Shown piece after piece: positions 1 through 64,000 of a stretch of DNA of 64,000 bases. The position numbers and the translations under genes are program-made. The notes beneath the pieces were generated by a model, which was not told the origin of the DNA, searched no databases, and was given only the letters and a program-made list of their open reading frames with translations. The stretch spans positions 193,003 through 257,002 of the forward strand of contig JAEHCQ010000001.1 in NCBI GenBank assembly GCA_020696385.1, in the 5' to 3' direction. Within the stretch, counting starts at the first letter, position 1. Every line of letters begins with the position of its first letter. This stretch comes from Methanobacteriota archaeon. Lineage in GTDB: Archaea > Thermoplasmatota > Thermoplasmata > SG8-5 > JAGLSY01.

Positions 1-3000
1 GAGAGCTGCCTCGTGAAGTCCAAGTTTGTCCAATAATTCTCCCTTTTCCATCAGCAGTTTTTCTGTTCCCGGGAAGAGAGCGAGATCCTCATCGATCTCT
101 TTCAACCTGGCCTTTGTTATCTCGATACCTGGGTCGGGAGCTTCATCCAACTCAAGGTCTTCAAGGCCATCATCATCTTGAATAATTGAACCTTGTAATA
201 TCTCCAATATCTGCTTCTTGTACTCGGGAGCCTTGTCCTCATTAAGCTCGGCCGCCTTGTCATAACATGATATTGCCTCGTCAAAGCTGCCAGCCTTTGC
301 CAGAAGCCTTGCCTTCTTCGCCCAGTGAATGTCATTATCTGGATCGTCCTGAATATTATCATCCATGGCATCCAGGTCCTCGAGGATGATGACATCGCCA
401 ATATCCATGTCGATGTCAACCACATCGGGAAGACCGATCTCCTCTTCCTCATCATCCATCCCAAGAAGTTGTTTTATGAAATCGTCAGTTGGCCCAGTAG
501 GTTCCACCTTCTCTTCAGGCTCATCACCAAGTTTTGACCATCGAGATAGGAAATCTTTTGATATTCCCCTCTTTTCCTCTTTTGTCTTGACATCTGGCAG
601 GACCAGGTCGGCTTCCAATTCCTCAAGAACATCCAGATCGGATAATTCATCTTCGTCCGTCAACGAATCCACCATGGATTCCAGACCGACTATTCCTGAA
701 GGGGCAACTTGATCATCATCATCATCAACTTGATCATCATCGTCATCAGTCAGGATATCAATGGGATCACCCAGGTCCAATGAAATATCATCGATGATAT
801 CATCATCAGAGATCATCTCGGATACTATTGGCTCATCAAGGTCCAGGTCTAGATCCAATAGATCGATATCATCAGATTCGGATGATGTCGATATTTGATC
901 GAGGAGCGATATCTCTTCAATTGGGTCTTCCTCGATTTCCGTCGTGAATAGCTCGATGCCATCCATGTCGAAACTATCATCCTGGGCGATTATATCCTCA
1001 AGGAGTTTTTCACCCAGTATATCTGATTCATCCATATCCGTAGATTCAACATCCTCAGATTCAACATCCTCAGATTCATCTTCGGATCCATATCCTTCCA
1101 GGACATCCGCAATGTCCATATCTACAGCGATGTCCTCAAGGGTAATGACCTGAGGTTCATCGATATCGAGTTGAAGCTCATCGGTATCCAACTCTTCCTC
1201 GCCAATATCAATTCCACAATCAGGGCATGCTGTGAGATCTGACTGGACAAAGGAACCACAACCTGGGCATAGATGGAGTTCTGCAACGCTCTCCTCCCAC
1301 TCCATGTCCTGCATGAGCTGATCCTCGGCATCCTTTGTATCTGTCACCTCGACCAGAAGATCAGAAAGCTCCTCGATCTCGCGTTCCGCCCTGACCTCTT
1401 TTTCAAGGTCAAGCTCCACATCCTGATCCTCATCATATACTGCTCCACAATTGGAGCACTTACCAGCATCTTCCGCCAGAAGAGCACCGCATTCCACACA
1501 CAGGAATATCTGGGTCCTTTCTTCCTTGTACCAGTGACCATCTGGCCCGTCTGGATCTATGCTAATATCATCATCAGATGGTTCAAGCTGCGAGATAGGT
1601 CGGTCATCGCCGGGCTCGAACTTCGCATGGCATATGTCACAACTGCTGGCGTCACCAGATAAGAAGGCGCCACAACTGGGACAGAGGAATAGTTCAGCTT
1701 CATCCTTGTACCAATGGCCATCAAGATCACTGTCGGTCTTTTCGACCAGCATATCGGCCAGTTCATCCGTATCCGCATCCATCTCGGGAGCGGATTCTTC
1801 CACAACTGGATCGAACTTCACGCCACAATTATTACATCTTGTGGCATCTTCCGAAATAAGTGCCCCACACTCAGGACACATGAAGAACTGGGACTTATCT
1901 TCCTTGTACCAGTAACCATCCGGAGCATCTGGATCTCTTACTATCTCGGGCTCCGTATCAGGGCTGACATCTACCTCATCATCTGCCTCGAACACTATGC
2001 CACAGTACTGACAGCTATCAGAGGCAGAGGATATGAAAGAACCACAGTTTGGACAGAGGAATAGCTCGGCATCATCCTTGTACCAGTGACCGTCCAATTC
2101 ATCAAGATCGGATGGCTCGTCTCCCAGCTCATCATCATTGAGGAGCATATCGGCCAGTTCTTTCAATTCACTGCTTTCTTCGGTAGATATAGCGGCTCCA
2201 AATTCGATCTGGTCATCTTCATTGTCCAGATCGGCATCTATCTGGACATCTCCCTCATCATCATCATGACTGGTGAACTCTTCCAGCATGCCCAGAATAT
2301 CTGAATCGGATGTCGTGGTCTCTGGAGGAAGTGGTTCCTTATCAAGCTTCGATCCGGTCTTGGCTTCCAAAAATGAAAGACCACAGGTATCACATTCAGA
2401 GGACTTTCCCGATATGAATGCACCGCAATCAGGGCAGAGGAAAAGCTCGGCCTTGTCCTTGTACCAGAAACCATCGATGTCATCATCTTCTTCCTCTTTC
2501 TCGGTGCCATCGACCAGCAGGTCCAAAATATCTTCAGATTCCTTATCTGGTTGTATCTCTGGCTCGGCCTTGTCCATTTCGAACTTGATCCCACAATGAG
2601 AGCATTGATCCGTATTTTCCGAGATCATGGAGCCGCACTCGGGACAGAGGAAGAACTGGCTCTTCTCCTCCTTGTACCAATAACCATCTGGAGCATCGGG
2701 ATCCTTTGCGACCTCGGGATCGACATCTGGGCTTATATCGGGCTCTTCACTAATCTCATCATCGACCTCGAACACAACTCCACACTTGGTGCAACTGCCA
2801 GCATCAGAGGGTATGAAAGACCCGCAATTGGGGCAGAGGAAAAGCTCGGCTTCATCCTTGTACCAGTGGCCGTCCAGATCGCTGTCGGCTTTTTCAACCA
2901 GCATATCAGCCAGTTGCTGAGTTTCCATGTCTGTTTCAGGAGATACATCCTCCATATCAGGATCGAACTTCACGCCACAGTTATTGCATTTGCTGGCATC

Positions 3001-3441
3001 TTCCGAAATAAGTGCCCCACAATCCGGGCACATGAAGAACTGGCTCTTATCTTCCTTGTACCAGAAGCCATCTGGACCATCAGGATCTATTTCAGGAGCT
3101 GGGGAAGCCTCCTCCTCGCCTTCAAAGGCGATGCCACAATTCGGGCAATTGTCCGTATCCTCTCCCAGAAGTGATCCACACATTGGACACATCGTTAGTC
3201 CAGTGCTTGTTTCCAGCTTGTCGGATGGCTCTCCATCCACATCCACCATCATCTCCGCATAATCCCTTATGCTGTATGCGAGACTCTTGCCTATGCCAGG
3301 TATGCCAGATAGCTCATCAAATGGGCATTCTACAAGTTCTTGCAATGACCTGAAGCCTGCGGAATAAAGAATTCGAGCTTTTGCTCTTCCTATACCCGGT
3401 ATGAGTAATAATTCTACAAGATGGTCATCACTAGTAGACAT
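1..3441 (-). CDS. Partial (C-terminal portion runs off window start) large acidic protein: N-terminal (HhH)2-like segment, ~10 tandem zinc-ribbon modules, long D/E-rich low-complexity tract, TPR-like tail
   Basis: Manual translation of the minus strand from the ATG at 3441 (revcomp of cat at 3439-3441) is open to position 1. The frame is confirmed at both ends: MSTSDDHLVELLLIPGIGRAKARILYSAGF... at the start and ...KLLMEKGELLDKLGLHEAAL at positions 60..1. It is absent from the ORF track because no stop lies inside the window. The repeated module is DG[HFY]WYK[ED]E...[LF]F[LM]CPxCG[AS]xIxxDAxxCxxCG. A TATA-like tatatact lies about 25-30 bp upstream. All listed plus-strand ORFs in 325..3353 are antisense shadows of this gene. 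Confidence 0.6.
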   Translation of the reverse strand, partial: MSTSDDHLVELLLIPGIGRAKARILYSAGFRSLQELVECPFDELSGIPGIGKSLAYSIRDYAEMMVDVDGEPSDKLETSTGLTMCPMCGSLLGEDTDNCPNCGIAFEGEEEASPAPEIDPDGPDGFWYKEDKSQFFMCPDCGALISEDASKCNNCGVKFDPDMEDVSPETDMETQQLADMLVEKADSDLDGHWYKDEAELFLCPNCGSFIPSDAGSCTKCGVVFEVDDEISEEPDISPDVDPEVAKDPDAPDGYWYKEEKSQFFLCPECGSMISENTDQCSHCGIKFEMDKAEPEIQPDKESEDILDLLVDGTEKEEEDDDIDGFWYKDKAELFLCPDCGAFISGKSSECDTCGLSFLEAKTGSKLDKEPLPPETTTSDSDILGMLEEFTSHDDDEGDVQIDADLDNEDDQIEFGAAISTEESSELKELADMLLNDDELGDEPSDLDELDGHWYKDDAELFLCPNCGSFISSASDSCQYCGIVFEADDEVDVSPDTEPEIVRDPDAPDGYWYKEDKSQFFMCPECGALISEDATRCNNCGVKFDPVVEESAPEMDADTDELADMLVEKTDSDLDGHWYKDEAELFLCPSCGAFLSGDASSCDICHAKFEPGDDRPISQLEPSDDDISIDPDGPDGHWYKEERTQIFLCVECGALLAEDAGKCSNCGAVYDEDQDVELDLEKEVRAEREIEELSDLLVEVTDTKDAEDQLMQDMEWEESVAELHLCPGCGSFVQSDLTACPDCGIDIGEEELDTDELQLDIDEPQVITLEDIAVDMDIADVLEGYGSEDESEDVESEDVESTDMDESDILGEKLLEDIIAQDDSFDMDGIELFTTEIEEDPIEEISLLDQISTSSESDDIDLLDLDLDLDEPIVSEMISDDDIIDDISLDLGDPIDILTDDDDDQVDDDDDQVAPSGIVGLESMVDSLTDEDELSDLDVLEELEADLVLPDVKTKEEKRGISKDFLSRWSKLGDEPEEKVEPTGPTDDFIKQLLGMDDEEEEIGLPDVVDIDMDIGDVIILEDLDAMDDNIQDDPDNDIHWAKKARLLAKAGSFDEAISCYDKAAELNEDKAPEYKKQILEILQGSIIQDDDGLEDLELDEAPDPGIEITKARLKEIDEDLALFPGTEKLLMEKGELLDKLGLHEAAL

Positions 3442-3571
3442 AAACAATACTAATTTGTTAAACTTAGTATATAGGCATTGTATCTCTAAAAATAGAGGGC
3501 GTATCTGTAAAATATGCTACAGCATTACAAAAAGTTGTTATTAAATAAGAGAAAATAAACTGAACTATCGA

Positions 3572-3594
3572 GGATATCGAGTAAGGCGATATCC
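3572..3594 (-). terminator. Hairpin (ggatatcg-agtaag-cgatatcc) followed on the minus strand by a T-rich tract, downstream of the regulator gene
   Basis: Perfect 8-9 bp inverted repeat at 3572-3579/3586-3594. The minus-strand continuation is T-rich (tttattttctcttattt). Confidence 0.3.
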
Positions 3595-3641
3595 TATACC
3601 TTTTTCATCATTCTTATATGGTGATCATAGGTAATGATGGC

Positions 3642-4352
3642 TCATATCTCAAGAGCTGTAGAAAAGGGATCCAGTCCTATATCCATTACATGTATCTCTG
3701 TCTTATGACCGATCTCCAAGATCAATCGATCATTGGAGCTCTTGATTATCTTGGGATTCTCTCCCCCTGACCTCAATTTTTCGATTATAAAATCTCGAAA
3801 GGCTTTTGTACGATCATATTTGGACTCGGACAATTCCGCAAGCAATCTCGTAGGGTAATATCGGGTATGAGTTCCTTCGCTCATCACACTGACAAGACCA
3901 ATACCTATCAATTTATTGACTATTATTGACAAACCCTGATGAGTCATATCAAAATCACTGGCATATTCTTTCTGGGTCATACCAGGGTCTTTTATTATCT
4001 TGATGAAAAGTGCTTTTGTCTTTTTTGAGGACAAAACACAGAATACATTGACATCCTCATCATCGATCTGGCCCTCAGGCCACACAGACCTCTTATGGCC
4101 GAACTTTCTCTCGACCAGATATTCGGAGGCTACGAGTTTACCAATATGCCATTTGACAGTCGTGTCACTCACATTGAGAATATCAGATATATCTTTCATA
4201 CCAAGGCATGGATGAAAGGTCAGAAGTGAGAAGATATTTCTGCGGATATTGTTCTCGAATATCCTGGCATCCTCGGATGTTTTACCAGGAGACTTGATAT
4301 TATCTGGATCTTTGATCGCACTTTCCAGAGCCTTTCCCACATTCTTGCTCAT
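3642..4352 (-). CDS. Transcriptional regulator with two winged-helix/HTH-like segments
   Basis: 236-aa ORF with two HTH-like stretches (DISDILNVSDTTVKWHIGKLVASEYLVERK and MTQKEYASDFDMTHQGLSIIVNKLIGIGLV). GGAG lies 8 nt upstream of the ATG. It sits immediately downstream of a KaiC-like ATPase gene. Confidence 0.55.
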   Translation of the reverse strand: MSKNVGKALESAIKDPDNIKSPGKTSEDARIFENNIRRNIFSLLTFHPCLGMKDISDILNVSDTTVKWHIGKLVASEYLVERKFGHKRSVWPEGQIDDEDVNVFCVLSSKKTKALFIKIIKDPGMTQKEYASDFDMTHQGLSIIVNKLIGIGLVSVMSEGTHTRYYPTRLLAELSESKYDRTKAFRDFIIEKLRSGGENPKIIKSSNDRLILEIGHKTEIHVMDIGLDPFSTALEI

Positions 4353-4375
4353 GTCTGAATTCTCCTTTTTTTTTT

Positions 4376-4476
4376 AATGTGCGAACTTATTTCGCACATT
4401 ATTTTACTTCAATTTTTTGAAGTTATGAATGTGCGAACTTGTTTCGCACATTATTTTACTTCGAATTATTCGAAGT
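4376..4476. repeat. Tandem duplication (52-bp period) of a composite site: palindrome A (AATGTGCGAA-n5-TTCGCACATT) plus palindrome B (ACTTCRAA-n3/4-TTYGAAGT) with an AT-rich TATA-like core between them. Likely operator/promoter of the regulator gene and/or terminator of the KaiC-like gene
   Basis: A1 at 4376-4400, B1 at 4406-4423, A2 at 4428-4452, B2 at 4458-4476. All arms are perfect inverted repeats read directly from the sequence. The site lies 24 bp upstream of the regulator ATG (4352) and overlaps the stop of the KaiC-like gene (4466). Confidence 0.7.
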
Positions 4477-5347
4477 CCTGATACTCGGCCAATATGGCAT
4501 TGATAAGCTCGGCTGTATTGACCTCCGCGAGATCCCTGTTCCTGAGATCCTTCAATGAACTGGCCAGTCTTTTGAAAACATAGGATGGGATCTTACCTTC
4601 CACCTTATTGAAATCAATGGCAAAATCATCAACCTTATCGCGCAATGATGTCAATGGATAATCACCAGCCTGAACAACAAGACCAAAGCCTTTCATGAGA
4701 GAATATGGATGCTCCTGATCACTGTGGGAACTGGATCTACATTTGACGATCTTCAATTTCCTCTCCAATTTAGAGCCCGCCTCAAAGCAGCTTCGCAGAT
4801 GGATCACACAGTCTGATAGGTACATTGGGATAACGGTCTCTGTTCCGGATAGATCTCCGATAGTACCATGCTCCTCAAGAGTGCAGAGTACGGTGCCAAC
4901 CTTCCTTGTTTCCTTCAGCATGAAGCCAATTAGATCTCGCTGTTCATATCTATCAGATGTTGACCATATCACAGGTGTTAGGGGATCCACTGCAATTCGG
5001 GCATTGGCACCTTTCCATGATGATACGAAATCAGGTAATTCTTTCTTTATGAACTGAGAGAATTCAAGACCACTGGCATCGATGAACACAAGTTTTTCAT
5101 CCTCTATGAAGTTCAGTATCTCCGTCCAGCCCATCTCGATAGCTTCCTTGATGATCTGCTCTTTGTTCTCATCAAGACTGACGAATATACCTTCCTGGCC
5201 GGCTTCCAATCCTCTTCTTATGAACTGGGTGGCGAAGGTGGTCTTTCCCGCACCACTCATGCCAATGACGACAGTGGTGGAATTCTCATTGATGCCTCCG
5301 TCCAGAAGGCCATTGAGTCCGTATATCCCACTGCTAATTTTTTTCAT
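4466..5347 (-). CDS. KaiC/RadA-like single-domain RecA-superfamily ATPase
   Basis: N-terminal GIYGLNGLLDGG motif, Walker A GMSGAGKT and a Walker B-like hydrophobic stretch ending VFIDAS. Confidence 0.8.
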   Translation of the reverse strand: MKKISSGIYGLNGLLDGGINENSTTVVIGMSGAGKTTFATQFIRRGLEAGQEGIFVSLDENKEQIIKEAIEMGWTEILNFIEDEKLVFIDASGLEFSQFIKKELPDFVSSWKGANARIAVDPLTPVIWSTSDRYEQRDLIGFMLKETRKVGTVLCTLEEHGTIGDLSGTETVIPMYLSDCVIHLRSCFEAGSKLERKLKIVKCRSSSHSDQEHPYSLMKGFGLVVQAGDYPLTSLRDKVDDFAIDFNKVEGKIPSYVFKRLASSLKDLRNRDLAEVNTAELINAILAEYQDFE

Positions 5348-5369
5348 TTATCATCAACTCATATTTGTA

Positions 5370-6386
5370 TTATAGACCTCGATTCTGAAGTATTTGATCT
5401 TCAGGGATCTGTCCAATGTCAAGACCTGGCATGGCATTTCCAAGCCCCATGGAAACTTCAGTCAGTGTCTTCGCGTCCTCGAAGTTCGTAACCGCATCCG
5501 CGATGGACTTGGCCATCTTCTTGGGATCACTGGATTTGAAAATTCCAGAGCCTACAAACACACCATCGCAACCCATGCTCATCATGAGGCTTGCGTCTGC
5601 TGGTGTTGCTATTCCACCTGCGGCGAAGTTCACAACTGGCAATCTGCCAAGATCACGTATCTCTATCAATATGGCCTTCACGTCTGCTTTCCAGTCAGCC
5701 ATTTTCCTTCCGCCAAATACAATTTCATCTGCCGATGTCTCATCATCGCACCATTCCTGACGACTTGCCATCTCCAGCTTTCCGAAGGGTTTGGCATAAG
5801 TGTGGGCCACGGCATCCAATTTCTCATCATCGATGATCTTCAAGTTCTCGATCATCTGGTTGACAAGGTGCATGTGCCTGACAGCCTCAACGACATTGCC
5901 AGTCCCGGCCTCGCCCTTGGTCCTTATCATGGCCGCACCCTCGGCGATACGCCTGACAGCCTCACCCAGATAGGTGCAACCGCAGACAAATGGAACTGTG
6001 AATTCGGATTTATCAATGTGATAATATGGATCTGCCGGAGTTAGAACCTCGGACTCGTCGATCATGTCCGCGCCCATTGACTCCCATATACGGGCTTCTG
6101 CGAAATGGCCGATTCTAACTTTGGCCATCACCGGAATACTTACCTCATCCAATATCTCCTGGAGCTTGGTCGGGTCCGCGGCTCTGGCGACACCACCCAT
6201 TGCTCTGATATCGGATGGCACTCGCTCGAGGGACATGACAGCCACCGCTCCTGCATCCTCCGCGATCCTGGCCTGCTCGGCTGTAACAACGTCCATGATG
6301 ACGCCGCCTTTCTGCATCTTGGCAAATCCTCTCTTGAGAAGTTCGGTCCCGTGTCTGAATGAATTAAGGTCTATGTCAATCGGCAA
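5370..6386 (-). CDS. pdxS: Pyridoxal 5'-phosphate synthase lyase subunit PdxS
   Basis: Strong PdxS/SNZ-family sequence character: [26 protein letters not shown], the active-site region and a C-terminal GxGIFKS motif. The N-terminus may begin at an internal start. Confidence 0.9.
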
Positions 6387-6512
6387 TATATCACCAGTTT
6401 ACCCAATAAATACATCTGTATTTTAAAGTATTGGAAGATGGACATGATAATTTAATGCGAATTATTAATGAAAAAAGGAAAGATAATCATTATCAATAAT
6501 AAAAGGAAAGAT

Positions 6513-6539
6513 GATGATGGTCTTTGAAGGACCATCATC
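6513..6539 (-). terminator. Hairpin (gatgatggtc/gaccatcatc) followed on the minus strand by a T-rich tract, downstream of pepF
   Basis: Perfect 10-bp inverted repeat at 6513-6522/6530-6539 with a 7-nt loop. The minus-strand continuation is atctttccttttattattg. Confidence 0.35.
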
Positions 6540-6561
6540 TTTCTGTGTTCGAGTCTAGGAA

Positions 6562-8427
6562 TTAATATCCAACTTCCTTGGCCAGATCCTCAGCCTGCTT
6601 GACCAGTTCATCGACAAGGTCGAATCCCCTCTGCCAGAATCCTGGATCTGTAATGTCCAGACCCATTTTTGCAACCGTGTTCTTCGGGTAGTCGGAACCT
6701 CCAGCTCTTAGAAGATCCAGATACTTTCCGACGAACTCGTCGCCAGTCCTTCTGTATTCCTCATAGAGTGATAGAACCATCAATTCCCCGAAGGAATAGG
6801 CGTATGTGTAGAAAGGATAGTGGATGAAGTGTAGCACGTACGACCACCACTTACCATACTCCTCGGTCATGGCAACGGAGTCTCCGAACATCCATTCATT
6901 CTCCTCGGTCCAGATCTTGTGCAGATCCTCGGGTTTTAGCTCGCCTATGTCCCGTCGATGAGCGTGCATGCGCTTCTCGAACCTGGTCATCATCACCTGA
7001 CGGAAGGAAGTGGCGAATATGTCCTCTATCTTTCCGCAGAGAAGTGAAAGCCTGAGCTTTGGATCATCCTCCTTGTCCAACAGACTGTGGAATAGGATCA
7101 TCTCACCCATGACGCTGGCCGTCTCAGCCATGGCCAGTGATGTGCTCATCTGCAGGTATCCCTGCTCCCTGGCAAGATACTGATGAATTCCATGCCCCAA
7201 TTCATGAGCCATGGTCATCGTGTCCGATAGATTATCTGTGTGATTGAGCTTGATATAAGGGTGCATATCGGGTGTTATGCCAGCACTGAATGCGCCACCC
7301 TCTTTTCCATGCCTTACTTCAGCATCGATCCAGTTATTGTCGAAGAATTTCTGAGCAATCTCGCCAGATATCGGTGAGAAGTTCTTGTATGATTCCAGAG
7401 TCATGTTCTTCGCATCCTCATAGAGGCATTCCTTCTCGATTGGAAGAATTGGTGCATATCTGTCATAATCATACAGTTTGTCCAGACCCATTATTCTCTT
7501 TTTCAGGTTGTAGAAACGGGCGACCAGTTCCACATTTTTGTCCGTTGCATCCAGTAAGCTGTTGACAGTGGAATCATCCACCTGATTGTCCATGTTCCTG
7601 ACTGCCATCGGGTGCTTGTAGTCTCTGAACTTATCATGGGTGTAATGATCCTGAACAAGGGTATTGAACACGAAAGTGAGAAGGGACATCTTGTCCTCCA
7701 GAGCATCGGTGACAGCCTTGTGGGCGTGGATCCTCAAATCCCTATCGGGATTGCGGAGATAATTCAATGCAGCGTCGAGTGGGAATTCCTTCTCTTCTCC
7801 GCCATCATTGATCTTGACCACCATCTGGCCCATTGTTTCATCAAATAATCTTATGAAAGCGGATTTGCCAGTATTGGAAAGAGCATCCCATACCTTTTCT
7901 TCACCCTCTGTGAGCTGATGTGGGGCTCTCAGTCTCTCGACTTCCAGATAATGCCTGAATTTGGCAACCTCTGGACTGTCCAGTAATTTCTGGGCTTCAG
8001 CATCGTCTATCCTGCACCAGGCCAGGGAGAAGAATATCATATGGGCTTCTATCTCCGTGAACTCCTCCTGAGCTTTGGATATCAAAGCTCCGTTTTCTGG
8101 TTTGAGACAATCCCCCGTAAAGGTCAGATGTGCGAAATAAAGGGGTTTGACAGCATCCTGGTATATGTTTTCAAGTTCTTCCACGGCTTCGAAGAGATCG
8201 GTCGGCGAAACACCTGGCTTGATGATATCCCTGTACTTGCTTTCAAAAGAACTAGCTCTTTGCTTGATGGCCCGGATATCGCTATCTATCTTGGGATCGT
8301 CTATACCAGCATAGAAATCTGTCAGATCCCAGCGAACTCCATGAGCACTACTTTTCTTGTCTTCCATATTAACACCTTTTAGGAACATAATATAAGGGTG
8401 GGTATTAGTGCTTTTTGTTAGGTTCAA
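6562..8427 (-). CDS. pepF: Oligoendopeptidase F (M3B family metallopeptidase)
   Basis: 621 aa with the HEXXH zinc motif (AHELGHGIH) and a downstream E. Length and layout are typical of PepF. Confidence 0.85.
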   Translation of the reverse strand: MNLTKSTNTHPYIMFLKGVNMEDKKSSAHGVRWDLTDFYAGIDDPKIDSDIRAIKQRASSFESKYRDIIKPGVSPTDLFEAVEELENIYQDAVKPLYFAHLTFTGDCLKPENGALISKAQEEFTEIEAHMIFFSLAWCRIDDAEAQKLLDSPEVAKFRHYLEVERLRAPHQLTEGEEKVWDALSNTGKSAFIRLFDETMGQMVVKINDGGEEKEFPLDAALNYLRNPDRDLRIHAHKAVTDALEDKMSLLTFVFNTLVQDHYTHDKFRDYKHPMAVRNMDNQVDDSTVNSLLDATDKNVELVARFYNLKKRIMGLDKLYDYDRYAPILPIEKECLYEDAKNMTLESYKNFSPISGEIAQKFFDNNWIDAEVRHGKEGGAFSAGITPDMHPYIKLNHTDNLSDTMTMAHELGHGIHQYLAREQGYLQMSTSLAMAETASVMGEMILFHSLLDKEDDPKLRLSLLCGKIEDIFATSFRQVMMTRFEKRMHAHRRDIGELKPEDLHKIWTEENEWMFGDSVAMTEEYGKWWSYVLHFIHYPFYTYAYSFGELMVLSLYEEYRRTGDEFVGKYLDLLRAGGSDYPKNTVAKMGLDITDPGFWQRGFDLVDELVKQAEDLAKEVGY

Positions 8428-8822
8428 AGATTATTGAGGTATAACATGCGCAAGGTGTATCGGTATATTCCCAACATAGCGTATTCTCAGCAAGGCATAT
8501 TCCCAACAATGTACATGTGGATTAGTTCGAGCATGCCCCGTCTGGATTATTCATAGAATATTCATCAGGGCGGGGTACTATATTCTATATTTCAGTGGGT
8601 GACAGTCGCGATGTGTCAGTGGGAAGATAAACTCCTCGCTCAAGACAAGTCTAAGTTCATATTTCTAGCCTTGTTCAAAATGCGAGGAGTCAAATTAAGC
8701 CTCGCCTCGATCAAAGCAGGGGCGAGGTCCTTATCCACACCCAGCATAACAAACTAAACTTCGTCAATTGACGTACCCAAACATAGAAAGATACTTATTA
8801 TCTCAAGTAATCTTCATCCCAG

Positions 8823-9647
8823 ATGGGACGCACATACCCTAGAGGAGGGGTGGAAACTTTGGTTCTGGATATTGAATATGAAACTATCGCGCTTGTATTC
8901 GAAGAAGGCATGGTGAAACTTGAGCTTGATAGGCCGGATGTTCACAATGCTTTCAATGATGTCATGATAGCTGAGATCACGGATGCTTTTGATAAATTGG
9001 CAGCAAAAAAAGAGATACTGGCTATTATAATCACCGGAAATGGAAAGAGCTTCTGCGCAGGAGCTGATCTCAATTGGATGAAGAAGATGGCAGGCTATTC
9101 CAGAGATGAGAATATTGAAGATGCCAGAAAAATGGCCAATATGTTCATGGCCATTCAAGAATGTCCATTTCCCACGATTGCCAGGGTGAATGGAGCCGCC
9201 TTCGGTGGAGGTGTTGGCCTGGTCGCGGTCTGTGACTTTGCTTTCGCATCCCCAAATGCCAAATTTTCCTTTAGTGAGACCAATCTTGGTTTGATACCGG
9301 CAGTCATTTCAAAATGGGTGATAGGGCGCGTTGGCTCGAAAAAAGCCAAACAATTATTCATGACTGGCGAGAGATTCGATACTTCCCTCGCTTGTGATAT
9401 CAAATTAATAGATGGCTCGGCGCATGATCTGGATGGCACGATCAACGAGGTCGTGGCGCAATTCAAGACCAGTGGCCCCATGTCGATAATCGAGTCCAAG
9501 AAGCTGGTCGACCAATATGGAAATGAAGATTTCCTGGAATATTCCATCGCCGCAATTGCAGATCTACGAGCATCCGATGAAGGCCGGGAGGGTATAGCGG
9601 CCTTCCTGGACAAGAGAAAGTCAACATGGAGGAGAGATTCAGAATGA
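8823..9647 (+). CDS. Enoyl-CoA hydratase/isomerase (crotonase) family protein, possibly a methylglutaconyl-CoA hydratase-like enzyme given the neighbours
   Basis: Crotonase-fold motifs (LDRPDVHNAFND, ITGNGKSFCAGADL, FGGGVGL). The start is uncertain: in-frame GTG at 8850 and TTG at 8859 with GGAGG at 8843-8847. The stop overlaps the next gene's start in an ATGA. Confidence 0.8.
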   Translation: MGRTYPRGGVETLVLDIEYETIALVFEEGMVKLELDRPDVHNAFNDVMIAEITDAFDKLAAKKEILAIIITGNGKSFCAGADLNWMKKMAGYSRDENIEDARKMANMFMAIQECPFPTIARVNGAAFGGGVGLVAVCDFAFASPNAKFSFSETNLGLIPAVISKWVIGRVGSKKAKQLFMTGERFDTSLACDIKLIDGSAHDLDGTINEVVAQFKTSGPMSIIESKKLVDQYGNEDFLEYSIAAIADLRASDEGREGIAAFLDKRKSTWRRDSE

Positions 9648-11146
9648 TCAAGAAAGTCCTTATAGCCAATAGAGGCGAGATCGCGGTTCGCGTGATCAAC
9701 GCTTGCCAGGAGATGGGTATCCAGACAGTCGCGATATACTCGGATGTGGATGAGGGGGCTTTGCATGTACATAATGCTGATGAGGCATATCCTCTGGGTG
9801 ATCCAACTCCTTCAGAGAGCTATCTGAATATCCCGAAGATACTGGACATCGCTGCAAAGAGCGGCGCGGATGCGATCCATCCAGGTTATGGTTTTCTTTC
9901 AGAAAGAGAAGAATTCGCAGAGGCTTGCGTGAAAGCTGGATTCATATTCATAGGTCCCAGTGCGGAGGTCATTCATGGAATGGGTGACAAGATCGAGGCA
10001 AAGCGCACCATGGCCAATGCCGGAGTGCCAGTTATTCCAGGATTCACAGGAGGCGATGAAGATGGTGATGATACCCTTGAGCAGGCATGCCAGCGTATCG
10101 GTTTCCCTGTTCTTATCAAGGCAACCGCAGGTGGTGGCGGCAAGGGAATGAAGGTCGTTGAAACGATGGAAGACCTGAACAGTGCTGTTGATTCCGCCAG
10201 AAGGGAAGCCATGTCATCCTTCGGCAATGATCAATTACTGCTCGAAAAATACCTGGAGAAGCCCAGGCATATCGAGTTCCAGATACTGGCTGATAATCAT
10301 GGAAAGATCCTGCATCTATTCGAGAGAGAATGCTCCATCCAGCGCAGACACCAGAAGGTCATAGAGGAATCACCTTCTGTCGTGATCGATGATGATCTCA
10401 GGAGCAGGATGGGCGATGCCGCGATACTGGCTGCCAAGACCATCGGATACACTAATGCTGGCACAGTGGAGTTCATGGTGGATAAAAATAAGGATTTCTA
10501 TTTCCTAGAAATGAATACAAGGCTTCAGGTGGAACATGCGATCACGGAGATGACAACTGGCATCGATATCGTGAAATGGCAGCTGCGAATTGCTTCTGAT
10601 GAACCACTGACATTGGAGCAGGATGAAATAGGGCAGAGAGGGCATTCCATAGAGTGTCGTATCTATGCCGAGGACCCGGAGCAGGGATTCATGCCATCCA
10701 CCGGGAAGCTGAGAACGGTGGATGTTCCACATGGCATCAATATCAGACATGATACTGGGGTGAAGGAGGGAGTGGAGATCACTCCTTACTATGATCCTAT
10801 GTTGGCCAAGCTCATCGTGCGTGGTGAAAAGCGCGAGGATGCCATAAACAAGATGAAATGGGCATTGTCCAATTACATCACACTGGGTGTTACGACCAAT
10901 GTGCCTTTTCTCAGAGCGATAATTGCTCATGAGGCCTTCGCCAGCGGAGACATAGACACCCATTTCATTGACACGTATTTCAAGGACTGGATACAAGCGG
11001 CGGAGCTTCCATTGGAGGTACTGATCGCCGCTGCGCTGGATGATGTCAAACAGAGCGGCCTATCAAAGGATGATGATCAAAGGGACGAGGCGCATGATGC
11101 GCATTCCCCATGGAAGAGTGCGGGGCCCTGGAGGATAGATAGTTGA
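9644..11146 (+). CDS. accC: Biotin carboxylase subunit of an acyl-CoA carboxylase (AccC-like; no fused BCCP domain)
   Basis: ATP-grasp biotin carboxylase motifs (MIKKVLIANRGEIAVRVI, GGGGKGM, EMNTRLQVEH). The start was moved to the ATG at 9644, which has an AGGAGAG RBS and forms an ATGA overlap with the upstream stop. The track's 9626 start lacks an RBS. Confidence 0.9.
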   Translation: MIKKVLIANRGEIAVRVINACQEMGIQTVAIYSDVDEGALHVHNADEAYPLGDPTPSESYLNIPKILDIAAKSGADAIHPGYGFLSEREEFAEACVKAGFIFIGPSAEVIHGMGDKIEAKRTMANAGVPVIPGFTGGDEDGDDTLEQACQRIGFPVLIKATAGGGGKGMKVVETMEDLNSAVDSARREAMSSFGNDQLLLEKYLEKPRHIEFQILADNHGKILHLFERECSIQRRHQKVIEESPSVVIDDDLRSRMGDAAILAAKTIGYTNAGTVEFMVDKNKDFYFLEMNTRLQVEHAITEMTTGIDIVKWQLRIASDEPLTLEQDEIGQRGHSIECRIYAEDPEQGFMPSTGKLRTVDVPHGINIRHDTGVKEGVEITPYYDPMLAKLIVRGEKREDAINKMKWALSNYITLGVTTNVPFLRAIIAHEAFASGDIDTHFIDTYFKDWIQAAELPLEVLIAAALDDVKQSGLSKDDDQRDEAHDAHSPWKSAGPWRIDS

Positions 11147-11158
11147 GGTGGTGATATA

Positions 11159-11674
11159 ATGGAATTTCAATATGAATATGCAGGGAAATCATATCCAGTT
11201 AAAATGAAGCGAGACGGCGATCATTTTACCGCCACCATCGGTGATAAGGAGTATGAGGTATCCTCCAAGGAGATCAAGCCAGGCTTTTTCATTATCAATA
11301 TAGATGGAAAGCCTGTTAAGGTATCCATCGCATCAGAAGGGAGCCAACGCCACATATTCCATGCGGGGGCGGTTTACAGATTCACCAAGCTGGAAGGCCG
11401 CAAGCGAGGCGGAGATCAAGATGGCGAAATATCACCCGAGATAACATCGCCAATCTCTGGTAAGCTTGTGAAAGTGGACTCGACGGATGGAGAGGAGGTC
11501 GAAGCAGGCCAGAGCCTGATGACCATCGAGGCCATGAAGATGGAATATCAGATCAAAGCCCCATACGGTGGGAAGGTGGAGAAAGTCAATTTCAAGGAGG
11601 GCGATCAAGTGGATATTGGCGTCGTTCTCATAATCATGGAAAAGAAAGAGGAAGAAGAGGTCAAGGAAGAGTGA
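11159..11674 (+). CDS. accB: Biotin carboxyl carrier protein (biotinyl/lipoyl domain)
   Basis: C-terminal biotinyl domain with the EAMKMEY attachment-lysine motif, a glycine-rich hinge and an E/K-rich tail. Confidence 0.85.
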   Translation: MEFQYEYAGKSYPVKMKRDGDHFTATIGDKEYEVSSKEIKPGFFIINIDGKPVKVSIASEGSQRHIFHAGAVYRFTKLEGRKRGGDQDGEISPEITSPISGKLVKVDSTDGEEVEAGQSLMTIEAMKMEYQIKAPYGGKVEKVNFKEGDQVDIGVVLIIMEKKEEEEVKEE

Positions 11675-11736
11675 TTTGAATGAGAGAACTAAGTGATCTC
11701 ATTCAAAATCACGTAATATTAATGGAGTGATTCAAG

Positions 11737-13344
11737 ATGGATGCGATAGAGAGCCAGATAGATGTTAATAGCGAGGATTTCAAGGAGAATAAAGAGCATT
11801 ATCTTCTCATGGTGGCTGACCTTAAAGAGAAGGTGGCATGGGCCAAGGCCGGAGGCGGAGATAAGGTCATAGCCCTTCACAAGGAAAGAGGGAAGATGCT
11901 GGCCAGGGAGAGAATAGACGCCCTGGTGGACTCGGATACTCCTTTCCTGGAACTGAACCCGCTCGCGGGATTAGGGATGTATGATAATAAAGCCCCAGGC
12001 GCTGGCATAGTGACTGGCATTGGAGCTGTACACGGCAATGAGGTAATGATAATAGCCAATGATGCCACCGTGAAAGGCGGCACTTACTTCCCGATGACCG
12101 TGAAGAAACACATTCGTGCCCAGGATATCGCGATGGAGAATAATCTTCCATGTATCTACCTGGTTGATTCTGGCGGGGCTTTCCTTCCAATGCAGGACGA
12201 GGTGTTCCCGGATAGAGAACATTTCGGAAGGATATTCTACAATCAGGCCCAGATGTCATCCAGGATGATACCACAGATAGCACTTGTTATGGGTTCATGC
12301 ACCGCGGGTGGGGCATACGTGCCCGCGATGTCAGATGAAACGGTTATCGTCAAGGGAACTGGCACCATCTTTTTGGGAGGACCACCTCTTGTCAAGGCCG
12401 CGACTGGAGAAGTCGTGAGCGCGGAGGATCTCGGAGGTGCTGACGTGCACTGCCGCCAGTCCGGAGTTTCAGATCATTATGCCACCAGCGACGAGGAGGC
12501 ACTTTCCATCGGTCGGAACATCATCGAGAACCTCAATCGGCCAAAAAAGACGTATATGAAGATCAAGAAACCTGAAGACCCCCTATATCCGATAGATGAG
12601 ATATACGGCATAATATCAAAGGACTCGCGGAAGCCTTTCGAGGTCCGCGAGATAATAGCCAGACTGGTCGATGGCAGTAAGTTCCACGAGTTCAAAGAAT
12701 TGTACGGAACAACCCTTGTCACGGGCTTCGCCCACATCATGGGTTATCCTGTTGGAATACTGGCCAATAATGGCGTACTGTTCTCAGAGAGTGCGTTGAA
12801 AGGCACTCACTTCATCGAGCTGTGCTGCCAGCGTAAGATACCACTGGTCTTCCTACAGAACATAACTGGCTTCATGATAGGCAGGGAATACGAGGCAAAG
12901 GGAATAGCAAAGGACGGTGCCAAAATGGTGGCAGCGGTCTCCAATGCCCAGGTTCCGAAATTCACAGTTCTGATCGGTGGGTCTTTCGGTGCTGGCAACT
13001 ACGGAATGTGCGGACGCGCTTATGATCCGCGCCAGCTGTGGATGTGGCCCAATGCCCGGATCTCGGTTATGGGCGGAGAGCAAGCTGCCAATGTACTTTC
13101 CACGGTCAAGAAAGATCAATTGTTCAGAAAAGGAGTGGAGATGAGCGACGACGAGGTCGATGAGCTCAAGAAGCCAATTCTGGAGAAGTACGAGATGGAA
13201 GGCAATCCCTACTACTCGAGTGCGAGGATATGGGATGATGGTATCATCGATCCGGTCCAGACGAGGTTGGTACTGGCGCTTGGAATAAGTGCTTCACTGA
13301 ATGCGGATATCCCTGAGGCTCCATTCAGCTTATACAGAATGTAA
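11737..13344 (+). CDS. Acyl-CoA carboxylase carboxyltransferase subunit, closest in character to the methylcrotonyl-CoA carboxylase beta subunit (MCCB/LiuB-like)
   Basis: 535 aa. The N-terminal region ([37 protein letters not shown]...[60 protein letters not shown]) closely follows the MCCB pattern. Confidence 0.85.
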
Positions 13345-13355
13345 AGAAGGAAAAT

Positions 13356-13397
13356 AAGCCAGCGTCATCTAAAGAACGCTGGCTTTCTTATTATTTT
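13356..13397. terminator. Hairpin plus T-tract between convergent genes (bidirectional terminator candidate)
   Basis: aagccagcg(13356-13364)/cgctggctt(13377-13385) inverted repeat followed by tcttattatttt. It lies between the + gene ending at 13344 and the - gene ending at 13396. Confidence 0.4.
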
Positions 13398-14394
13398 ACA
13401 ATACATCGACTATCTTCTTCAGCGCAGCCAGTCCCTTTTCTTCCGCATCCCTGGCTATCTTGAGATCCTCAATCACCATAGCCCTTCTCTCGGGGTCCTG
13501 GAGCGTGGAAAGCTGGCGAGTGAGAAAAGGATACTGGTCCGATATGCAACTCAGGCTCTCCCTCACATCTGTGTAGTACTTGATGGCCTCATCGAACAAT
13601 TCACCATGCTGGCCAATCTTAGATTTTGCCTCATACAGGAAATCAACAGCGAACCTCCTGCACTCGGACCACACCTCTGCATTGTAGCCAATTCCATGAG
13701 CGTGTCCTTCAGTATATTCGATCGAGCCATCCAAGAATTTTATCCACATGTCATAGGCCTTGAGGCCAGATGCATAGCCAGGATAGACAAAGCCCTCGGG
13801 GTTGGATGCGAAGAATAAGGCTTTCTCAAAAGCTTCTTTCACGACCTTCTCAGGAGACGCTGGCTCACCAGGGTGAACTGCAACGAACTCTATTAGGCCT
13901 ATCTCGTGCTTGTCCATCTCCTGCCACGGCACAGGCCCCTTTCCGTTCGGAGCCAAGCATCCGTTGTAGTAATAGCCGACATCATCATATCCGTTGACAC
14001 AGTAATATTCGGGGATCTCCATCTCCCAGCCATAGACAGGTATGTTGGCATCCAGCTTCCTTTGGGTGAATTCCCAGGCGGCCTTTGCCGCTTCTTTCCA
14101 TTCGGTGCAACCGCCCTCTTCTTCCCTGAATGAAAGAATGCCATCTGTCTTATAACCTAAATTGGGAGCCAGCTCAAAGAGCATGATGGCCTTCCAGGCT
14201 GTCGGGCCACTGGGACACAATTCCTCATGAATATTCATAACAAATGCATGGCCAGTCCCACCAAATATCCAGGGTAGGCTGATGCCCAGATCAAGATAAT
14301 CCGTACATCCCTTGATACATCCGATATGGGTCGTCCACAAACTATGCCACTTGAAACCTTCTAATTCCTTCATCTCTTTCACCAATAACATCAT
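13396..14394 (-). CDS. Hypothetical protein (332 aa), no confident family assignment
   Basis: Long ORF with a convincing coding look and a bounded intergenic context. N-terminal Cys cluster (HIGCIKGCTDY). Function not recognised. Confidence 0.6.
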   Translation of the reverse strand: MMLLVKEMKELEGFKWHSLWTTHIGCIKGCTDYLDLGISLPWIFGGTGHAFVMNIHEELCPSGPTAWKAIMLFELAPNLGYKTDGILSFREEEGGCTEWKEAAKAAWEFTQRKLDANIPVYGWEMEIPEYYCVNGYDDVGYYYNGCLAPNGKGPVPWQEMDKHEIGLIEFVAVHPGEPASPEKVVKEAFEKALFFASNPEGFVYPGYASGLKAYDMWIKFLDGSIEYTEGHAHGIGYNAEVWSECRRFAVDFLYEAKSKIGQHGELFDEAIKYYTDVRESLSCISDQYPFLTRQLSTLQDPERRAMVIEDLKIARDAEEKGLAALKKIVDVL

Positions 14395-14501
14395 TGATTC
14401 GAGAGTATAAATAGTTAAAGAGAAGGGGGGTGAAAGTATTGTGGAATCAATATCTTTTTAGGTATTGATATCATTTCATTGCATTATAGGATCGGTAAAA
14501 T

Positions 14502-14720
14502 ATGGACAAGATACTTACCCGGATGATATGGGCTGGCGCGTGGCTGGTATTCTTTATGATCGCTTTCATCTATTTGATAGCAATTGAAAATTATGAAGCT
14601 GGCACTGTTATTTTCGGAATTCTAATGGTATGCACTATTGGAGAAATTCTATTGTACAAAGAATTCCAAAAGGAAGATGATGAAGAAGAGGTCCTTCTGA
14701 TAGACAGGGGTATGAATTAG
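14502..14720 (+). CDS. Small two-TM membrane protein (hypothetical)
   Basis: 72 aa with two hydrophobic helices and an acidic tail. Sits in an otherwise empty spacer upstream of the DUF255 gene. Confidence 0.35.
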   Translation: MDKILTRMIWAGAWLVFFMIAFIYLIAIENYEAGTVIFGILMVCTIGEILLYKEFQKEDDEEEVLLIDRGMN

Positions 14721-14757
14721 GAGAAACTTAGATTAACCTCAATGTAGATGAAGTATC

Positions 14758-16572
14758 ATGGTTTTTGATATTTCACGGAACGCACTTGATGAAGCTCTTT
14801 CTCCATATTTACGTCAACACTCGGACAATCCAATTAATTGGCAGGAGTGGACTCAGGAAGCCGTTGACCATGCAAAAGCTACCAACAAACCCCTTCTTGT
14901 ATCCGTTGGATATTCAACCTGCCATTGGTGCCATGTGATGGCCAGGGAGGCTTTTTCCGACAAAACTATTGCTGATTTTCTAAATTCGAATTTCGTGCCT
15001 ATCAAGGTTGACAGGGAAGAGAGGCCTGATATTGACTCCACAATGATGAGCTATTGTGTGAAAATTAATGGTTCAGGTGGCTGGCCACTTAATGTATTCC
15101 TTACTCCAAATCTGATACCTATGCACGCAATGACCTATGGTCCTATTGAGCCAAAATATGGAATGCCTGGCTTTTTATATATATTGCATAGGATCAAATC
15201 ACACTACGAACAAAATGATTCTCCAACAAACCCACCGATAATTGAATTTGAGGAACCGAAAAGTACAGAAGAATCATCCATTGCCAGACAATTAAAGGCC
15301 AGCTACGATAAAGAATATGGGGGTTTTGGCCAAGCAAACAAATTCCCATCACACTCATCGAATTTGTTCATGCTCTATTATCTTGAGGTTAATCCAAATC
15401 AAGACCTGGAAAAAATGCTGGTAAAAAATCTGGACACAATGTTTTTATCTGGTTTGCATGACCACATCCAGGGTGGATTTTATAGATACACTGTGGACAG
15501 AAAATGGCAGATCCCACATTTTGAGAAGATGCTCTATGACCAGGCTATGCACTTATGGGTATATTCAATGGCTTATGGTAAATTTAAGAATGAGAATTAC
15601 AAAATGGTGGTTGAAAACCTATATAGAAGCCTGGAAGAAACCTTCTCAATCAATGGGTTGTATTCATCAGCACTGGATGCCGACACAGATCATGAAGAGG
15701 GATTGACCTATGTGATGTCATATTCTGAATTGGAGAATTCCCTGACTACTGATGAAATGGATTTAATGGCTGAAGTATACGAGATTTCAGAGATGGGTAA
15801 TTTTGAAGGAAAAATTCATCTGATCCGAAAAACATCTGAGAAGCTGCCAGGCTTGATTGACCTTAACCAAAAGCTTCTGGACCTTAGGCATAAAAAACCT
15901 CAGCCTTTCAGAGATGAAAAAACACTCGTTTCATGGAATTCCCTTGCTGGCATTGGCCTCATTCACTCTTTTAGATATCTGGGAGATAAAAAGTATCTTA
16001 ATAGGGCACTATTGATACTTGATACAATACTCGATAAGCATTTTTCAGAAGATAAATTATGGAGGAGTTATTATGAAGGAAAAGTTCATGGTGGACAGTA
16101 TCTCCATGACCATGCTTCATTCCTGCTATTTCTAACTTATTTGTATGAAGAATATCAATATCCTAAAGACTCAAATTATTCAAAATTCAGGGGTTTGTTA
16201 GAAAATTCTATTGCATCAATTGAGCAATTCAGGATCGAAAAAAATGATGGATGGCTTGAATCCAATTCAACAGATTTTCATCAAGTTCCAGCTCAGTCTT
16301 TCGACCATCCTATACCATCCTCTGTGTCATTGGCTCGATTTTCGCTGGCCAGAGCTAATGCACTTCTGGACTTGGATTATTTGACTGATACTGAATTTGC
16401 ATCTGCCCATAATTATGATTTTTACAATGTGGCCTCGATGTTTGAGAGAGGATTATTCCATATAATCACAAATCCCAAACAATTAACCTGGAAAGAACTG
16501 CCTATGAATTCAATCCAGAAATTGGGTAAGTCTACAAGTGATTGCTATAAGGGTAGTTGCAGACCCATTTGA
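14758..16572 (+). CDS. Thioredoxin-domain protein of the DUF255/YyaL family (thioredoxin-like N-domain fused to an alpha/alpha-toroid N-acylglucosamine-2-epimerase-like domain)
   Basis: N-terminal NWQEW...KPLLVSVGYSTCHWCHVMAREAF with the CxxC motif. The 604-aa length is typical of this family. Confidence 0.85.
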   Translation: MVFDISRNALDEALSPYLRQHSDNPINWQEWTQEAVDHAKATNKPLLVSVGYSTCHWCHVMAREAFSDKTIADFLNSNFVPIKVDREERPDIDSTMMSYCVKINGSGGWPLNVFLTPNLIPMHAMTYGPIEPKYGMPGFLYILHRIKSHYEQNDSPTNPPIIEFEEPKSTEESSIARQLKASYDKEYGGFGQANKFPSHSSNLFMLYYLEVNPNQDLEKMLVKNLDTMFLSGLHDHIQGGFYRYTVDRKWQIPHFEKMLYDQAMHLWVYSMAYGKFKNENYKMVVENLYRSLEETFSINGLYSSALDADTDHEEGLTYVMSYSELENSLTTDEMDLMAEVYEISEMGNFEGKIHLIRKTSEKLPGLIDLNQKLLDLRHKKPQPFRDEKTLVSWNSLAGIGLIHSFRYLGDKKYLNRALLILDTILDKHFSEDKLWRSYYEGKVHGGQYLHDHASFLLFLTYLYEEYQYPKDSNYSKFRGLLENSIASIEQFRIEKNDGWLESNSTDFHQVPAQSFDHPIPSSVSLARFSLARANALLDLDYLTDTEFASAHNYDFYNVASMFERGLFHIITNPKQLTWKELPMNSIQKLGKSTSDCYKGSCRPI

Positions 16573-16677
16573 TCTCCCTTTTGCTTGTTCATTCATGCTG
16601 GCCTTAATGTTCCGGCAAATATCTGCTATGCAAGCAAAGTCTTAGCAACAAGGCTGAGGATGCCATATTATCACTCA

Positions 16678-17229
16678 TCAACCTTTGGGAAAAGTTATGG
16701 ATATGGTACAAACATCATCGCCCATCAAAATACTGGCCAGCACCTGGACTTCAATATGGTATCCAGTTATCTCTTCCCAGATGCCTTTGTAGAATCCAGC
16801 ACCGCAGTAACAGTAGATGGGGGGTATGGTCTCACCCGCGCTCAGGGCGTCCCTCACCATTGGGCAGTGGCAATACAATTCTCTTCTCTTTTCGGTATCT
16901 GGCTCCGCCATGTATTTCAGTAAATTGCCACTCTTGGGTATCTTTGTGGCAATTATGCGATCACCTTCAAGAATGCCAGCTGTCCCCCAATGATTTGAAA
17001 CTATCTCATCAAACCATTTTGATTCCAGGCCAGGGATCGAGCTTAGGAACTTTTCGAAGCTCTCCTGAAGCATCTGGTGAGGGATCTCGATAGAGCCAGT
17101 TTTCTCGAAAGCTTTTTTCATTGGTCCGAGATCTTCCTTAGGGTACTGGCAAGCCCGACCGATCATGATCTCCTTGATGGCATCCTCATCAAGCTCCTTA
17201 TTTGAGCCAATTATCTCCAGAATGTCCAT
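16678..17229 (-). CDS. Hypothetical Cys-motif protein (CHCPM ... YCYCGAGFYKG)
   Basis: 183-aa ORF. The cysteine pattern suggests a metal/redox site. The overlapping + ORF 16585..16923 is judged spurious. Confidence 0.5.
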   Translation of the reverse strand: MDILEIIGSNKELDEDAIKEIMIGRACQYPKEDLGPMKKAFEKTGSIEIPHQMLQESFEKFLSSIPGLESKWFDEIVSNHWGTAGILEGDRIIATKIPKSGNLLKYMAEPDTEKRRELYCHCPMVRDALSAGETIPPIYCYCGAGFYKGIWEEITGYHIEVQVLASILMGDDVCTISITFPKG

Positions 17230-17263
17230 GGAAAGTGTATTGAGCTGGAAAATATAATGATTT

Positions 17264-17632
17264 CTAACCTCTGTTAATTTTTTTCATCTCATCGACCACT
17301 GGCTCGTCCTTATAGGGATCATAATCAGCCAAATATTCGATCTTCTTCAGATCCTTGGTAATGCTCCATACCACATTCTCATCCAATTGTTCAGATACCT
17401 CAAGGCAAGTGTACAGAAGTGCTATGGTTTGGTCCACTGGCCAATCCTTTCCCTTGCCAATGGACGAGTAAATGAAAGCACATACATCGTACCAAATATC
17501 AATCTGGCCATTGTCTAACAATATTGAGAAAAGGATATCTCGAACATCCTCCCATGGCTTATCCAACTCAAGAATGAGAGGGTTGCCTTGTTCATCATTG
17601 AGCAAAGCAACCACTTTCTGCCTCAGATCCAT
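17264..17632 (-). CDS. Hypothetical protein (122 aa)
   Basis: ORF tightly packed between neighbouring minus-strand genes. No recognised motifs. Confidence 0.4.
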   Translation of the reverse strand: MDLRQKVVALLNDEQGNPLILELDKPWEDVRDILFSILLDNGQIDIWYDVCAFIYSSIGKGKDWPVDQTIALLYTCLEVSEQLDENVVWSITKDLKKIEYLADYDPYKDEPVVDEMKKINRG

Positions 17633-17644
17633 TGGTCCACGAGC

Positions 17645-19333
17645 CTATAGCTTGGATTCCACAACAGCCAGCACTTCCTTCAGCAGAGCATCTCCCTCCG
17701 CTGCCAGATCGTCGCATTTCTTCAGCATATCCACCTTGTAAACCTCATCGGTGACTTCCGGCATATTGATCTTCACATTGAGTATCGCACCGTGCATACC
17801 GGCATTGGCCATTAGAGCTCCGACACCAACATCACTTGCACTGGCCGCCAGGCCCTTTGGTGCTAACTGTTTGGCCAGTCTCAGGACATCCAGGCACTTC
17901 GCAGCCACGCTATATGGCACATCGATAGCTCCCTTGTATGCTTCCAGAATGGCGGCTTTCTTCGCAACCTCTTCCTCCGGAGTGCTGGCCTTGATCTTAT
18001 TGGCCTCGACCACGCCATTGAAAGCGTTCGTGTCCGCATCCACTCCGTTAACGAGGAATGCCTTCAATGATTCGCCAGTTTCTCCTATCTGGCAAATTTC
18101 CGGATAGATCTCCAGGAAATCCTTTCCACCGCTCAAATTGGACACCATTGCCACAAGCCCTGCCCCCAATGCTCCACCAAGAGACGCGACACTGCCGCCA
18201 CCAGGTGCCATGGAATCGGTCTGGACCTCGTCCACGAAGTCAGTGACTGTCATATCCACCAGACCGCATTTCTCGGCCAGGACATAATCGATAACTCTTT
18301 CTTCAAGTGGGAAGGGTGAGATATCTGCCAGACCCATGGAGAAAGCGGCGATCTCAACAAGCTCGCGCTCGGGCAGACCAGTTGGCTTTCCCATCTTCTT
18401 CAGATAATGCTTTCCAGCAGCCACCATCGCGGCCTTTGGAACAAGCCCTACTATTTCCGAGCCAGTGACCTGAAGACCACGGTCGAGAGCGGCCTTGACC
18501 ACGAAGTCATAAACGTCGTGGACCGCTGTCTCTTTGTAATTTGTAAGATTTATGGATATCTGAGCTCTGCCATATTCCGGAATATACCAACCGATGGCCT
18601 TGCAAAACTTGAAAGCACCGGGAATGGTGGTCTTTTTGCCATTCTCGTCCTTGATGATATCGCCATCTCTCTTGTACTTGGTAGGCGACGGAGTTCGGGC
18701 CACCCTGCCCTTTTCTCTGATATCGCTCGCGATATCAAAGGCCAGCTTCTTATCCTTGGTATTAAGATTGATATTGTAGGCGATTAAGAACTCACGCGCG
18801 CTCATGGCTGTGGCTCCGCACTTTGGCTTGAACTCTTTCGGGCCAAAATCAGGTGTGTATTCCGGTGTCTGGAACTTCCTTTCAAGGGCCTCATACTCGC
18901 CCTCACGCACCTTGGCCAGGTTTCTCCATTCCGGCCTGGTCGCACTCTCCTCATACAGGAATATCGGAATGCCCAGTTCGTCTCCAACGCGCTTTCCAAC
19001 TTTCTTGGAAATTTCAACACAATCAGCCATCGTCACTCCACTCACAGGAATGAATGGGCATACGTCTGTCGCGCCCATTCTTGGATGCGCGCCAGTATGC
19101 TGGCTCATGTCAATTAGTTCAGACGCTTTCTTTATGGCCAAGAAAGCGGATTCCTGCACGCTTTCCGGGTTTCCGAAGAAAGTTACCACGGTTCTATTGG
19201 TGTCAGCTCCCATATCGACATCCACGACCTGGCTGCCCTCGACCGAGTTGATCTCAGCTACTATCTGGTCTAAAATTCCTTTGTCTCGCCCCTCACTGAA
19301 GTTCGGTACACATTCCACTATCTTCTGCATCAA
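17645..19333 (-). CDS. ftcD: Glutamate formimidoyltransferase / formimidoyltetrahydrofolate cyclodeaminase (bifunctional FTCD-like)
   Basis: N-terminal formiminotransferase domain signature (ECVPNFSEGR, PRMGATDVCPFIP) and a C-terminal cyclodeaminase-like helical domain. 562 aa. Confidence 0.85.
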   Translation of the reverse strand: MMQKIVECVPNFSEGRDKGILDQIVAEINSVEGSQVVDVDMGADTNRTVVTFFGNPESVQESAFLAIKKASELIDMSQHTGAHPRMGATDVCPFIPVSGVTMADCVEISKKVGKRVGDELGIPIFLYEESATRPEWRNLAKVREGEYEALERKFQTPEYTPDFGPKEFKPKCGATAMSAREFLIAYNINLNTKDKKLAFDIASDIREKGRVARTPSPTKYKRDGDIIKDENGKKTTIPGAFKFCKAIGWYIPEYGRAQISINLTNYKETAVHDVYDFVVKAALDRGLQVTGSEIVGLVPKAAMVAAGKHYLKKMGKPTGLPERELVEIAAFSMGLADISPFPLEERVIDYVLAEKCGLVDMTVTDFVDEVQTDSMAPGGGSVASLGGALGAGLVAMVSNLSGGKDFLEIYPEICQIGETGESLKAFLVNGVDADTNAFNGVVEANKIKASTPEEEVAKKAAILEAYKGAIDVPYSVAAKCLDVLRLAKQLAPKGLAASASDVGVGALMANAGMHGAILNVKINMPEVTDEVYKVDMLKKCDDLAAEGDALLKEVLAVVESKL

Positions 19334-19676
19334 ATCACCTTGAAATCCGGTAATCGAATTATCGATATAAGCCTATCGCGAGATATGAGCTTTAAGGAAT
19401 AATATATAAGAGTAGGCGGTTGCCATGAGCCCATCAATGAATAAGCAACTAAACGCAGAGCAATTATCTCTGCGAGGTTGGGCTAATGGCCTATGAAGAT
19501 GAACTTTCAGGCCAGTGTTTGATTTTATACTAATTTATAGCCTAATAGTTCAGACAAAACTAATATATACACAACCTGTATTGGGCGAATGCTCAGAATG
19601 AGCCGATGAATAATGATCCGCTAACAGCCAGACATTATAAAAGGTCGTGGTTCAAGGTGGTGAATGAGGTGAAATA

Positions 19677-20045
19677 ATGCCAATGTACGTTAGATATGAG
19701 ACACCAAAAGAGCTAGCAGATAAGATATTCCAGTTGGTAGAACTGGCCCGCGACACAGGTAAGGTCAAGAAAGGAAGCAATGAAGTGACCAAGCTTGTAG
19801 AGAAGGGAACCGCCAACTTTGTTGTAATGGCTGAAGACGTAACTCCAGAAGAGATACTGGCTCACATGCCTTTGCTTTGCGCAGAAAAGAACGTGCCATT
19901 CGCATACGTTCCAAGCAAGCAAGAGCTTGGAGTCGCCTGCGGTTTGGAAAAGCCAACAGCATCTGTAGCCATAACAAGTGTAGGAAAAGGAAAGGCACTT
20001 CTCGAGGAAGTGACGAAAGCCGTGGCTGATCTTAACAAGAAATAA
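19677..20045 (+). CDS. rpl7ae: Ribosomal protein L7Ae (also the snoRNP/RNase P K-turn binding protein)
   Basis: Canonical archaeal L7Ae sequence (KELADKIFQLVELARDTGKVKKGSNEVTKLVEKGTANFVVMAEDV...NVPFAYVPSKQELG). Confidence 0.9.
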   Translation: MPMYVRYETPKELADKIFQLVELARDTGKVKKGSNEVTKLVEKGTANFVVMAEDVTPEEILAHMPLLCAEKNVPFAYVPSKQELGVACGLEKPTASVAITSVGKGKALLEEVTKAVADLNKK

Positions 20046-20057
20046 GGTGGCAGTCAA

Positions 20058-20267
20058 ATGACTTTGAATGGAATTCCTGCAGAGATCGTTGAGGTTGTTG
20101 GCCGTACTGGGATGACTGGAGAGGCATCACAGGTCAAGGTCAGAGTTCTCGATGGTCGAGATAAAGGCAGGATAATAACCAGGAATGTAATGGGTCCGGT
20201 CCAGATCGGTGATATTCTCTTATTAAGAGAAACACAGAGAGAGGCCAGAAAACTCAGCATGAGGTAG
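20058..20267 (+). CDS. rps28e: Ribosomal protein S28e
   Basis: [51 protein letters not shown] is the S28e signature. Conserved L7Ae-S28e-L24e gene order. Confidence 0.9.
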
Positions 20268-20275
20268 GTGAACGA

Positions 20276-20626
20276 ATGGTTGAAAAAAGAATGTGTAACT
20301 TCTGTGGAGGCGATATCGAGCCAGGAACTGGTAAGATGTTCGTCAAGAAGGATGGAACTACCTATAATCTATGCTCGAACAAATGCAAGAAGAACCTCAT
20401 TGACCTGAAGAGGGTCCCAAGAAGGACAAAATGGACAAAGAGGTATGCTGAGCTGAAAGAGTCCACTCTCAAGCACGAGAAGGCGATGGCCGAAAAGGAA
20501 GCGGAAGACAAGAAGGCAGGAAAGGCGAAAGCCGCTCCTGCAAAGAAGAAGCCCGCAGCCAAGAAACCAGCAGTTGCCAAGCCAAAGCCTGTCAAGGAAG
20601 CCGCGCCCGAACCTGAAGGAGAATGA
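20276..20626 (+). CDS. rpl24e: Ribosomal protein L24e
   Basis: [34 protein letters not shown] zinc-ribbon L24e signature with a K/A-rich tail. Confidence 0.9.
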
Positions 20627-20630
20627 TATC

Positions 20631-21080
20631 TTGGAAAGAACCTTCGTCATGATCAAGCCAGACGGCGTCCAGAGATGCCTGATAGGCCAGGTCGTTCAGA
20701 GATTCGAGCAGAAGGGATTCAAGATGGTTGGCATGAAGCTGATGACCATATCCAAGGAACTGGCTGGCGAGCATTATAAAGAGCATGTTGGCAAGGGTTT
20801 CTACAACAGCCTGATGGAATATATCACATCAGGCCCAGTCATGGCAATGGTCCTCGAGGGAAAGGATGTCGTATCCGCTGTTAGGACAGTGGTGGGCAAG
20901 ACCAATCCACTGGAAGCATCACCCGGAACAATAAGGGGTGATTTTGGTATTGAAACTGGCAGGAACATTATTCATGCCTCGGACTCGGTACCAAGCTCCG
21001 ACAGGGAAATCGGCCTCTTCTTCAAGCCAGAAGAGCTTCAGGACTACGAAAGAATAGACAATGTCTGGCTTTATGAATAA
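20631..21080 (+). CDS. ndk: Nucleoside diphosphate kinase
   Basis: [14 protein letters not shown]..., NIIHASDS and the active-site His context. The start is placed at the in-frame TTG 20631 (AAGGAG 9 nt upstream), giving the canonical [13 protein letters not shown]-terminus. The track's 20574 start would overlap L24e. Confidence 0.85.
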
Positions 21081-21105
21081 TATTCATAACCAAGACAAAC
21101 TAAAA

Positions 21106-21133
21106 AGACCGAACTGAGCAATCGGTTCGGTCT
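21106..21133. terminator. Hairpin (agaccgaac/gttcggtct) plus T-rich tract between convergent ndk and mptE
   Basis: Perfect 9-bp inverted repeat with an 8-nt loop followed by ttcatctttatatta. Confidence 0.4.
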
Positions 21134-21145
21134 TTCATCTTTATA

Positions 21146-21790
21146 TTATATATCAATTAACAAGCTTATAAGCTTTTTAGCCCACGCCAGCTTCTTCTTC
21201 TTGACCCCTGGGTCTTTTCCAGGCTTGGGTATCGGGTTATCAAAATCAAAGCCCAGAAGCCGAATATTTCTGGCATTGAAATGTGATGCCAGGAACACTC
21301 CTCTATCGCCATCCGTGAAACCACCATAATTTTGAATTACACCATGTGGACGGTTCTGGGTGGTCCCCATTATCCGGCCTGTGAATTTTGGTAGCCAGAG
21401 CCGCAGGGCATCCATATTATCGCCGTGAGCATGAATAACGGCGATAGAGCCACAGGAATTTGCATTGATCTGCTCCTCCACATCCCCGTCCAGATCGGTC
21501 ATGATTATTCCAGGAAGAATGTCATGATGCAGTAATTGGCTGACTGCGCCTTCAGCCGCGATGATGATAGCCCCGTCCTCAAGGCTGTCCATATCTTCTG
21601 GTTTCAATGCACCTCCGATGACGATAACAGGGTTGCCAGATATTATATTTTTCAAGATATCTGGATCTATGGTATCCATGCCACTGATCAGGGAAGCAAG
21701 AAGATCGGACGATGAGGCATCCGCGCCCTCATCGTATTGAAAATCATGGAGTATCTCTTTATAAAGTCCATGCCAGTCGTCGAAGTTCAA
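21146..21790 (-). CDS. mptE: 6-hydroxymethyl-7,8-dihydropterin pyrophosphokinase, archaeal MptE-like (DUF115)
   Basis: 214 aa with VIVIGGA...AVIHAHGDNMDAL and RLLGFDFD motifs reminiscent of the DUF115/MptE family. Confidence 0.6.
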   Translation of the reverse strand: MNFDDWHGLYKEILHDFQYDEGADASSSDLLASLISGMDTIDPDILKNIISGNPVIVIGGALKPEDMDSLEDGAIIIAAEGAVSQLLHHDILPGIIMTDLDGDVEEQINANSCGSIAVIHAHGDNMDALRLWLPKFTGRIMGTTQNRPHGVIQNYGGFTDGDRGVFLASHFNARNIRLLGFDFDNPIPKPGKDPGVKKKKLAWAKKLISLLIDI

Positions 21791-21805
21791 GAATTATCCC
21801 TCCAC

Positions 21806-24800
21806 TTATTTCTTTTCAACGGTTATCTCACACTCGGAAGACCCATCTGCCATGGTCTTCCTGAGCTTGATATCTATTTCAGATTTCGAACGCTGAGCGA
21901 ATTTACTGGCAATGCCCCTGCATAGAATACAAAGGATCAAATTCCTTGTTTCCTGATTGTTCCACGGACATCCAATGACCTTCGTAAGGCATGAATCTTC
22001 ACTGACACAATCCAGATATGATTCACCTCCAAGATCTTCCAGAACCCGAATATAAGCCCTTCCGATATCCTTAGCAGTATCCTCACCAATGCCATCATAA
22101 TACCTCTTATCCAGTACACCTTCCAATTTATCAGATAGATTCTCGATGAACTGAACACGGTCCGTACTGCCCATTGAATCAAGGAATATGGGGACCAGGT
22201 CCGTGAGCACGGACTTCATCTCGAACTGAGCCTCGAGAATACGTTGCTTGACATCCTCTTCCTGTCGTCGTTTTTCTTCGGTCATATCCCTGACAATTGT
22301 GACAATACTGACAACCTGGCCGCCTTCCATTAGCGGGATCTTCCGGGTTTGGGTCGTGTACACCTTTCCATCAATATCAATATCTTCTGAAGTCTCAATT
22401 ATTTGACCGTCCTCGAAGACCTTTTTATATTCAGCCATAACACTTTCCGATAGGAATGGGAATATGTCAGTGACATGTTTGCCAACGGCGTCTGTGCAAT
22501 TGAGGCTCAGCTCACTGCACCATTCTTGGAATGACTCATTGAAGATGGTTATTATCATATTCCTGTCAACGACATGGATGGAATCACTGATGGAATTAAC
22601 AGTGGATCGATATTGTGCTTCGGAGGTCCTTCTCTGATTTTCAGCCTGTTTCCTTTCAGTAATGTCCCTGACAAAGCCCACGGTGTAAAATTCATCTTTG
22701 ATCTTGTATTCGTGGATCGAGACCTCGGCATCAAAGGTCGAGCCATCATTCTTACGAACTGCCTTGAACTCGTAGTATGTTGGAGCAAATTTGCCGGCCG
22801 TCCTCTGGACATGGTACTCGCTCACCATAATGGCGGATTCGGGTGACATGAAATCACTGGGCTTCTTCCCAATAAGCTCCGACAGATCAGTACAGCCAAA
22901 GAGCTCGACCAATCTCGGATTCGCATAGATGAACCTTTCGTCCTTCTCTATACCTATGCCATCAGTGGAGGCATGGAAAAAGGCATCCAGTTGATTCTGG
23001 AAGGCAAATCGCTCTTCCTCTGCCTTTCTTTTTTCGGTTATGTCCCTCACATACTCTATGACACCAGTTAGCTCACCAGTATCTACATCGTGCATGGGGA
23101 AACTGTGCAATTCCAACCAGCCTATATGGGCATTGTCCTGGCCTATCTTTCTTATCACTCTTAATTCGGATTCATCTAAGGCCAGAACATCACGACTTGG
23201 GCATTTGCATTCCCCATCCGGGCTATCACATTGAAGGAGATCATTGCATGTTTTTCCTTCAAAGGGCATCTTGTGAGGGAACCATTTCTCGATCGTCTTA
23301 TTGGTGCTGACTATCTTCAGATCTGTATCCATGACTATGAGGCCGTCCTGTATACTTTCGAATATATTGGCCAGGAATCTCTCGCCATCTCTAAGGGCTC
23401 TTTCAGACCTCTTCCGCTGAGTTATGTCCCTGACGACCGAGATAAAACCACTGGGCTTATTGTTCAGCATGTAGGGTGACAACTTGGCCGAAAACCACAG
23501 ATCGATTTTTTCAGTCTTTAAAGGATATTCGAATTCATATATATCTCCATTCTTAGTCTTCTCAAATCCAATATCGATTTGCTCGGATATCATTGGTGGC
23601 AGAACATCAGAATATTTCCGACCTAAAAAGTCCTCTGGCTTGGCTATTAATTTAGTATTTTCTGGGGAATGGTAGAATATAAAAACGCCTTCAGAATCCA
23701 CACCGAAAACAAGGTCATCCATGGATGAGAATATCCCTCTTATCTTCTCATGTGATTCCTGAATAGCCTTCTCGGACTTCTTCCTATCTGTGATGTCTCT
23801 GGCAATGGCACAATTGTATTCTTTATCCTTATACCGAATGTAATTATTAGTGACCTCGACCGAGAACTCAGCGCCATCCTTTGTCTTGTACACAGACTCA
23901 TATAAGGATGATCGGACATTCTTCAATCCATCCCAATGGCCCTTCCAATGATCGGCCCATCTATCCTTTGGGAAGTGTAGATCTATGTCGGCCACGGACA
24001 TTCCAAGGAGCTCTGACCTAGTATAACCCAAACTCTCACAGGCTGCATTGTTCACATAGAAGAAATTGGCGTCAGAATCCATCCAGAAGGTCGCATCGGA
24101 CATACGTTCTATGGCAAATTGGGTGATGAGAGGAGCTTCTTCAGCCTTCTTCCTCTCGGTGATATCCGTGTCAAGACCTCTGTAACCCACCAGATCATTA
24201 TTCTTATCCAATATCGGAGTTCCACTTGTTTCCAGGAATACCACATGTCCTTCCTTGTGGAGGTTTGTGTTTTCGAATTTGATGATATGCTCTTTCCTTT
24301 CAAAGGCTGATATGGCAGCCTGTTTCATCTCATCTCTGGCATCCAATGTGAAAAAATCATAGAAATGTTTCTTGCCCACCACTTCTTCAGGCTTGTAACC
24401 AAGTATCCTTTCGATGGCTGGGCTAGCATAGGTGTACAGGCCATTCGCATCCACTTCCCATATCCACTCGCCTGCACTTTCAGCCACCTGCCTGAAGCGC
24501 TCCTCGCTCTCAATAAGGCTATCTTCTGCTTTTTTCTTCTCGGAAATATCCCGAACAATATGGACAAAATTGGTTGTGGGGCCTGAGTCATTAATCACCG
24601 GTTCAACTGAAACATGGAACCATCTGCCCCCTTCCTCGAATTCCATTGTCTCTCTCTTACCAGATAACTTGCTTTTCGCTAATGGACAATCATCAGGAGG
24701 TGCGCCCTTGTGAACGATCTCATTGCATACCTTTCCTATGATCTCTTCACGAGGCAGACCAAGAATGTACTCGGAAGCTTGATTAGATTGGATGATCAGG

Positions 24801-26827
24801 CTACTCTCTGAATCGATTAAAGACACCCAGTCAGACATTGAATTGAAGGTTGTCTCCCACTCCAGGGTCTTTTTCATGATCTCCTCCTCGGCCTTCTTTC
24901 GCTCACTTATATCGGTGATGACACCAAGTATTGCTGGCTGTCCCAGATAGCTAATGAGTTTTGTGGAATTTATCACATCGAATTCATTGCCTTCCTTGTC
25001 CAAAATCACACACTCATATATCTGGACCTCAACGCCCTGCATATGATTTTTTAACTTATCGCCGACTATTTCTTTATATTCTGCAGATATCAGGCCCATA
25101 AAGTCAAAGTCTGGATCGTAAAATTCATCCTTGGTGTAGCCCATGACCCTTTCACATTCTGGATTGACATATATCACCTTGCCCCCTTGATTGATGAATA
25201 TCATGTTTGGAGATTGCTCGGCCAGGTCTCTGAACTTTTCTTCACTCTCGACCAATGCTTTCTCGGTCTTCTTCCTCTGTGTAAGGTCCCTGATGAAAGC
25301 AAGATCGGCTGGCTTTCCTTCAAAATTTATGATGCCAGCATTGATCTCAACAGGCACCACATCTCCATTATTCCTCAAAAGGGTGATCTCATAGATGCTT
25401 GGGAGATCCTCTCCGGCCATCCGCCTCTTGTAAAAATCAAGTATTTGACCTCTTATTTCAGGAGGTATAAGATTGGTGAATTCATTATCAAGTATCTCAT
25501 GTTTTTCTAATCCAGTTATCTGTAATATCTTATCATTTAGATATTTGACAAGTCCATCCTGGATGATGACTATCCCATCATTAGCCCTCTCTATGAGATG
25601 TCGATATTTCTCCTCGGATTCCGTGAGGTCCTTGTAAGTTTCTTCGACCATCTCCTCGAGATGACCCCTGTGCCTTTCAAGCTCATTTTCGATCCTCTTC
25701 TTCTCTGTAAGATCCCTTACTGTCGCCTGTAATACAAGCTTACCTTTCAGCTCAAAAGCAGTCAACCACACTTCGGCTGGAAAATCTTCACCCGATTTTC
25801 TGCGGTGTACCCACTCGAACCTATTATGGCCCCATTGATAAGCCGCTGCAATTTTTTCATTAGCGGCCTTCTGTGAATCTTGATCATCAGGCTGGTAAGG
25901 TGGAGATAATTGAGATGGTCTAACACCAATGAACTCGTCCTTTTTATCAAGGCCGAACATATAAAGAGTGGCTTCATTGCAATCAATGAATCCAGTATCA
26001 TCAAGGAGCATCACGGCATCTGCTGAGGATTCGAATAGAGTTCGGTATTGTTCCTCGCTCTCACGGATCATATTGGTAGCTTCCAGTATATCTGTTATAT
26101 CATTTGAGACACCCAATACATGCTCACTGCCTCTCCAGTTCATCAAAGAATATGTGATATGGAGATGTCTGTACACTTCGTCATACCTCTTTATCCGGGC
26201 AGTGAAGTCCGCCTTACCCTTTTCATACATCACCTGTAATGCGGCCAGGCCGATACCGGCATCCTCAGGATGCACATTGGAACCAGCACGTTTACCGATC
26301 CATTCCTTGGGATCATGGCCCATCATACGACCAGATGCGGCATTTATGTAAACATATTCAAAATCATCATTCAGGACAAAGATACCCTCTTCAGTGTTTC
26401 CCAATATCATGTCCAGGAACTCGGCTGTATCCTCGAGTTCTGTTTCCATCTCGTGCTTGTAGAGAGCGATCTCGATAGATACTTGAAGCTCCCGCGGCTC
26501 GAAAGGTTTGATTATATAGGCATAAGGCTCAGTTATCATTGCCCTTTTTAGCGTGGCCTCATCACTGAAGGCTGTGAGAAATATTACAGGGATATGATAC
26601 TCGGCCTTGATCTGATTCGCGGCCTCGATGCCATCCATCTCGCCCTCAAGCTGAATATCCATGAGAACAAGATCTGGCATGTGCTCTTTCACTAGTTCGA
26701 TGGCCTTTTCTCCAGAAGCTGCAATACCTGGAACCTCGTATCCGAGAACCTCCAATCGCTTCCTCAGATCATGAGAGACAATGCTTTTGTCTTCCACGAT
26801 GATTATCCTTTTCTTGGCCTTGTCCAT
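21806..26827 (-). CDS. Response-regulator receiver domain fused to an array of about 12 PAS/PAC domains, with a Cys-rich C-terminal domain (no kinase, HTH or cyclase output)
   Basis: N-terminal REC (KRIIIVEDKS...DLVLMDIQLEGEMDG...PVIFLTAFSD) followed by repeated PAS modules each ending in ...DITERKKAEE-like linkers. The C-terminus is ...CVSEDSCLTKVIGCPWNNQETRNLILCILCRG. The start is placed at ATG 26827 (GGGGG RBS, 5 nt after the HK stop). The track start 26854 would overlap the HK by 23 nt and has no RBS. Confidence 0.85.
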   Translation of the reverse strand: MDKAKKRIIIVEDKSIVSHDLRKRLEVLGYEVPGIAASGEKAIELVKEHMPDLVLMDIQLEGEMDGIEAANQIKAEYHIPVIFLTAFSDEATLKRAMITEPYAYIIKPFEPRELQVSIEIALYKHEMETELEDTAEFLDMILGNTEEGIFVLNDDFEYVYINAASGRMMGHDPKEWIGKRAGSNVHPEDAGIGLAALQVMYEKGKADFTARIKRYDEVYRHLHITYSLMNWRGSEHVLGVSNDITDILEATNMIRESEEQYRTLFESSADAVMLLDDTGFIDCNEATLYMFGLDKKDEFIGVRPSQLSPPYQPDDQDSQKAANEKIAAAYQWGHNRFEWVHRRKSGEDFPAEVWLTAFELKGKLVLQATVRDLTEKKRIENELERHRGHLEEMVEETYKDLTESEEKYRHLIERANDGIVIIQDGLVKYLNDKILQITGLEKHEILDNEFTNLIPPEIRGQILDFYKRRMAGEDLPSIYEITLLRNNGDVVPVEINAGIINFEGKPADLAFIRDLTQRKKTEKALVESEEKFRDLAEQSPNMIFINQGGKVIYVNPECERVMGYTKDEFYDPDFDFMGLISAEYKEIVGDKLKNHMQGVEVQIYECVILDKEGNEFDVINSTKLISYLGQPAILGVITDISERKKAEEEIMKKTLEWETTFNSMSDWVSLIDSESSLIIQSNQASEYILGLPREEIIGKVCNEIVHKGAPPDDCPLAKSKLSGKRETMEFEEGGRWFHVSVEPVINDSGPTTNFVHIVRDISEKKKAEDSLIESEERFRQVAESAGEWIWEVDANGLYTYASPAIERILGYKPEEVVGKKHFYDFFTLDARDEMKQAAISAFERKEHIIKFENTNLHKEGHVVFLETSGTPILDKNNDLVGYRGLDTDITERKKAEEAPLITQFAIERMSDATFWMDSDANFFYVNNAACESLGYTRSELLGMSVADIDLHFPKDRWADHWKGHWDGLKNVRSSLYESVYKTKDGAEFSVEVTNNYIRYKDKEYNCAIARDITDRKKSEKAIQESHEKIRGIFSSMDDLVFGVDSEGVFIFYHSPENTKLIAKPEDFLGRKYSDVLPPMISEQIDIGFEKTKNGDIYEFEYPLKTEKIDLWFSAKLSPYMLNNKPSGFISVVRDITQRKRSERALRDGERFLANIFESIQDGLIVMDTDLKIVSTNKTIEKWFPHKMPFEGKTCNDLLQCDSPDGECKCPSRDVLALDESELRVIRKIGQDNAHIGWLELHSFPMHDVDTGELTGVIEYVRDITEKRKAEEERFAFQNQLDAFFHASTDGIGIEKDERFIYANPRLVELFGCTDLSELIGKKPSDFMSPESAIMVSEYHVQRTAGKFAPTYYEFKAVRKNDGSTFDAEVSIHEYKIKDEFYTVGFVRDITERKQAENQRRTSEAQYRSTVNSISDSIHVVDRNMIITIFNESFQEWCSELSLNCTDAVGKHVTDIFPFLSESVMAEYKKVFEDGQIIETSEDIDIDGKVYTTQTRKIPLMEGGQVVSIVTIVRDMTEEKRRQEEDVKQRILEAQFEMKSVLTDLVPIFLDSMGSTDRVQFIENLSDKLEGVLDKRYYDGIGEDTAKDIGRAYIRVLEDLGGESYLDCVSEDSCLTKVIGCPWNNQETRNLILCILCRGIASKFAQRSKSEIDIKLRKTMADGSSECEITVEKK

Positions 26828-26831
26828 ATGC

Positions 26832-28109
26832 CTAAAGCCCCCTATCCCGAACATATGGCAGGGTGATAATAAACTTTGTTCCTTCCTTGCTTATCAGCCT
26901 TACATGACCCTTCATCTCGCAAACCAGTGTATCCACAAGCTGAAGACCAAGAGATTCCAGATTGTGAATATCCAGAGATTTGGGAATTCCAATTCCATTA
27001 TCTGATACTATTAGGATCATAGAATTCTTTTCATCATCCACTTTCATGGATATAAGAATAATACCATTTGATCTTCCATCAAAAGCATATTTCATACTAT
27101 TGGATACAAGTTCATTGATCACAAGGCCACATGATATCGCAGTATCGACATCCAATACGATATCGTCGATATCCAATTTCAATTCGACCGAACCGGGATT
27201 GATAAGGTATGAAAGCGCCATGTGATTGACCAGAACCTTCAGATATTCGTCAAAATCAATATGGGAGATGTCAGAGGTCATGTAGAGCTTTTCATGTATC
27301 AGAGCCATGGATTTCACACGGTTCTGGGTGTCCATGAGCATTTTGTGGGTGTTTTCATCACCATGCTGAGTGGATTGTAAGCTTAAAAGACTGGAGATTA
27401 TCTGAAGATTGTTCTTCACTCTATGGTGGATCTCTCTGAGAAGTATCTCTTTCTCATTAAGTGTTTTTTTGGTCTCATTAATAGCCTTGACCCTCGCCCT
27501 GTTGCTCTTATTAAGTTCATTAACATGTTTTCTCAATCCTCTTGATATTATGGACGTAAGTATGGCTAGGATAAGCAGGGAAGCAACCAGTGCTGAAAAA
27601 TTGTAGGTGGCCATCTCTGATATATTTTGATGTTTTATCTGATTGGAGGCCATAAAGTGATTGAAGACATAGGCGTAGGAAATTATACTCAAAGATGCAA
27701 AAAATATGGAGCTCTTGGAACCCACCAATAATCCTGCTGTAACGACCACAATAGCATATATCATAATAATAGTGAATGAAAGACCTCTGTTCATCAAGCC
27801 AAATGTAGTTCCTATTATCATGACGATAAGGAAAATATAGATACCCAGGTTATAATATCCTTTCCTGACAAGCAGGTAAGATGCGAGGGTCGTAAAAAGT
27901 ACAAGGCAAGTATTTGAGCTTGAGTATCCGAACTCTGTTTCATCAGGATCATCGATCAGGCTGTGTGTCATCAAAATGATGCTCACGATAACAAGAAGGA
28001 TCATGAAAGCAATAACCATGATCATGAAGTATCTGGCCTGCTGTGCCTTGTACGGATCCTTTATAGGGGATTGTACCAATTTTTCAAAGATGGATCTCAT
28101 TGTTCTCAA
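26832..28109 (-). CDS. Membrane-bound sensor histidine kinase (multi-TM N-domain, HisKA_2-type H-box, HATPase_c)
   Basis: About 6 predicted TM helices, then the H-box [20 protein letters not shown] and ATPase motifs ([20 protein letters not shown]). An AGGGAG RBS lies upstream. It begins 15 nt after the KaiC stop. Confidence 0.85.
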
Positions 28110-28124
28110 GTGAATTGCTCCCTA

Positions 28125-29594
28125 TTAATCGAAGAACTTCTCCACCCTGTCGGTTATGGATTTTCTTGGAGAGCCAGACAGAACGCCTTCCATTCCCACG
28201 AACTTATCCTCGATAACTATTCCCTTTGAGGTGATCTCATATTCCTTGATCTCCTGCTTGTGCTTCGCACCTCTCAATTTCAGGATATTCATGGCCTTCT
28301 TCATTTCCGAGCCTATCTCCACATACCTCAGCATGATTATGCCGTCGACGATGTTCGATGCTCCCTGATTGGAGAGGGTGGTGATACCCATTAGCTCATC
28401 GGTCTCGACGGTCATCAAAGATGTGATATTATGATTTTTAAAAAGAATCACAAGATTGTTCAGGAAGTTCTTGAGACCAGATTCCTGACATACGATATCA
28501 TAATCAGATATCGTATCAATGACCACCCTTTCAACTCCCTCCAGGGATCTGGCGACCTCCTGTCCATGCTTATTCGGGTCCAGTTGGCTGGGGATATTGT
28601 ATAATATCTTAACAAGACCTTGTTTCTCATATCCTTCCAGATCGATCCCGAATCCTGCAGCATTCCGCTTCAACTCCATCGGATTCTCTTCAAATCCGAT
28701 GTATATCGACTTTTTACCATTCTTAGCGGCCTCGTCTATGAACTGAAAGGCCATGGTGGTTTTACCAGTTCCAGCACTTCCACTGACAAGGATAGCGTCC
28801 CCTTTAAAGAAGCCGCCATCGGTCATATTGTTCAAGCCCGAAATACCTGTACTTATCCTGGTATCTGTCTTGGGGATATCCATGCCTGGCTTCAGGATAG
28901 GGAATACTCTGGCCCCATCATCCGTTATCTCACAGGAATGCTTACCCGAGATGAAGTCACTGCCTCTCATCTTCAGAACTTCCACATATCGCCTTCCGCT
29001 GACATGTGTTATCCTGATTATGGCATCCGTGACGAATTCCTCAACACCCAGGCGCGATAATCTATCCTGATCATTTATCTCGGTCGTGATTATTGTCGTG
29101 ATATGCAATGCCTTGAGCTTTGCCACTATTCTGAAGAGAGCGTTTCTGAACTCCGTACTCTTCTCATACAGCAGACCGAAAGAAGCGATACCATCCAGCA
29201 CAAGTCGCTGGATGCCTTTCTCTTTCACCCAAGTCTCTATTATTTCCAAAATTATTTCAACATTCAGCACGCTGGATGCGATATCATCCTTATCCGCATC
29301 AGGGGATGATAATTGCCTTATAGTGGAAAGGTCAAGGAACCATACCTTGTCCTCGTTCTGATCAAGGGTCTTTTTCAACCCAGGTGGCAGAGAGTTGATG
29401 ATATTCGACCTACCCTCCTCCATGGTTATGAACAAACCCTTTTCTCCTGTCTCGGCCGCATTGTTCACTAAGAATTGAGAGGCTAAAATGGTCTTCCCCG
29501 CGCCTCCACATCCACTAAGCAGAACAATGGAATTTTCCACCAAACCCCCATTGGTGACCTCGTCCAATCCATCTATTCCTGTTCTTATCTTCAT
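28125..29594 (-). CDS. KaiC-like double-domain RecA-superfamily ATPase
   Basis: Two tandem KaiC modules, each with GIDGLD/GISGLN and Walker A (GCGGAGKT, GSAGTGKT). 489 aa. The start ATG overlaps the upstream RHH gene's stop (ATGA). Confidence 0.85.
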   Translation of the reverse strand: MKIRTGIDGLDEVTNGGLVENSIVLLSGCGGAGKTILASQFLVNNAAETGEKGLFITMEEGRSNIINSLPPGLKKTLDQNEDKVWFLDLSTIRQLSSPDADKDDIASSVLNVEIILEIIETWVKEKGIQRLVLDGIASFGLLYEKSTEFRNALFRIVAKLKALHITTIITTEINDQDRLSRLGVEEFVTDAIIRITHVSGRRYVEVLKMRGSDFISGKHSCEITDDGARVFPILKPGMDIPKTDTRISTGISGLNNMTDGGFFKGDAILVSGSAGTGKTTMAFQFIDEAAKNGKKSIYIGFEENPMELKRNAAGFGIDLEGYEKQGLVKILYNIPSQLDPNKHGQEVARSLEGVERVVIDTISDYDIVCQESGLKNFLNNLVILFKNHNITSLMTVETDELMGITTLSNQGASNIVDGIIMLRYVEIGSEMKKAMNILKLRGAKHKQEIKEYEITSKGIVIEDKFVGMEGVLSGSPRKSITDRVEKFFD

Positions 29595-30034
29595 ACTTCA
29601 CTACCCCCGACTGGTTCCTCATTATTCTCCTGGATTATCCTACTGGCAATACTCTCTGCCATTGTAGGTCCAAAAGTTGATGAAAGTATCTTCTTCACAC
29701 CCTTCATGAATCCATCTGGATCTGTCTTTGGATCGACCCTTTTCAAAAGAATCTCCAGCTCATGTTCCAGATCCTTTGCCAGGCCTTCTCCGACAGCATC
29801 CTCGATGATGGACTCCACCCTCTCAGGAAGTGTATTGATATTGGCCTTTGCCACCATTTCCCTCTCGAAGACAGTTTCAATTCGTCTTCGGGTGGCATCT
29901 CTTATGAAATCATTGGGTGTGCTGTAGGCAAGCTCTGGATGACGCTCAATAAGCTCTTCGACCTGATGCATCATGGCCTTTGAAATCCTCACCCCGACCC
30001 ATTTCCTTTCATCTTTTTTTTCTTCGGAAACCAT
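29591..30034 (-). CDS. Ribbon-helix-helix (CopG-like) domain protein, first gene of the KaiC/HK operon
   Basis: RHH-like N-terminus (WVGVRISKAMMHQVEELIERHPELAYSTPNDFIRDATRRRIE). 4-nt overlap with the kaiC-like start. A 250-bp AT-rich divergent promoter region lies upstream. Confidence 0.55.
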   Translation of the reverse strand: MVSEEKKDERKWVGVRISKAMMHQVEELIERHPELAYSTPNDFIRDATRRRIETVFEREMVAKANINTLPERVESIIEDAVGEGLAKDLEHELEILLKRVDPKTDPDGFMKGVKKILSSTFGPTMAESIASRIIQENNEEPVGGSEV

Positions 30035-30284
30035 TCGTTTTGATTATATGCCTTTGAATACTAATATATTTCCGTATATATGAAAAGGATGAAAAATATA
30101 ATCTATTTAGTCACATAATAAAAAATGTCAAACTAAACATTTATATAATTTTCGGTTATTATAATATTTATCTCCAATAGCCAGCTATTAGAATATAGAT
30201 CCTATAATTTATTAATAGAAATACAAATAAAGAAATAGAAACTAATATATACCTATAATTAAATATAAGCGGTGGTGTATTAAA

Positions 30285-30653
30285 TTGAGCGCCAAAACAG
30301 CTTTAACAAAAAAGGATGAAGCCATCATTAACCATCTTGTACAGACTGGCATGTCCAAAAACATGGCTAAGACCCTCGTCGTACTGTCTGAGGGCAAAGA
30401 GACCATATCGGTCGTCATAGAGGGCATCACCGCTCTCAGGCAACCAGAGGTTTCCATAGTCATGCAGGACCTGCGTGTCAAGAAGTGGGTTAAGAAGCGC
30501 GACATCAAAAAGGAAGGCAAGGGGAGGCCGGTACACGCCTATATTCTGGCGATGCCGTTCACGAAGATTATTGAGGCAATAGATAAAGAAGAAGAGAAGA
30601 AGATCAAAGATATCAAGACCAACATGGACAAACTTAAGAAGCTTGTCAAGTAG
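30285..30653 (+). CDS. Small winged-helix transcriptional regulator
   Basis: 122 aa starting at TTG per the track, or at an internal Met. wHTH-like core (MSKNMAKTLVVLSEGKETISVVIEGITALRQPEVSIVMQDLRVKKWVKKR) and a K/E-rich C-terminal helix. Confidence 0.5.
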   Translation: MSAKTALTKKDEAIINHLVQTGMSKNMAKTLVVLSEGKETISVVIEGITALRQPEVSIVMQDLRVKKWVKKRDIKKEGKGRPVHAYILAMPFTKIIEAIDKEEEKKIKDIKTNMDKLKKLVK

Positions 30654-31335
30654 GTCTTTGCAATATTTTGATACTACCCTCGGACTCGACAATTGCTGAT
30701 GTAGCTAAGCCTATGAACAGCCCGTTCTCCACGACGCCAGGTATGTTATTTAGACTCGTCTCAAGTTTAACTGGATCGTCTATTTTATCGAAATACATGT
30801 CCAATATGTAATTTCCATTATCAGTGACAAAAGGCATTGTGTCATTCATGCGCATCCTGAGATCCTTGCACATTGGCTTCAATTTTGTAAGACAGACCTC
30901 CAATCCGAATGGTATTATTTCCACTGGCAATGGAGACCTTGTTCCAAGATGCGGAACAATTTTCCGCTCATCGGCGATTATAATCTCTTGCTTTGAAACC
31001 GAGGCAACTATCTTTTCACGAAGAAGCGCTCCACCCAGACCTTTTATCAAATTAAGGTCTGGATCTATCTCATCAGCACCATCGATCGTGATATCTATGA
31101 CCGGGTGGAACTCGAGGCCGACCAGGGGGATTCCCACCTCGATCGCCTGTTTTTCAGAGGCTTTGGATGTCGGGATGGCTTTAATATCGAGGCCGTCTGC
31201 CACCATTTCGCCAAGCTTGTTTATGGTGTAATACGCGGTGGAGCCAGTACCGAGGCCGACCACCATTCCGTCTTTGACGAATTCAGCTGCTTTCTCTCCA
31301 ACCAATTTCTTTGCATCCTCTGGATCGAGTTTCAT
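30646..31335 (-). CDS. rpiA: Ribose-5-phosphate isomerase A
   Basis: VVGLGTGSTA, DGADEID and KGxGGALLREK motifs. 229 aa. Confidence 0.85.
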   Translation of the reverse strand: MKLDPEDAKKLVGEKAAEFVKDGMVVGLGTGSTAYYTINKLGEMVADGLDIKAIPTSKASEKQAIEVGIPLVGLEFHPVIDITIDGADEIDPDLNLIKGLGGALLREKIVASVSKQEIIIADERKIVPHLGTRSPLPVEIIPFGLEVCLTKLKPMCKDLRMRMNDTMPFVTDNGNYILDMYFDKIDDPVKLETSLNNIPGVVENGLFIGLATSAIVESEGSIKILQRPT

Positions 31336-31803
31336 GGAGAAGGGGTATGTGAATGAAGTGAATATGTTTTTTGGAGGTTTATTATGTGGGGTGTGGCAGT
31401 GTGGAATGGGGATTTGTTGTGTGAGGTGTGGATAAGGACCCCGCCCATCGTTCTTAGTTCGAATCGCTTTGCGTCTCGAACTAATGATTTGCGAAATTTA
31501 CGCAAATCAGGACTCCTGGCGGGGCTTGGTTTGACCACTCGCTCTGAACGCGAGTGGATAATTCTTTTGCAGAATCATCGCTGGTCACCCACATCGCTAA
31601 CACATCAGGTACCCCGACCCTGCGTCTCTCGGGTCGGGGCATGCTCGCATGATCATCGCCCTGTTGAGAATATGCCTTGTATGTTCTATGCCCTGGTGGT
31701 ACATCGCGCCCGCCAGCCAAAATAATGCAGGTATTTCCCCCACCTCGAATAATTAAAGAATGCACCCGCCCTCTAGATACGATGAGTATAAGGTGTGCTC
31801 AAT
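31336..31803. other. 468-bp ORF-free, GC-rich, highly structured spacer between truD and rpiA: candidate structured non-coding RNA (identity unresolved)
   Basis: At least five strong local inverted repeats: ttagttcga..tcgaactaa, gatttgcg..cgcaaatc, ccactcgc..gcgagtgg, ccccgaccc..gggtcgggg, gaccccgcc..ggcggggc. There is a G/T-rich tract at the left end. Small track ORFs here look non-coding. Confidence 0.25.
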
Positions 31804-33129
31804 TCAATAGTCCAGCAAATTCTCGGACTTCATAAACTCACGGAGAAGGGTAGTGGCATAACACCCTTTGTTCAGATCGAAATCCAATTTCAGACCTGGA
31901 TTTTCTGATTCCTTATCAACACTGGAAAGCCCAAGATCATTGAGTGGACAGAGTACCTCACGTCTCGTGCCCTTGGAACTCATCCTCTCCATCCTGGGTA
32001 TGATGAAATCCTTCTGGCTTATCTTCTCGGCCTCGAATATCTTTAACTCAATTTCACCAGGCTGGCCCTCTGCGAATTCGGATTCGTGACCGATAAGCGG
32101 GGCACTGATGAAGGCCTTCTGCTTGCCTATGAGCTTTATAAGTTTAGGAATATTCGTATCATTGGCCGTCACCCAGTTCCTGTGATCCGGCAGACCGTAT
32201 TTATCCACCTTGAGCACCGCATCCCCTGGAACCGGCTCGTTCAGTGGTAAACCTTGAGCCATCCTCTCGCTCATGGTCTTATTGAATATGTACGATTGAT
32301 AAGCATGGATGAACATCATTAACAAGTTCTTAGGAAGTTGTTCTAATGCTCCGACATAGTCATCCGGTTGGAGTGCCAGATGATTCAGGATCGCTTTCTC
32401 AAAGCCCATGTGATCAGGATAGTAAACGAGGGCGGCTGCATAATCGCCCTCTTTTTTCAGCCTCTGCCGGGCTTCGATGGTCCCCGGGTTCTCATTGCCC
32501 ACAATATCGAAAAGATACATGTCGGCCGCTTCCTTAAACTGGCCTTCTATCATGTAGCGACCTACTTTGTGGGTGATCGGCCTGACAGCTCCAAAGCGCT
32601 GTACACCGAAATAATTTGGAAAGCCACCCAGTTCCTTGAGTTGAGCAACAGCTTCTGTGGCTATACTGGTGGCCTCGTCGATCGGTTTCTCCAGATTACG
32701 CAGAACGATCTCGAATTGATTACCAAAGAGATCGCCGATATTCACTCGCTTGTGGGTGCTGTATGCTTTTTCCACCGTGACATCTGGCATGTGCATCATG
32801 TTCACATTCTCCAATGTGGTTTGGAAAACAAAGAGTTGGGTCGTGATAGCCCGCTTGTCCTTGGTTCCGCAGAACATGATATTCCTGCGGCTTATTCTGA
32901 GATTCTTCGCCATCTTTCTCACAAGGCGATTGGTCTCCCAGTTGCGGGATGTCACAATAGCGGCAGTGAAATGACCCTTGGCCTCCAGGGGCATGTCTGA
33001 CCTTTCAATAACTCGAAAATCCTCAGCGGTCGTTCTTAGACGACCGCCAAGACCTTCGGTATTGGTATAAAAATATTCAAGGCCGATATTCTTTTCCTGG
33101 GCTCCTGCTGGCAGAATATCTGTCATCAC
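31804..33129 (-). CDS. truD: tRNA pseudouridine(13) synthase TruD
   Basis: 441 aa with the TruD catalytic motif (FCGTKDKRAITTQ) and an archaeal-length architecture. Confidence 0.8.
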   Translation of the reverse strand: MMTDILPAGAQEKNIGLEYFYTNTEGLGGRLRTTAEDFRVIERSDMPLEAKGHFTAAIVTSRNWETNRLVRKMAKNLRISRRNIMFCGTKDKRAITTQLFVFQTTLENVNMMHMPDVTVEKAYSTHKRVNIGDLFGNQFEIVLRNLEKPIDEATSIATEAVAQLKELGGFPNYFGVQRFGAVRPITHKVGRYMIEGQFKEAADMYLFDIVGNENPGTIEARQRLKKEGDYAAALVYYPDHMGFEKAILNHLALQPDDYVGALEQLPKNLLMMFIHAYQSYIFNKTMSERMAQGLPLNEPVPGDAVLKVDKYGLPDHRNWVTANDTNIPKLIKLIGKQKAFISAPLIGHESEFAEGQPGEIELKIFEAEKISQKDFIIPRMERMSSKGTRREVLCPLNDLGLSSVDKESENPGLKLDFDLNKGCYATTLLREFMKSENLLDY

Positions 33130-33428
33130 AATGCTTTCTCAAATATATCGAGAGCCTTGCCAAATTCCGCAGATAGGTTCTTCACAGCCTTCTTTATGGC
33201 GGTTTCCGGCTTGCCAGAGTTCATGGTGATGTAAATAAGTGGCTTGTCGAGAACCGGATGCCTCTGGAATACCTGAGCTGTCTTCACGTTCTTATCCTTC
33301 AGCAATTCCACTATAATGGGCTGGATCAATGTCTGGTCAGCTTCCGCGACCTCGATCTTTATGCTGTCCTTTTCCTTTTCTACGAGAATGAATTTCATAG
33401 GAGCACCGAGTTGTCCTGATAATTTCAT
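33126..33428 (-). CDS. rpoL: DNA-directed RNA polymerase subunit L (Rpo11)
   Basis: About 90-100 aa. The pattern KIEVAEADQTLIQPIIVELLKDKNVKTAQVFQRHPVLDKPLIYITMNSGKPETAIKKAV fits the RpoL/Rpb11 fold consensus. 4-nt overlap with truD. Confidence 0.55.
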   Translation of the reverse strand: MKLSGQLGAPMKFILVEKEKDSIKIEVAEADQTLIQPIIVELLKDKNVKTAQVFQRHPVLDKPLIYITMNSGKPETAIKKAVKNLSAEFGKALDIFEKAL

Positions 33429-33490
33429 CTATCTTTAAGCTTTCCGTTGAAAAATGGCGGATTAAGGGTAAATCCATCATATTGACAGGA

Positions 33491-34012
33491 TCAGCTGAAT
33501 TCCCTCAACTTATCAATGGAGGCCAGTGAGTGCATCTCCACCCCGACATCAGCCAGATTCTTGGCAGCTCCCTCTTCTCGATCAACAATGACTATCGCCT
33601 TTTCCACGATGCCGCCAGCTTCCCTCACGCAATTTATTGCGTCTATCAGGCTTCCCGCGGTTGTAGCAGTGTCCTCGACAAAGATGACCTTATCACCTTT
33701 CTCGATGGTTCCTTCCACTCTTTTCTGGGTGCCGTGGCCCTTGCTGGCCTTTCTTATCATCAAATATGGTTTGCCAGTTTCCAAGGAAAGCGCGGCCGCG
33801 ATGGGGACCGCGCTCAATGCCACCCCTGCTATTCGGTCTATTCCATCTGTGTACGGGGCCATGGCCTCTGCCACAGCCTTCAGGAATTCTGGCTGTGTTA
33901 TCGCCACCCTCAGATCCACATAATAATCGCTCTCTCTGCCAGAAGCCAGTGTGAACTTCCCGGTCTTGAACGCGCCCAATTCAACTATCAATTTCTCAAG
34001 CATTTGTATCAC
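33491..34012 (-). CDS. pyrE: Orotate phosphoribosyltransferase
   Basis: GAFKTGKFTLASGRESDYYVD and the PRPP-binding VIFVEDTATTAGS motif. Confidence 0.85.
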   Translation of the reverse strand: MIQMLEKLIVELGAFKTGKFTLASGRESDYYVDLRVAITQPEFLKAVAEAMAPYTDGIDRIAGVALSAVPIAAALSLETGKPYLMIRKASKGHGTQKRVEGTIEKGDKVIFVEDTATTAGSLIDAINCVREAGGIVEKAIVIVDREEGAAKNLADVGVEMHSLASIDKLREFS

Positions 34013-34060
34013 CTATTTTGACCATGGCGATCGATCCTGCATCGTATCTCGCAGACCCAT

Positions 34061-34678
34061 TCACCAAGGCACCTCCTTCTTTCCCATCTTGTAGCCGATT
34101 ATATTGGTCAGCCGATGCAGGATGGGTATTAGTATGACTATGAAAATAAGACCAAAGATATGATCTCCGGCAAGGTACTGGCTCTCGAACCACGAGAACT
34201 CGAATATTAAAATGAAAATAAGGGAACCGATAAGTAGGTCATATTGGTCCATTATCGGAAATTTCGAGCCTTTTTCCTTTCCCAGTCTTCTCTTGAGAAA
34301 ACTGCCAAGAAGGTCGCCCACCATTGAACCAAAAGCCAGGAAGAACAAAAGTGGAATGGCATCTCCCCATTCCCCGAAGGACCACTCTGGCTTGTCAAGA
34401 ACATATAATGCCAAAATATTGAATATCGCGCCCAGTGCCATACCCGTGAGAGTGCCGCCGATCAAACCGCGCCATGTCTTGCCAGGGCCAAGTATCGGTC
34501 TCCCATCCTTGGCCATCTTGCCAAAGTCAATAGGAGTTCCACCCCCGGTAAGAACGGCTCCGGAACTGGGAGCCAGGGCTGGAAGGATAAACCATAATGC
34601 CTGTCCGAGGATAGTAACGATTCCCATCAGTTGGAGAAGGTGGAACTGATAGAAAAGGTTGAGGGTGGGGTTATGCAA
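34061..34678 (-). CDS. carS: CDP-archaeol synthase (CarS, DUF46 family)
   Basis: Polytopic membrane protein with GKTWRGLIGG and DLLGSFLKRRLG motifs characteristic of CarS. The start is possibly at an internal Met. Confidence 0.7.
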   Translation of the reverse strand: MHNPTLNLFYQFHLLQLMGIVTILGQALWFILPALAPSSGAVLTGGGTPIDFGKMAKDGRPILGPGKTWRGLIGGTLTGMALGAIFNILALYVLDKPEWSFGEWGDAIPLLFFLAFGSMVGDLLGSFLKRRLGKEKGSKFPIMDQYDLLIGSLIFILIFEFSWFESQYLAGDHIFGLIFIVILIPILHRLTNIIGYKMGKKEVPW

Positions 34679-34730
34679 AATTACTTCAATAATCCTGCTA
34701 TGTTCAATAGATTACCAAGGAGAAGAGCCC

Positions 34731-37700
34731 ATGAAGCAAAAATTAATGCCTTTGATATTATGTATTTTGATGATAACAGTACCACTGAGCACGATGTTGC
34801 CAGCGGTTATTTCCGAACCTACCCTTCCTGTCCCTACATTCGTTGGAGGGAACGGTACACCTGGAGATCCATTTCAAATTGCCAATGTGACACATTTGCA
34901 AGCCATGAATTCAAATCACACTGCCCATTATATTCTCATCAATGACATTGATGCCAGCGACACCTCGGGCTGGAACTGGAACAATGACCACTTCGATGGT
35001 TTCGACCCCATTGGATGGAATACTGGAGGACAGTTCCTGGGCAGTCTGGATGGACAGGGATTCTCTGTTTCAAACCTTTACATCAACAGGTCGAGCGAGT
35101 CCTATAATGGCCTTATTGGCTTGACTGGAAGTGGCGCGGTAATCCAGAATGTCAACGTAGTGGAGGCTGACATCACAGGATATGATGCCTGTGGAATGCT
35201 GGTCGGCAGGTTGAGCAGTAACACTTTCATCTACAACTGCTCCTCAGAGGGGAGTGTCACGGCAACCCGTGATGTGGGCGGTCTGGTCGGCACTACTTAT
35301 GATTCCACGATCGAAAATTCATATTCAGAAGGAACGGTCACATGCTTATTGAACTTCAATTATGCTGTAGGAGGGCTGGTTGGTGAAGCCATGGGGTCTT
35401 CGGCTTTCATATATGATTGTTACTCGACGGCGGATGTTGACGGTGGTCTGAACACTGGTGGACTTGTTGGCTACAACAACAATGCGAATATATTCAGAAG
35501 CTATAGCACAGGCCAGGCCACAGGAACTGGTAATGTCGGTGGCCTTGTGGGATTAAGTGATGCGTCACCTACGGTCAGTGACTGCTACTGGGACACCGAG
35601 ACCTCAGGACTCCTGACCAGCGCCGGTGGCACGGGAAAGACAACTGCCGAGATGTACACCCAATCCACCTTCACAGGATGGGACTTCAATGTTGTTGGTG
35701 ACGGAACCATCGGGAACTGGATGATGGCTGGCTACCCGCATTTGCAATTTGAGACCACTTCTGAAATTACAGACGTGGTAGAGCTGCAATTGATGGAGAT
35801 CGACCTTGGCGGGGATTATAGAATAATGAATGATATTGATGCCAGCGATACGATCCTTTGGAACAATGGCTCGGGATTTTACTCTATCGGCTCAATGATA
35901 ACATTGGGTAAGCTAAATGGACAGGGCTTTTCTGTAGATAGTTTGTTCATCAATAGGCCAGCATCTGATAATATCGGGCTCATAGCGACCCTCAGCGGTG
36001 CTGGAGCCATGGTATCGAACCTATCGCTTACAAATGCGGACATAACCGGAAACAACAATGTCGGCGGAATAGCTGGCTCCACAATAAGCAGCACTTTGGA
36101 TTCATGCTTTGTAAGTGGCAGTATAAGCGGCTCGGGTAATAACCTGGGAGGCCTTATCGGAACTGCTGATGCCAGCACCATGGTGGAAGATTGCCACACT
36201 GACATCACTGTTGCTGGTGGTTCGGGAGCCAATACAGGAGGTCTGATCGGTCAGAGTCTGGGTACAGTATCCAATTGCACAGCATCAGGCTACACATCCG
36301 GGACAGGACAAGATATTGGCGGCCTTATCGGAGAGAAGGAAGGCAATGTCACCAACTGCACATCATATGGATACACAAATTCAACCACTGCCAATGTTGG
36401 CGGCCTTATCGGTTATTCAATTTCAGGTGCGGTTACTGACTGCAATTCATTCGGTAATGTTCTGGGAGTGGCCAGTGTAGGGGGGCTTGTGGGCCATCAT
36501 AGTGGCTCGCTGACAGATTCGAATGCATATGGTGATGTAACTGGAACCAGCACGGCATTAACTTCCAGCATCGGCGGCCTTATTGGATGGATCAACCAGG
36601 CCAGCATCAGCAATTGCACAGCCCACGGGGATGTCGTGAGCGCTGGAGGCAGGTCAGGAGGGCTGATTGGGTCCAATACCTGGATAACCATCAATGGTTG
36701 CAGTGCCTACGGTGATGTGACAGCAGCTGGTAGCGAGATAGGGGGGCTTGTGGGGCAAATGGCATGGGCCAGCTCCCAGAACTCCAATGCACATGGAGAT
36801 GTCAGTGGGGCTAGCCGTGTGGGCGGACTCCTTGGCTTCAATTCCGGGACAGCTGGTGGATATACCAGACACTCCAATGCTTATGGGAATGTGACTGCTG
36901 GAGGCAAGGTTGGCGGTCTCATCGGTGAAAACCAAGAGGCCTCGATAACCAATTGTACTGCCTGGGGAATAGTGAATGGCTCAAGCAATGTAGGGGGTCT
37001 TGTAGGCTACAATAATGACGCGACGGTCAACTCATTCACCACTACCTCCAATGCCCATGGAGATGTTATCGGGACTGGCAACAATGTTGGTGGTCTGATG
37101 GGCTATCAGAGCCATGGGGACATGACCCATTCCAATGCCTATGGAGATGTTACGACCCAGGGCAACAATGTTGGTGGGCTTGCGGGCAATTTCAATGCGA
37201 GGAATGTGAACAACTGTACGGCTCATGGAAATGTAACTGGCAGTAACAGTGTAGGGGGTCTTCTCGGCTTCCTGCCAGGATACACGCTTAGTCAATCCTC
37301 AGCCCATGGTTCTGTTACTGGTGTAAACAACACTGGAGGTCTAGTGGGTTCCAGTTCGGGGACCATCACCAGGTGTTTTACAGAGGGCAGTGTGTCCGGG
37401 AATAATTCTGTCGGAGGAATTGTCGGGACCAATGATGGCGATATTAACACGAGCTTTGCAACGGGTTCTGTATCTGGCTATTCAATGGTCGGCGGCTTTG
37501 TGGGCCTGAACTCCCTCAATGGTTTCATAGAGAACTGTTACGCGCATGGCGATGTTTCGGCCATCAATATGACCGTTGGCGGCTTCGGCGGAATGAACGA
37601 GCTGACTGGTGGCGTCATCAATAACAGCTACAGTGTCGGAGCAGCATCTGGAGATTCATTGGTTGGCGGCTTTTTAGGAGAACCGAACGGAGATTCCAAC

Positions 37701-40565
37701 AACTGCTTCTGGGACAACCAGACATCTGGTCACACGACTGGCAACGGGGCCACAGGAATGAACACCATAGACATGATGACCCAGAGCATATTCACAGGAG
37801 CTGGCTGGGATTTCGCCACCATCTGGGGAATGTTCGAACACAGTACCTATCCGCTTTTAAGATTTTCCGGTATGTTCACACCCGTCCACAACCTGGATAC
37901 AGGCGAGAACTTCACCACGATCCAGGAAGCGATCGACGATGCAAATACCCTGAACGGGCATACCATATTTGTTGAAGCTGGGACATATGTGGAGAACGTG
38001 GTTGTCAACAAGAAGCTGAAGATTTGGGGTGAAGACCGCGACACGACGATAATCGACGGCAACCTTGTGGACAACGCTGTTCTTATCACCGCTAACGGTA
38101 CTCGGTTTTCGGGATTCCAGGTAATAAATGCAGGTGGTTTCGGTTATGGAATTTATGTCCAGGCGGACGGTTGTGAGATATATGACAATATAGCTACGGA
38201 TTGCGTTGCGGGAATTTACCTGAGTTCTGAAGGTACAACGGTCACACAAAATCATCTTTACAATAATTCCTGGGTCGGCATACGCCTATGGGGTTCCAAC
38301 AATAATACAGTCTCTAATAATAACGCGTCATTTAATAGACAGGGCATCAACCTCTATTCTTCAAGTACAGAAAATAACACCATTTTAAGGAATGAATTCT
38401 TCAACAATTCAGGGAACGGGATTTATCTGGCCAATGCCAATAACAACACGTTCTATAAGAATAATGTGAGTTGGAGTAATTACTCGATCTACTTCGACAG
38501 TGTATGCTCCGGAAACAGGTTTTATAATAACAATTTCATGGATGCGAATATAAATCACGTGAATGACCCGGCACCCGCCGGAAACTTCTACGACAATGGC
38601 CTGCCAGACGGTGGAAATTACTGGGATGATTATACCGGAGTGGATACGGATTCCGACGGCATAGGGGACACATTGGTCCCCCACCCGGTAGCCAATTATG
38701 ATCAATATCCCTGGACCAATGCCAGTGGCTGGAATGAACCCTGCGTGGCTAACAATGACACATACAACACCGACGAGGACACAGTGCTGATTGCGGTAAT
38801 ACTGGAGAACGACACCGACCCTGACCCGGAAGATATTCTGGTGGTCCTTGAAATAAATGGATTGGCTACCATCGGAGTGCCGACGCTTTTGCTGTCCGGG
38901 GCTCTTTTGACCCAGGAAGCGGACGGCTCGTTCATCTATGACACGAATGGTGCATTCGATTATATGAGCGCAGGCGATCATTTCATTGACAACTACACCT
39001 ACATGATCTCGGACGAAAAGGGCAGTTTCGACAATGCGACCGTGATCGTCAATGTTACAGGCGTGAACGATCCTCCGACAGCCCAGGTCGATGGTTTCAC
39101 CACTGACCAGAACAGCAATGCAAGCGGAAATGTTCTTGCGGACAACGGAAACACTGCGGATTCCGACCTCGAAGGCGATACCCTCACGGTAAGCGAGGTC
39201 AATGGCAATGGTGCAAGTATCGGAAGCCAGACAACATTACCGTCCGGAGCCCTATTGACCCAGGAAGCAAACGGCACGTTCATCTACGATCCAAACGGGC
39301 AGTTCGATTATCTGACCGTCGGAGAGCAGGCTTCTGATACCTTCAATTATACACTCTGGGATGGTACAACGGGTAATGATATCGGGATGGTAACGATAAC
39401 TATCACCGGCCTGAATGATGCGCCGACGGCTGTCGATGATGATCCAATTGTAATAAGCGAGGATTCGGGGGCCAATCCGATCGACGTGCTGGCCAATGAT
39501 GATGACCCTGATACAAGCGATGTTCTGCTTATCACCGTGACCACACAGGGCACGAATGGAATTGTCATAATAACGGATGGCGGAACAGGCCTGACCTACA
39601 CCCCGGACGCGAATTATTTCGGCAATGACACATTCACCTACACGATTGATGACGGCAATGGACTTACGGATACAGCCAATGTTGATCTGTTGATTAGCTC
39701 GGTGAACGATGCTCCGATAATTACGACCACGAATACTGTTACGGCCAATCAGGCAGTCCCGTACAGTGTGGATTACAATGCTACAGATACTGAATTGGAT
39801 ACACTGGCGTGGAGCTTGACATCCAATGCAACCTGGTTGACAATCGGAGCTACCGACGGCATACTGGCCGGAACACCGACAGGTGCAGGGATCTTCAGTG
39901 TGAATATCGAGGTCGATGACAATAATGGCGGTCTGGACTGGAGCAATTTCACCCTGACTGTAACTGGTAACACAACTCAAGCTGGTACGGACACCGACGG
40001 CGATGGAACCCCTGATGATGAGGATGACTTCCCGAACGATGCCAATGAGACCACAGACACAGATGGAGATGGTGTGGGAGACAATGGAGACGAGTTCCCC
40101 AATGATGCCACTGAATCCTCAGATACCGACGGTGATGGCACCGGCGACAATGCGGATGCTTTCCCTGATGATGCGGCTGCCTCGGTGGATGCTGACGATG
40201 ATGGCAAGCCAGATAAGTGGAACGAAGGCTATACAGCAGATGACTCGACAACTGGCCTTGAACTGGATGATGCCGTCGATGACACAGATGATACGGATGA
40301 TACAGATGACCCGGCTGATGACGACTCCAATATCTGGCTCTATCTGATCATCATACTCATCATAGTTGGAATTGTTGGAGCCATACTCTTCATGAAAGGA
40401 TCTGGCAAAAAGAGAACTGAGGACCTCATCAATGAAGGTTCTGAGTCACCAGAGGAAATAGAGGAGAGCGATCTGGAGGAAGAGGCCGATTTAGTAGAAG
40501 AAGCATCGGCTGAACCCTCTTCTTCTACTGAATCATTGGACAATGGTGAAGACCTGACAAAGTAA
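34731..40565 (+). CDS. Giant cell-surface protein: signal peptide, long GLUG-motif repeat region, right-handed parallel beta-helix (PbH1) repeats, cadherin-like/VCBS-like domains, thrombospondin-type-3-like Ca-binding D-rich repeats, C-terminal TM anchor and an acidic cytoplasmic tail
   Basis: The start is set at ATG 34731 (GGAG RBS) rather than the track's 34659. MKQKLMPLILCILMITVPLSTMLPAVIS is a signal peptide. There are more than 25 [NS]VGGL[VI]G repeats, an N-rich beta-helix segment (NNSWVGIRLWGSNNNTVSNNNASFNRQGINLY...), VNDPPTA/LNDAPTA/VNDAPIIT boundaries, DTDGDGTPDDEDDFPND-type repeats, a TM helix IWLYLIIILIIVGIVGAILFM and an E/D-rich tail. The minus-strand ORFs inside it are shadows. 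Confidence 0.85.
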   Translation: MKQKLMPLILCILMITVPLSTMLPAVISEPTLPVPTFVGGNGTPGDPFQIANVTHLQAMNSNHTAHYILINDIDASDTSGWNWNNDHFDGFDPIGWNTGGQFLGSLDGQGFSVSNLYINRSSESYNGLIGLTGSGAVIQNVNVVEADITGYDACGMLVGRLSSNTFIYNCSSEGSVTATRDVGGLVGTTYDSTIENSYSEGTVTCLLNFNYAVGGLVGEAMGSSAFIYDCYSTADVDGGLNTGGLVGYNNNANIFRSYSTGQATGTGNVGGLVGLSDASPTVSDCYWDTETSGLLTSAGGTGKTTAEMYTQSTFTGWDFNVVGDGTIGNWMMAGYPHLQFETTSEITDVVELQLMEIDLGGDYRIMNDIDASDTILWNNGSGFYSIGSMITLGKLNGQGFSVDSLFINRPASDNIGLIATLSGAGAMVSNLSLTNADITGNNNVGGIAGSTISSTLDSCFVSGSISGSGNNLGGLIGTADASTMVEDCHTDITVAGGSGANTGGLIGQSLGTVSNCTASGYTSGTGQDIGGLIGEKEGNVTNCTSYGYTNSTTANVGGLIGYSISGAVTDCNSFGNVLGVASVGGLVGHHSGSLTDSNAYGDVTGTSTALTSSIGGLIGWINQASISNCTAHGDVVSAGGRSGGLIGSNTWITINGCSAYGDVTAAGSEIGGLVGQMAWASSQNSNAHGDVSGASRVGGLLGFNSGTAGGYTRHSNAYGNVTAGGKVGGLIGENQEASITNCTAWGIVNGSSNVGGLVGYNNDATVNSFTTTSNAHGDVIGTGNNVGGLMGYQSHGDMTHSNAYGDVTTQGNNVGGLAGNFNARNVNNCTAHGNVTGSNSVGGLLGFLPGYTLSQSSAHGSVTGVNNTGGLVGSSSGTITRCFTEGSVSGNNSVGGIVGTNDGDINTSFATGSVSGYSMVGGFVGLNSLNGFIENCYAHGDVSAINMTVGGFGGMNELTGGVINNSYSVGAASGDSLVGGFLGEPNGDSNNCFWDNQTSGHTTGNGATGMNTIDMMTQSIFTGAGWDFATIWGMFEHSTYPLLRFSGMFTPVHNLDTGENFTTIQEAIDDANTLNGHTIFVEAGTYVENVVVNKKLKIWGEDRDTTIIDGNLVDNAVLITANGTRFSGFQVINAGGFGYGIYVQADGCEIYDNIATDCVAGIYLSSEGTTVTQNHLYNNSWVGIRLWGSNNNTVSNNNASFNRQGINLYSSSTENNTILRNEFFNNSGNGIYLANANNNTFYKNNVSWSNYSIYFDSVCSGNRFYNNNFMDANINHVNDPAPAGNFYDNGLPDGGNYWDDYTGVDTDSDGIGDTLVPHPVANYDQYPWTNASGWNEPCVANNDTYNTDEDTVLIAVILENDTDPDPEDILVVLEINGLATIGVPTLLLSGALLTQEADGSFIYDTNGAFDYMSAGDHFIDNYTYMISDEKGSFDNATVIVNVTGVNDPPTAQVDGFTTDQNSNASGNVLADNGNTADSDLEGDTLTVSEVNGNGASIGSQTTLPSGALLTQEANGTFIYDPNGQFDYLTVGEQASDTFNYTLWDGTTGNDIGMVTITITGLNDAPTAVDDDPIVISEDSGANPIDVLANDDDPDTSDVLLITVTTQGTNGIVIITDGGTGLTYTPDANYFGNDTFTYTIDDGNGLTDTANVDLLISSVNDAPIITTTNTVTANQAVPYSVDYNATDTELDTLAWSLTSNATWLTIGATDGILAGTPTGAGIFSVNIEVDDNNGGLDWSNFTLTVTGNTTQAGTDTDGDGTPDDEDDFPNDANETTDTDGDGVGDNGDEFPNDATESSDTDGDGTGDNADAFPDDAAASVDADDDGKPDKWNEGYTADDSTTGLELDDAVDDTDDTDDTDDPADDDSNIWLYLIIILIIVGIVGAILFMKGSGKKRTEDLINEGSESPEEIEESDLEEEADLVEEASAEPSSSTESLDNGEDLTK

Positions 40566-40576
40566 GCTCAGTAAGC

Positions 40577-43270
40577 TCAGCAACCTCTGCCATGCTCGTT
40601 CTTGAGGTCCAGATACGCACTCACATATCCACCGCTCTCATGCTTGATCTCGAAGCCCATTTTGGTCAATAGGTGGATAGCTGGCTTATTGTCCGTCATC
40701 ATCTCCGCATAGAGTTCGTCTATCTTCCTATCCCTGCATATCTCGATCATATAATCCGCCATCTTCGAGCCAAGGCCAAGCCCATGCCAGGGGTCGGCTA
40801 TGATGAAAGCGATCTCGCCATTCTTCTTATCGGGATCCAGTATGACTCTGATAACTCCGAGGATCTTACGCTTGCCCTCATCATTGAGCTCCGCGACTAT
40901 GGCCATCTCTCTGTCGTAGTCGATATTGCAGTATCTGACACGAACCTCATGAGGCGTGTTCTTGATGGATTGGAAGAACCTAAATCGAATAGAACTTTCA
41001 GAGAAATTGTTGAACATCTCCAACCACATTGGCTCATCCTCAGGTTTTATCGGCCTGAGAATGACATCTCGCCCATCCTTCATCTTCCATGGGATCTCGT
41101 ATTTCTTCGGATAGGGGTTGATGACCAGGTGCTCGTATTGTTCCTTAGGCTGGAAGACCTTGTCCTTGTCTATGACCACCCTGGCATCCAGGGCGAAAGC
41201 TCCGTTCTCATCGATGAGCAATGGATTGATGTCCACCTCTTTGATCTCCGGGAAATCAATGAGCATATTGGAGAACCTGACCATGATGGATTGAAGTAGC
41301 TTTATATCGGCTGGTGGACGGCCCCTGAAACCCTTGAGCATGGTGTATATCTTGGTCTCTTCCATCATGCGTTTGGCCAATGTCTGATTGAGTGGTGGTA
41401 GCCCTATTGATATATCCTTGTATATCTCCACGCCAGTCCCCCCGGTTCCGAAGGCAATGACCGGCCCAAACAATGGGTCTGATTTTGAGCCTATTATGAC
41501 CTCATAACCACCTTTGACCATTGGTTGGATGGTGACACCACGTATCTCCGCATCGGGATCATATTCCTTGGCATTGTTGATTATAGTATCAAAGGCTTGT
41601 TTGACCTCCTCGTCAGATCCAATATTGAGCATGATGCCTTTGGCATCCGTTTTGTGAACTATCTGAGGCGAGTGTATCTTCATGGCAACTGGATAACCTA
41701 TCTGGAAAGCCTTTTGAACGGCTTGAGATTGAGTTTTGGCTATCTCGGTCCTGACAACTGGTATCTCATAATAATCCAGCAAACGCTTTGCCTCTGATTC
41801 CGTGAGTATCTCCCGCCCCTCTTTGGCCGCATTTCTCATTATGACCATCAAAGGCCTTTTGGGAGGTGCACCATCCATCGTCATCTCATCTGGAGTTTCA
41901 TAAAGTAACTCCAGATTTCGCTTGTACTGGTACATGTACATATAGGCATCAATGGCCTGTTCAGGCGTGGCATAGGTCGGTATATTGTTCTTGGAGAAAA
42001 CCTGATTCGCCTTCTCCACTCCCTTTCGACCGATAAATGATGTCAATATCGTCTTTGAGTTATGTTTTCCATCCTTGATCACCTTGACGATCCTTCTCGC
42101 GGAATCTGTTGGATCTGCAACACCTTGGACTGTGTTTATCAGAAGTATTCCATCTATCCCTTTATCCTTCAAACAGGCCTTGAAAACGGTCTCGTATCGA
42201 TCAGAGCCGGCATCCCCAAGTATGTCAATGGGGTTTCCATGGCTCCAGTAGGGGGGCAGTTTCTCATCCAGCTCCTTTATCGTTTCAGGACTGAGCTGTG
42301 CCAATTTACCACCCTTTTGTATGAGCGCGTCGGTGGCCATTATTCCGGGGCCACCGGCATTGGTGATTATCGCCAACCTCGGGCCTTTTGGCAGTGGCTG
42401 GGTTCCCAGAATGGCCGAGCAATTGAAAAGGTCGCTGATATCATTCACCCTGATCATTCCCGCTCTCTTGAAGGCCGCATCGTATATCGCATCCTCACCG
42501 GTCATGGATCCCGTGTGGGAAGCTGCTGCTTGAGCACTCTCATAGAACTTTCCAGCCTTGACCACGATGATGGGCTTGGTTCTGGCAAAGTGACGAGCCG
42601 CGCTGATGAACTTCTTCGCATCTTTTATTCCTTCGATATAAAGAAGGATGCTTCGAGTATCTGGGTCAGATCCAAAATGATCGATCAGCTCTCCAAAATC
42701 CACATCGATCATGGAGCCAATTGACACGAAGGCACTGAGGCCGATATTCTCATGTATGGCCCAATCCAATGTTGCAGTTCCAAGAGCTCCGCTCTGAGAT
42801 ATGAAAGCTATCTTTCCAGGTTTGGGCATCTTGCCTGCAAAGGTGGCATTCAATTTGACATCCGGTCTTATGACGCCCAGACAATTAGGTCCGATTATTT
42901 TGAGGTTGTACTGGTTCTTTATCTCCATTATTTCCTGTTCCAATGCCCTGCCCTTGGCTCCTATTTCCTTGAAGCCAGCAGATATGATGATGATGCCCTC
43001 GATACCGGCCTCGCCACATTCTTTCACAATGCCAGGAACGGTCTTCGCGGGTGTGGAAATTATGGCCAGGTCCACAACTTCAGGTATATCCTTGACGGAC
43101 TTGTAGGCCTTGACCTCGAGGATCTTCTTCTTCCTTATGTTCACAGGGAAGACCTTGCCTTCAAAACCTGAGTTGGTCAAGTTCTGCATCAGTCTGCTTC
43201 CTACTGTCCCTTCCTCATCACTAGCGCCTATCAGGGCTATGTTCTGTGGTTTGAATATCTTGTCCAGCAT
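40577..43270 (-). CDS. Pat-like protein: NDP-forming acyl-CoA synthetase (alpha+beta) domains fused to a C-terminal GNAT acetyltransferase domain
   Basis: 897 aa. N-terminal CoA-binding/succinyl-CoA-synthetase-like region (IALIGASDEEGTVGS...), an ATP-grasp region, and a C-terminal about 160-aa GNAT fold (...IAFIIADPWHGLGLGSKMADYMIE...). This matches the bacterial Pat/YfiQ architecture. Confidence 0.8.
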   Translation of the reverse strand: MLDKIFKPQNIALIGASDEEGTVGSRLMQNLTNSGFEGKVFPVNIRKKKILEVKAYKSVKDIPEVVDLAIISTPAKTVPGIVKECGEAGIEGIIIISAGFKEIGAKGRALEQEIMEIKNQYNLKIIGPNCLGVIRPDVKLNATFAGKMPKPGKIAFISQSGALGTATLDWAIHENIGLSAFVSIGSMIDVDFGELIDHFGSDPDTRSILLYIEGIKDAKKFISAARHFARTKPIIVVKAGKFYESAQAAASHTGSMTGEDAIYDAAFKRAGMIRVNDISDLFNCSAILGTQPLPKGPRLAIITNAGGPGIMATDALIQKGGKLAQLSPETIKELDEKLPPYWSHGNPIDILGDAGSDRYETVFKACLKDKGIDGILLINTVQGVADPTDSARRIVKVIKDGKHNSKTILTSFIGRKGVEKANQVFSKNNIPTYATPEQAIDAYMYMYQYKRNLELLYETPDEMTMDGAPPKRPLMVIMRNAAKEGREILTESEAKRLLDYYEIPVVRTEIAKTQSQAVQKAFQIGYPVAMKIHSPQIVHKTDAKGIMLNIGSDEEVKQAFDTIINNAKEYDPDAEIRGVTIQPMVKGGYEVIIGSKSDPLFGPVIAFGTGGTGVEIYKDISIGLPPLNQTLAKRMMEETKIYTMLKGFRGRPPADIKLLQSIMVRFSNMLIDFPEIKEVDINPLLIDENGAFALDARVVIDKDKVFQPKEQYEHLVINPYPKKYEIPWKMKDGRDVILRPIKPEDEPMWLEMFNNFSESSIRFRFFQSIKNTPHEVRVRYCNIDYDREMAIVAELNDEGKRKILGVIRVILDPDKKNGEIAFIIADPWHGLGLGSKMADYMIEICRDRKIDELYAEMMTDNKPAIHLLTKMGFEIKHESGGYVSAYLDLKNEHGRGC

Positions 43271-43560
43271 TTTATCACCTCTCCATCTTCAGAGTCAACC
43301 ATTTATGGGCTACATCTGTAGTTTGGGGACTAAGAATCAATAATGAAAGTCACTTTCATTATCGTCTTCTATAGGTGAATATATCCGATCCATTTATAAT
43401 AGCCTATGTTATTATTTCTGTAACAAATAGATAAATAATATTGCCATTATTTACAATATGTAACATAATATAATCACATATATACAAATAGTCCGTCAAA
43501 CATATAATTATGTGGAGAAGATAAAATGAATTCAAATATGATAGAAGAGGTGGATGCATT

Positions 43561-44313
43561 ATGGTATTGGATACTCGAACAAAACAAGAAAGATATCCCT
43601 CAGCTATGCCTTCCTCGAAACCTGACAGGATAATGACACAATCGCAGATACCGATCAAAGATATTGATCCTTCGATACCATCAAAAAAATGTAGCACAGG
43701 TCAAAAAGATAGTGTCAATATAGTTATATCTAATCACAATATACTCAATAATACGGATGATAATATGACAAATAGTAGCGAAATACCCCAAAAAAAGTCA
43801 AATAGTAACAAATCAGAGTATGGTGATAAGATCCTTCAAAGCCTGATGGATGACCCCACAAGAAGTGATAGCGAGATCGCCCAGGATCTGAACACCTACA
43901 GGCAGAAGGTCTGGCGACGCAGAAAGGAACTGGAAGAAGAAAATGACATCTGGGGATACACCGCGGTGGTGGACGAGAGCAAACTGAATCACGTATCCTA
44001 TATCGTTCTCATGAAGACAAGGACAATGAACAAGGAGCTTGTGGACATACTGATCAAGCGCATAACTCTGGAGGAACCAAGGAAGCAAGGAGTCCGTCTC
44101 AAGAACATGTTCTATGTGAATGGCGAGTTCGACTGGGTCATACGTTTCACGGCTCCAGATCATGCAACTGCTAGGAAATATTTCGAGACATTAAGGCTCC
44201 AATATGCGGATCATCTACAGGAAAAACCAGTCATGATAGACATCAATTTTTCCCTAGTATTAGAGGGAAAACATAATCCAGACCTGAATGAACTACATGA
44301 TTTTGTACCTTAG
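43561..44313 (+). CDS. Lrp/AsnC family transcriptional regulator (HTH + RAM domain) with an unusual N-terminal extension; the true start may be an internal Met
   Basis: C-terminal 150 aa are Lrp-like (IAQDLNTYRQKVWRRRKELEEENDIWGYTAVVD...VIRFTAPDHATARKYFETL). The first about 90 aa are low-complexity and may not be translated. Confidence 0.65.
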   Translation: MVLDTRTKQERYPSAMPSSKPDRIMTQSQIPIKDIDPSIPSKKCSTGQKDSVNIVISNHNILNNTDDNMTNSSEIPQKKSNSNKSEYGDKILQSLMDDPTRSDSEIAQDLNTYRQKVWRRRKELEEENDIWGYTAVVDESKLNHVSYIVLMKTRTMNKELVDILIKRITLEEPRKQGVRLKNMFYVNGEFDWVIRFTAPDHATARKYFETLRLQYADHLQEKPVMIDINFSLVLEGKHNPDLNELHDFVP

Positions 44314-44366
44314 AGGGATTGATGTTTTCTCAATCTCCATAGGTAAATATGACCCTGAAAAATGAC

Positions 44367-45143
44367 TCACCTGGTCATGACATAATAGAACATGGTTGAC
44401 CAGATATAGCTGATTATCACGACTATCACAGTTCCGAACACAGGGCCACAGGAAGGGAAGACCAGATATGCGGCCACAGAATAGACCACAATGTTGAATG
44501 TGCCAGGTATCATTGTGGTGCCTATTGCTCCGGTAAACTCTTCTCCCTGGCGTGTGTAGAGGATTATCATCGTCGATAGGAATATGGCGGGGAAAACAGA
44601 GAGAATGGCACTGATCACTGGGCCGCCCACTGTCGACATGAAGACTGCAAATGCAATTACACTTCCGGCAAATAATCCCCGGAAGGCGATCTCACGCGGC
44701 CTGTACTTGACCCTACTTCCTCCCACACCCTCATAGTTCCTCCTGGCCCCGAACCAGGCCAGAGCCGTCAGGGCAGCAATTGTGTATATGGTTAGTGTGA
44801 CGATAATGGAGTCCGGGTGAAGTAGATAGAGGGATAATGCAAGAAGGAACCAGCCTGCCATAGAGGTTGCCAGTGCCTTTCCAAGACCGAGCTTTATGGT
44901 GGAAACAAACAGTAGGAGGAACACGATATTTATGCCCATGCCAGCGGGAATGGTTCTGGCAGTCTCGACTGCAAGTTCAGTTCCACCGTCCAGTCCAATA
45001 AAGAGCAAGGCTACTATAATTGTGGAGGGTAGGGTGACCAGAACTCCGCCCCTCCTTGAACCGAATCTCTCAGCCACCAGTGTCATGCCTATCACCCAAA
45101 AGGATGCCAGAATGAAGGATAGGAATGTCTGAAGCATTGCCAC
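44367..45143 (-). CDS. Integral membrane protein (about 8 TM), function unknown
   Basis: 258-aa hydrophobic ORF with multiple predicted TM helices. Confidence 0.55.
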   Translation of the reverse strand: MAMLQTFLSFILASFWVIGMTLVAERFGSRRGGVLVTLPSTIIVALLFIGLDGGTELAVETARTIPAGMGINIVFLLLFVSTIKLGLGKALATSMAGWFLLALSLYLLHPDSIIVTLTIYTIAALTALAWFGARRNYEGVGGSRVKYRPREIAFRGLFAGSVIAFAVFMSTVGGPVISAILSVFPAIFLSTMIILYTRQGEEFTGAIGTTMIPGTFNIVVYSVAAYLVFPSCGPVFGTVIVVIISYIWSTMFYYVMTR

Positions 45144-45560
45144 GCCCTATGTTGAACCGCCTATATTATTCTCACTTCGAGGATGATGCCGTGAAGACAG
45201 TAGTGAAGCTAGCTGAGTTATCGGATAATGGATGGACAGTGGCTTGACCCTTTGAATACAGTTATTATCAATAATAGAATGAAAGAGATCTTATACCTCT
45301 GGATACATACAATTAGGAGAGACTTATATAAAGAATAAGTGGGCCTGTCCGAATTTCCAAACAGCCGGCTATTTTCATGCCGGCCTCTTTTGAATCGGAG
45401 ATCTCCGCCGTGTGAAGGCGGCGTCATAACCTGGCTAGACCACAGGCCCGAGTTGGTATTACCTGGAAATGCCAATGAGTAATAAAGATTTTCTATGAGC
45501 CCACCCATTCAATAGCCAAAAGGTATTTATCATATCTATCATTCACACCACTATCTGAAT

Positions 45561-45634
45561 GGGCCCGTGGGTTAGCTTGGCTATACTTGTGGCTTTGGGA
45601 GTCACAGACTCCGGTTCAAATCCGGGCGGGCCCA
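45561..45634 (+). tRNA. tRNA-Pro (anticodon UGG)
   Basis: Manually folded. Acceptor stem GGGCCCG/CGGGCCC (7 bp). T-arm TCCGG-TTCAAAT-CCGGG. Anticodon stem GTGGC/GTCAC with loop TTTGGGA, giving U33 and anticodon TGG. D-arm with GG in the loop. Discriminator A; no encoded CCA. Confidence 0.75.
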
Positions 45635-45869
45635 CTTTTCTTTACTATATTTTATATACATTCATAGAAAAATGGCAAGACTTGAAGCGTTACATTTCTC
45701 AGTGATGGCTTCAAGTCGTAGCCATCAATCTTTTTCTAAGCCAGTGTTTTATATCCATAAAGAAAAAGATTGTTGGGTAGACTTGGGCTGCGAAGCAGAA
45801 CAAGGCTAAACCCATCTTTGTTTTTATTTAAAGGTTAAATAGGCAATCCAGCACAAATTCGTTTTGGTC

Positions 45870-46277
45870 TTAACACAAAACAATTCTAACTCGTTTTTGT
45901 GATTCATGTGCATTCTTACAGACAATGATAAGCTCATTTAAAATTGATTTGAGGTCATCAACATCTTTTTTCTGAAGCAAATATCCTTCCAAAGGCATAC
46001 TAATCATATCTTCTCCTTCATTGTTCATTGCTGACAATAATGAAGAAAAGGTTTCCATCAAGGATAATGGAGATTGCCATGCTTCAGCACCTTCGCTACC
46101 ATCAGTTGCTAAATGGAATGATTCCAAATCAAACTCGTAAACTTCTGAAAGATAATTAGTTGTTGAATCAGAATCATAGGTAAGATCAAAATATAACTTT
46201 GCAAATAATCTTGAATCTTTTGGTGGCCAGTCATCCGGTTCCATCCCTTCAACTTGTAATGTCGCATCTATTCCCAT
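45870..46277 (-). CDS. Hypothetical acidic protein (135 aa), second gene of the low-GC cassette
   Basis: ORF in AT-rich DNA overlapping the upstream gene by 10 nt. No recognised motif. Confidence 0.5.
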   Translation of the reverse strand: MGIDATLQVEGMEPDDWPPKDSRLFAKLYFDLTYDSDSTTNYLSEVYEFDLESFHLATDGSEGAEAWQSPLSLMETFSSLLSAMNNEGEDMISMPLEGYLLQKKDVDDLKSILNELIIVCKNAHESQKRVRIVLC

Positions 46278-47245
46278 ATGTTCTCCTCAATTAATCTATC
46301 AAATTCAACAGCATACTTTGGTATTCTTTCATTATTCAAATCTAAATTAATTTCATCAAATATATCGCCCAATGATAAATTATTCTTAGTGCCATCACTA
46401 ACAATTTCAAAAATATCTAGTAGAAGATTTTCTCCTAAAACTAATCCTCTTCTAAATTCAATTATCCGTTCCATTTTCTTACCTTTGGCTTCATCAAACT
46501 CTACTGTTCTTTGAAAATTTGATGGTTTCGTGATTACTCTCCAAGAAATGTTAGGATGTTTGAGCCTCAATAAGAAGCCAAAATACAATGCAAAAATATC
46601 ATTACATATTGTCAAATTTGACTTGGAATATCTAGTTGATTTCGGTATATCATTTAACTGTTTTAAAATATTTTGAAAAATGTCGATTTTTTGGCCAAAA
46701 TTTGTGCCAGGATAATGTAATCCAAGATTTTTGGAAATTGTTGATTCCATTTCCTTATATTTCAGTGTGGCTTCATTATATCGAGTACCATATTCATATT
46801 TTAGATTTTCCCATATCCTACATAATGACATTTCTAATGAGGCTAATGGGGATCTCGATGCATAGTATCTATATTTTTTTGGTAGCCTTTTACGTGTATA
46901 TATGATAACTGGCTTTCCACGTAAATCATCTGAAAAACTTAATTCCCCAAATATGAAATCAAGTCCTGCAAATTCATCATCAGTATGTAGTGGAAGATCA
47001 TACAGAATAATCGGGACTTTCACATATTCTTTATAATCTGTAACATAATGGATAATAACTCTTTCGTCAATTTTTGGCAGATGTTTAGGGCCAACTTTTG
47101 AGATTTTAATACCGTTTTCAGTGAATTGTTTTTTTATGAGTTTTAATTCACTCTTTTTAAATTCAGACCATTCTTCTCCTCTATTTGGAATTTTAATATT
47201 TGGAAAGTCAGAATTTGTTGGTGTTAATTCAATTAGCTCATCCAT
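46268..47245 (-). CDS. Hypothetical basic protein (325 aa), first gene of the low-GC cassette
   Basis: ORF with a GGAGGGAGG RBS about 12 nt upstream of the ATG. K/R-rich. No recognised motif. Confidence 0.55.
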   Translation of the reverse strand: MDELIELTPTNSDFPNIKIPNRGEEWSEFKKSELKLIKKQFTENGIKISKVGPKHLPKIDERVIIHYVTDYKEYVKVPIILYDLPLHTDDEFAGLDFIFGELSFSDDLRGKPVIIYTRKRLPKKYRYYASRSPLASLEMSLCRIWENLKYEYGTRYNEATLKYKEMESTISKNLGLHYPGTNFGQKIDIFQNILKQLNDIPKSTRYSKSNLTICNDIFALYFGFLLRLKHPNISWRVITKPSNFQRTVEFDEAKGKKMERIIEFRRGLVLGENLLLDIFEIVSDGTKNNLSLGDIFDEINLDLNNERIPKYAVEFDRLIEENIWE

Positions 47246-47378
47246 TCATTAATCCTCCCTCCTTCCTTTTAGTTGAATCTGATTACTTAAATCTTTGCAC
47301 CCCCTAACTGGTCATTATTTTCCAGTTATATTATATACTCAAACTCACATTTTCTACAAAACAGAGGGAGAATACATT

Positions 47379-48764
47379 ATGACGAATTATGAAGATCAAA
47401 ATAAGATACTGGACAAATGCCAGTCGCATATTGAGAAAGCGAATGTCGATTTCATTGACATTCGCTACGAAATAAAAAAGGAGATCGATATCGGCTTTGA
47501 AAGCGCTGATATCAAAGAGGTTGGCTCGAATACCACGGATGGATATGTTATACGGGTATTGAACAATGGCGGTTTCGGCCTATCGATAGTGACGAAGCCA
47601 GATGACATTCCCTGGGCGATAGAGAAAGCCCAGGAGGCTGCGAAGGTGATATCGACCATAGACCGATCGGAACTGGCGGATGTTCCCGTGGTTCAGGATA
47701 TCATCACATTGAAGCTTGAGCATGATCCCAGGGATGTGCCCCTTGAGGAAAAGATGGAGCTTACCAGGAAGTACAATGACATCATGCTGGCACAGCCGGA
47801 GATATCATCCACCAGTTTGGCTTACAGCGAGGTGTACCGCCAGAAATTCTACGTAAACTCAGAAGGAACAAGAGTTGCTGAGGAACTTATGACCGTGAGT
47901 ATGACCGGCCAGGCAGTCGCTTCAAGAGACGGGATATCCCAGAATATCCGAGTGGGCATTGGTGGATCCACTGGCATGAAGAACCTGTATGGGAGGGACG
48001 ATGTCTTTGTTCGCAGGGCGGAAATAGCTCGGGAACTCCTGGATGCCGAGCCAGTCAAAGGCGGGACTTACACAGTTTTATTGAATTCCAGCATGACCGG
48101 GGTATTCGCCCACGAGGCCTTCGGACATTTCAGCGAGGCCGATGGCCTGGAGAATAATAAATCACTGAGAGAGAAGATGCAGCTGGGTCTCAAATTGGGA
48201 TCGGACAAGATCACGATAGTCGCGGACTCCACAATGGAAGGAGATCTTGGTTACTATCAATATGATGATGAAGGTGTCAGGGTGAAGAAGATCACATTGC
48301 TGGATAAGGGCATACTGACTGGAAGACTTCATTCGAGGAAGACCGCGGCAGGCTTCGGGGAGAAGTATACTGGCCACTGTATTGCCGAGGATTATCGATA
48401 CTCGCCAATTATCAGAATGGGGACCATTTTCGTAGAGGCTGGTGACAAGGACTTTGATGACCTTGTCAAGGAAGTTGGGGATGGACTGTACATTTGCGAT
48501 GCGAAGGGCGGCCAGACTGTTGGCGGCAACTTCACATTTGGAGCCCAGTACGGCTACCTGATAAAGGATGGAAAGGTCGGGCCAATGGTCCGAGATATCA
48601 ACATGATGGGAAATCTCTTCACCACTCTTGAGAATATAACAGAGGTGGGAAATGACTTCCACCTTTCAGAAAGGGGTGGATGTGGCAAAGGCCAGTGGAA
48701 TATCAAATCCGCGCATGGTGGACCGCATATGATTATCAAAGAAACTGTCGTGGGGGGTGTTTGA
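47379..48764 (+). CDS. tldD: TldD family metalloprotease
   Basis: HExxxH motif (VFAHEAFGHFSEAD) and a glycine-rich C-terminal region. The start is set at ATG 47379 (GAGGGAG RBS) rather than the track's TTG 47295. Confidence 0.85.
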   Translation: MTNYEDQNKILDKCQSHIEKANVDFIDIRYEIKKEIDIGFESADIKEVGSNTTDGYVIRVLNNGGFGLSIVTKPDDIPWAIEKAQEAAKVISTIDRSELADVPVVQDIITLKLEHDPRDVPLEEKMELTRKYNDIMLAQPEISSTSLAYSEVYRQKFYVNSEGTRVAEELMTVSMTGQAVASRDGISQNIRVGIGGSTGMKNLYGRDDVFVRRAEIARELLDAEPVKGGTYTVLLNSSMTGVFAHEAFGHFSEADGLENNKSLREKMQLGLKLGSDKITIVADSTMEGDLGYYQYDDEGVRVKKITLLDKGILTGRLHSRKTAAGFGEKYTGHCIAEDYRYSPIIRMGTIFVEAGDKDFDDLVKEVGDGLYICDAKGGQTVGGNFTFGAQYGYLIKDGKVGPMVRDINMMGNLFTTLENITEVGNDFHLSERGGCGKGQWNIKSAHGGPHMIIKETVVGGV

Positions 48765-50072
48765 TTGAAAAGAGTATTGGAAATAGCGGATAAACTGGCA
48801 GATGAGGCCGAGATATTATTCCTGGAAGAAAAGGCATCCAGCCTCACTATAGAGGATTCCAAATTAAGAGATATAGAAGGAACCATAAATTCAGGTTATG
48901 CTCTCAGGCTTATCAAGGATGGAAAGATAGGCAGTGCTTTCACTCGCAATCTCATAAATAGGGAGGAACTGGTGAAGAATGCACTGAACTCCCTGATAGG
49001 CAATGTGAAGGCTGATTACAGCTTCCCAGAGCCTGCGAAGATAAAAGAGTTCACGCAGTTCAGCAAGGAAACAGAAAGCCTCACCTATACGGGCCTTCTG
49101 GACAAATGCAATGACGCGATCCATCATTTCGAGGGTAAGGTAGAGGGGCAGATCAATTGTTATTCGGGTTCTGGTATTAGAACCAGAAAAATAATGAACA
49201 CTCATGGCGTGGATCATGTGGAAGAAAGTTCCATGTTCTACAGTGTGCCAGCATTGGTATATCCAGGTACTCATACCTCTATAATGAATATATTTATGAC
49301 CGTGGCACCACAGAGTCTCACCCATACCGAACTGCAGGACCAGCTTGATCTTTACACATCCTCTTTACCAGAAGTGGAAATTGGTTCTAGCAAGATGAAG
49401 GTCATGTTCATGCCGGGAGCCTTTACCGGCCTGATATGGAGATTGAATGCAGGAACCAATGGCAAGAACTTCTATGAAAAGAGCTCGCCATTGGTCAATA
49501 AAGTCGGTGATAAGATCATATCCGACAAGATCACTGTGACCAATGATCCCTTTGACCTTGAGAGGCCAGGAGCCTGTGCCTTTGATGATGAGGGAGTGGC
49601 AGCAAGAAAGCTGGACATCATCAAGGATGGGGTGCTTGAAACATGCTTCGTGGACCTTGATTATGCGGATAAACTTAACATGGAGCCAACGGGAACAGGC
49701 TTTAGAGAGACCCTGTGGGGCGAGGATGGTGTATCCATCCCCATAATCCCAAACCCAAAGCACATGCGTATACAGCCAGGAAAAGAGACCTACAAGGGAT
49801 TGCTGGGCATGATGGATGAGGGTGTCATAGCTCTAGATATGATCGGGTATCATTCAGGCAATATCCTTAATGGGGATTTCTCAATGGGGATGAATCCCGG
49901 CCTTTATGTCAAGAATGGAGAGATCATCGGAAGGGTGAAGGATGGCATGGTGGCTGGTAATGTCTATGATATGCTGAGCAATGTGCTTGGTGTGGAGGAT
50001 AGGATACACGATAAGAATGGCAGGCCACACCCATGCGTGCTCTTCGATGATGTCGCGGTCTCGGCCAAGTAA
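48765..50072 (+). CDS. pmbA: PmbA/TldE family protein (partner of TldD)
   Basis: 435 aa with TldD/PmbA-fold character. Immediately follows tldD with 0-nt spacing. Confidence 0.8.
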   Translation: MKRVLEIADKLADEAEILFLEEKASSLTIEDSKLRDIEGTINSGYALRLIKDGKIGSAFTRNLINREELVKNALNSLIGNVKADYSFPEPAKIKEFTQFSKETESLTYTGLLDKCNDAIHHFEGKVEGQINCYSGSGIRTRKIMNTHGVDHVEESSMFYSVPALVYPGTHTSIMNIFMTVAPQSLTHTELQDQLDLYTSSLPEVEIGSSKMKVMFMPGAFTGLIWRLNAGTNGKNFYEKSSPLVNKVGDKIISDKITVTNDPFDLERPGACAFDDEGVAARKLDIIKDGVLETCFVDLDYADKLNMEPTGTGFRETLWGEDGVSIPIIPNPKHMRIQPGKETYKGLLGMMDEGVIALDMIGYHSGNILNGDFSMGMNPGLYVKNGEIIGRVKDGMVAGNVYDMLSNVLGVEDRIHDKNGRPHPCVLFDDVAVSAK

Positions 50073-50099
50073 GGAATCGAGAATTAAGGATTGTGTTAA

Positions 50100-51722
50100 A
50101 TGGGCTCCATCCCAATTGGCACAATCCTTAATAATCACCCAAGGTATCTTGCATTGATGATGAAGAAGCTGGTAATTCTGGTTCTCGGGATATTGTTCAT
50201 AATGTCCATCCTCGGAGGTGTATGGTCCATGACCACCGCCCCTCCAAGAACTGGGTTTACAGAAACAGATTACATAAAACCCGCGGCCAGCGGAGCCCTT
50301 GACATGGATTCCATACCACCATATTCCAACACCATTCATGATTCACCTGATCTCAGCATCCAATTCTCACTCGGGCATTTCTACAAAGAATATGGGAGTG
50401 TTATCGATGTCACGGCCACAAATGAAGGTCATCGGGACATATTTCTGATAGCCTTCGCCTTCGAATGGGTGGATACTGGCCAGATATTCTCTAAATATCT
50501 CAACCTCACAATCAAAAGTGGTGAGATCGAGGAACTGGGTCTGCTCAATATTGAAGGGCCTGGTATTACAGGACAAACCGAATATCGCATCCTGGTACAG
50601 GCTCTGGAAAAAAGGACCAATGTGTACTACAAATTGGAGGTGCGCGATGATGACTGGGTGCCATTTGAGTCCAGCACCATCAATGTACTTGATGAAGCAA
50701 TGGAAATGGAATATGATTATCAGATCAATTATTATCATTATTTCGACAGGACCAATGAATTGATAACACCGGACTCGCCATCCATAACCTTCCTGGCCAA
50801 TATCGCCACCACGCAACTGGGTTCAGGATACAAGGTAAGCAAGATAGCGGCGATATTCGATCATGTTGATGAGATACTCACCTATAGATTGGAACCAGAT
50901 GGTGAGGATGATTGGCAGACCCCGGAAGATTGTATCAGCACCAAAACTGGTGATTGCGAGGATTATTCTCTTCTGATTGCGGCCATGGTGAATTCCATTG
51001 GCGGAACCTCGAGGATGTACCTGATAGAAGGACATGCTTTCGCAGCAGTCTATATTGGCAATACCACCCAGGACCTTCAAACTACCGAGGAGAGCATCAG
51101 TGCTTATTACAATACAGAATTGAAAATATACTATCTGGAGGATGAAACCGGTTACTGGGTCATCGCAGATCCATTGGGCTCCTTTTACTTTGGAGGGTCC
51201 CCTGTTGGTGCGGCCCCAGTGAGTGGAGGGGATGATTGGGAATGGACCTTTGAAGAAACGGAGATCGTTCATGCCATCGATATAACAGGAATTGTGCCAG
51301 AAGATGAAATATGGTACAATATAATCTTCTGGATGTTCATGATGTTCCTCACTGGCATCATCCTTATCGCTATGACGACCTATGGTTCAAAAAAGGAGAA
51401 TGCTGTGCCGAATAATACCTGTGCATTGTGCAATTTGCATATCAATGAAAGTCCAGTGATATGTCCTAATTGCAATGCGAGATCACATATCTCATGCCTC
51501 AATGCGGGGAGATACTGTCCCAAGTGCAATACCGCGATAGTTGTGGCAGGTCCGCCAGTTCGACCACCACATACCCCACAGCCACAATATGGACAACAAC
51601 CGCAATCGCACCAACCGCTTCCACAACAGCAGCCAGCAACAACTCAGCCTGTACGAGATACACCTCCACCACCGTCTGTACAGGAACGTCCACTGCCTCC
51701 ACCACCACCTCCAGAAGAGTGA
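50100..51722 (+). CDS. Membrane-anchored transglutaminase-like (Cys-His-Asp) protein with a C-terminal TM helix, cytoplasmic Cys4 zinc ribbon and Pro/Gln-rich tail
   Basis: N-terminal TM/signal segment (MMKKLVILVLGILFIMSILGG; an alternative start is 50157). TGase core GDCEDYSLL...EGHAFAAVY. Second TM helix IWYNIIFWMFMMFLTGIILIAM. Zinc ribbon CALCNLH...CPNC...C...CPKC. Tail PQPQYGQQPQSHQPLPQQQP...PPPPPPEE. Confidence 0.6.
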   Translation: MGSIPIGTILNNHPRYLALMMKKLVILVLGILFIMSILGGVWSMTTAPPRTGFTETDYIKPAASGALDMDSIPPYSNTIHDSPDLSIQFSLGHFYKEYGSVIDVTATNEGHRDIFLIAFAFEWVDTGQIFSKYLNLTIKSGEIEELGLLNIEGPGITGQTEYRILVQALEKRTNVYYKLEVRDDDWVPFESSTINVLDEAMEMEYDYQINYYHYFDRTNELITPDSPSITFLANIATTQLGSGYKVSKIAAIFDHVDEILTYRLEPDGEDDWQTPEDCISTKTGDCEDYSLLIAAMVNSIGGTSRMYLIEGHAFAAVYIGNTTQDLQTTEESISAYYNTELKIYYLEDETGYWVIADPLGSFYFGGSPVGAAPVSGGDDWEWTFEETEIVHAIDITGIVPEDEIWYNIIFWMFMMFLTGIILIAMTTYGSKKENAVPNNTCALCNLHINESPVICPNCNARSHISCLNAGRYCPKCNTAIVVAGPPVRPPHTPQPQYGQQPQSHQPLPQQQPATTQPVRDTPPPPSVQERPLPPPPPPEE

Positions 51723-51788
51723 TGGTTTCTATTTTAGCCAAAGCTGATCCAATACAAATGAATGCATCTTATAAACTGAATGTTTGTT

Positions 51789-52088
51789 TCAAATTTCTGT
51801 ATTTCTATAACGATCTTTCAATTCCCCGGTCTTTCCCTTGTTCCATGAACCGACCTTGCTGAAGAAGCCTGTGACTCTTGTTATTTTCTCGACATTCTTC
51901 CCCTGTCGAGAATAGGCCAGTAGAGCGTTCAACTCATGCTTGTCAATGACCGAGTGTGTGTAATGGGTCTCCGCATCATAGAGCTTGTTCCTGACATAGA
52001 TCCCATCATTACCATCGTGAGCTCCCTCCGCCCACTCATATTCCTCTCCACGTCCATTCAAAAAATCCTTGAAATCTTCAACCTTCAT
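51789..52088 (-). CDS. Small protein resembling the C-terminal glycyl-radical domain of anaerobic (class III) ribonucleotide reductase NrdD
   Basis: 99 aa. The C-terminus ITRVTGFFSKVGSWNKGKTGELKDRYR matches the NrdD-type R-V-x-G-[YF]...N-x-G-K...E...R glycyl-radical signature as recalled from memory. There is no upstream zinc ribbon and no nrdD in the window. Confidence 0.45.
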   Translation of the reverse strand: MKVEDFKDFLNGRGEEYEWAEGAHDGNDGIYVRNKLYDAETHYTHSVIDKHELNALLAYSRQGKNVEKITRVTGFFSKVGSWNKGKTGELKDRYRNTEI

Positions 52089-52186
52089 ATTTGACCCATC
52101 CTAGATTTATCAGTATCATATGGTATGACAAATTGGTATAAAATCATGACCCCTATGTGTGCGAAAACATGCATTTACAATCCACA

Positions 52187-52918
52187 TTATCCATCATGAG
52201 AATTATCATTCATATTCCTGTTCTTCAAGTATCTTCGAATAAGGAAGACGATGATAGCCAGCAGCACGATCGTGCCGATTAAATAGGATACAGTGGAGCC
52301 AAAGATATCAAGCATCTGCTCCCCGATATAGAAGGAAGGGATAGCGATGGCAAAACATCCCACGGTGGAGCCACCAAAAACAGACATGAGAACATTTCTT
52401 TTTTCCATTCCGCCAAATATGCCGAATATGGTCGCCATTATCCCACCACTCCCCTGGAATGGCAATGCCACGTATGCGGCCAGACCATACCGTGCCAGTC
52501 TTTTCTTTTCTGGCCTTGATTCAAGTTTCTTCCTGCCCAATTCCTCAAATGACATGACGAATTTTCCTATCTTCGGTATCTTAGTTATCAGATCGAAGTT
52601 CCAGATTATGAAGATCGAGCACATGACATCCACAAATATCACGGATGTGGCAATAAGAATTATAGCAAAGGTAGCGGTCGGCGGATCGGCCAGTTCCAGA
52701 AGGCCGAGCATCGCTATTGGTATCAGCACTTCCTTTCCAAATGGAGAGATGAAGTATGATAATATCAGTGCTCCGATGACAGGCCAGAGATTCGGATCAA
52801 GCAGACCGAAGAGCATGATCAGATACAGGGCGCTTATCAGGATGGGCAGCATGAAATTAAGAACTGCCTTCAAAATAGCGTTCATCCCTGAGACATTCTC
52901 ATTATCTTCCATGTTCAT
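52187..52918 (-). CDS. Integral membrane protein, possibly small multidrug-export-like (COG2426-like)
   Basis: 243 aa with about 6 TM helices. The family assignment is tentative. Confidence 0.5.
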   Translation of the reverse strand: MNMEDNENVSGMNAILKAVLNFMLPILISALYLIMLFGLLDPNLWPVIGALILSYFISPFGKEVLIPIAMLGLLELADPPTATFAIILIATSVIFVDVMCSIFIIWNFDLITKIPKIGKFVMSFEELGRKKLESRPEKKRLARYGLAAYVALPFQGSGGIMATIFGIFGGMEKRNVLMSVFGGSTVGCFAIAIPSFYIGEQMLDIFGSTVSYLIGTIVLLAIIVFLIRRYLKNRNMNDNSHDG

Positions 52919-52922
52919 GAAC

Positions 52923-53486
52923 TCAATCCTTTTTCAGCTCCATCATCCCGGCCAGCTTGTCAAAGGCCCGGGATCTGTGTGACATTTTGTTCTTTTCTTC
53001 CAGGGTCATCTCGGCAAACACCCTGGCATGTCCTTCGGGCATGAATATGGGATCGAAGCCAAAGCCAGTTGTGCCTCTTTCCTCCTTCGAAATGGAGCCA
53101 TCCACGCGACCCCTGGCGATATGTACATTCCCACTCTCATCGATATAACCCGCACAGCACTTGAAATGCGCCTGCCTTTCAGTATCGGAATGCATGAGAT
53201 CCAGTATTCCCTGGCATCCCAGAGTGTGCAGGACATAGGCGGAATAAACACCTGGAAAGCCCTCTCGATCATCCAGGAATAAGCCAGAATCATCGATCAT
53301 CAAAGGGCGGGAATATTCCTTCCAAAGGAACTTGAGACCATCCTCCACCACCTCATCCAGGGTGTCGGCCTGGATCTCCGGATATGGAGCGATCAATTGT
53401 TCGACCTCGATACCAAGATGTGAAAATCTTTCCTGCACCTCGATCAATTTTCCCTTATTGCTTGTGGCGAACCATATCTTTCTCAT
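52923..53486 (-). CDS. Non-canonical purine NTP pyrophosphatase (dITP/XTP pyrophosphatase, Ham1/RdgB family)
   Basis: FATSNKGK and GFGFDPIF motifs and an ...SHRSRA C-terminal signature. 187 aa. Confidence 0.85.
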   Translation of the reverse strand: MRKIWFATSNKGKLIEVQERFSHLGIEVEQLIAPYPEIQADTLDEVVEDGLKFLWKEYSRPLMIDDSGLFLDDREGFPGVYSAYVLHTLGCQGILDLMHSDTERQAHFKCCAGYIDESGNVHIARGRVDGSISKEERGTTGFGFDPIFMPEGHARVFAEMTLEEKNKMSHRSRAFDKLAGMMELKKD

Positions 53487-54097
53487 GAATATCTTCCTCT
53501 TTTCTCTATATTTTTGACAATGGCCAGTATTTTTTGGCCATCCTCATAAACTCCCAGATAGCCCTTGGATATACTATCAAAAAGTTCTGGAAATTCAGAG
53601 TGTGCGCTGTCAATCGCTTCCTTTAACAAATGTAGATCCACACCTTTCTTCTCAGGCTCGCAGCTTTTTTCCCCCAGACCGAAATCTATGAAATACGCGG
53701 TCCCGTCCCTGAAGATGATATTGGAAGTGGTGAGGTCACCATGGATGATATCGTTCTTGTGTAGCAAGCCCACTGACCGTCCTATTGTCTCGGCCAGTTC
53801 ATAGCGATCATCCAGATCCTGAAGAAGTATCTTGGCCAGATCGCCATCGATGTATTCCATTACCATTATGAAATTAGAAACATCGATGTCATAGACGATG
53901 GGAGTCGCGATCCCATACTGCTTGGCCTCGGACAAAAGAGAGGCCTCTTTCTTGGTTCGGGATGTTCTCAACATCATGTCCAATGACTCCACCCTGTAGC
54001 TCTTGGGTGACCTTTTTTTGAACACGACATCTCGGCCATGCCATTCGCCTCTCGTGATAGTGGCCTCGGCTCCTCGTTTTATCATGGTATTGCCCAT
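53483..54097 (-). CDS. bud32: KEOPS complex kinase Bud32 (Kae1-associated kinase)
   Basis: About 200-aa atypical small kinase (IKRGAEATI...VVFKKR...YR...EASLLSEA...IVMEYIDG...HGDLTTSN...DFGL). 4-nt overlap with the Ham1 gene. Confidence 0.75.
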   Translation of the reverse strand: MGNTMIKRGAEATITRGEWHGRDVVFKKRSPKSYRVESLDMMLRTSRTKKEASLLSEAKQYGIATPIVYDIDVSNFIMVMEYIDGDLAKILLQDLDDRYELAETIGRSVGLLHKNDIIHGDLTTSNIIFRDGTAYFIDFGLGEKSCEPEKKGVDLHLLKEAIDSAHSEFPELFDSISKGYLGVYEDGQKILAIVKNIEKRGRYS

Positions 54098-54232
54098 ATG
54101 ATGGTGAATCCCTCAGGTGTTATAAATATTGTTTCCGCTCAACGCTAATTGAATACAAATATGATACAGGCTATAGAACGGGCAAAGATGGCCAGTAAGT
54201 GCATGATCGGCTATCCGATACTTCAGATCGGC

Positions 54233-54739
54233 TCATTCAATAGGAGGAATTGATAGGAGTTCCTGCAAATTATCCATGACAGCCAGGCCTTTTATGACAT
54301 CCTTTCTCGTGATGATACCGACCAGTTTTTTATCCCTCAATACAGGGATTCGATTGACGGACTTCTTGTTCATGATATCAATGACATGACTTATGCTATC
54401 ATCTTCCTGGATGGTGTGTGGCTTTGGGTTCATCAGATCAGATACGCGTGATTTGGCGATATCGATGAAGGCTTCTTTGGCCTCCTTATCATCAAATTTT
54501 TCGATAAAGGAAACACTGACCATCGATAGAGATGGATATACCATTTCCAGTCTCTTGTACCTGACCTTCATTGCATTGAGTATGTCCTTCTCGCTCAGAA
54601 TTCCCACTAATTTGCCTTCACCATCAACGACAGGCGCGCCAGATATTCCTCTACTGGCGAGCTTCTCCACGGCCATGCTGATAGTATCCTCACCATGGAG
54701 AAAGATCACATCATCCGTCATTATCTTACTAACTTTCAT
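54233..54739 (-). CDS. CBS-domain pair protein
   Basis: Two CBS motifs (VSKIMTDDVIFL..., VSDLMNPKPHTI...). 168 aa. Immediately downstream of paaK. Confidence 0.7.
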   Translation of the reverse strand: MKVSKIMTDDVIFLHGEDTISMAVEKLASRGISGAPVVDGEGKLVGILSEKDILNAMKVRYKRLEMVYPSLSMVSVSFIEKFDDKEAKEAFIDIAKSRVSDLMNPKPHTIQEDDSISHVIDIMNKKSVNRIPVLRDKKLVGIITRKDVIKGLAVMDNLQELLSIPPIE

Positions 54740-56035
54740 TCAAGCCTTCCTCTTATCATGGACCCTTTTGGCCTTTCCTTCGCTTCTTGGCAGGGTGCCT
54801 GGATCCATAAGCTCGATCCTCGCTCTGACTGTCAGAACAGCCTGTAGCTCGCCCTCCAGCTTCTTCGCGAAGCCAGCAGGGTCATAGTCTGGTGAATTGA
54901 ATAGTTCGGGTGTTACTTCGACCTGAACATGCATACTATCAAGAATGTCCCTGTCGATGATTATCAGGTACTGGTCACCCACGCCTTTGATGTTCATGAG
55001 AACATGCTCAACCTGGCTTGGGAAGACATTCACGCCTCCGATTATGAGCATGTCATCGCTTCTGCCCTTGATCCTCATTATCCTTGGATGGGATCTGCCG
55101 CATGCGCATGGTTCATAATTGATAACAGCCAGATCCTTTGTCCTGTATCTCAACAATGGCATTGCTTCTCGTGTGAGCATGGTGAATACAAGCTCACCTT
55201 TTTCTCCTTCTGGTAGAACTTCTCCAGTGTCAGTGTCAATGGTCTCTACAAGGAACTCGTCACTCCAGATATGAAGGCCATTCTGTTCCTTGCACTCGAC
55301 AGCCACGCCAGGGCCATAGAGCTCGCTCATTCCAAAGCAATCATAGGCCTTTATTCCAAGGGATTCCTCGATCCTCTTCCTGGCCTCTTCGGACCATGGT
55401 TCGGCTCCGAACATTCCCACTTTGATATTGAAATCCTCTTTCGCATTGTAGCCTTCCTTCTCGGCGGCTTCGGCCAGATAAAGGGCATAAGAGGGTGTGC
55501 AGGCGATGACCGTGGACTGCATGTCCTTGAGCATCATCAACTGCTTCTTGGTATTGCCAGTACTTATCGGGATCACTGTCGCGCCCAGCTTTTCGGCCCC
55601 ATAATGGAACCCAAGGCCGCCTGTGAACAGTCCATAGCCGTAGCAATTCTGGACTATATCGCCCTCGCCAACTCCTGCAGAAGCATAGCATCTGGCCATG
55701 AGAGTGGTCCATGTATCCATGTCCTGCTCAGTGTATGTGACGACAGTCGGCTTGCCCGTTGTCCCGGAGGAAGCGTGCAGCCTGACGATCTGATCCAGGG
55801 GAACTGCTCTGATACCGTACGGGTAATGCTGCCTAAGATCATCTTTGACAGTGAAGGGCACTTTGTGGGCATCCTCCAGACCTTTGATATCGCCTGGAGT
55901 AATTCCAGCATCATCAAATTTCTTCTTGTACATTGGCACATTGTCATAGGCATATTTCACCATCTTGACAAAACGTTCTGATTGCAGTTTCCTTATCTCT
56001 GGAAGTTTCATATTCTCTATATCTGGCTGATACAT
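54740..56035 (-). CDS. paaK: Phenylacetate--CoA ligase family protein (PaaK / coenzyme F390 synthetase-like adenylate-forming enzyme)
   Basis: 431 aa with PaaK N-terminus (LQSERFVKMVKYAYDNVPMYKKKFDDAGI), adenylation motifs (SSGTTGKPTVV, YGxTE-like) and a C-terminal PaaK-like domain. Confidence 0.8.
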   Translation of the reverse strand: MYQPDIENMKLPEIRKLQSERFVKMVKYAYDNVPMYKKKFDDAGITPGDIKGLEDAHKVPFTVKDDLRQHYPYGIRAVPLDQIVRLHASSGTTGKPTVVTYTEQDMDTWTTLMARCYASAGVGEGDIVQNCYGYGLFTGGLGFHYGAEKLGATVIPISTGNTKKQLMMLKDMQSTVIACTPSYALYLAEAAEKEGYNAKEDFNIKVGMFGAEPWSEEARKRIEESLGIKAYDCFGMSELYGPGVAVECKEQNGLHIWSDEFLVETIDTDTGEVLPEGEKGELVFTMLTREAMPLLRYRTKDLAVINYEPCACGRSHPRIMRIKGRSDDMLIIGGVNVFPSQVEHVLMNIKGVGDQYLIIIDRDILDSMHVQVEVTPELFNSPDYDPAGFAKKLEGELQAVLTVRARIELMDPGTLPRSEGKAKRVHDKRKA

Positions 56036-56348
56036 TCGATCCCTCGTGGAATGCGAAGGCGAGAATATCTATATACTTTACGGTGGAAGCTATCAGAACA
56101 AAATAATATGAATCGCCATCATATTGTTCTGAAAGCTTCCATCCAAGGCCATAAGCCCGATTTCGCAGAGGTCTAAAATCTCTGCGTTTATTCAAATATA
56201 CATTGATGGGCTTACGGCAACCGTCTACTCTTATTGGCAATGCAAGGCACCGGATTTTATATTATGGAGGGTACCGACGATAAATATTAGTGGCGGGGTC
56301 CACCCCCATAAACACCTTAATATTCCATGAAGCCTTATCCAAACTCAC

Positions 56349-57575
56349 ATGAATATCAAAATTCTCGGAGGAGCCAGCGAGGTCGGGAGCTATGCCGTCC
56401 TTATTGAGGATGACGACATCAAATTACTCGTTGACAATGGATTGACACCCTCAAAACCTCCAAAATATCCAAAGAAGCCACCAGCGGTGGATCTCGCATT
56501 CCTAAGCCATGCCCATATAGATCACTCGGGCATGATACCATGGCTCTCCATGGAATATGGTAATGATGTTATTGCCACGGAGCCAACAATAACAGTTGGG
56601 TCCATGCTCCTGGAAGATACGGTCAAAGTATCCTCCTCGGAGGGATATCCAGTACCCTATGAGAAGAGGGATGTCAAGGCCATGAAAAGGCATTTCCAGG
56701 TTGCCACCTATGGTGATGTCATTGACGTCGGAGGATTGGAGGTCGAACTTCATTCGGCAGGACATATTCCTGGATCGACCATGTTCGCCATACAGGGTTC
56801 AAAGAAAGTGATGGTGACTGCCGATATCAATACAGTGGATACACATCTCGTAAAAAAGGCTGAGCCAGAGAAGTGTGATGTCCTGGTCATGGAAAGCACC
56901 TATGCGGGGAGAAATCACCCGCCCAGGGACGAGACCGAGAAGCAGTTCATTGAAAAGATCGGTGAGGTCATTGACAGAGGAGGATTGGCAATAGTTCCTT
57001 CATTTGCAGTTGGACGTTCACAGGAAATACTCATGATCCTCATGGATGCTGGGTTCGAGGTATGGCTGGATGGAATGGGAAGGGCAGTTGCTCGAGAATT
57101 CCTACCATTGAAGAAGTATCTGGGATCTGCAAGTGACCTTAGAAGGGCGATGGATCAGACCAATATGGTCAGGCACAGGGATCAGAGAAAAGAGGCACTG
57201 AAAGGACAAGTCATCGTGACTACCAGCGGTATGCTGGATGGAGGACCTGTGCATGAATATCTGAAGGCCCTGAAGAATGATGAGAACAGTGCGGTCCTGC
57301 TTACTGGTTTCCAGGTAGAGGAGACAAATGGCCGTTCACTTTTGGAGAATGGTACCATCAAACTCTATGGTGTTGAAACGACCATAGATTGTGAGGTTGG
57401 ATTCTTTGACTTTTCAGCCCATGCGGATCATGATGAGCTGGTCAAGTTCGCCAAGGCCTGTGATCCCGAGAAAGTCATACTCACCCATGGGGATGACAGA
57501 GAGAAGCTTCTGGAAGACCTGAAGGACTTCGATGTCATACTCCCAATAGAGGGCGATGATATACCTTTGGATTAA
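56349..57575 (+). CDS. Metallo-beta-lactamase fold beta-CASP ribonuclease (short archaeal aCPSF2-like form)
   Basis: MBL motif HAHIDHSG, downstream D/H motifs and a beta-CASP domain. 408 aa. Confidence 0.7.
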   Translation: MNIKILGGASEVGSYAVLIEDDDIKLLVDNGLTPSKPPKYPKKPPAVDLAFLSHAHIDHSGMIPWLSMEYGNDVIATEPTITVGSMLLEDTVKVSSSEGYPVPYEKRDVKAMKRHFQVATYGDVIDVGGLEVELHSAGHIPGSTMFAIQGSKKVMVTADINTVDTHLVKKAEPEKCDVLVMESTYAGRNHPPRDETEKQFIEKIGEVIDRGGLAIVPSFAVGRSQEILMILMDAGFEVWLDGMGRAVAREFLPLKKYLGSASDLRRAMDQTNMVRHRDQRKEALKGQVIVTTSGMLDGGPVHEYLKALKNDENSAVLLTGFQVEETNGRSLLENGTIKLYGVETTIDCEVGFFDFSAHADHDELVKFAKACDPEKVILTHGDDREKLLEDLKDFDVILPIEGDDIPLD

Positions 57576-57610
57576 TACAAAGATTTATTAGGCCTCGAGG
57601 AATCACGGAT

Positions 57611-57928
57611 TTGGTTCATATGTCAAGTAGAAAATTGAAGCCAGAGATCGCCATGTACATGAGAAGGATAGGCGACATGAGGACAGACAAGAAGCATGGA
57701 AGAGCAGTACAATTATGTGACAGGGTCTTGGATTATGGTCCAGATCCAGCATTGCTCAATGTGATACTGAACTTCAAGGCGGATTCTCTTTTCAGGGTCG
57801 GAAGAAGAGTGGGCAGTCAGGAACTTATAAGCGAGGCCAGAACCATTTTCGCAACTGTTCTTGAAGCAGACCCAGATGATTACCTTGCACAATCAGGTAT
57901 TGACGAGATCAACTTTTACCAATATTAA
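57611..57928 (+). CDS. Hypothetical protein (105 aa)
   Basis: ORF between the nuclease and pdxT; helical-repeat-like. Not recognised. Confidence 0.35.
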   Translation: MVHMSSRKLKPEIAMYMRRIGDMRTDKKHGRAVQLCDRVLDYGPDPALLNVILNFKADSLFRVGRRVGSQELISEARTIFATVLEADPDDYLAQSGIDEINFYQY

Positions 57929-57976
57929 TTCATCAATATCCTGGCATAAGTCTTTTATTTCAATTGTCAATGTACA

Positions 57977-58582
57977 GTGACAATGATCATCGGAATTCTG
58001 GATATCCAGGGAGCGGTTTCGGAGCATGAAGTGGCATTCGAGAGAGCGTTCATGTCAAAGAACATGAAAGGAGCGACAAAGCTCGTAAAGACCCTGGATG
58101 ATCTAAAGGATATTGATGGATTGGCTCTTCCGGGTGGTGAGAGCTCGGCCATATCCGCGCAGTTGGCCAGACTGGGAATGGATAAGGAAATTCACAGGAT
58201 GGTGGAACAAGGGTTTCCAATAATGGGAACATGTGCTGGCACGATCTTGCTGGCAAAGAGATTGATCACCGATATGGATGAGGAGATCACTGTACCTCTT
58301 GGGCTCATGGACATAACTGTCAAGCGCAATGCTTTCGGAAGGCAGAAGGAATCTTTCGAGCATTATATCGAGATCAAGAATATGGACGAGCCATACGGTG
58401 CGGTTTTCATAAGAGCTCCCATGATCAACGAGGTGGGGGAAGGGGTTGAATCTCTGGCGATGCTCAATGATGAAATTGTCATAGCCAGGCAGAGTAATAT
58501 GTTGGCCATGGTGTTTCATCCAGAATTGACAATGGACACGAGGATCCACGAGATGTTTATTGATATTGTTTTAGAAATATGA
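57977..58582 (+). CDS. pdxT: Pyridoxal 5'-phosphate synthase glutaminase subunit PdxT
   Basis: Class I glutamine amidotransferase. IIGILDIQGA, LALPGGESSA, the GTCAG catalytic Cys and a C-terminal H..E. Confidence 0.85.
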   Translation: MTMIIGILDIQGAVSEHEVAFERAFMSKNMKGATKLVKTLDDLKDIDGLALPGGESSAISAQLARLGMDKEIHRMVEQGFPIMGTCAGTILLAKRLITDMDEEITVPLGLMDITVKRNAFGRQKESFEHYIEIKNMDEPYGAVFIRAPMINEVGEGVESLAMLNDEIVIARQSNMLAMVFHPELTMDTRIHEMFIDIVLEI

Positions 58583-58791
58583 GTGACATATTAATTCATG
58601 ATTAAGATACACTAACATCATAATTAGATATTACATATACCAAATAACACACGTGTAAACTAAGTAAATATCTTAATTATCACGCGCAATCTATGTTAAG
58701 TCATATATATGAGGTGCATTATTAACCCGTAGGTTTGCCGACAAACTCCTTGTTGGTATTACCCAAAAAGACACATCAAGGGAGGTCAACA

Positions 58792-59628
58792 ATGTACGAA
58801 ATTGTCAGCATGAAAGAATTAGTCCCAGATATATTTGAGGCAGTGGTCAAAGCACCAGAGATGGCGAAGAAGGCCAAGGCCGGAGAGTTTTTGATAGTTA
58901 TGGCCGATGAGAAAGGCGAGAGAATACCGCTCACAGTGGCCGATTATGACAGAGAAGCAGGCACGATAACGATCGTCTTCATGACGATTGGAAAATCCAC
59001 ATACAAGCTTTCAAAGATGAAGGCCGGGGATTCATACTATGCCTTCGTTGGGCCTTTAGGTCATGCTTCCGAGATCAAGGATTATGGCACAGTTATCTGT
59101 GTCGCTGGTGGCGTTGGAACCGCCCCCATTTACCCAATTGCCAGGGCACTGAAAAAAGCGGGCAACAAGATCATCACCATTCAGGGCGCCAGGAATAAAG
59201 ACCTGATATTCTGGGAGGACAAGATGGCCTCCGTGAGTGACGAGCATATCATCATGACCGATGATGGGACCCATGGAAGAAAGGGACTTGTCACAGAGCC
59301 ATTGAAGGAGATTCTGGAAAGAGATGGTGACAAGGTTGGCATAATCTATGCCATCGGTCCGATCCCGATGATGAAATTTTCAGCTTTAACATCCAAGCCA
59401 TTCGGAAACCTGACCATGGTGAGTCTTAATTCCATCATGGTTGACGGTACTGGAATGTGTGGTGGATGCAGATGTGAAGTTAAGGGAGAGACGAAATTCA
59501 CATGTGTCGATGGCCCCGAGTTCGATGGCCATCAGGTGGACTGGAACCTTCTTGGATCCAGGCAGCGTATTTACCTGGACCAGGAGAAGGAATCACTTGA
59601 CAATTACAAGGCAGAGGAGGGAGCTTGA
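58792..59628 (+). CDS. NfnA/SudB-like ferredoxin-NADP reductase-type subunit (FAD/NAD-binding, [2Fe-2S] C-terminal cluster)
   Basis: Start at ATG 58792 with GGGAGGT RBS; the track's 58735 start is spurious. MYEIVSMKEL..., GGVGTAPIYP and CGGCRC...C cluster motifs. Confidence 0.8.
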   Translation: MYEIVSMKELVPDIFEAVVKAPEMAKKAKAGEFLIVMADEKGERIPLTVADYDREAGTITIVFMTIGKSTYKLSKMKAGDSYYAFVGPLGHASEIKDYGTVICVAGGVGTAPIYPIARALKKAGNKIITIQGARNKDLIFWEDKMASVSDEHIIMTDDGTHGRKGLVTEPLKEILERDGDKVGIIYAIGPIPMMKFSALTSKPFGNLTMVSLNSIMVDGTGMCGGCRCEVKGETKFTCVDGPEFDGHQVDWNLLGSRQRIYLDQEKESLDNYKAEEGA

Positions 59629-61109
59629 TGGGAGAAGAAGTCGTTAAGAAGCCGAAGAGGAAAGAGAGAATGCCCATGCCGGAACAGGATCCGAAAGTTA
59701 GGGCGACCAATTTCAAGGAAGTGCCTTTGGGTTACACAGAGGAAATGGCCATTGAGGAAGCCATCAGATGTGCCCAGTGTAAGGTGCCGGCCTGTGTATG
59801 CGGTTGTCCAGTTAACATTAATATTCCAGCATTTATCAAGGAGATCGCGGAGGGCAATTTCGCAGCGGCTGCGAGGAAGATCAAAGAAACAAATGCACTT
59901 CCAGCGGTCTGTGGGCGTGTATGTCCACAGGAGAGCCAGTGCGAGGCCCAGTGTGTGTACAACAGAATGGGACGCGCCATCTGCATAGGCAGGTTGGAAA
60001 GGTTCGCCGCAGATTATGAGAGAGATAATAATCTGATAGAACTGCCAGAGAAAGCACAGCCAAATGGAAAGAAGGTGGCAGTTGTTGGCTCAGGTCCATC
60101 TGGTCTGACTGTCGCGGGCGATCTTATTCAGCTTGGATATGAAGTAACTATATTCGAAGCATTCCACAAGCCAGGCGGAGTTCTGATGTACGGAATTCCG
60201 GAATTCAGGCTACCAAAGGCCATCGTGGAATCCGAGGTGAATTATCTCGTCCAACTTGGTGTCAAGATACAGTACAATTCAATAGTTGGCAAGACAGTGG
60301 AGGTCGATGAACTTCTTGGAGAGAAGGGCTACGACGCCGTCTTTATCGGCGTCGGTGCAGGACTTCCCAAGTTCCTGGGCATACCAGGTGAGAACTATGG
60401 TGGAGTTTATTCAGCCAATGAATACCTCACCAGAAGCAATCTGATGAAAGCCTACAAATTCCCCGAATATGACACTCCGATCGTCATGGGAAAGAGAGTT
60501 TGCGTCATCGGCGGCGGAAATGTCGCTATGGACTCGGCCAGAACTGCGGTTCGGCTGGGAGCGGATACTTACATAGTCTATCGTAGGGCAAGAGAGCAGA
60601 TGCCAGCCAGAGGAGAGGAGATACACCATGCTGAGGAAGAAGGCGTGAAGATGATGCTCCTTACCAATCCAGTTGAGATAATCGGTGACGAGGACAATAT
60701 GGCAAAGGCCCTGAAATGTGTCAAGATGGAACTTGGAGAGCCTGACGAATCGGGCAGATCCAGACCAGTCGAGATAGAGGGCTCGGAGCATGATATCGAA
60801 TTCGACCTGATAATAAACTCCATAGGAGCAAATGCCAACCCACTGCTGACAAAGAGCACGGAGGGTCTGGAGCTGAACAAATGGGGCTATATCGTGGCTG
60901 ATGATTATGGAAAGACCAGCAAGGACAATGTCTGGGCTGCCGGAGATATCGTCACTGGCATGGCTACAGTTATTGAAGCCATGGGAGCTGGAAGGATGTC
61001 CGCCATGGATATCCATGAGAAACTGATGGGCGTTCCAAAGAATATTGAAATAAGTCCGGAAGCTCTACCAGACGATCTGGAATGCACACTTCCCGAGACC
61101 AAGAAATGA
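59625..61109 (+). CDS. NfnB/SudA-like glutamate-synthase-small-subunit-type NAD(P)H oxidoreductase (2x[4Fe-4S] + FAD + NADPH)
   Basis: Cys clusters CAQCKVPACVCGCP and CGRVCPQESQCEAQC, FAD motif VAVVGSGPSGL and NAD motif VCVIGGGNVAMD. 4-nt overlap with nfnA-like. Confidence 0.85.
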   Translation: MMGEEVVKKPKRKERMPMPEQDPKVRATNFKEVPLGYTEEMAIEEAIRCAQCKVPACVCGCPVNINIPAFIKEIAEGNFAAAARKIKETNALPAVCGRVCPQESQCEAQCVYNRMGRAICIGRLERFAADYERDNNLIELPEKAQPNGKKVAVVGSGPSGLTVAGDLIQLGYEVTIFEAFHKPGGVLMYGIPEFRLPKAIVESEVNYLVQLGVKIQYNSIVGKTVEVDELLGEKGYDAVFIGVGAGLPKFLGIPGENYGGVYSANEYLTRSNLMKAYKFPEYDTPIVMGKRVCVIGGGNVAMDSARTAVRLGADTYIVYRRAREQMPARGEEIHHAEEEGVKMMLLTNPVEIIGDEDNMAKALKCVKMELGEPDESGRSRPVEIEGSEHDIEFDLIINSIGANANPLLTKSTEGLELNKWGYIVADDYGKTSKDNVWAAGDIVTGMATVIEAMGAGRMSAMDIHEKLMGVPKNIEISPEALPDDLECTLPETKK

Positions 61110-61131
61110 TGAACTTCAGGTTGGATATCTT

Positions 61132-61923
61132 ATGAACTACCCTGAATTCGGATCTATCAAGGTCGAACTAGACAATGGCATAGCGATAATCACTTTGAAC
61201 AAGCCGGAGAAAATGAATGCCTTCGATGATATCCTATCAGCCGAGCTGGATGATACCTTCGCCATCATGGAGAAGGATGAAGATGTCAAGGTCATCATAC
61301 TTACCGGAAGTGGCAAGGCCTTTTGTGCCGGCGGGAATGTCAAGGCAATGGCGGAAGCCGAGGAACCAGTGGAGTTCCTTGGCGGCCTGGCCAGTGGCAT
61401 CCACCGACCGATAATTCGTATGTGGAATATGGACAAAGCGATCATTTGCGCCATCAATGGCCACGCTGTTGGAGCTGGCTGTGGATTGGCGATGGCCTGT
61501 GATATTCGAGTGGCCTCTAAAAAAGCGAAGTTCAATATGGGGTTCATGAAAATTGGACTGGCACCTGGCTGCGGGACATTCTTCTTGCCCAAACTGGTTG
61601 GTCGGGCGAAAGCTGCTGAACTCATCTTCCTGAGCGAGACCATCGATGCCAAGGAAGCCCACAAGATCGGGCTTGTCAATATGGTGGTCGATGATGATGA
61701 GCTTATGAAAAAGGCGATGAAAATGGCCATGAGGATCGAGAGCGGTCCCACACTGGCCATAGGTCGGGCCAAGACACTTTTACGCATAAGCGAGCATTCC
61801 ACCCTGATGGAACACTTTGAGGCTGAAAGGCATATGATATCACAATCTGGAGAAACAGAGGATTTCAAAGAAGGAGTGACGGCTTTCCTCGAGAAAAGAA
61901 AGCCGAATTTCAAAGGTAAGTGA
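61132..61923 (+). CDS. Enoyl-CoA hydratase/isomerase family protein
   Basis: Crotonase motifs (ITLNKPEKMNAF, LTGSGKAFCAGGNV, GHAVGAGCGLAMACD). Confidence 0.8.
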   Translation: MNYPEFGSIKVELDNGIAIITLNKPEKMNAFDDILSAELDDTFAIMEKDEDVKVIILTGSGKAFCAGGNVKAMAEAEEPVEFLGGLASGIHRPIIRMWNMDKAIICAINGHAVGAGCGLAMACDIRVASKKAKFNMGFMKIGLAPGCGTFFLPKLVGRAKAAELIFLSETIDAKEAHKIGLVNMVVDDDELMKKAMKMAMRIESGPTLAIGRAKTLLRISEHSTLMEHFEAERHMISQSGETEDFKEGVTAFLEKRKPNFKGK

Positions 61924-61924
61924 T

Positions 61925-62575
61925 ATGCCGAAGACCCACGACGACATCTTGAAGGCGGAGGAAGCGAAGAAGATGGTCGAGGATGGATACGACCAGCTAT
62001 CCGACGAATACACCAGGATCCGAAGATTGAGCACCAGGGATAGAAAGTACATCGATCTTCTGATGGAGCGATCGCCCAAAGGAGGCAGGCTTCTTGACCT
62101 GGGGTGCGGGGGCGGCATCCCATCAACAAAGGAACTGGCCAGGCATTTCAAAGTTGTGGGTATAGATTTTTCCCACAATCAGATAGAACGGGCCAGGAAG
62201 AACGTACCAGAAGGCGAGTTCCACAGGATGGACATGACTCGAATGAGCTTCAAGAAAAACTCATTCGATGCTGTATTTTCTCTACTGGCAATAATCCACG
62301 TTCCCCGTGAGGAGAAGGCAGGCCTTTTTGCCAGCATTCAAGAGATCCTCAAACCCAATGGCCATCTGCTTATTGGCATTGGATGTGATGACTGGGTGAG
62401 TGAACCGGGCGATGATTTCATGGACCAACCCATGTATTGGTCCCAATTCGGAGCCAAGAAAACCGAAGCCATGATAATAGAAGCTGGCTTCGAGATCATT
62501 CAGGCCACCATTGAGGAATGTATGTTTAGAGGGGAATTGGAAAGACATTTCTTCGTGCTGGCTAAAAAGATATGA
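61925..62575 (+). CDS. Class I SAM-dependent methyltransferase
   Basis: LDLGCGGG motif I and downstream motifs. 216 aa. Confidence 0.75.
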   Translation: MPKTHDDILKAEEAKKMVEDGYDQLSDEYTRIRRLSTRDRKYIDLLMERSPKGGRLLDLGCGGGIPSTKELARHFKVVGIDFSHNQIERARKNVPEGEFHRMDMTRMSFKKNSFDAVFSLLAIIHVPREEKAGLFASIQEILKPNGHLLIGIGCDDWVSEPGDDFMDQPMYWSQFGAKKTEAMIIEAGFEIIQATIEECMFRGELERHFFVLAKKI

Positions 62576-62671
62576 GCCTTTACTCCATATAAACATCATA
62601 TGAATGCTATGTGTTATTTTAGCAAAGCTCAAGCTGACAAATAGAAAATATAATCATAGAAAGCATTAGGC

Positions 62672-62821
62672 CTATCGGCTTCTGCTCTCTTTGGCCTTAA
62701 GCCTAAGCTGGGTGTAGCCACATTTTCTGCATTTTGTAGCCTTTACTGGATTGCCAACATTACATTTCATGCATATCTTCTTGTTAAGCAACCTTGCCTC
62801 AGCTTCTGGAAATCTTGCCAT
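62672..62821 (-). CDS. rpl40e: Ribosomal protein L40e
   Basis: Found by manual translation; at 49 aa it is below the ORF-track cut-off. [49 protein letters not shown] with the C4 zinc-ribbon pattern of L40e. Stop TAG at 62672-62674. Confidence 0.8.
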
Positions 62822-62898
62822 TTTGTCTCACCTTTATTATTTATTATCTGGTGCGCACAGATTAAGGAAGGCCTATTAAATGGTTTCTAAATAAATGC

Positions 62899-63861
62899 CT
62901 ATCTTCTCGCATGCCCACCAACAGAGACCATGAAAGCAAGCAAGGCCTCGATCTGGATCCTACTATTGCTTCCCTCTATGAGTCTGAACTCGGTCTCCCC
63001 GATCTTCTCAATGACCTTGATCTTGATATGTTCATCCACATCGAGGTCAAACACATTCCTGTGAACTTGATTGATTATATCATGGCCAGATAATCCGTAA
63101 TTGATCAGAAGTTTGTCAAGTAGATTACGGGCCTCGATGAACTCACCCTTCAATGCGGTGATCATCATATCCTTCAATTCTTCCGGGCGGCCAGTTGAAC
63201 TGGTCTTGTAAACAGCCTCGGCATCGATCGTGGTCCCCATAGATGCGGAAACCTGCATGATATTGGTGGCCCTTCGAAGGTCACCACCCGCGACATAGAG
63301 TAGAGCGTCCATTCCATCCTCAGTCACTTCCAGCTTTTCACTGAGAGCTATCCGTCTTAGATATTTCTTAACATCATCGGCATTGAGTGACTTGAACCTG
63401 AAGACCGCGCATCTTGACTGGATAGGGTCTATAAGCTTCGATGAATAGTTACATGAAAGAATGAAACGACAGGTATTCGTGTATTTCTCCATCGTTCTTC
63501 TTAGAGCTGCCTGGGCATCGGATGTGAGTGAGTCTGCCTCATCAAGGAATATGACCTTGAAGGGAGTGTCCGCAATAGGAGCGGTACGAGCGAAATCCTT
63601 GATCTTGTTCCTCACAACATCGATCCCTCTCTCATCGGATGCATTCATTTCATGAAAATTGAGCTTCCAATTCTCGCCGAACATTTCCTTCGTAAGGGCG
63701 AGAGCGGAGGTTGTCTTTCCAGTTCCCGCAGGACCTGCGAACATGAGATGTGGCATGTTCATTGTCTCCACATAGCTTTTCAGCCTTTCAACAACACCGG
63801 TCTGACCAACGACCTCGTCCAAAGTCTTTGGACGGTATTTCTCAACCCAGACATCATTCAT
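62899..63861 (-). CDS. rfcS: Replication factor C small subunit
   Basis: VWVEKYRP, Walker A GPAGTGKTT, DEADSLT, the SRC motif and the RFC box layout. The start is placed at ATG 63861 (MNDVWVEKYRP); the track's GTG 63870 is an alternative. Confidence 0.9.
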   Translation of the reverse strand: MNDVWVEKYRPKTLDEVVGQTGVVERLKSYVETMNMPHLMFAGPAGTGKTTSALALTKEMFGENWKLNFHEMNASDERGIDVVRNKIKDFARTAPIADTPFKVIFLDEADSLTSDAQAALRRTMEKYTNTCRFILSCNYSSKLIDPIQSRCAVFRFKSLNADDVKKYLRRIALSEKLEVTEDGMDALLYVAGGDLRRATNIMQVSASMGTTIDAEAVYKTSSTGRPEELKDMMITALKGEFIEARNLLDKLLINYGLSGHDIINQVHRNVFDLDVDEHIKIKVIEKIGETEFRLIEGSNSRIQIEALLAFMVSVGGHARR

Positions 63862-63871
63862 AAAGATCACT

Positions 63872-64000
63872 TCAGCCTACGATGTCCTTGAAAGCCTGCT
63901 CCTCTTTCACTGCTTCAAAGGCCTCATCATCCCTGGCACGCTCCTTGAAATCATCATCTATGCCAGCTGCGCGTGTGAGGAAGGGGAAGATAAGGTTATT
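63872..64000 (-). CDS. Partial CDS (C-terminal 42 codons only; the gene continues beyond the window end), unknown product
   Basis: Only one reverse frame is open from 64000 down to a TGA at 63872-63874 (...DDFKERARDDEAFEAVKEEQAFKDIVG*). It is absent from the track because it is truncated by the window edge. Confidence 0.35.
   Translation of the reverse strand, partial: NNLIFPFLTRAAGIDDDFKERARDDEAFEAVKEEQAFKDIVG

Follow-up and report, generated by a model that had tools for sequence, protein, structure and literature searches.

What kind of protein is encoded by the large, strongly acidic reading frame at the start of this stretch of DNA, and what might such a protein do? In the window (the whole 64,000-nucleotide stretch analysed) the minus strand is stop-free from 3441 to 1, a run of 1147 codons that has a chance probability of about 3e-28 at the base composition of the window; past an in-frame TAG at 3519, the first start codon reached is the ATG at 3441. 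Listings of open reading frames omit the gene because it runs off the window start. An earlier note on this DNA had nonetheless proposed that a large gene missing from the six-frame track lies here, and careful re-translation bears this out: a single open frame, free of stops, is found.

The window itself holds half of the gene, and the full-length protein was read from a 9.4 kb contig (L005) whose DNA is 100% identical to the window over the gene part and over 6 kb upstream. The complete product (P0027) has 2283 aa, the first 1147 of which match the window translation at 100%. Whereas the earlier note followed the gene only as far as an acidic tail, the product goes on with a transmembrane (TM) helix and then about 890 aa of ectodomain, and ends in a C-terminal membrane anchor. 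On the strength of this predicted architecture it is highly probable that 1-3441 encodes the cytoplasmic N-terminal half of a 2283-aa surface protein with two membrane anchor points. The features of that half are as follows.

1..3441, minus strand: first 1147 codons of the gene, whose full length is 6852 nt (2283 aa); the remainder lies beyond the window start
3253..3426, minus strand: (HhH)2 head, aa 6-63, hairpins PGIGRAKA and PGIGKSLA (Pfam HHH_5, family profile)
3136..3189, minus strand: zinc ribbon 0, aa 85-102, CPMC..CPNC, without DGxWYK (regex)
1216..3072, minus strand: the remaining nine C4 zinc ribbons, their first Cys lying at aa 138 to 725, with D/E-rich linkers between them (Pfam/NCBIfam, regex)
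1351..2916, minus strand: amphipathic linker motif [QED]-[LI]-x-[DG]-[ML]-L-[VLE] ("ELADMLVE"), six copies (regex scan)
592..1215, minus strand: hyper-acidic Cys-free linker, aa 743-950 (composition; predicted disordered)
538..567, minus strand: GISKDFLSRW motif, aa 959-968 (conserved in relatives)
1..333, minus strand: TPR-like helical repeats at aa 1037-1070 and, truncated at the window edge, at aa 1115-1147 (Pfam, segment search)

Strong acidity is specific to this gene within the window: D+E make up 29.7% of its residues, compared to a median of 14.4% in the 28 other long open reading frames of the window.

The N-terminus had been described as (HhH)2-like, and Pfam agrees: HHH_5 scores 43.9 bits at aa 10-60 (cutoff 27, E 3.3e-11) and HHH_2 scores 30.3 bits (cutoff 27), the two hairpins reading PGIG and PGIG. 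A family profile of the head matches domain 5 of Hjm/Hel308 (7e-16), the N-extension of haloarchaeal eL32 (1e-13), Topo V (4e-12) and the N-domain of Rad51/RadA (2e-9). By homology alone, the head may bind the DNA or RNA backbone without sequence specificity. Binding to DNA is not assured, because the head has a net charge of -5 and in several homologues the second hairpin reads GI[SDN], not GIG; basic residues after hairpin 1 (R/K-x-K/R-A) are conserved among homologues.

The head is followed by exactly ten CxxC-x10-CxxC modules (aa 85, 138, 203, 266, 336, 463, 522, 587, 648 and 725), which account for 40 of the 42 cysteines in the window part. DGxWYK stands 14 residues upstream of eight of them (aa 124, 190, 252, 323, 450, 508, 574 and 634). 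Identity matrices separate a subtype A (138/266/522/648) from a subtype B (203/336/463/587, with a degenerate B at 725), giving the order 0-A-B-A-B-[110 aa insert]-B-A-B-A-B'. The count of about ten and the alternation of two subtypes reported earlier therefore hold, but "near-identical" does not: identity is 50-88% inside a subtype and 22-42% across subtypes. At the DNA level the repeats (families D1-D5) are 65-80% identical, and a 300-nt A+B pair is duplicated, its copies lying 1152 nt apart.

Judged by profile scores, the ribbons are of known domain types (Zn_ribbon_3/DZR/HVO_0416). Pfam Zn_ribbon_3 reaches 121 bits over nine stretches (cutoff 27) and DZR 88.6 bits (cutoff 27.3), and UPF0547 is also matched above its cutoff. 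The record for the full-length window protein (L005) and for a paralogue (L007) carries PF28085, "HVO_0416". The NCBIfam HVO_0416 model attains 84.3 bits (cutoff 80) when eight stretches are added together, the best of them spanning model positions 36-55 only; we rejected this equivalog, given that only the summed stretches pass and that a protein of 2283 aa is not the stand-alone product of about 58 aa, although the domain is related. The earlier note could name no family, and allowed that the repeats might prove to be a known domain array: the domains are indeed known and score above their cutoffs, but the array and the architecture appear undescribed.

An AF2 model of one module is a plain zinc ribbon with two short hairpins, of moderate confidence (pLDDT 77; knuckles 88-90) and with the DGxWYK segment poorly defined. 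Foldseek returned no significant match to it (best E 0.37); the nearest folds, all weak, are RanBP2/Nup153 zinc fingers with Ran, the Trabid NZF with ubiquitin, and the ArnA ribbon. Membership of the RanBP2/NZF class was rejected (E >= 0.46), since the spacing is C-x2-C-x10-C-x2-C, the Trp lies 12 residues upstream rather than 2, and a conserved Asn is lacking. Each of the ten ribbons carries a net negative charge (-2 to -7), so that protein docking is likelier than DNA binding.

Copies of the ELADMLVE-type motif begin at aa 176, 304, 381, 428, 560 and 691, one in the linker before each B-type ribbon and a sixth in the 110-aa insert; the closest relative (P0001) has four, and the differently built P0012 and P0014 have one or two. 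The stretch after the last ribbon, aa 743-950, has no Pfam match, and consists of 38-41% D+E (41% over aa 761-950) with 1% K+R. What had been called a very long D/E-rich tail is thus a real acidic stretch, but it is a linker, and it leads into the GISKDFLSRW motif and TPR-like helices inside the window. The motif recurs as G[IV]S[KR][DE]F[LMV][SDE]RW in L001, P0002, P0005, P0006, P0008, P0010 and L028. Pfam TPR_1/2/8 scores 20.3 bits at aa 1040-1069, under the cutoff of 27.8; strong TPR_9/TPR_1 matches are on record for homologues, and a segment search finds the motif/TPR segment conserved in the family.

Past the window, a basic (xxNG)n tetrapeptide repeat in juxtamembrane position leads to the TM helix; beyond the helix there follow some 650 aa of beta-sandwich ectodomain, a pair of CLIPPER/DUF11 domains and an anchor resembling PEF-CTERM. 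The full-length protein has no signal peptide; some 1335 cytoplasmic residues come before its internal TM helix, and the ectodomain is therefore predicted to be tethered at both ends. TM1 has basic residues on its N-terminal side, the C-terminal TM has them on its C-terminal side, and all 40 zinc-ligand cysteines are N-terminal to TM1. The AF2 model of the ectodomain is all-beta (pLDDT 77.5, pTM 0.72) and resembles integrin alpha legs, sialidase CBMs, pilins and adhesins (E 5e-7 to 1e-3). CLIPPER/DUF11 (PF01345), a cell-surface stalk domain (PMC12617251), occurs in two copies in the L001 orthologue (80.4 bits, cutoff 24.6) and is on record, outside the window, for our protein. The C-terminus (..VVVIPEFSSVLPLALGIMGITFIGFRRRKEVI) displays a tripartite signal of P-E-F, hydrophobic helix and basic tail, kept as P-E-[FMLY] across the family; profile scores fall just or well short of their cutoffs (TIGR03024, 10.7 bits here and 21.6 for P0008, cutoff 23; PEP_CTERM, 15.9 against 16).

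Comparison with homologues in the Thermoplasmatota shows that this plan is shared. Among the 53 top-ranked proteins tabulated, mostly representatives of 50%-identity clusters, 20 combine the HhH head with the ectodomain (1276-2545 aa). There are at least 20 distinct relatives. Most of the 20 also match the motif/TPR and NG-repeat segments, and the ribbons number 2-12. Sequence diverges fast (30-45% identity); the HhH head, GISKDFLSRW, the TPRs and the Cys ligands of the ribbons have been kept in different orders. The homologues are annotated "Thermoplasmata archaeon". The family and its gene cluster appear to be undescribed, and the role of the protein appears not to have been studied so far.

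The surroundings of the gene in the genome contain the following features.

3468..3473, minus strand: TATA box (TATATA), some 29 nt before the ATG (sequence)
3524..3538, minus strand: palindromic element ACAA-N4-TTGTAAT, some 50 nt before the TATA box (conservation)
3642..4352, minus strand: upstream neighbour, a 236-aa double-wHTH protein, ArsR/MarR-like (Pfam HTH_24, 36.5 bits)
4466..5347, minus strand: single-domain KaiC/RAD55-like RecA-superfamily ATPase, 293 aa (Pfam PF06745)

The position of the TATA box, a CCTATATA-like version of which aligns in 10 loci, implies that the gene has its own promoter and a leaderless or short-leader mRNA. The palindrome is a candidate operator: 3524..3538 is the sole exact match in the window, its reverse complement matches with one mismatch, and ACAA-N4-TTGT aligns in most of 10 orthologous intergenic regions. 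The ATPase is KaiC-like (PF06745, 120.8 bits against a cutoff of 26.6; KaiC in the PDB, 8.5e-36) and lies below every NCBIfam equivalog cutoff.

The giant gene stands directly downstream of the ATPase and wHTH genes in 11 divergent loci. Both neighbours are upstream in the window and in L001, L002, L003, L006, L009, L028, L029, L030 and L031, and L007 has a paralogous arrangement. At the wHTH position, L002, L003, L006 and L009 carry an orthologue (30-41% identity) and L028-L031 an HTH gene of about 235 aa; ATPase orthologues at the same position are 60-70% identical. In the reciprocal test, which started from four long contigs with an ATPase orthologue, all four carried the giant gene. The outer flanks vary (PdxS, PolD DP2, thioredoxin), and one relative (L004/P0008) is without the two neighbours. 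Part of this conservation could be inherited synteny, PdxS being syntenic in several of the loci too. With 979 matches at 1e-40, the ATPase family shows much stronger conservation than the giant gene, and the ATPase may therefore serve a broader function.

What, then, does the cytoplasmic half do? The explanation we favor, to which as a whole we give a probability of about one half, is that it forms a multivalent platform on which partners of a transmembrane surface protein dock; a polyvalent protein-binding platform, one of the possibilities raised earlier, is still the best reading of the array. The docking role is inferred, and the mechanism that follows is tentative. The N-terminal half would be a flexible platform held under the membrane. 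The HhH head would bind nucleic acid non-specifically, or else a partner protein; each acidic ribbon would be a protein-binding bead, possibly joined in this by the repeated ELADMLVE motif, and the TPRs would add a further binding site. The number of beads would set valency, and an adhesin- or envelope-like surface domain would be coupled to cytoplasmic partners in the manner of ZitP and GltJ. The neighbouring wHTH protein would most likely control the giant gene via the palindrome, with the KaiC-like ATPase as its modulator.

It is also conceivable, at appreciably lower odds, that the protein signals from the outside in: the ectodomain would sense surface contact or envelope state, and the ribbons, TPRs or HhH head would sequester or release the wHTH protein, the ATPase or both. 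The models here would be membrane-bound zinc-binding anti-sigma factors or the GvpD/GvpE pair of ATPase and regulator. Persistence of the triad in 11 loci with varying outer flanks argues for such a scheme, as do the palindrome conserved upstream of the TATA box, the switch-like behavior of the GltJ ribbon and linker, and the proposal, in work cited in PMC5847659, that KaiC-like ATPases are archaeal signalling hubs. However, the Pfam/NCBIfam profile search gave no zf-HC2/anti-sigma (ZAS) match at E <= 1, and we rejected membership of that class; a sensor has no obvious need of 2-12 ribbons and a 200-aa acidic spacer; interaction with either neighbour is hypothetical; and P0008 lacks both.

Somewhat less probable is that the cytoplasmic half has no partners, being a large disordered region that evolves fast and acts as spacer or retention domain in a structural (S-layer-like) surface protein, with neighbours kept by inherited synteny. 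Rapid divergence, variable ribbon number, low complexity and the synteny of PdxS would all be expected of such a domain; conservation across orders of the head, GISKDFLSRW, TPRs and Cys ligands, and persistence of the triad where outer flanks differ, would not. We think a tether between chromosome and envelope marginally less probable again. Here the HhH head would bind DNA and anchor the nucleoid to the membrane or surface layer of these mostly wall-less archaea, perhaps for segregation or division, with the RecA-like ATPase and wHTH protein as DNA-side partners. The head profile matches only (HhH)2 domains that handle nucleic acids (Hel308, Topo V, Rad51/RadA, PolX, ComEA, DisA), the basic residues after hairpin 1 are conserved, and the ATPase falls within the RAD55/KaiC/RadA-like superfamily. 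Yet a single, net acidic HhH2 unit ends a chain with a charge of about -270 that should repel DNA, some HhH2 domains serve protein contacts, no ParA/SegA-type partner is present, and the ribbon number is too variable for a precise machine. A nucleic-acid or chromatin scaffold, DNA mimic or metal-binding platform as raised in the earlier note, here taken as soluble, would account for the HhH head, the 40 zinc ligands and the acidic tract, hundreds of residues long, but is very improbable: solubility is contradicted by the pair of TM segments and the ectodomain (about 890 aa) of the full product, the membrane-protein architecture is kept in at least 20 representatives, the ribbons are acidic, and the zinc that C4 ribbons hold is structural rather than exchangeable.

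The Thermoplasmatota are abundant in the sea, in sediments and in the gut; they are mostly uncultured, and many are without a cell wall. To our knowledge, the organisation of their envelope and its connection to the interior are largely unknown. The giant family is among their largest proteins and joins a surface stalk or adhesin module to an unusually elaborate cytoplasmic domain. If docking or signalling proves true, then it offers a testable way to study how surface and cytoplasm communicate in archaea and what KaiC-like ATPases do there, and a natural case of valency tuning through expansion of a zinc-ribbon array; otherwise it is a well-defined unannotated family ("zinc ribbon domain-containing protein") deserving a name and a model. 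A bolder, and unlikely, proposition is that the three genes form a dedicated system, widespread in Thermoplasmatota, coupling surface to cytoplasm as a counterpart of integrin/focal-adhesion linkers or as a nucleoid-envelope tether, where the ATPase would remodel or read ribbon occupancy and the regulator feed back on its operator.

Several known systems resemble the giant protein in part. A second Thermoplasmatota/Euryarchaeota family (among others P0011-P0018, P0051 and P0055) likewise has an acidic ribbon-array N-terminus, with or without HhH and sometimes with ELxDMLV, and an acidic linker; unlike the single TM and large ectodomain here, it has a polytopic core of 4-6 TM helices and C-terminal TPRs, and is without GISKDFLSRW and the NG repeat. 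Surface proteins with CLIPPER (DUF11) domains and CTERM signals end as our ectodomain does (two CLIPPER, then PEF, TM and basic tail), and CLIPPER-type stalks occur in fibrillar adhesins and archaeal surface proteins (PMC12617251); typical members, however, start with a signal peptide and lack a cytoplasmic domain. Every module matches the profiles of the small archaeal families HVO_0416, Zn_ribbon_3 and DZR. HVO_0416 itself is a 58-aa stand-alone micro-protein whose deletion raises biofilm formation in Haloferax (PMC6562870), whereas the giant protein has the domain ten times inside a 2283-aa membrane protein, most copies adding a DGxWYK N-terminal extension. The arrays of Nup358, Nup153 and TRABID also repeat small C4 zinc knuckles on flexible linkers, each knuckle binding a single molecule of its protein ligand (Ran-GDP, ubiquitin). 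These arrays are eukaryotic, their W-x-C-x2-C-x3-N-x6-C-x2-C pattern is absent here and matches have E values of 0.4-2, so that the analogy is one of principle.

ZitP of Caulobacter and GltJ of Myxococcus are bacterial proteins with a single ribbon instead of ten; they are without HhH head, acidic spacer, cytoplasmic TPRs and CLIPPER/PEF-CTERM ectodomain, and sequence homology is, as far as shown, limited to the generic ribbon. Their layout is nonetheless that of the giant protein: an N-terminal cytoplasmic C4 ribbon is joined by a flexible linker to a TM helix, beyond which lies an extracytoplasmic domain. In these proteins the ribbons recruit PopZ or MglB, and that of GltJ engages both MglB and an internal linker motif, ribbon and linker together acting as a switch (PMC11135422).

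Translation of the minus strand of the window from 3441 to 1 yields 1147 codons with zero stops, an outcome whose chance at the base composition of the window is approximately 3e-28; the ATG at 3441 is the first start past the in-frame TAG at 3519 (minus strand). Re-translation thus bears out the earlier note's proposal of a large unlisted gene at 1-3441. The gene is absent from the ORF listing because it runs off the window start, a type of ORF that the lister omits. Both the gene and its domain content are real. An Rfam scan of the whole window detected one tRNA only, far from the locus, and no RNA element at the gene.

An exhaustive search of representative sequences returned a protein of 2283 aa (P0027, hereafter the giant protein) that is 100% identical over aa 1-1147. 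At the DNA level, the contig that carries it (L005, JAEHCP010000017.1) matches the window at 100% identity across the gene part and a further 6 kb upstream, and therefore the full product can be read with confidence. A sister genome (L001) has a syntenic orthologue of 2301 aa with the same plan and 76.7% identity over the window part. We hold the full architecture to be very probably correct.

Features of the giant protein C-terminal to the ribbon array and acidic stretch (positions in P0027; gene on the minus strand of the window)
aa 959-968: conserved motif GISKDFLSRW, after the acidic stretch, inside the window
aa 1037-1070 and aa 1115-1147: TPR-like helices, Pfam TPR sub-threshold (20 bits vs 28)
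just past the window edge: remainder of the second TPR
aa 1176-1335 (~160 aa; L005 about 9526-10005): basic tetrapeptide repeat [RKL]-[VT]-N-G, ~40 copies, directly before the TM helix
~aa 1338-1360: TM helix, basic residues ahead
~890 aa after the TM helix: predicted extracellular sequence, two CLIPPER/DUF11 domains at its end
C-terminus ...VVVIPEFSSVLPLALGIMGITFIGFRRRKEVI: P-E-F, then a hydrophobic helix, then a basic cluster

The (HhH)2-like N-terminus claimed from the sequence alone is well founded. Pfam HHH_5 matches aa 10-60 with 43.9 bits (cutoff 27), and a profile built from nine heads of the family and searched against the PDB matched solely nucleic-acid-handling (HhH)2 domains: Hjm/Hel308 domain 5 (7e-16), the haloarchaeal eL32 N-extension (1e-13), Topo V (4e-12) and Rad51/RadA N-domains (2e-9), followed by PolX, NusA, UvrC, Hef/XPF, FAAP24, DisA and ComEA. 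Basic residues past hairpin 1 are conserved across the family; hairpin 2 is degenerate in some members.

A regular-expression search of the window fragment found exactly ten CxxC-x10-CxxC units, which contain 40 of the 42 cysteines and are preceded by the motif DGxWYK in eight cases. Pfam Zn_ribbon_3 matched the fragment with 121 bits over nine stretches; DZR and UPF0547 also matched, as did the NCBIfam model for the HVO_0416 zinc finger.

Consensus of the alternating ribbon subtypes
Subtype A: PDGxWYKEEKSQFFxCPECGALISEDA..C.NCGVKF
Subtype B: LDGHWYKDEAELFLCPNCGSFI....C..CG.VFE

With ribbon 0 at the start and a degenerate B-type ribbon (B') at the end, the array reads 0-A-B-A-B-[110-aa acidic insert]-B-A-B-A-B'. 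About ten modules in two alternating subtypes had been claimed, and this is what is found, but the modules are not "near-identical": modules of one subtype share 50-88% identity, those of different subtypes 22-42%. Identity among the DNA repeats is 65-80%; one of them is an A+B unit of 300 nt with a second copy 1152 nt away. The array is therefore old and diverged; a recent or artefactual repeat expansion is ruled out, and with it an assembly artefact.

An AF2 model based on an alignment of 37 DGxWYK modules is an ordinary two-hairpin ribbon (pLDDT 77 overall, 88-90 over the knuckles) in which the DGxWYK segment is poorly defined. A Foldseek search of this single-module model against the PDB gave nothing at E < 0.3 and supports a generic ribbon only; the nearest, non-significant folds were eL40, RanBP2/Nup153 fingers with Ran-GDP, the Trabid NZF with ubiquitin, the ArnA ribbon, RadD and HVO_2753. 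All ten modules carry a net acidic charge (-2 to -7), which makes it unlikely that the ribbons bind nucleic acid directly and favours protein binding. Because the zinc in C4 ribbons is structural, zinc storage by the array was rated unlikely. A short amphipathic linker motif of the "ELADMLVE" type occurs in six copies ahead of B-type ribbons; it has four copies in the closest clade (P0001) and is sporadic in a second, polytopic family described below.

Acidity is concentrated at aa 743-950 (D+E 41%, K+R 1%), and the whole window fragment has 341 acidic against 69 basic residues. The median D+E content of the other long ORFs of the window is 14%, so the acidity is peculiar to this gene and proteome-wide acidity is ruled out. 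Nor is the acidic stretch the tail it had been taken for: the GISKDFLSRW motif and the TPR-like helices follow it inside the window.

The basic repeat, with a period-4 autocorrelation of G of 0.61 and a net charge of +19, is conserved in the family at up to 21 NG per 100 aa. It matched no Pfam or NCBIfam family; weak NCBIfam matches to FliH were rejected as compositional. The giant protein has no signal peptide, all zinc-ligand cysteines are N-terminal to the first TM helix, and both helices have basic residues on what would be the cytoplasmic side. By the positive-inside rule, these features point to a likely topology of N-terminus in, ectodomain out and C-terminal tail in.

For the ectodomain, an AF2 model of the conserved ~650-aa block (11-sequence alignment, target P0002, a relative) is all-beta, with pLDDT 77.5 and pTM 0.72. 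Foldseek gave 53 PDB matches at E <= 1e-3: leg domains of integrin alpha chains, the carbohydrate-binding modules at the N-terminus of Bacteroidetes sialidases, pilins, adhesins of the Cna and AgI/II types and a cohesin-like module. As the chain is multi-domain, TM-scores stay low (0.1-0.2), which limits the support to a string of beta-sandwich domains of surface or adhesin type, without an enzyme fold. NCBIfam matched DUF11 only, plus an isopeptide domain below threshold. CLIPPER domains are cross-linked stalk domains of bacterial and archaeal surface proteins (PMC12617251). The PEF-CTERM model was approached below its cutoff of 23 (10.7 bits for the giant protein, 21.6 for its relative P0008), and PEP_CTERM scored 15.9 vs 16; archaeosortase processing of the giant protein is therefore plausible but unproven.

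A word-indexed search gave 18 relatives; in the exhaustive search 1165 proteins reached E <= 1e-3, and 30 reached E <= 1e-30. When the fetched proteins were compared segment by segment with phmmer and the 53 top-ranked tabulated, 20 of them, with lengths of 1276-2545 aa and for the most part representatives of 50%-identity clusters, combined the HhH head with the ectodomain block, and most of the 20 also had the motif/TPR segment, the NG repeat and P-E-[FMLY] followed by a TM helix and a basic C-terminus. Their public names are generic ([quoted passage not shown] and similar). Ribbon number ranges from 2 (P0056, P0060) to 12 (P0002), and the window protein, with 10 including 8 of DGxWYK type, is near the top. 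Comparison of these sequences shows head, motif, TPR, TM helix and ectodomain as fixed elements and the ribbon array as an evolutionarily elastic insert. A second, apparently larger family of ~1000-1200 aa (P0011-P0018, P0051, P0055, P0058, P0061, P0063, P0065-P0067) has an acidic ribbon array, in some members together with HhH, then TM helices, of which a simple hydropathy scan counts 3-6, and C-terminal TPRs. For P0011-P0018 and others the helix number is given as 4-6.

Two genes precede the giant gene, and a small ORF lies at its stop codon.

Genes adjoining the giant gene
4466-5347, minus strand: KaiC/RAD55-like single-domain ATPase, 293 aa, upstream of the wHTH gene
3642-4352, minus strand: double winged-HTH (wHTH) protein, 236 aa, same strand as the giant gene and directly upstream
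Small ORF at the giant-gene stop: L005:12854-13024 (just past the window start); L001:16903-17073; L002:13514-13660; L003:12575-12724; L031:17461-17595

At L001, L002 (P0002), L003 (P0005), L006 (P0010) and L009 (P0060), too, the giant gene is directly preceded by the ATPase and wHTH genes, in unchanged order. Across those loci the ATPases are 60-70% identical, the wHTH proteins 30-41% and the giant proteins only about 30-45%; outer flanks vary (PdxS in some loci, PolD DP2 in L009). The order at L007 (Ga0366829_1001469, 1081-13058) is a variant: giant, 47-aa ORF, HTH, paralogous KaiC-like ATPase, second giant. Between its two paralogous giants (2325 and 2200 aa) lie an HTH_20 gene and a divergent ATPase (26% identity to the window ATPase, DUF7125 match). 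The pair is absent at L004 (P0008).

The association was also examined reciprocally. A search with the ATPase gave 979 matches at E <= 1e-40, at least 120 of them at >= 60% identity among the matches listed. Four orthologues on long contigs were looked up, and in all four the wHTH gene and then a family member follow (2212, 1458, 2245 and 874 aa). The 874-aa member, in a complete Methanomassiliicoccales genome (CP070739.1, 10738-13361), has HhH, four ribbons, TPR, GVSRDFRRRW and a long acidic, E-rich tail, and ends without a TM helix or ectodomain; 0.5 kb downstream of it there is a DDE (IS) transposase. Either this member is naturally a soluble version, or IS activity has truncated the gene. 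A metagenome scan seeded with the ATPase alignment gave, among the matches listed, one partial orthologue and paralogues of 25-33% identity. The wHTH protein matched nothing among PDB sequences at E <= 0.01, which leaves an ESCRT-II-like reading of it without support. The small ORF (44-56 aa), which overlaps or abuts the giant stop codon in five loci, has one C-terminal TM helix, a conserved ..L.NLPL.. and no Pfam match; it is probably translationally coupled to the giant gene.

The gap between the wHTH and giant genes is 85-200 nt. Alignment of ten intergenic regions revealed a TATA box of the CCTATATA type 25-35 nt before the ATG (window 3468-3473) and, across the ten loci, an upstream palindromic element, ACAA-N4-TTGTAAT (window 3524-3538); in comparison with L001, the 105 nt before the ATG show higher conservation than the coding region. 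The exact element has its single occurrence in the window at 3524-3538. With up to one mismatch, ~1 match per window is expected by chance, so the weight rests on cross-locus conservation and not on the count. At the level of sequence, then, triad and promoter are conserved. We infer that the giant gene has its own transcript, probably leaderless, and that a dimeric regulator would act at the palindrome as a candidate operator, the neighbouring wHTH protein being the simplest choice. A role of KaiC-like ATPases as hubs of signalling in archaea has been proposed (Makarova et al. 2017, cited in PMC5847659).

Elsewhere, the window encodes a second giant envelope protein within the same 64 kb, a surface-type protein of 1968 aa (34659-40565, plus strand) with GLUG motif, right-handed beta-helix/NosD, cadherin-like and Big_9 domains. 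Also present are a 1682-aa response regulator (21806-26854, minus strand) with a receiver domain, ~ten PAS domains and a MetOD1 output domain; an 897-aa fusion (40577-43270, minus strand) of an ADP-forming acyl-CoA synthetase-like region (CoA-binding, ATP-grasp_5) with GNAT, an architecture as in Pat-type protein acetyltransferases; and an acyl-CoA carboxylase cluster (8823-13344, plus strand) of enoyl-CoA hydratase, biotin carboxylase (506 aa), a small biotinyl/lipoyl-type protein (171 aa) and carboxyltransferase (535 aa).

Our tentative reading, to which we give a probability of about 35%, sees in the N-terminal half a flexible, multivalent docking platform beneath the membrane. It would link the surface stalk/adhesin domain to partners in the cytoplasm, with the head taking nucleic acid or protein, and the acidic ribbons, linker motifs and TPRs taking proteins. 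That the protein is instead an outside-in signalling device, sequestering the wHTH/ATPase pair, we think unlikely. Low probabilities attach, in descending order, to an essentially inert spacer, whose neighbours would be explained by synteny, and to a nucleoid-envelope tether. The chromatin, DNA-mimic or metal scaffold of the earlier note, taken as a soluble protein, is highly improbable, being contradicted by the TM helices and ectodomain of full-length P0027. More speculatively, the three genes may form a surface-to-cytoplasm coupling system.

The individual domains are all of known types, and the suggestion that the repeats might be a known domain array holds to the extent that the ribbons match known domain models; the combination is without description in the literature we found, where no paper on the giant-protein architecture or the gene cluster turned up. 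New, relative to anything found, are the combination of HhH head, elastic acidic array, motif and TPRs, NG repeat, TM helix, beta-sandwich/CLIPPER ectodomain and PEF-like anchor, and its conserved linkage to a KaiC-like ATPase and wHTH regulator. For the docking platform, two membrane proteins offer, by resemblance, a mechanistic precedent for cytoplasmic tails with "ribbon plus linker motif" units: GltJ, whose cytoplasmic zinc ribbon binds its own linker motif until MglA-GTP displaces it and MglB is recruited, and ZitP, whose ribbon binds PopZ (PMC11135422). The giant protein is a variation on two kinds already known: surface proteins whose cytoplasmic tails carry zinc ribbons, and archaeal CTERM-anchored surface proteins.

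Follow-up and report, generated by a model that had tools for sequence, protein, structure and literature searches.

A KaiC-family ATPase with a constant small partner and a varying third gene in a Thermoplasmata/Methanomassiliicoccales-type archaeon

How KaiC proteins outside the cyanobacteria, in a setting without KaiB, pass information on is an open question, and the locus described here bears on it. KaiC-like ATPases have been proposed as archaeal signal-transduction hubs, including Methanosarcinaceae KaiC-REC fusions (Makarova, Galperin & Koonin 2017, mBio 8:e01959-17, as cited in PMC5847659), and archaeal signalling has been discussed as native KaiC machinery mixed with imported bacterial two-component parts (PMC5847659). 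The hub idea is largely bioinformatic, although work has been done on single-domain members such as ArlH and, by genetics, on CirA. In the window analysed here (the whole stretch of DNA, 64 kb), nucleotides 21806-30034 carry on the minus strand 4 co-oriented ORFs, in the order small KaiC-coupled protein (SP), KaiC, histidine kinase (HK) and response regulator (Table 1). The initial annotation had placed 4 minus-strand genes here; all of the ORFs are present where it put them, its gene calls and domain identities were upheld, and the profile searches that it called for returned matches to KaiC, HisKA_2, HATPase_c, Response_reg and PAS families.

Table 1. Coordinates of the features of the locus, counted from the first nucleotide of the window
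Feature	Nucleotides	Strand	Basis
SP, 147 aa; N-terminal ~55 aa probable RHH, C-terminal ~90 aa helical, family-specific	29591..30034	-	
KaiC-family two-domain ATPase, probable autokinase, 489 aa	28125..29594	-	PF06745 x2; PDB chain alignment
Membrane HK, 425 aa (TTG 28109) or 422 aa (ATG 28100)	26832..28109	-	Pfam HisKA_2, HATPase_c; hydropathy, motif scan
Response regulator, 1673 aa; REC + 11 PAS + MetOD1	21806..26827	-	Response_reg, PAS families, MetOD1
REC, residues 8-118	26474-26806	-	Response_reg 82.9 bits, E 2.3e-23
11 PAS domains, residues 135-1517	22277-26425	-	TIGR00229, 11 stretches; Pfam PAS families
MetOD1, residues 1518-1673	21809-22276	-	PF18546 65.1 bits vs cut-off 23.8, E 9.3e-18, residues 1540-1669
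Intergenic region, AT-rich, divergent	30035..30284		Sequence; alignment of 7 orthologous regions
MreA-family transcriptional regulator, 122 aa	30285..30653	+	NF053756 117.5 bits vs cut-off 100, full-length
MptE-like (6-hydroxymethylpterin diphosphokinase-like)	21146..21790	-	PF01973 1.1e-20
14-bp-stem hairpin between convergent NDK (+) and MptE-like (-) genes	21104..21135		Terminator-like scan, consensus match only

The junction sequences bear out the tight coupling claimed for the 4 genes. The SP stop TGA and the KaiC ATG share ATGA at 29591-29594, which is the overlap that had been described. The 15-nt gap given for KaiC and HK is correct from the KaiC stop (28125-28127) to the TTG at 28109, but it becomes 24 nt if the HK start is the ATG at 28100, the one chosen by public gene callers. 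The HK stop TAG (26832-26834) lies 4 nt, rather than 5 nt, before the response-regulator ATG at 26827; an alternative ATG upstream, at 26854, would give a 23-nt overlap with HK. Orthologous loci keep these spacings, with 3-4 nt between HK and REC, found in 3 lineages, and with SP and KaiC sharing ATGA or lying adjacent. The 250-bp AT-rich region annotated as a shared divergent promoter lies between the SP and MreA genes. It contains a BRE/TATA-like box, GGAAATATATTAGTATTC (~30056-30073, minus strand), whose centre is ~31 nt upstream of the SP ATG, implying a leaderless or very short-leader transcript. A GAAA-N-TATA box was observed at an equal distance upstream of the SP gene in non-syntenic loci also. 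A motif count gave 3 vs 0.09 expected, and no operator repeats besides the core promoter were identified. Alignment of the 7 orthologous intergenic regions showed the MreA-proximal 80 nt (~30205-30284) to be almost invariant.

The divergent gene, previously described as a small wHTH regulator, is a regulator gene of the MreA family by its NCBIfam match (NF053756). Its product is 87-99% identical among syntenic loci (tblastn/blastp), and it adjoins the module in the clade of the window and, at 41% identity, in the branch of loci L007 and L020; it was not found next to the module in L013 or in the branches with a membrane-protein third gene. At the other end, a fifth same-strand gene, MptE-like, starts 15 nt past the response-regulator stop and is probably co-transcribed with the module, and the hairpin listed in Table 1 is likely where the transcription unit of the minus strand ends. 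In L006 and L009, though not in L013, the MptE-like gene comes after the response regulator; it is a housekeeping gene that adjoins the locus by synteny and is no conserved component of the module.

The KaiC of the locus was detected by PF06745 in 2 stretches (E 1.8e-93, 312.6 bits vs a cut-off of 26.6), and its residues 2-483 align end to end with cyanobacterial KaiC (PDB chains, E ~1e-83 to 1e-86). The initial annotation had entertained a RecA-like ATPase lacking the KaiC autokinase residues. We observed instead that the catalytic residues are kept, as is a serine equivalent to S431 of Synechococcus elongatus KaiC. CI (~residues 1-233; Walker A G28-T35, E59/E60) and CII (~residues 245-489; Walker A G272-T279, E302/E303) retain the Walker A and Walker B motifs and both EE pairs; the Walker A motifs and EE pairs of both domains are conserved across the clade, the ANME-2 outgroup being without the CI EE pair. 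S413 (codon 28356-28358) aligns with S431 and is an invariant serine across the clade, N414 aligns with T432 (N, H, Y, F or V in relatives) and S408 with T426; the S431/T432 pair thereby keeps a single possible phospho-acceptor. Judged by its residues, the protein is catalytically complete, and ATPase and autokinase activities are probable.

The locus resembles the cyanobacterial KaiABC system with SasA/CikA-RpaA in the end-to-end alignment of KaiC, in its Walker A motifs and EE pairs, two of each, in the arginine fingers and in the serine equivalent to S431, and an HK and a receiver protein are likewise encoded beside KaiC. It differs in that no KaiB-like ORF was detected in the 64-kb window (phmmer, approximate KaiB query), the KaiA-binding C-terminal tail is absent and the T432 position is Asn. 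Also, the full-length matches to the NCBIfam circadian KaiC equivalogs fall under their cut-offs (NF006799, 382.8 vs 408; TIGR02655, 315.4 vs 546.25). The C-terminal tail that is present, ending in SGSPRKSITDRVEKFFD, is conserved, and the protein ends ~12 residues past the SGSP motif.

HK has ~5-6 TM helices in residues 1-195 by hydropathy, with no known sensor domain and no Pfam domain in this N-terminal portion. The kinase core follows, matched by HisKA_2 (98.9 bits, E 1.7e-28; H-box EIHHRVKN, with H229 at codon 27423-27425) and HATPase_c (46.7 bits, E 5e-12; N box and G1 box DNGIG). The TM helices and the core alone make up the protein; Pfam and motif scans detected neither a KaiB-like nor a PAS domain, nor any other domain for docking in the cytoplasm. 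The REC domain of the response regulator has its acidic pocket at E12-D13, with D57, T85 and K107, and every catalytic and acceptor residue of the kinase and of the receiver is in place. The response regulator had been described as a protein of some 1.67 thousand residues with a receiver, about 12 PAS domains and no classical output domain. The size and the receiver stand, the PAS count is 11, and the C-terminus is MetOD1 (PF18546), which is a catalogued output domain; a winged-helix or other DNA-binding output domain was not found with Pfam or NCBIfam. The 6 cysteines of MetOD1 (C1607, C1613, C1620, C1633, C1636 and C1666) are invariant in 6 orthologues, and per-domain comparison with orthologues placed the conserved core of the protein in PAS10 (residues 1266-1391) and MetOD1. 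PAS9 carries a Cys-rich insert (23201-23248). REC-PAS-MetOD1 is a catalogued architecture of archaeal response regulators (Galperin et al. 2018, PMC5847659; eg M. acetivorans MA2445), in which the function of MetOD1 is not known (PMC5847659; bioRxiv 10.1101/2024.10.04.616672). The protein described here shares that architecture and the conserved Cys cluster, but differs in having 11 PAS domains, in belonging to a Thermoplasmata/Methanomassiliicoccales-type host where the others were reported from Methanobacteria/Methanomicrobia, in being encoded inside a KaiC operon, and in having REC-less PAS-MetOD1 orthologues.

SP had been labelled an RHH protein. No HMM detects such a domain directly, although homology can be reached through intermediate sequences, and on this basis the N-terminal ~55 aa are a probable ribbon-helix-helix DNA-binding domain. 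On the negative side, 19 family members gave no RHH family in Pfam at E<=1, SP had no match in NCBIfam, 2 PDB profile searches returned no RHH chains, hhalign against an approximate RHH panel gave P 0.07, and whole-chain fold searches were non-specific. On the positive side, the N-terminal region, which reads KWVGVRISK-helix-HPELAYSTPNDF-IRDATRRRIE, has stand-alone relatives of 45-92 aa (E 6e-7 to 1e-3), 7 of 25 of which match RHH_1 (best 3e-5) and 2 RHH_8, and the joint profile matches the RHH domain of NikR in register (E 0.007). An AF2 model of the monomer is extended at 11-18 and helical at 19-31 and 40-67, and its N-terminal domain has pLDDT 88-94. SP is like NikR and the RHH antitoxins (HicB3, MazE6, ParD) in its N-terminal strand-helix-helix and in having a C-terminal extension, which in SP could tie a putative DNA-binding activity to a partner; it differs from them in that this extension is a four-helix domain without detectable relative, and in that the proposed partner is a KaiC hexamer and not a metal or a toxin. 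The family is very small (17 clusters in a set of 5.8e9 proteins and 9 full-length representatives in one of 1.84e9), is not covered by a model in the copies of Pfam and NCBIfam that were searched, and has no genomic context other than KaiC.

We compared 24 related loci from ~9 distinct flanking neighbourhoods, a small sample consisting entirely of MAG or metagenome contigs of one class, several of them cut. In every one, SP directly precedes KaiC, often with overlapping stop and start; the SP copies range from 94% to a relative recognised by profile only (E 2e-18). The constant partner of KaiC is SP, not HK. The third gene varies. It is HK followed by REC-PAS-MetOD1 in the window and in L002-L004, L006 and L009, and PAS-MetOD1 with neither HK nor REC in L005 and the non-syntenic L013, where it begins 14-25 nt past KaiC. 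L007 has PAS domains, cut by the contig end; L010, L011/12/21 and L016-18 have an unannotated 517-aa multi-TM protein with no Pfam match; and L022 has a Vut_1/VUPS membrane sensor-like protein. In L024 the gene is unrelated and has, by eye, the look of a class II aminoacyl-tRNA synthetase; the third genes of L022 and L024 may merely be unrelated neighbours. The four-gene order thus recurs in relatives, the initial annotation having left its conservation to be checked. Most of its occurrences, however, lie inside one syntenic block (RpiA-MreA ... MptE-NDK-L24e-S28e-L7Ae), so that by itself this conservation is weak evidence of functional linkage. In a simple NJ tree of KaiC, the loci with HK and REC form one clade (bootstrap 95), which also holds L005 with neither, and the sister of this clade carries PAS-MetOD1 only; HK and REC are always present or absent together among the loci, and from this placement they come and go together. 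This joint presence and the 3-4-nt spacing in 3 lineages lend indirect support to the two being cognate. Parsimony on the tree suggests that both were gained jointly on an older KaiC/PAS-MetOD1 pairing and jointly lost once, the node that splits gain from loss scenarios resting on L005 alone.

From these observations we favour, with moderate confidence, a KaiC signalling module of the Thermoplasmata/Methanomassiliicoccales lineage that has an RHH-KaiC core switch and interchangeable sensors, and to which a His-Asp input was added in the present case. Like the rest of the mechanism, the contacts between the proteins, the way in which the signal runs and the binding of SP to DNA are inferences. 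The KaiC hexamer would change state through ATP hydrolysis and autophosphorylation of S413, and SP would read that state through its family-specific C-terminal helical domain, with altered DNA binding as the result. In this scheme the output to transcription would come from SP, which probably would also regulate its own gene from the promoter immediately before it; a transcription factor has been suggested as what the KaiC-like CirA of H. volcanii may modulate (PMC13286277). The gene after KaiC would be the interchangeable input, in this branch ancestrally a cytoplasmic PAS-array protein with the Cys-rich MetOD1 at its C-terminus, which most likely would touch KaiC via a PAS domain, as does the kinase neighbouring KaiC in P. 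putida (bioRxiv 10.1101/2022.01.26.477890). In the sub-lineage of the window, a membrane HisKA_2 kinase would have been inserted and a receiver fused to the PAS-MetOD1 protein, and a membrane or envelope signal passing from HK H229 to REC D57 would now modulate this partner of KaiC. Possibly, MetOD1 rather than SP could be the true output.

The initial annotation had proposed a linear KaiC-gated phosphorelay in which KaiC sets a SasA-like HK and the REC-PAS protein, as the RpaA-like acceptor, is the output. We regard this as unlikely, despite the tightly spaced KaiC-HK-REC order in 3 lineages, the complete kinase and receiver residues, and an independent KaiC...HK-REC cluster in ANME-2 archaea. 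A precedent is provided by the Pseudomonas KaiC-HK-RR modules (Terrettaz et al.; bioRxiv 10.1101/2022.01.26.477890; Environ Microbiol 2023), in which KaiC physically binds neighbouring kinases and the function is linked to stress or growth phase and is not circadian. The claim that no characterised system has this exact composition holds for the exact composition only; KaiC-HK-RR clusters with demonstrated KaiC-HK binding do exist. Those modules likewise have one or two phosphorylatable residues at S431/T432. They are bacterial, however, and their contact with KaiC runs via PAS domains located on the kinase, whereas here it is the response regulator that carries PAS domains and HK offers no PAS or other cytoplasmic dock; they have a receiver of one domain as response regulator, in contrast to a 1673-aa REC-11xPAS-MetOD1 protein; and they have no RHH-type partner, their recurrent extra gene being of the CsrA/RsmA family or an EPS sortase. 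From SasA-RpaA the locus departs in that HK is without the KaiB-like N-terminal (thioredoxin-fold) domain of SasA and the acceptor without the OmpR-type DNA-binding domain of RpaA, or any DNA-binding output. Furthermore, HK and REC are missing from L005 and L013, which keep SP-KaiC-PAS-MetOD1, and from the membrane-protein branches, so KaiC works without the kinase in close relatives. The phosphorelay also leaves the invariant SP unexplained, and as an organising logic the SasA/RpaA analogy does not hold.

Alternatively, a self-contained SP-KaiC pair and an ordinary sensor system may lie side by side, sharing inherited synteny and a transcript only. This arrangement, which we consider quite improbable, would account for the concentration of four-gene cases in one syntenic block, for the equally tight appending of the unrelated housekeeping MptE-like gene, and for the occurrence of SP-KaiC with quite different or no sensor neighbours; also, MetOD1 response regulators in Methanosarcina can be orphans (bioRxiv 10.1101/2024.10.04.616672). 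Against it, the close PAS-MetOD1 spacing is kept in L005 and outside the syntenic block in L013, the slot after KaiC holds sensor-type proteins (PAS arrays, multi-TM, VUPS-like) with a consistency far above chance, and KaiC-PAS binding has the experimental precedent cited above. That SP and KaiC form a toxin-antitoxin-like, defence or DNA-repair pair, of an antitoxin-type RHH protein with a RecA/RadA-superfamily ATPase, is very hard to credit: KaiC does belong to the RecA superfamily, but what it aligns with over its whole length is clock KaiC rather than RadA or DnaB, PADLOC gave no relevant match and merely weak P-loop-level ones, the locus is chromosomal, single-copy and syntenic amid housekeeping genes with no mobile-element signs, and its neighbours are sensors.

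We read the probable RHH-KaiC module as a lineage-specific variant of the theme of KaiC as an archaeal signalling hub, and not as a replica of the clock output of cyanobacteria. As in that theme, the genes beside the KaiC-family ATPase encode sensor and two-component proteins and a putative DNA-binding partner, and the mixing of native and imported parts discussed in PMC5847659 fits the locus exactly. The differences are that this KaiC is a full two-domain, clock-type protein and not a single-domain or inactivated one, that its fixed partner belongs to the very small SP family, and that REC is fused to PAS-MetOD1 and not to KaiC. Part of the module may already have been described among the neighbourhoods of Makarova et al. 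2017. We raise only tentatively, as a rather doubtful extension, that SP-KaiC is an undescribed minimal KaiC-to-DNA pair, in which a slow ATPase with S413 as timer or integrator would directly control an RHH factor, plug-in sensors (PAS-MetOD1, membrane proteins or the His-Asp branch) would set the state of KaiC, and the whole would be a KaiB-independent archaeal hourglass or integrator.

The locus is a compact case of a catalytically complete two-domain KaiC with one invariant small partner that resembles a transcription factor, and natural variants of the module differ only in the sensor attached, be it a PAS-MetOD1 protein, a membrane protein or an entire kinase-receiver branch. Should the favoured model fail, what is left is a KaiC homologue beside an ordinary, though very large, archaeal response regulator. 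If it holds, MetOD1 and REC-PAS-MetOD1 regulators would be extended to Methanomassiliicoccales-type archaea and MetOD1 would have its first functional context, bacterial-type two-component parts would be graftable onto a native archaeal KaiC circuit, and there would be a direct KaiC-to-DNA output. If the minimal KaiC-to-DNA reading is also true, an hourglass or integrator would be reconstitutable from 2 to 4 proteins.

The minus strand of the window carries four ORFs in a row, identified by ORF calling and listed with neighbouring features in the table below. They encode SP (a small KaiC-coupled protein), a two-domain KaiC, HK (a membrane HisKA_2 kinase) and RR (a receiver protein with a PAS array and a MetOD1 domain). 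The SP stop and KaiC start overlap as ATGA; 15 nt separate the KaiC stop from the TTG start of HK, or 24 nt if the ATG chosen by public gene callers is used; and 4 nt lie between the HK stop TAG and the receiver start ATG-GAC-AAG. Pfam and NCBIfam HMMs bore out the domain identities that the initial annotation had given to KaiC, HK, REC and the PAS protein.

Table. Features of the KaiC locus and other sites in the window
Feature	Position	Strand	Remarks
Single-domain KaiC-like gene	4466-5347	-	293 aa; PF06745 E 7.5e-35; 23 kb from operon
Low-GC stretch	14001-16000		0.406 (window ~0.46)
FTCD gene	17645-19333	-	
ATATATTAGT, third copy of promoter-like motif	19555-19568	-	
14-bp hairpin	21104-21135		between MptE-like gene and convergent NDK gene
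MptE-like gene	21146-21790	-	fifth on same strand; begins 15 nt past RR gene
RR (REC-PAS-MetOD1)	21806-26827	-	1673 aa; longest ORF from 26854
Cys-rich insert CNDLLQCDSPDGECKC in PAS9	23201-23248	-	RR residues 1194-1209
HK	26832-28109	-	425 aa; TTG start
KaiC	28125-29594	-	489 aa
KaiC C-terminus, VEKFF(D/G/K)	28128-28160	-	
SP	29591-30034	-	147 aa
Conserved ~80 nt beside MreA start	~30205-30284		
MreA-family gene (NF053756)			122 aa; divergent, upstream of SP across 250-bp AT-rich spacer
Low-GC stretch	46001-48000		0.365 (window ~0.46)

The host is a Thermoplasmata/Methanomassiliicoccales-type archaeon of a lineage known from MAGs only. A KaiC-only contig scan gave 4 loci; look-ups of exact proteins and a single metagenome scan supplied the others. 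We observed that SP adjoins KaiC in all 24 related loci fetched, which represent about 9 distinct flanking neighbourhoods. The four-gene order singled out by the initial annotation does recur, in close relatives (KaiC 80–97% identical), in L009 (86%) and in L006 (61%). In these loci, however, the block is syntenic on both sides (RpiA / divergent MreA / SP / KaiC / HK / REC-PAS-MetOD1 / MptE-like) and its recurrence is therefore little functional evidence by itself.

The gene that follows KaiC varies among the more distant loci. L005, with the same synteny (KaiC 62%), has SP-KaiC and then, after 25 nt, a 692-aa PAS5-MetOD1 protein, without HK and without a receiver; L013 (52%), with unrelated flanks, has SP-KaiC-PAS2-MetOD1, likewise without either; and in L007 (48%) the gene after SP-KaiC encodes a PAS protein without a receiver and runs off the contig end. 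In three further contexts (L010, L011/L012/L021 and L016-18; KaiC 44–45%) the next gene encodes Mem517, a membrane protein with no Pfam match, and in L022 it encodes a Vut_1/VUPS-type membrane protein. In L024/L025 a distant SP relative, P0143, overlaps a two-domain KaiC, and the next gene is, by eye, class II aminoacyl-tRNA synthetase-like. The Mem517 proteins (L010 9473-11023; L011 9470-11023; L017 7473-9038) have 516–521 aa and about 12–14 TM helices, start 2–3 nt past the KaiC stop and invariably follow SP-KaiC in one branch; they are candidates for a KaiC-coupled membrane sensor or transporter. No homology was found between the HK TM region and these 517-aa proteins (hhalign probability 0.1%).

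Neighbour-joining (NJ) analysis of KaiC with 100 bootstraps placed L005 in a single clade with the HK+REC loci (bootstrap 95), and the PAS-MetOD1-only clade came out as its sister (bootstrap 81); the Mem517 clade and the L022 branch lie outside both. The simplest history would be that an older SP-KaiC-PAS-MetOD1 unit gained HK and REC jointly, and that L005 later lost both jointly.

KaiC itself has two PF06745 domains (E 1.8e-93), and its residues 2–483 align with cyanobacterial KaiC structures (E 1e-83 to 1e-86). The protein has the Walker A motif and the EE pair in each domain, together with the Walker B Asp residues and the LK(M/L)RG arginine fingers. Residue mapping by the printed alignment to chain 8jon (numbering offset +4) placed S431, T432 and T426 at S413, N414 and S408, respectively, of the window KaiC. 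Within the orthologous clade there is no variation in Walker A, in either EE pair or at S413, and position 414 is N, H, Y, F or V. The protein scores under the NCBIfam clock-KaiC equivalog cut-offs, and an approximate KaiB query found no KaiB-like ORF within the 64-kb window. Given the retained motifs, the scores below these cut-offs and the lack of a KaiB-like ORF in the window, the protein is, judged by its sequence, a catalytically complete two-domain member of the KaiC family, but not one that can be classed as circadian.

The C-terminal VEKFF(D/G/K) is kept in all SP-linked KaiCs; the distant L024 KaiC ends in ..VQKFFK, and the ANME-2 outgroup KaiC has a comparable aromatic tail. This tail may be a partner-docking peptide. 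Multiple KaiC paralogues per genome are typical of archaea, and the single-domain KaiC-like gene indicates that this genome also has several. On the L007 contig, about 4.6 kb upstream of SP-KaiC, an 881-aa protein with KaiC domains (418-3063) shows weak-to-clear matches to MEDS, DUF7504 and TP_0179.

By Pfam and motif scan, HK consists of HisKA_2 and HATPase_c C-terminal to about 5–6 TM helices, with an H-box EIHHRVKN and with N and G1 boxes. RR is ordered Response_reg, 11 PAS, MetOD1 (Pfam, NCBIfam), the PAS count being that of 11 TIGR00229 stretches plus linker motifs, and its receiver residues D13, D57, T85 and K107 are present. The initial annotation had denied this protein a classical output domain. 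That was wrong, because RR carries MetOD1 (PF18546), which scores 65 bits where the cut-off is 23.8, as part of REC-PAS-MetOD1, an archaeal response-regulator architecture already catalogued (PMC5847659). MetOD1, which contains a conserved cluster of Cys residues, has been likened to the HNOB, V4R and ATC-hydrolase domains (PMC5847659; bioRxiv 10.1101/2024.10.04.616672); in our alignment, 6 Cys are invariant in 6 orthologues. A MetOD1 homologue search of a word-indexed protein database returned 1 protein.

Per-domain comparison showed the PAS array to be fluid between orthologues: only a PAS3-type domain, PAS10 (residues 1266–1391) and MetOD1 are common to all, PAS11 was found in the window RR alone, and window PAS6 is 72% identical to an L005 PAS domain. 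The L006 HK (L006 9532-11139) has a PAS domain between its TM region and HisKA_2, and because this domain is 56% identical to window PAS2, the comparison suggests that PAS modules have moved between the adjacent HK and RR genes. The Cys-rich insert in PAS9, comparable to one in the L007 PAS protein (C-x12-C-x2-C), is a possible metal or Fe-S site within a PAS domain.

Direct Pfam and NCBIfam searches assigned SP to no RHH family, and two PDB profile searches returned no RHH chains; the best matches were AP-1/AP-2 beta helical chains (spurious) in one and GCN5, AP-2 beta and Era (all weak) in the other. An hhalign comparison with a panel of approximate RHH sequences gave P 0.07. An initial AF2 model from 16 sequences was of poor quality (pLDDT 60.7); a Foldseek search with it gave nothing meaningful. 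All support for an RHH assignment came from searching 1.84e9 representatives exhaustively with a profile and re-scanning the intermediate sequences. The SP family comprises just 17 clusters (90% identity) in a set of 5.8e9 proteins. The search gave 9 full-length representatives (E 9e-43 to 4e-16 for the 8 newly returned) and about 25 stand-alone proteins of 45–92 aa that match SP residues 8–62 and share the pattern W-x-x-V-x-I-P-K ... HPELGY-x-S-x-x-DF-x-x-DA-x-RR. Pfam RHH_1 was matched by 7 of the 25 (best E 3e-5), and others matched RHH_8 or PSK_trans_fac. A joint profile of the short relatives matched the P. horikoshii NikR RHH domain in register (E 0.007), with non-significant matches (E 0.15–0.5) to HicB3, H. 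pylori NikR and MazE6. An RHH N-terminal domain followed by a novel helical C-terminal domain is thus a probable, not a proven, description of SP.

Comparison of upstream regions showed that every lineage has a BRE/TATA box some 31 nt ahead of the SP ATG, a spacing that implies an mRNA with a short leader or none. Three copies of the motif ATATATTAGTWTYC lie in the window, where 0.09 would be expected; we rejected it as a specific operator, since non-syntenic SP upstream regions identified its SP-proximal copy as the BRE/TATA box of the core promoter, near -31. The ATATATTAGT copy, in the spacer from which the FTCD gene and the plus-strand L7Ae/S28e/L24e/NDK cluster diverge, is probably another core promoter. 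A sigma-70 promoter scan was set aside because the host is archaeal. The divergent gene belongs to the MreA family (117.5 bits; cut-off 100). The roughly 80 nt beside its start are near-invariant in 7 loci, the adjoining proteins being only 60–95% identical, and contain TATTTCT/TATTTGT direct repeats and a GGTGGTG Shine-Dalgarno-like box; this segment may be an MreA leader or autoregulatory element.

We propose that SP and KaiC form the core, in which the nucleotide and S413-phosphorylation state of KaiC would control SP. As the sole component with a plausible DNA-binding domain, SP would be the output, probably acting on its own promoter first. The gene after KaiC would supply the input. In the window's branch this would be the PAS-MetOD1 protein, probably docking on KaiC via a PAS domain, with the PAS domains and six-Cys MetOD1 sensing redox state, a metal or a small ligand. 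In the window lineage HK would phosphorylate the receiver fused to PAS-MetOD1, adding a membrane or envelope input.

The initial annotation favored a linear relay from KaiC through HK to REC, in the manner of SasA/RpaA. Associations of this general kind have precedents. In Pseudomonas, KaiC binds a kinase, whose PAS domain alone suffices (bioRxiv 10.1101/2022.01.26.477890). The H. volcanii KaiC-like CirA is linked genetically to the transcription factor CsmR and a two-component system (PMC13286277, PMC13464002), and Galperin et al. list KaiC-REC fusions in Methanosarcinaceae and refer to the proposal that the KaiC superfamily is a signalling hub in archaea (PMC5847659). The next-closest KaiC group (36% identity), that of ANME-2, lies in a cluster of Robl_LC7, KaiC, a 108-aa protein, a Cache-HAMP-PAS HisKA kinase and a single-domain receiver (L014/L015 5627-10872), so that KaiC and two-component genes cluster independently elsewhere in archaea; its KaiC is two-domain like that of the window but has lost the CI EE pair. 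For the window, the linear relay is possible but less likely, because HK is without a cytoplasmic docking domain, close relatives do without HK and SP is left with no role. It is also conceivable that SP-KaiC and HK/RR are two systems merely side by side, but this is disfavoured by the way PAS-MetOD1 and other sensor-type proteins recur directly after KaiC in unrelated contexts. A defence-system reading was discarded, PADLOC having given weak P-loop matches only.

The locus is real, conserved and lineage-specific. Archaeal KaiC-family hubs, KaiC-HK-RR clusters, REC-PAS-MetOD1 response regulators and MreA were already known. Our literature search, with Makarova et al. 2017 outside the comparison, found no KaiC-RHH or KaiC-Methanomassiliicoccales link of this kind. 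As far as checked within that same scope, what is new is the SP family with its strict coupling to a KaiC of two domains; a third gene that is exchanged as a module; the gain of HK and REC together and their loss together, as the KaiC tree suggests; and the presence of MetOD1 within a KaiC operon and within the window lineage.

Follow-up and report, generated by a model that had tools for sequence, protein, structure and literature searches.

A low-GC gene pair of a new family, probably acquired horizontally, between tRNA-Pro and tldD in a Methanomassiliicoccales-like archaeon

Here, we describe a small cassette of two genes, A and B, in the genome of an uncultured archaeon that is a Methanomassiliicoccales-like organism. 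The stretch of DNA analysed as a whole (the window) is 64 kb long, and the cassette occupies the interval between its sole tRNA gene, a tRNA-Pro recognised by ARAGORN and Rfam, and the promoter of tldD (Table 1). Apart from this tRNA, nothing in the spacer or the flanks was matched in Rfam. The cassette has housekeeping genes as neighbours (tRNA-Pro, tldD, pmbA, a transglutaminase-like gene, and genes for a DUF3147 membrane protein, an Lrp-like regulator and an ACS-GNAT), and no defence island surrounds A-B.

The base composition of the cassette deviates strongly from that of its surroundings. In 300-nt windows the GC content dips to 0.29-0.35 from about position 45750 to 47400, against a mean of 0.46 for the whole window, and the twelve 1.4-kb windows of lowest GC content in the 64 kb (0.312-0.326) all start within 45651-46201, at the cassette. 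The codons tell the same: GC and GC3 are 0.299 and 0.212 for gene A and 0.346 and 0.250 for gene B, far below the 40 long ORFs of the window that serve as host reference (GC 0.468 +/- 0.042, GC3 0.519 +/- 0.069), and the GC3 of gene A lies about 4.4 standard deviations under their mean. An earlier reading made without database searches (the sequence-only reading) had noticed an AT-rich islet directly 3' of tRNA-Pro(UGG) and reaching up to the tldD promoter, and ARAGORN, Rfam and the GC scan bear this out. The drop from about 50% to 25-30% GC that it gave is real, but the measured figures are about 30-35% and a window mean of 0.46.

Table 1. Positions in the window of the cassette, its landmarks and its signals
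Feature	Positions	Strand	Basis and remarks
tRNA-Pro(UGG), anticodon TGG	45561..45635	+	ARAGORN; Rfam tRNA, 50.6 bits; marks the left side of the cassette
28-nt T-arm and 3' acceptor segment common to tRNA-Pro(UGG) and the tRNA-Pro(GGG) of L001	45608..45635	+	Alignment; crossover point
AT-rich structured spacer, GC 0.346	45636..45869	none	Folding, sequence
Gene B	45870..46277	-	ORF, 135 aa; acidic (pI 4.2), mostly helical; new family
A/B overlap, 10 nt (ATGGGAATAG)	46268..46277	-	Sequence; GAGGAG 6 nt upstream of B start
Gene A	46268..47245	-	ORF, 325 aa; neutral in the window copy, basic in homologues; new family
Cassette 5' region with Shine-Dalgarno sequence and BRE/TATA-like element; right edge of the foreign segment	47246..47303	-	Read from sequence; L006 similarity starts at 47304
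Native tldD promoter/5' region (CTAACTGGTCA...TTTCCAGTTATATTATATACTCAAACT...), outside the cassette	47304..47378	+	L006 alignment; blastn

The two minus-strand genes overlap as had been described, and the strong ribosome-binding site that was claimed for them is present before each gene: gene A follows the Shine-Dalgarno sequence AGGAGGGAGGA at 47253-47263, which ends 7 nt before its ATG, and gene B follows the GAGGAG listed in Table 1, both read from the sequence. The overlap and the GAGGAG together point to translational coupling of A and B. Further upstream, about 43 nt from the ATG of gene A, stands a BRE/TATA-like element, GCAAAGA-TTTAAGTA, with its TATA at 47284-47291. Read-through of the TAG stop of gene A as pyrrolysine (UAG) was considered and rejected, as TAG ends 7/46 of the long ORFs in the window.

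Between the tRNA and gene B, the 234-nt spacer starts with the oligo-T tail of the tRNA (TTTTCTTT) and continues with three consecutive hairpins at 45672-45725, 45726-45772 and 45775-45813. Its folding is more stable than expected on both strands (z = -4.8 on the plus and -3.8 on the minus strand). The first hairpin holds a 10-bp perfect inverted repeat that had been seen before and placed at about 45683-45721; the repeat stands, with its position corrected by about 4 nt to 45679-45688/45708-45717. No other copy of the spacer was found in the window or in any fetched locus, and it is likely the 3' UTR or terminator region of gene B, the trailer of the tRNA, or both.

The proteins A and B belong to no recognisable family, in agreement with the earlier reading: nothing credible was obtained for either of them or their homologues in Pfam, NCBIfam, PHROGs and PADLOC. 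In the AlphaFold model of A (pLDDT 80, pTM 0.78), residues 31-117 form an N-terminal alpha/beta domain with the topology alpha-beta-beta-beta-alpha-beta. After it come a helical domain that bears an LPxxYRYY motif, then a long beta-hairpin and, at the C-terminal end, a conserved [IM]Px[YF]A; alignments of the family show K50-x-G52-P53, H66 and Y116, all in the N-terminal domain, to be invariant. Conserved features of B (pLDDT 77, pTM 0.76) are an N-terminal MG.D, DSRLFA, W.DP, EGE..IGM..GY and a C-terminal C..A...GK.VRI..C. Both models are confident, and Foldseek found no counterpart of them in PDB or BFVD, with nothing better than E = 0.3 for A in these two databases and a best E of 1.1 for B in PDB. 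P0005, the closest full-length homologue of A, scores 18.5 bits against Pfam DUF3806 (E = 0.0017), which is under the gathering threshold of 21; the other four members of the A family have no match to DUF3806 in Pfam, and no papers were found on DUF3806 or on the assembly accessions.

Relatives of A and B amount to a handful of archaeal sequences worldwide, with 5 matches to A among 1.84 billion representatives. The pair recurs in three other lineages from unrelated samples (L002, L003 and L005/L095), and all four keep the order A to B, with the stop codon of A overlapping or abutting the start codon of B: L002 has a 10-nt overlap, L003 a gap of 4 nt, and in L005/L095 the two genes directly abut. 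Purifying selection acts on A and B alike. Relative to L002, B has a dN/dS of about 0.13 and the C-terminus of A one of 0.38; pN is well below pS in every comparison made, which for A covers L002, L003 and L005. B is the more conserved partner, with 66/50/38% identity to its homologues P0003, P0004 and the L005 gene, versus roughly 53/34/32% for A. Because the pair recurs in three other lineages and B shows such a low dN/dS, we regard both genes as real.

The hosts of the family have GC contents of 46%, about 53% and about 61%, and the genomic context differs in each. In L005 the pair has a GC content native to its host, and gene A starts back-to-back with nreA. In two lineages a long fused form of A, without B, follows fen1 on the same strand at a distance of about 80 nt; their FEN1 proteins share 69% and their A proteins 46% amino-acid identity. 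In one such long form, P0007, the place of B is taken by a C-terminal extension that is acidic (pI 4.7). Identification of this tail as a fused B domain or as a duplication of A was rejected because hhalign was negative for both.

The cassette appears to be a recent arrival at its present site. In the sister species that is the closest relative (L006, TldD 89% identical at the amino-acid level), the sequence shared with the window begins only at 47304, in the tldD promoter (blastn, alignment), and A, B and the tRNA are missing. Both of the closest available relatives, L006 and L007, possess tldD-pmbA with no A or B beside it. To the left of tldD, none of the relatives compared keeps the gene order of the window, and therefore none of them offers an intact empty site for the cassette. 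The absence of the cassette beside tldD in these two relatives, its edge exactly at 47304, its place directly 3' of a tRNA, its own promoter-like and Shine-Dalgarno elements and its deviant composition support the horizontal acquisition that had been proposed from composition and position; none of the relatives compared has the cassette at this site, and no housekeeping annotation was obtained for A or B. The segment from about 45636 to 47303 would accordingly be a recently acquired, promoter-bearing two-gene operon from a low-GC donor, located at a synteny break between tRNA-Pro and the tldD promoter, and A-B is very probably a foreign, real and co-translated gene pair of a new family.

A second, near-identical assembly (L001) carries the same cassette joined to a tRNA-Pro(GGG) downstream of rpoN. 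The window and L001 agree without a single mismatch from 45608 to 57245 (11.6 kb) and differ in what lies to the left of this stretch; the crossover falls within the 28 nt of tRNA 3' end that the two tRNA genes have in common. As the source is a metagenome-assembled genome, this disagreement, together with the broken left synteny of tldD that leaves no clean empty site, could be read as a sign of an assembly or binning artefact, or the cassette could be a native, lineage-specific and fast-evolving pair that is AT-rich for other reasons. We consider both very improbable, given that without transfer a GC3 of 0.21 for A versus 0.52 +/- 0.07 would be hard to account for, that the cassette is continuous with tldD-pmbA and with the tRNA end in two assemblies, and that homologous pairs come from unrelated samples while the sister species has none.

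The 3' end of a tRNA gene is the segment typically used by integrases, and the cassette shares several traits with tRNA-linked islets and integrative elements: it lies directly 3' of a tRNA, is atypical in composition, has its own promoter and is absent from the nearest relatives, and the tRNA 3' end is here the recombination breakpoint between two assemblies. Unlike such elements, it comprises only two genes in 1.67 kb, without an integrase or a distal tRNA 3' repeat, it has no relatives in virus or plasmid collections, and the other A-B copies are not linked to tRNAs. That a duplicate of the tRNA 3' segment (att) is missing had already been stated and is confirmed for the 64-kb window with up to 3 mismatches allowed. 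No integrase or recombinase gene is among those called up to 10 kb to either side, and the left flank has none either. Integration at a tRNA hot spot, the route suggested earlier, thus lacks its defining marks.

Searches for carriers of the cassette were likewise negative. No relatives of A or B are present in IMG/VR, INPHARED or PLSDB, tblastn against phage and plasmid collections detected none, and scans with degenerate patterns from the A and B alignments gave no further members in JGI metagenome contigs or IMG/VR. The 27-mer of the tRNA-Pro 3' end is absent from viral contigs; three 20-mer matches of this end to viral contigs were all tRNA-Met genes and are irrelevant. These results bear on the alternative that an archaeal virus or plasmid once integrated with the tRNA-Pro 3' end as its attachment site and then decayed, leaving the cassette as residual cargo whose genes serve the lost element or nothing, rather than the host. 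ORFan genes without detectable homologues, as A and B are, are typical of the archaeal mobilome, and this origin would fit the position immediately 3' of a tRNA gene, the strongly deviant composition and the junction in L001, where the same right flank is joined to another tRNA-Pro isoacceptor exactly within the 28-nt tRNA end. It is nevertheless improbable in view of the missing integrase, the missing second att-like end and the negative searches for A, B and the tRNA-Pro end in viruses and plasmids, and because A and B have stayed intact under purifying selection in different lineages and the other copies are not adjacent to tRNAs.

The overlap of the two genes and the charge of their products had led the sequence-only reading to label the cassette as a candidate defence- or toxin-antitoxin-like module. 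No match to a known toxin, antitoxin, immunity or defence family was obtained for A, B or any homologue. This includes the toxin superfamilies RelE/ParE, MazF, PIN, HicA, HEPN, Fic/Doc, GNAT, Zeta and others (Pfam, NCBIfam, PADLOC and Foldseek against PDB), and the HEPN motif Rx4-6H is absent from B. Pfam detected no DNA-binding domain (RHH, HTH, AbrB, Phd/YefM) in A or B, and the helical model of B has no fold match. PADLOC 2.0 gave zero matches for the proteins of the window and, among the homologues, a sole match of 12 bits (E = 0.02). The label is thus unsupported though not refuted, and a toxin-antitoxin or defence role for A-B is neither shown nor excluded. The argument from an overlapping basic and acidic pair, typical of toxin-immunity systems, is weakened because A is neutral in the window copy (pI 6.99, K+R = D+E = 49); the homologues of A are basic (pI 8.9-9.2), and B is acidic, with a pI of 4.1-4.3 in 4/4 copies and a net charge of about -16.

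In their organisation, A and B resemble type II toxin-antitoxin and toxin-immunity pairs. Both are small genes that lie side by side, and their overlap, with a Shine-Dalgarno sequence before each, points to joint transcription and coupled translation, the coupling being kept in L002, L003 and L005; they are co-directional with a stop/start overlap, the downstream partner is small and strongly acidic, the distribution is patchy and HGT-like, and a single-chain variant of A has an acidic extension instead of the partner. The arrangement recalls, for example, the HigBA-like order or the barnase-barstar and colicin-Im pairs, where an acidic immunity protein follows the effector. The pair differs from known members in having no sequence or fold similarity to them and no DNA-binding antitoxin domain; moreover, type II toxins are typically smaller than A with its 325 aa, and B is more conserved than A.

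Of the roles considered for A-B, we favour that of a selfish or conflict-type binary module of effector and neutraliser, similar to toxin and immunity protein. The products of A and B would be made in constant proportion and work together as a complex; the small and very acidic B might bind and restrain the larger A, whose N-terminal domain has a predicted nuclease- or nucleotidyltransferase-like topology, yet no canonical catalytic residues. A module of this kind would explain the very patchy, HGT-driven spread. The opposite charges of B and the A homologues, the acidic tail of P0007 in the place of B, and the rarity of the family across differing hosts and contexts argue for such a mechanism. 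The lack of an autoregulatory DNA-binding domain and of a recognisable catalytic motif in A, the empty searches of virus and plasmid collections, the housekeeping neighbours and the neutral charge of A in the window argue against it. In addition, the stronger conservation of B is unusual for an immunity protein, the native GC content of the L005 pair points to long residence, and the fused, B-less A with fen1 synteny in two lineages looks more like a cellular function. We therefore put this mechanism forward tentatively, with the odds leaning against it.

The fold resemblances of A are weak. An HMM of A matched GrpB (PDB 2nrk) at E = 0.04, a lead that was lost with a 3-sequence profile, and hhalign against a GrpB alignment built from plasmid records gave E = 0.0076 at a probability of 5%, so GrpB was retained as a lead and a GrpB or nucleotidyltransferase fold was not assigned to A. 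The likeness to GrpB and minimal nucleotidyltransferases (Pol-beta fold, MNT-HEPN) is marginal and consists of a helix-strand-G[S/P]-11 residues-strand arrangement in register with H-I-G-S...K-P-I-I-D of GrpB. In contrast to GrpB, A has Gly-Pro for Gly-Ser and the invariant H66 for the metal-binding Asp, and the other GrpB invariants do not align. The catalytic signature hG[GS]-x9-13-Dh[DE]h is absent from the A family, which reads K-V-G-P ... I-H-[YF], and the Foldseek output for A contains no nucleotidyltransferase. The sole recurrent Foldseek resemblances are to PD-(D/E)XK nucleases, all non-significant with E above 1 and a probability of at most 0.25 (NucS 2vld 0.16, HGTV-1 nuclease 0.25, VRR-NUC 0.13). 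The topology of the N-terminal domain and the adjacency of other family members to fen1 and nreA recall the PD-(D/E)XK fold of NucS/EndoMS and VRR-NUC, but A has no conserved residues that correspond to the active site D...(D/E)xK on beta2-beta3.

These resemblances, together with the basic charge of the A homologues, are also what an accessory factor of DNA replication, repair or nucleic-acid processing might display, with B as its subunit or regulator and the window copy as a laterally transferred rare cellular function. The B-less long A downstream of fen1 in two diverged lineages, the back-to-back arrangement in L005 with nreA, which like fen1 encodes a PCNA-client repair protein, and the native composition of the L005 pair would agree with this alternative. 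We nevertheless regard it as unlikely, since a core function does not fit a family of such rarity and patchiness, the fold resemblances are all non-significant, the catalytic residues of PD-(D/E)XK nucleases or nucleotidyltransferases are not conserved, the neighbours in the window and apparently also in L003 are unrelated to DNA metabolism, and the fen1 and nreA adjacencies are only two independent events that were noticed after the fact.

Taken as a whole, the reading of the cassette as a recently acquired low-GC operon that encodes an effector-neutraliser module has, in our estimate, a probability of about 0.4. It is conceivable, though rather doubtful, that A and B represent a previously undescribed archaeal two-protein system with two folds that have no solved or viral counterpart. 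Such a system would be either a new effector-neutraliser pair of the toxin-immunity or abortive-infection type, or a nucleic-acid enzyme of the PCNA neighbourhood with an acidic regulatory subunit, and it would have spread by rare horizontal transfer in a split form (A and B) and a fused form (A with an acidic tail, beside fen1).

The low-GC, two-gene islet that a sequence-only reading had described beside tRNA-Pro is confirmed, with minor corrections, by tRNA, ORF and GC calculations. GC content right of the tRNA (300-nt windows) is 0.29-0.35 up to ~47400 against a window mean of 0.46, so that the drop is present, at ~30-35% rather than the 25-30% first given. Both ORFs, A and B, occupy this trough on the minus strand, and among 1.4-kb windows the 12 with the lowest GC anywhere in the 64 kb begin within 45651-46201, over the cassette. 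Gene A (GC 0.299, GC3 0.212) and gene B (GC 0.346, GC3 0.250) compare with a host reference of 40 long ORFs of the window, with mean GC 0.468 ± 0.042 and GC3 0.519 ± 0.069. The two genes overlap as had been claimed, by 10 nt (ATGGGAATAG), and the ribosome-binding signal noted earlier is seen as an SD-like run before each start codon, AGGAGGGAGGA in the case of A and GAGGAG in that of B. About 43 nt upstream of its ATG, gene A also has a BRE/TATA-like GCAAAGA-TTTAAGTA. Of the supposed basic/acidic pair, B is acidic (pI 4.19), whereas this copy of A has a neutral pI of 6.99. Neither gene has a paralogue within the window.

Coordinates of the cassette genes and of other features in the window and in related loci
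Feature	Position	Strand	Remarks
tRNA-Pro(TGG)	45561-45635	+	sole tRNA of the 64-kb window
Gene B	45870-46277	-	ORF, 135 aa
Gene A	46268-47245	-	ORF, 325 aa
TATA box of the cassette	47284-47291		
19-nt imperfect inverted repeat	46291-46309 / 47272-47290		79% complementary
Three-hairpin stretch	45672-45813		hairpins 45672-45725, 45726-45772, 45775-45813
GC-rich island	45340-45452	+	~113 nt
Lrp/AsnC-like gene	43561-44313		
DUF255/thioredoxin-domain gene	14758-16572	+	604 aa
tldD-pmbA operon	47379-50072		
tRNA region of L001	L001 11611-11684		counterpart of window 45608-45635 and leftwards
A-B pair beside nreA	L005 3538-5923		archaeon of ~61% GC
Long form after fen1	L004 8898-12082		P0007
Stopped long-form copy	L096 1-790		
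GC-rich block	L002 612-915		~300 nt

Several other features of the window were recorded. The perfect 10-bp inverted repeat reported earlier exists, with its coordinates corrected to 45679-45688/45708-45717. The 19-nt imperfect repeat, linking the gene A promoter region with the A/B junction, is one of 77 inverted-repeat pairs reported, yet the sole candidate operator-like symmetry, and is probably due to chance. Three consecutive strong hairpins between the tRNA and gene B (spacer fold z-score -4.8 on the + strand, -3.8 on the - strand), which have no Rfam family and no other copy among the sequences compared, could form a terminator/3' UTR stack or a small RNA. Likewise, the GC-rich island, located in an AT-rich intergenic region ~100 nt upstream of tRNA-Pro, folds with an 8-bp stem (GGGCCUGU/ACAGGCCC) closing around three hairpins (z = -2.2), matches nothing in Rfam or ARAGORN and may be a small RNA missed by annotation. 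GC dips a second time, briefly, at 43200-43800 (0.30-0.33), across the upstream region and first ~80 codons of an Lrp/AsnC-like gene, whose product is Ser/Asn/Pro/Lys-rich over its first ~90 residues, before the winged-helix domain; this stretch looks like an extension. The window's second most AT-rich gene (GC 0.387, GC3 0.364), encoding a DUF255/thioredoxin-domain protein, may be another, older acquisition.

A and B are real genes, under selection and translationally coupled. Two short metagenome contigs in ENA encode homologues of B (P0003 and P0004, 66% and 50% identical), and in both the ORF fragment upstream is the C-terminus of an A homologue; contig L002 retains the same 10-nt overlap and L003 has a 4-nt gap. 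In the comparison with L002, B had a Nei-Gojobori dN/dS of 0.13 and the C-terminus of A one of 0.38; more distant comparisons gave pN well below pS. When 1.84 billion representatives were searched exhaustively with HMMER, A had, apart from itself, just four relatives: P0005 (324 aa), P0006 (305 aa), P0007 (693 aa) and the fragment P0008. P0006, on JGI contig L005, is directly followed by a 134-aa B homologue, an arrangement shared by the near-identical contig L095. The split form (A+B) is present in the window, L002, L003 and L005/L095. The pair has ~60% GC in L005, native-like there, and 43-45% in L002 and L003; its low GC in the window is therefore the donor's rather than the family's. Just downstream of the B homologue in L002, where the rest of the contig is AT-richer, a block of ~60% GC has no convincing ORF, matches no Rfam family and could be a structured RNA.

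Scanning GTDB species representatives with TldD (tblastn-confirmed) yielded only two close relatives, the MAG 'Methanobacteriota archaeon SF.bin51' (L006; TldD 89% aa identity) and a Methanomassiliicoccales MAG (L007; 73%). At the nucleotide level L006 resembles the window only from 47304 onwards, first in the tldD promoter/5' region and then through tldD-pmbA, which sets the right edge of the cassette at 47303/47304; the TATA box of the cassette is on the foreign side of this edge. On the left, the edge is at some point of the 234-nt spacer 3' of the tRNA. Left of tldD, L006 carries a winged-helix gene and a membrane protein, with no tRNA, A or B; L007 has a tRNA-Ala ~200 bp upstream of tldD and lacks the cassette there. 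No intact empty site is available, as synteny left of tldD is broken in every relative. The proposed horizontal acquisition is supported by deviant composition, the sharp edge at 47304 and the lack of A/B in both relatives: a low-GC donor recently contributed the pair, promoter included, and it now sits where synteny breaks next to a tRNA. As a separate observation (loci L008-L013, L016), the nearest TldD relatives beyond these two archaea are Cloacimonadota bacteria (47-49% identity), with just 24-28% for TldD of Thermoplasmata, Bathyarchaeia and other archaea; the tldD-pmbA operon, too, may therefore stem from a transfer, an older one between domains.

Within 10 kb on either side of the cassette there is no integrase. 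The tRNA 3' end is not repeated anywhere in the window; the sequence-only reading had already seen no such duplicate at the far edge. No relatives of A or B were found in IMG/VR, INPHARED phages or PLSDB plasmids, and other copies of the pair are not tRNA-adjacent. Leftover mobilome cargo ranks third among our readings and is improbable. The sole other contig encoding exactly protein A, the near-identical assembly L001 (GCA_020714265.1), has no mismatch to the window over 45608-57245 (11.6 kb, right of the tRNA T-arm). Left of this point L001 continues into the body of a tRNA-Pro(GGG) that follows a canonical L18e-L13-S9-rpoN cluster, and the window into tRNA-Pro(UGG) and housekeeping genes (DUF3147 membrane protein, Lrp-like regulator, ACS-GNAT, CarS, TruD, RpiA). 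The crossover falls inside a 28-nt T-arm/acceptor segment (45608-45635) common to both isoacceptors, and means either that tRNA-Pro genes have truly recombined or that a MAG was misjoined at this repeat; under either, the cassette follows a tRNA-Pro gene.

That the proteins have no recognisable family holds for Pfam, NCBIfam, PHROGs and PADLOC, which gave no credible match for A, B or their homologues; the best was DUF3806, to P0005 alone and below threshold (18.5 bits, cut-off 21). Foldseek found no match for A or B in PDB or BFVD. Protein A begins with a domain of alpha-beta-beta-beta-alpha-beta order, in which K50-x-G52-P53, H66 and Y116 are invariant; a helical domain (LPxxYRYY), a poorly predicted long beta-hairpin and a C-terminus with a conserved [IM]Px[YF]A motif follow. 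Its profile weakly matched PDB 2nrk (E = 0.04), placing helix - KVGP - 11 residues - IIH over GrpB helix - HIGS - IID. A purpose-built GrpB alignment reproduced this register in hhalign (probability only 5%), and the match was lost with a 3-sequence A profile. By sequence, a GrpB/nucleotidyltransferase relationship is a weak lead for the N-domain; a PD-(D/E)XK nuclease fold is another, from the predicted structure, whose only recurrent Foldseek resemblances, all non-significant, were NucS, HGTV-1 nuclease and VRR-NUC. A has the canonical catalytic signature of neither. B is helical with pairing N- and C-terminal strands, and shows no HEPN motif or DNA-binding domain.

The A family takes two forms, split and long, and all its contexts are archaeal. 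Gene A of L005 starts back-to-back with nreA, 2 nt inside this divergent gene (Nre_N/Nre_C), and beyond the pair come genes for a membrane protein of 89 aa and for an HTH_20/HVO_0163-type regulator. The long form, P0007, has no B nearby and ends in an acidic tail of 390 aa (pI 4.7) unrelated in sequence to B or A; its gene follows a co-directional fen1 after ~80 nt. P0008, with 46% identity to P0007, is placed likewise behind a second fen1, which shares 69% identity with the first and has a canonical PIP box at its end; fen1 synteny is therefore conserved within the long-form lineage, here represented by two diverged branches. Of these fen1-linked copies, the one in L096 is stopped after 116 codons and may be a pseudogene or contig error. 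A putative cellular nucleic-acid function linked to replication or repair, which we rank second and consider rather unlikely, would fit the genes found next to A (fen1, nreA), its nuclease-like topology, the basic character of its homologues and the pair's native composition in L005.

We infer that A and B act as a complex. It is tempting to propose, as the first-ranked reading and with a probability of about one in three (0.3-0.35), that they constitute a putative effector-neutraliser (toxin-immunity-like) selfish or conflict module, given their extremely patchy distribution, horizontal transfer, tight coupling, a small partner that is strongly acidic in every copy and, in the fused form, an acidic tail in place of B. 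The defence/toxin-antitoxin-like label of the sequence-only reading is a conjecture. The pair shares its gene arrangement with TA systems; no other defining feature of these was found, nor any of known defence systems. With integrase-borne islands the cassette shares tRNA adjacency and deviant composition, but neither integrase nor tRNA-end repeat. Small foreign ORFan operons next to tRNA genes are ordinary as a kind; A and B are two undescribed protein families.
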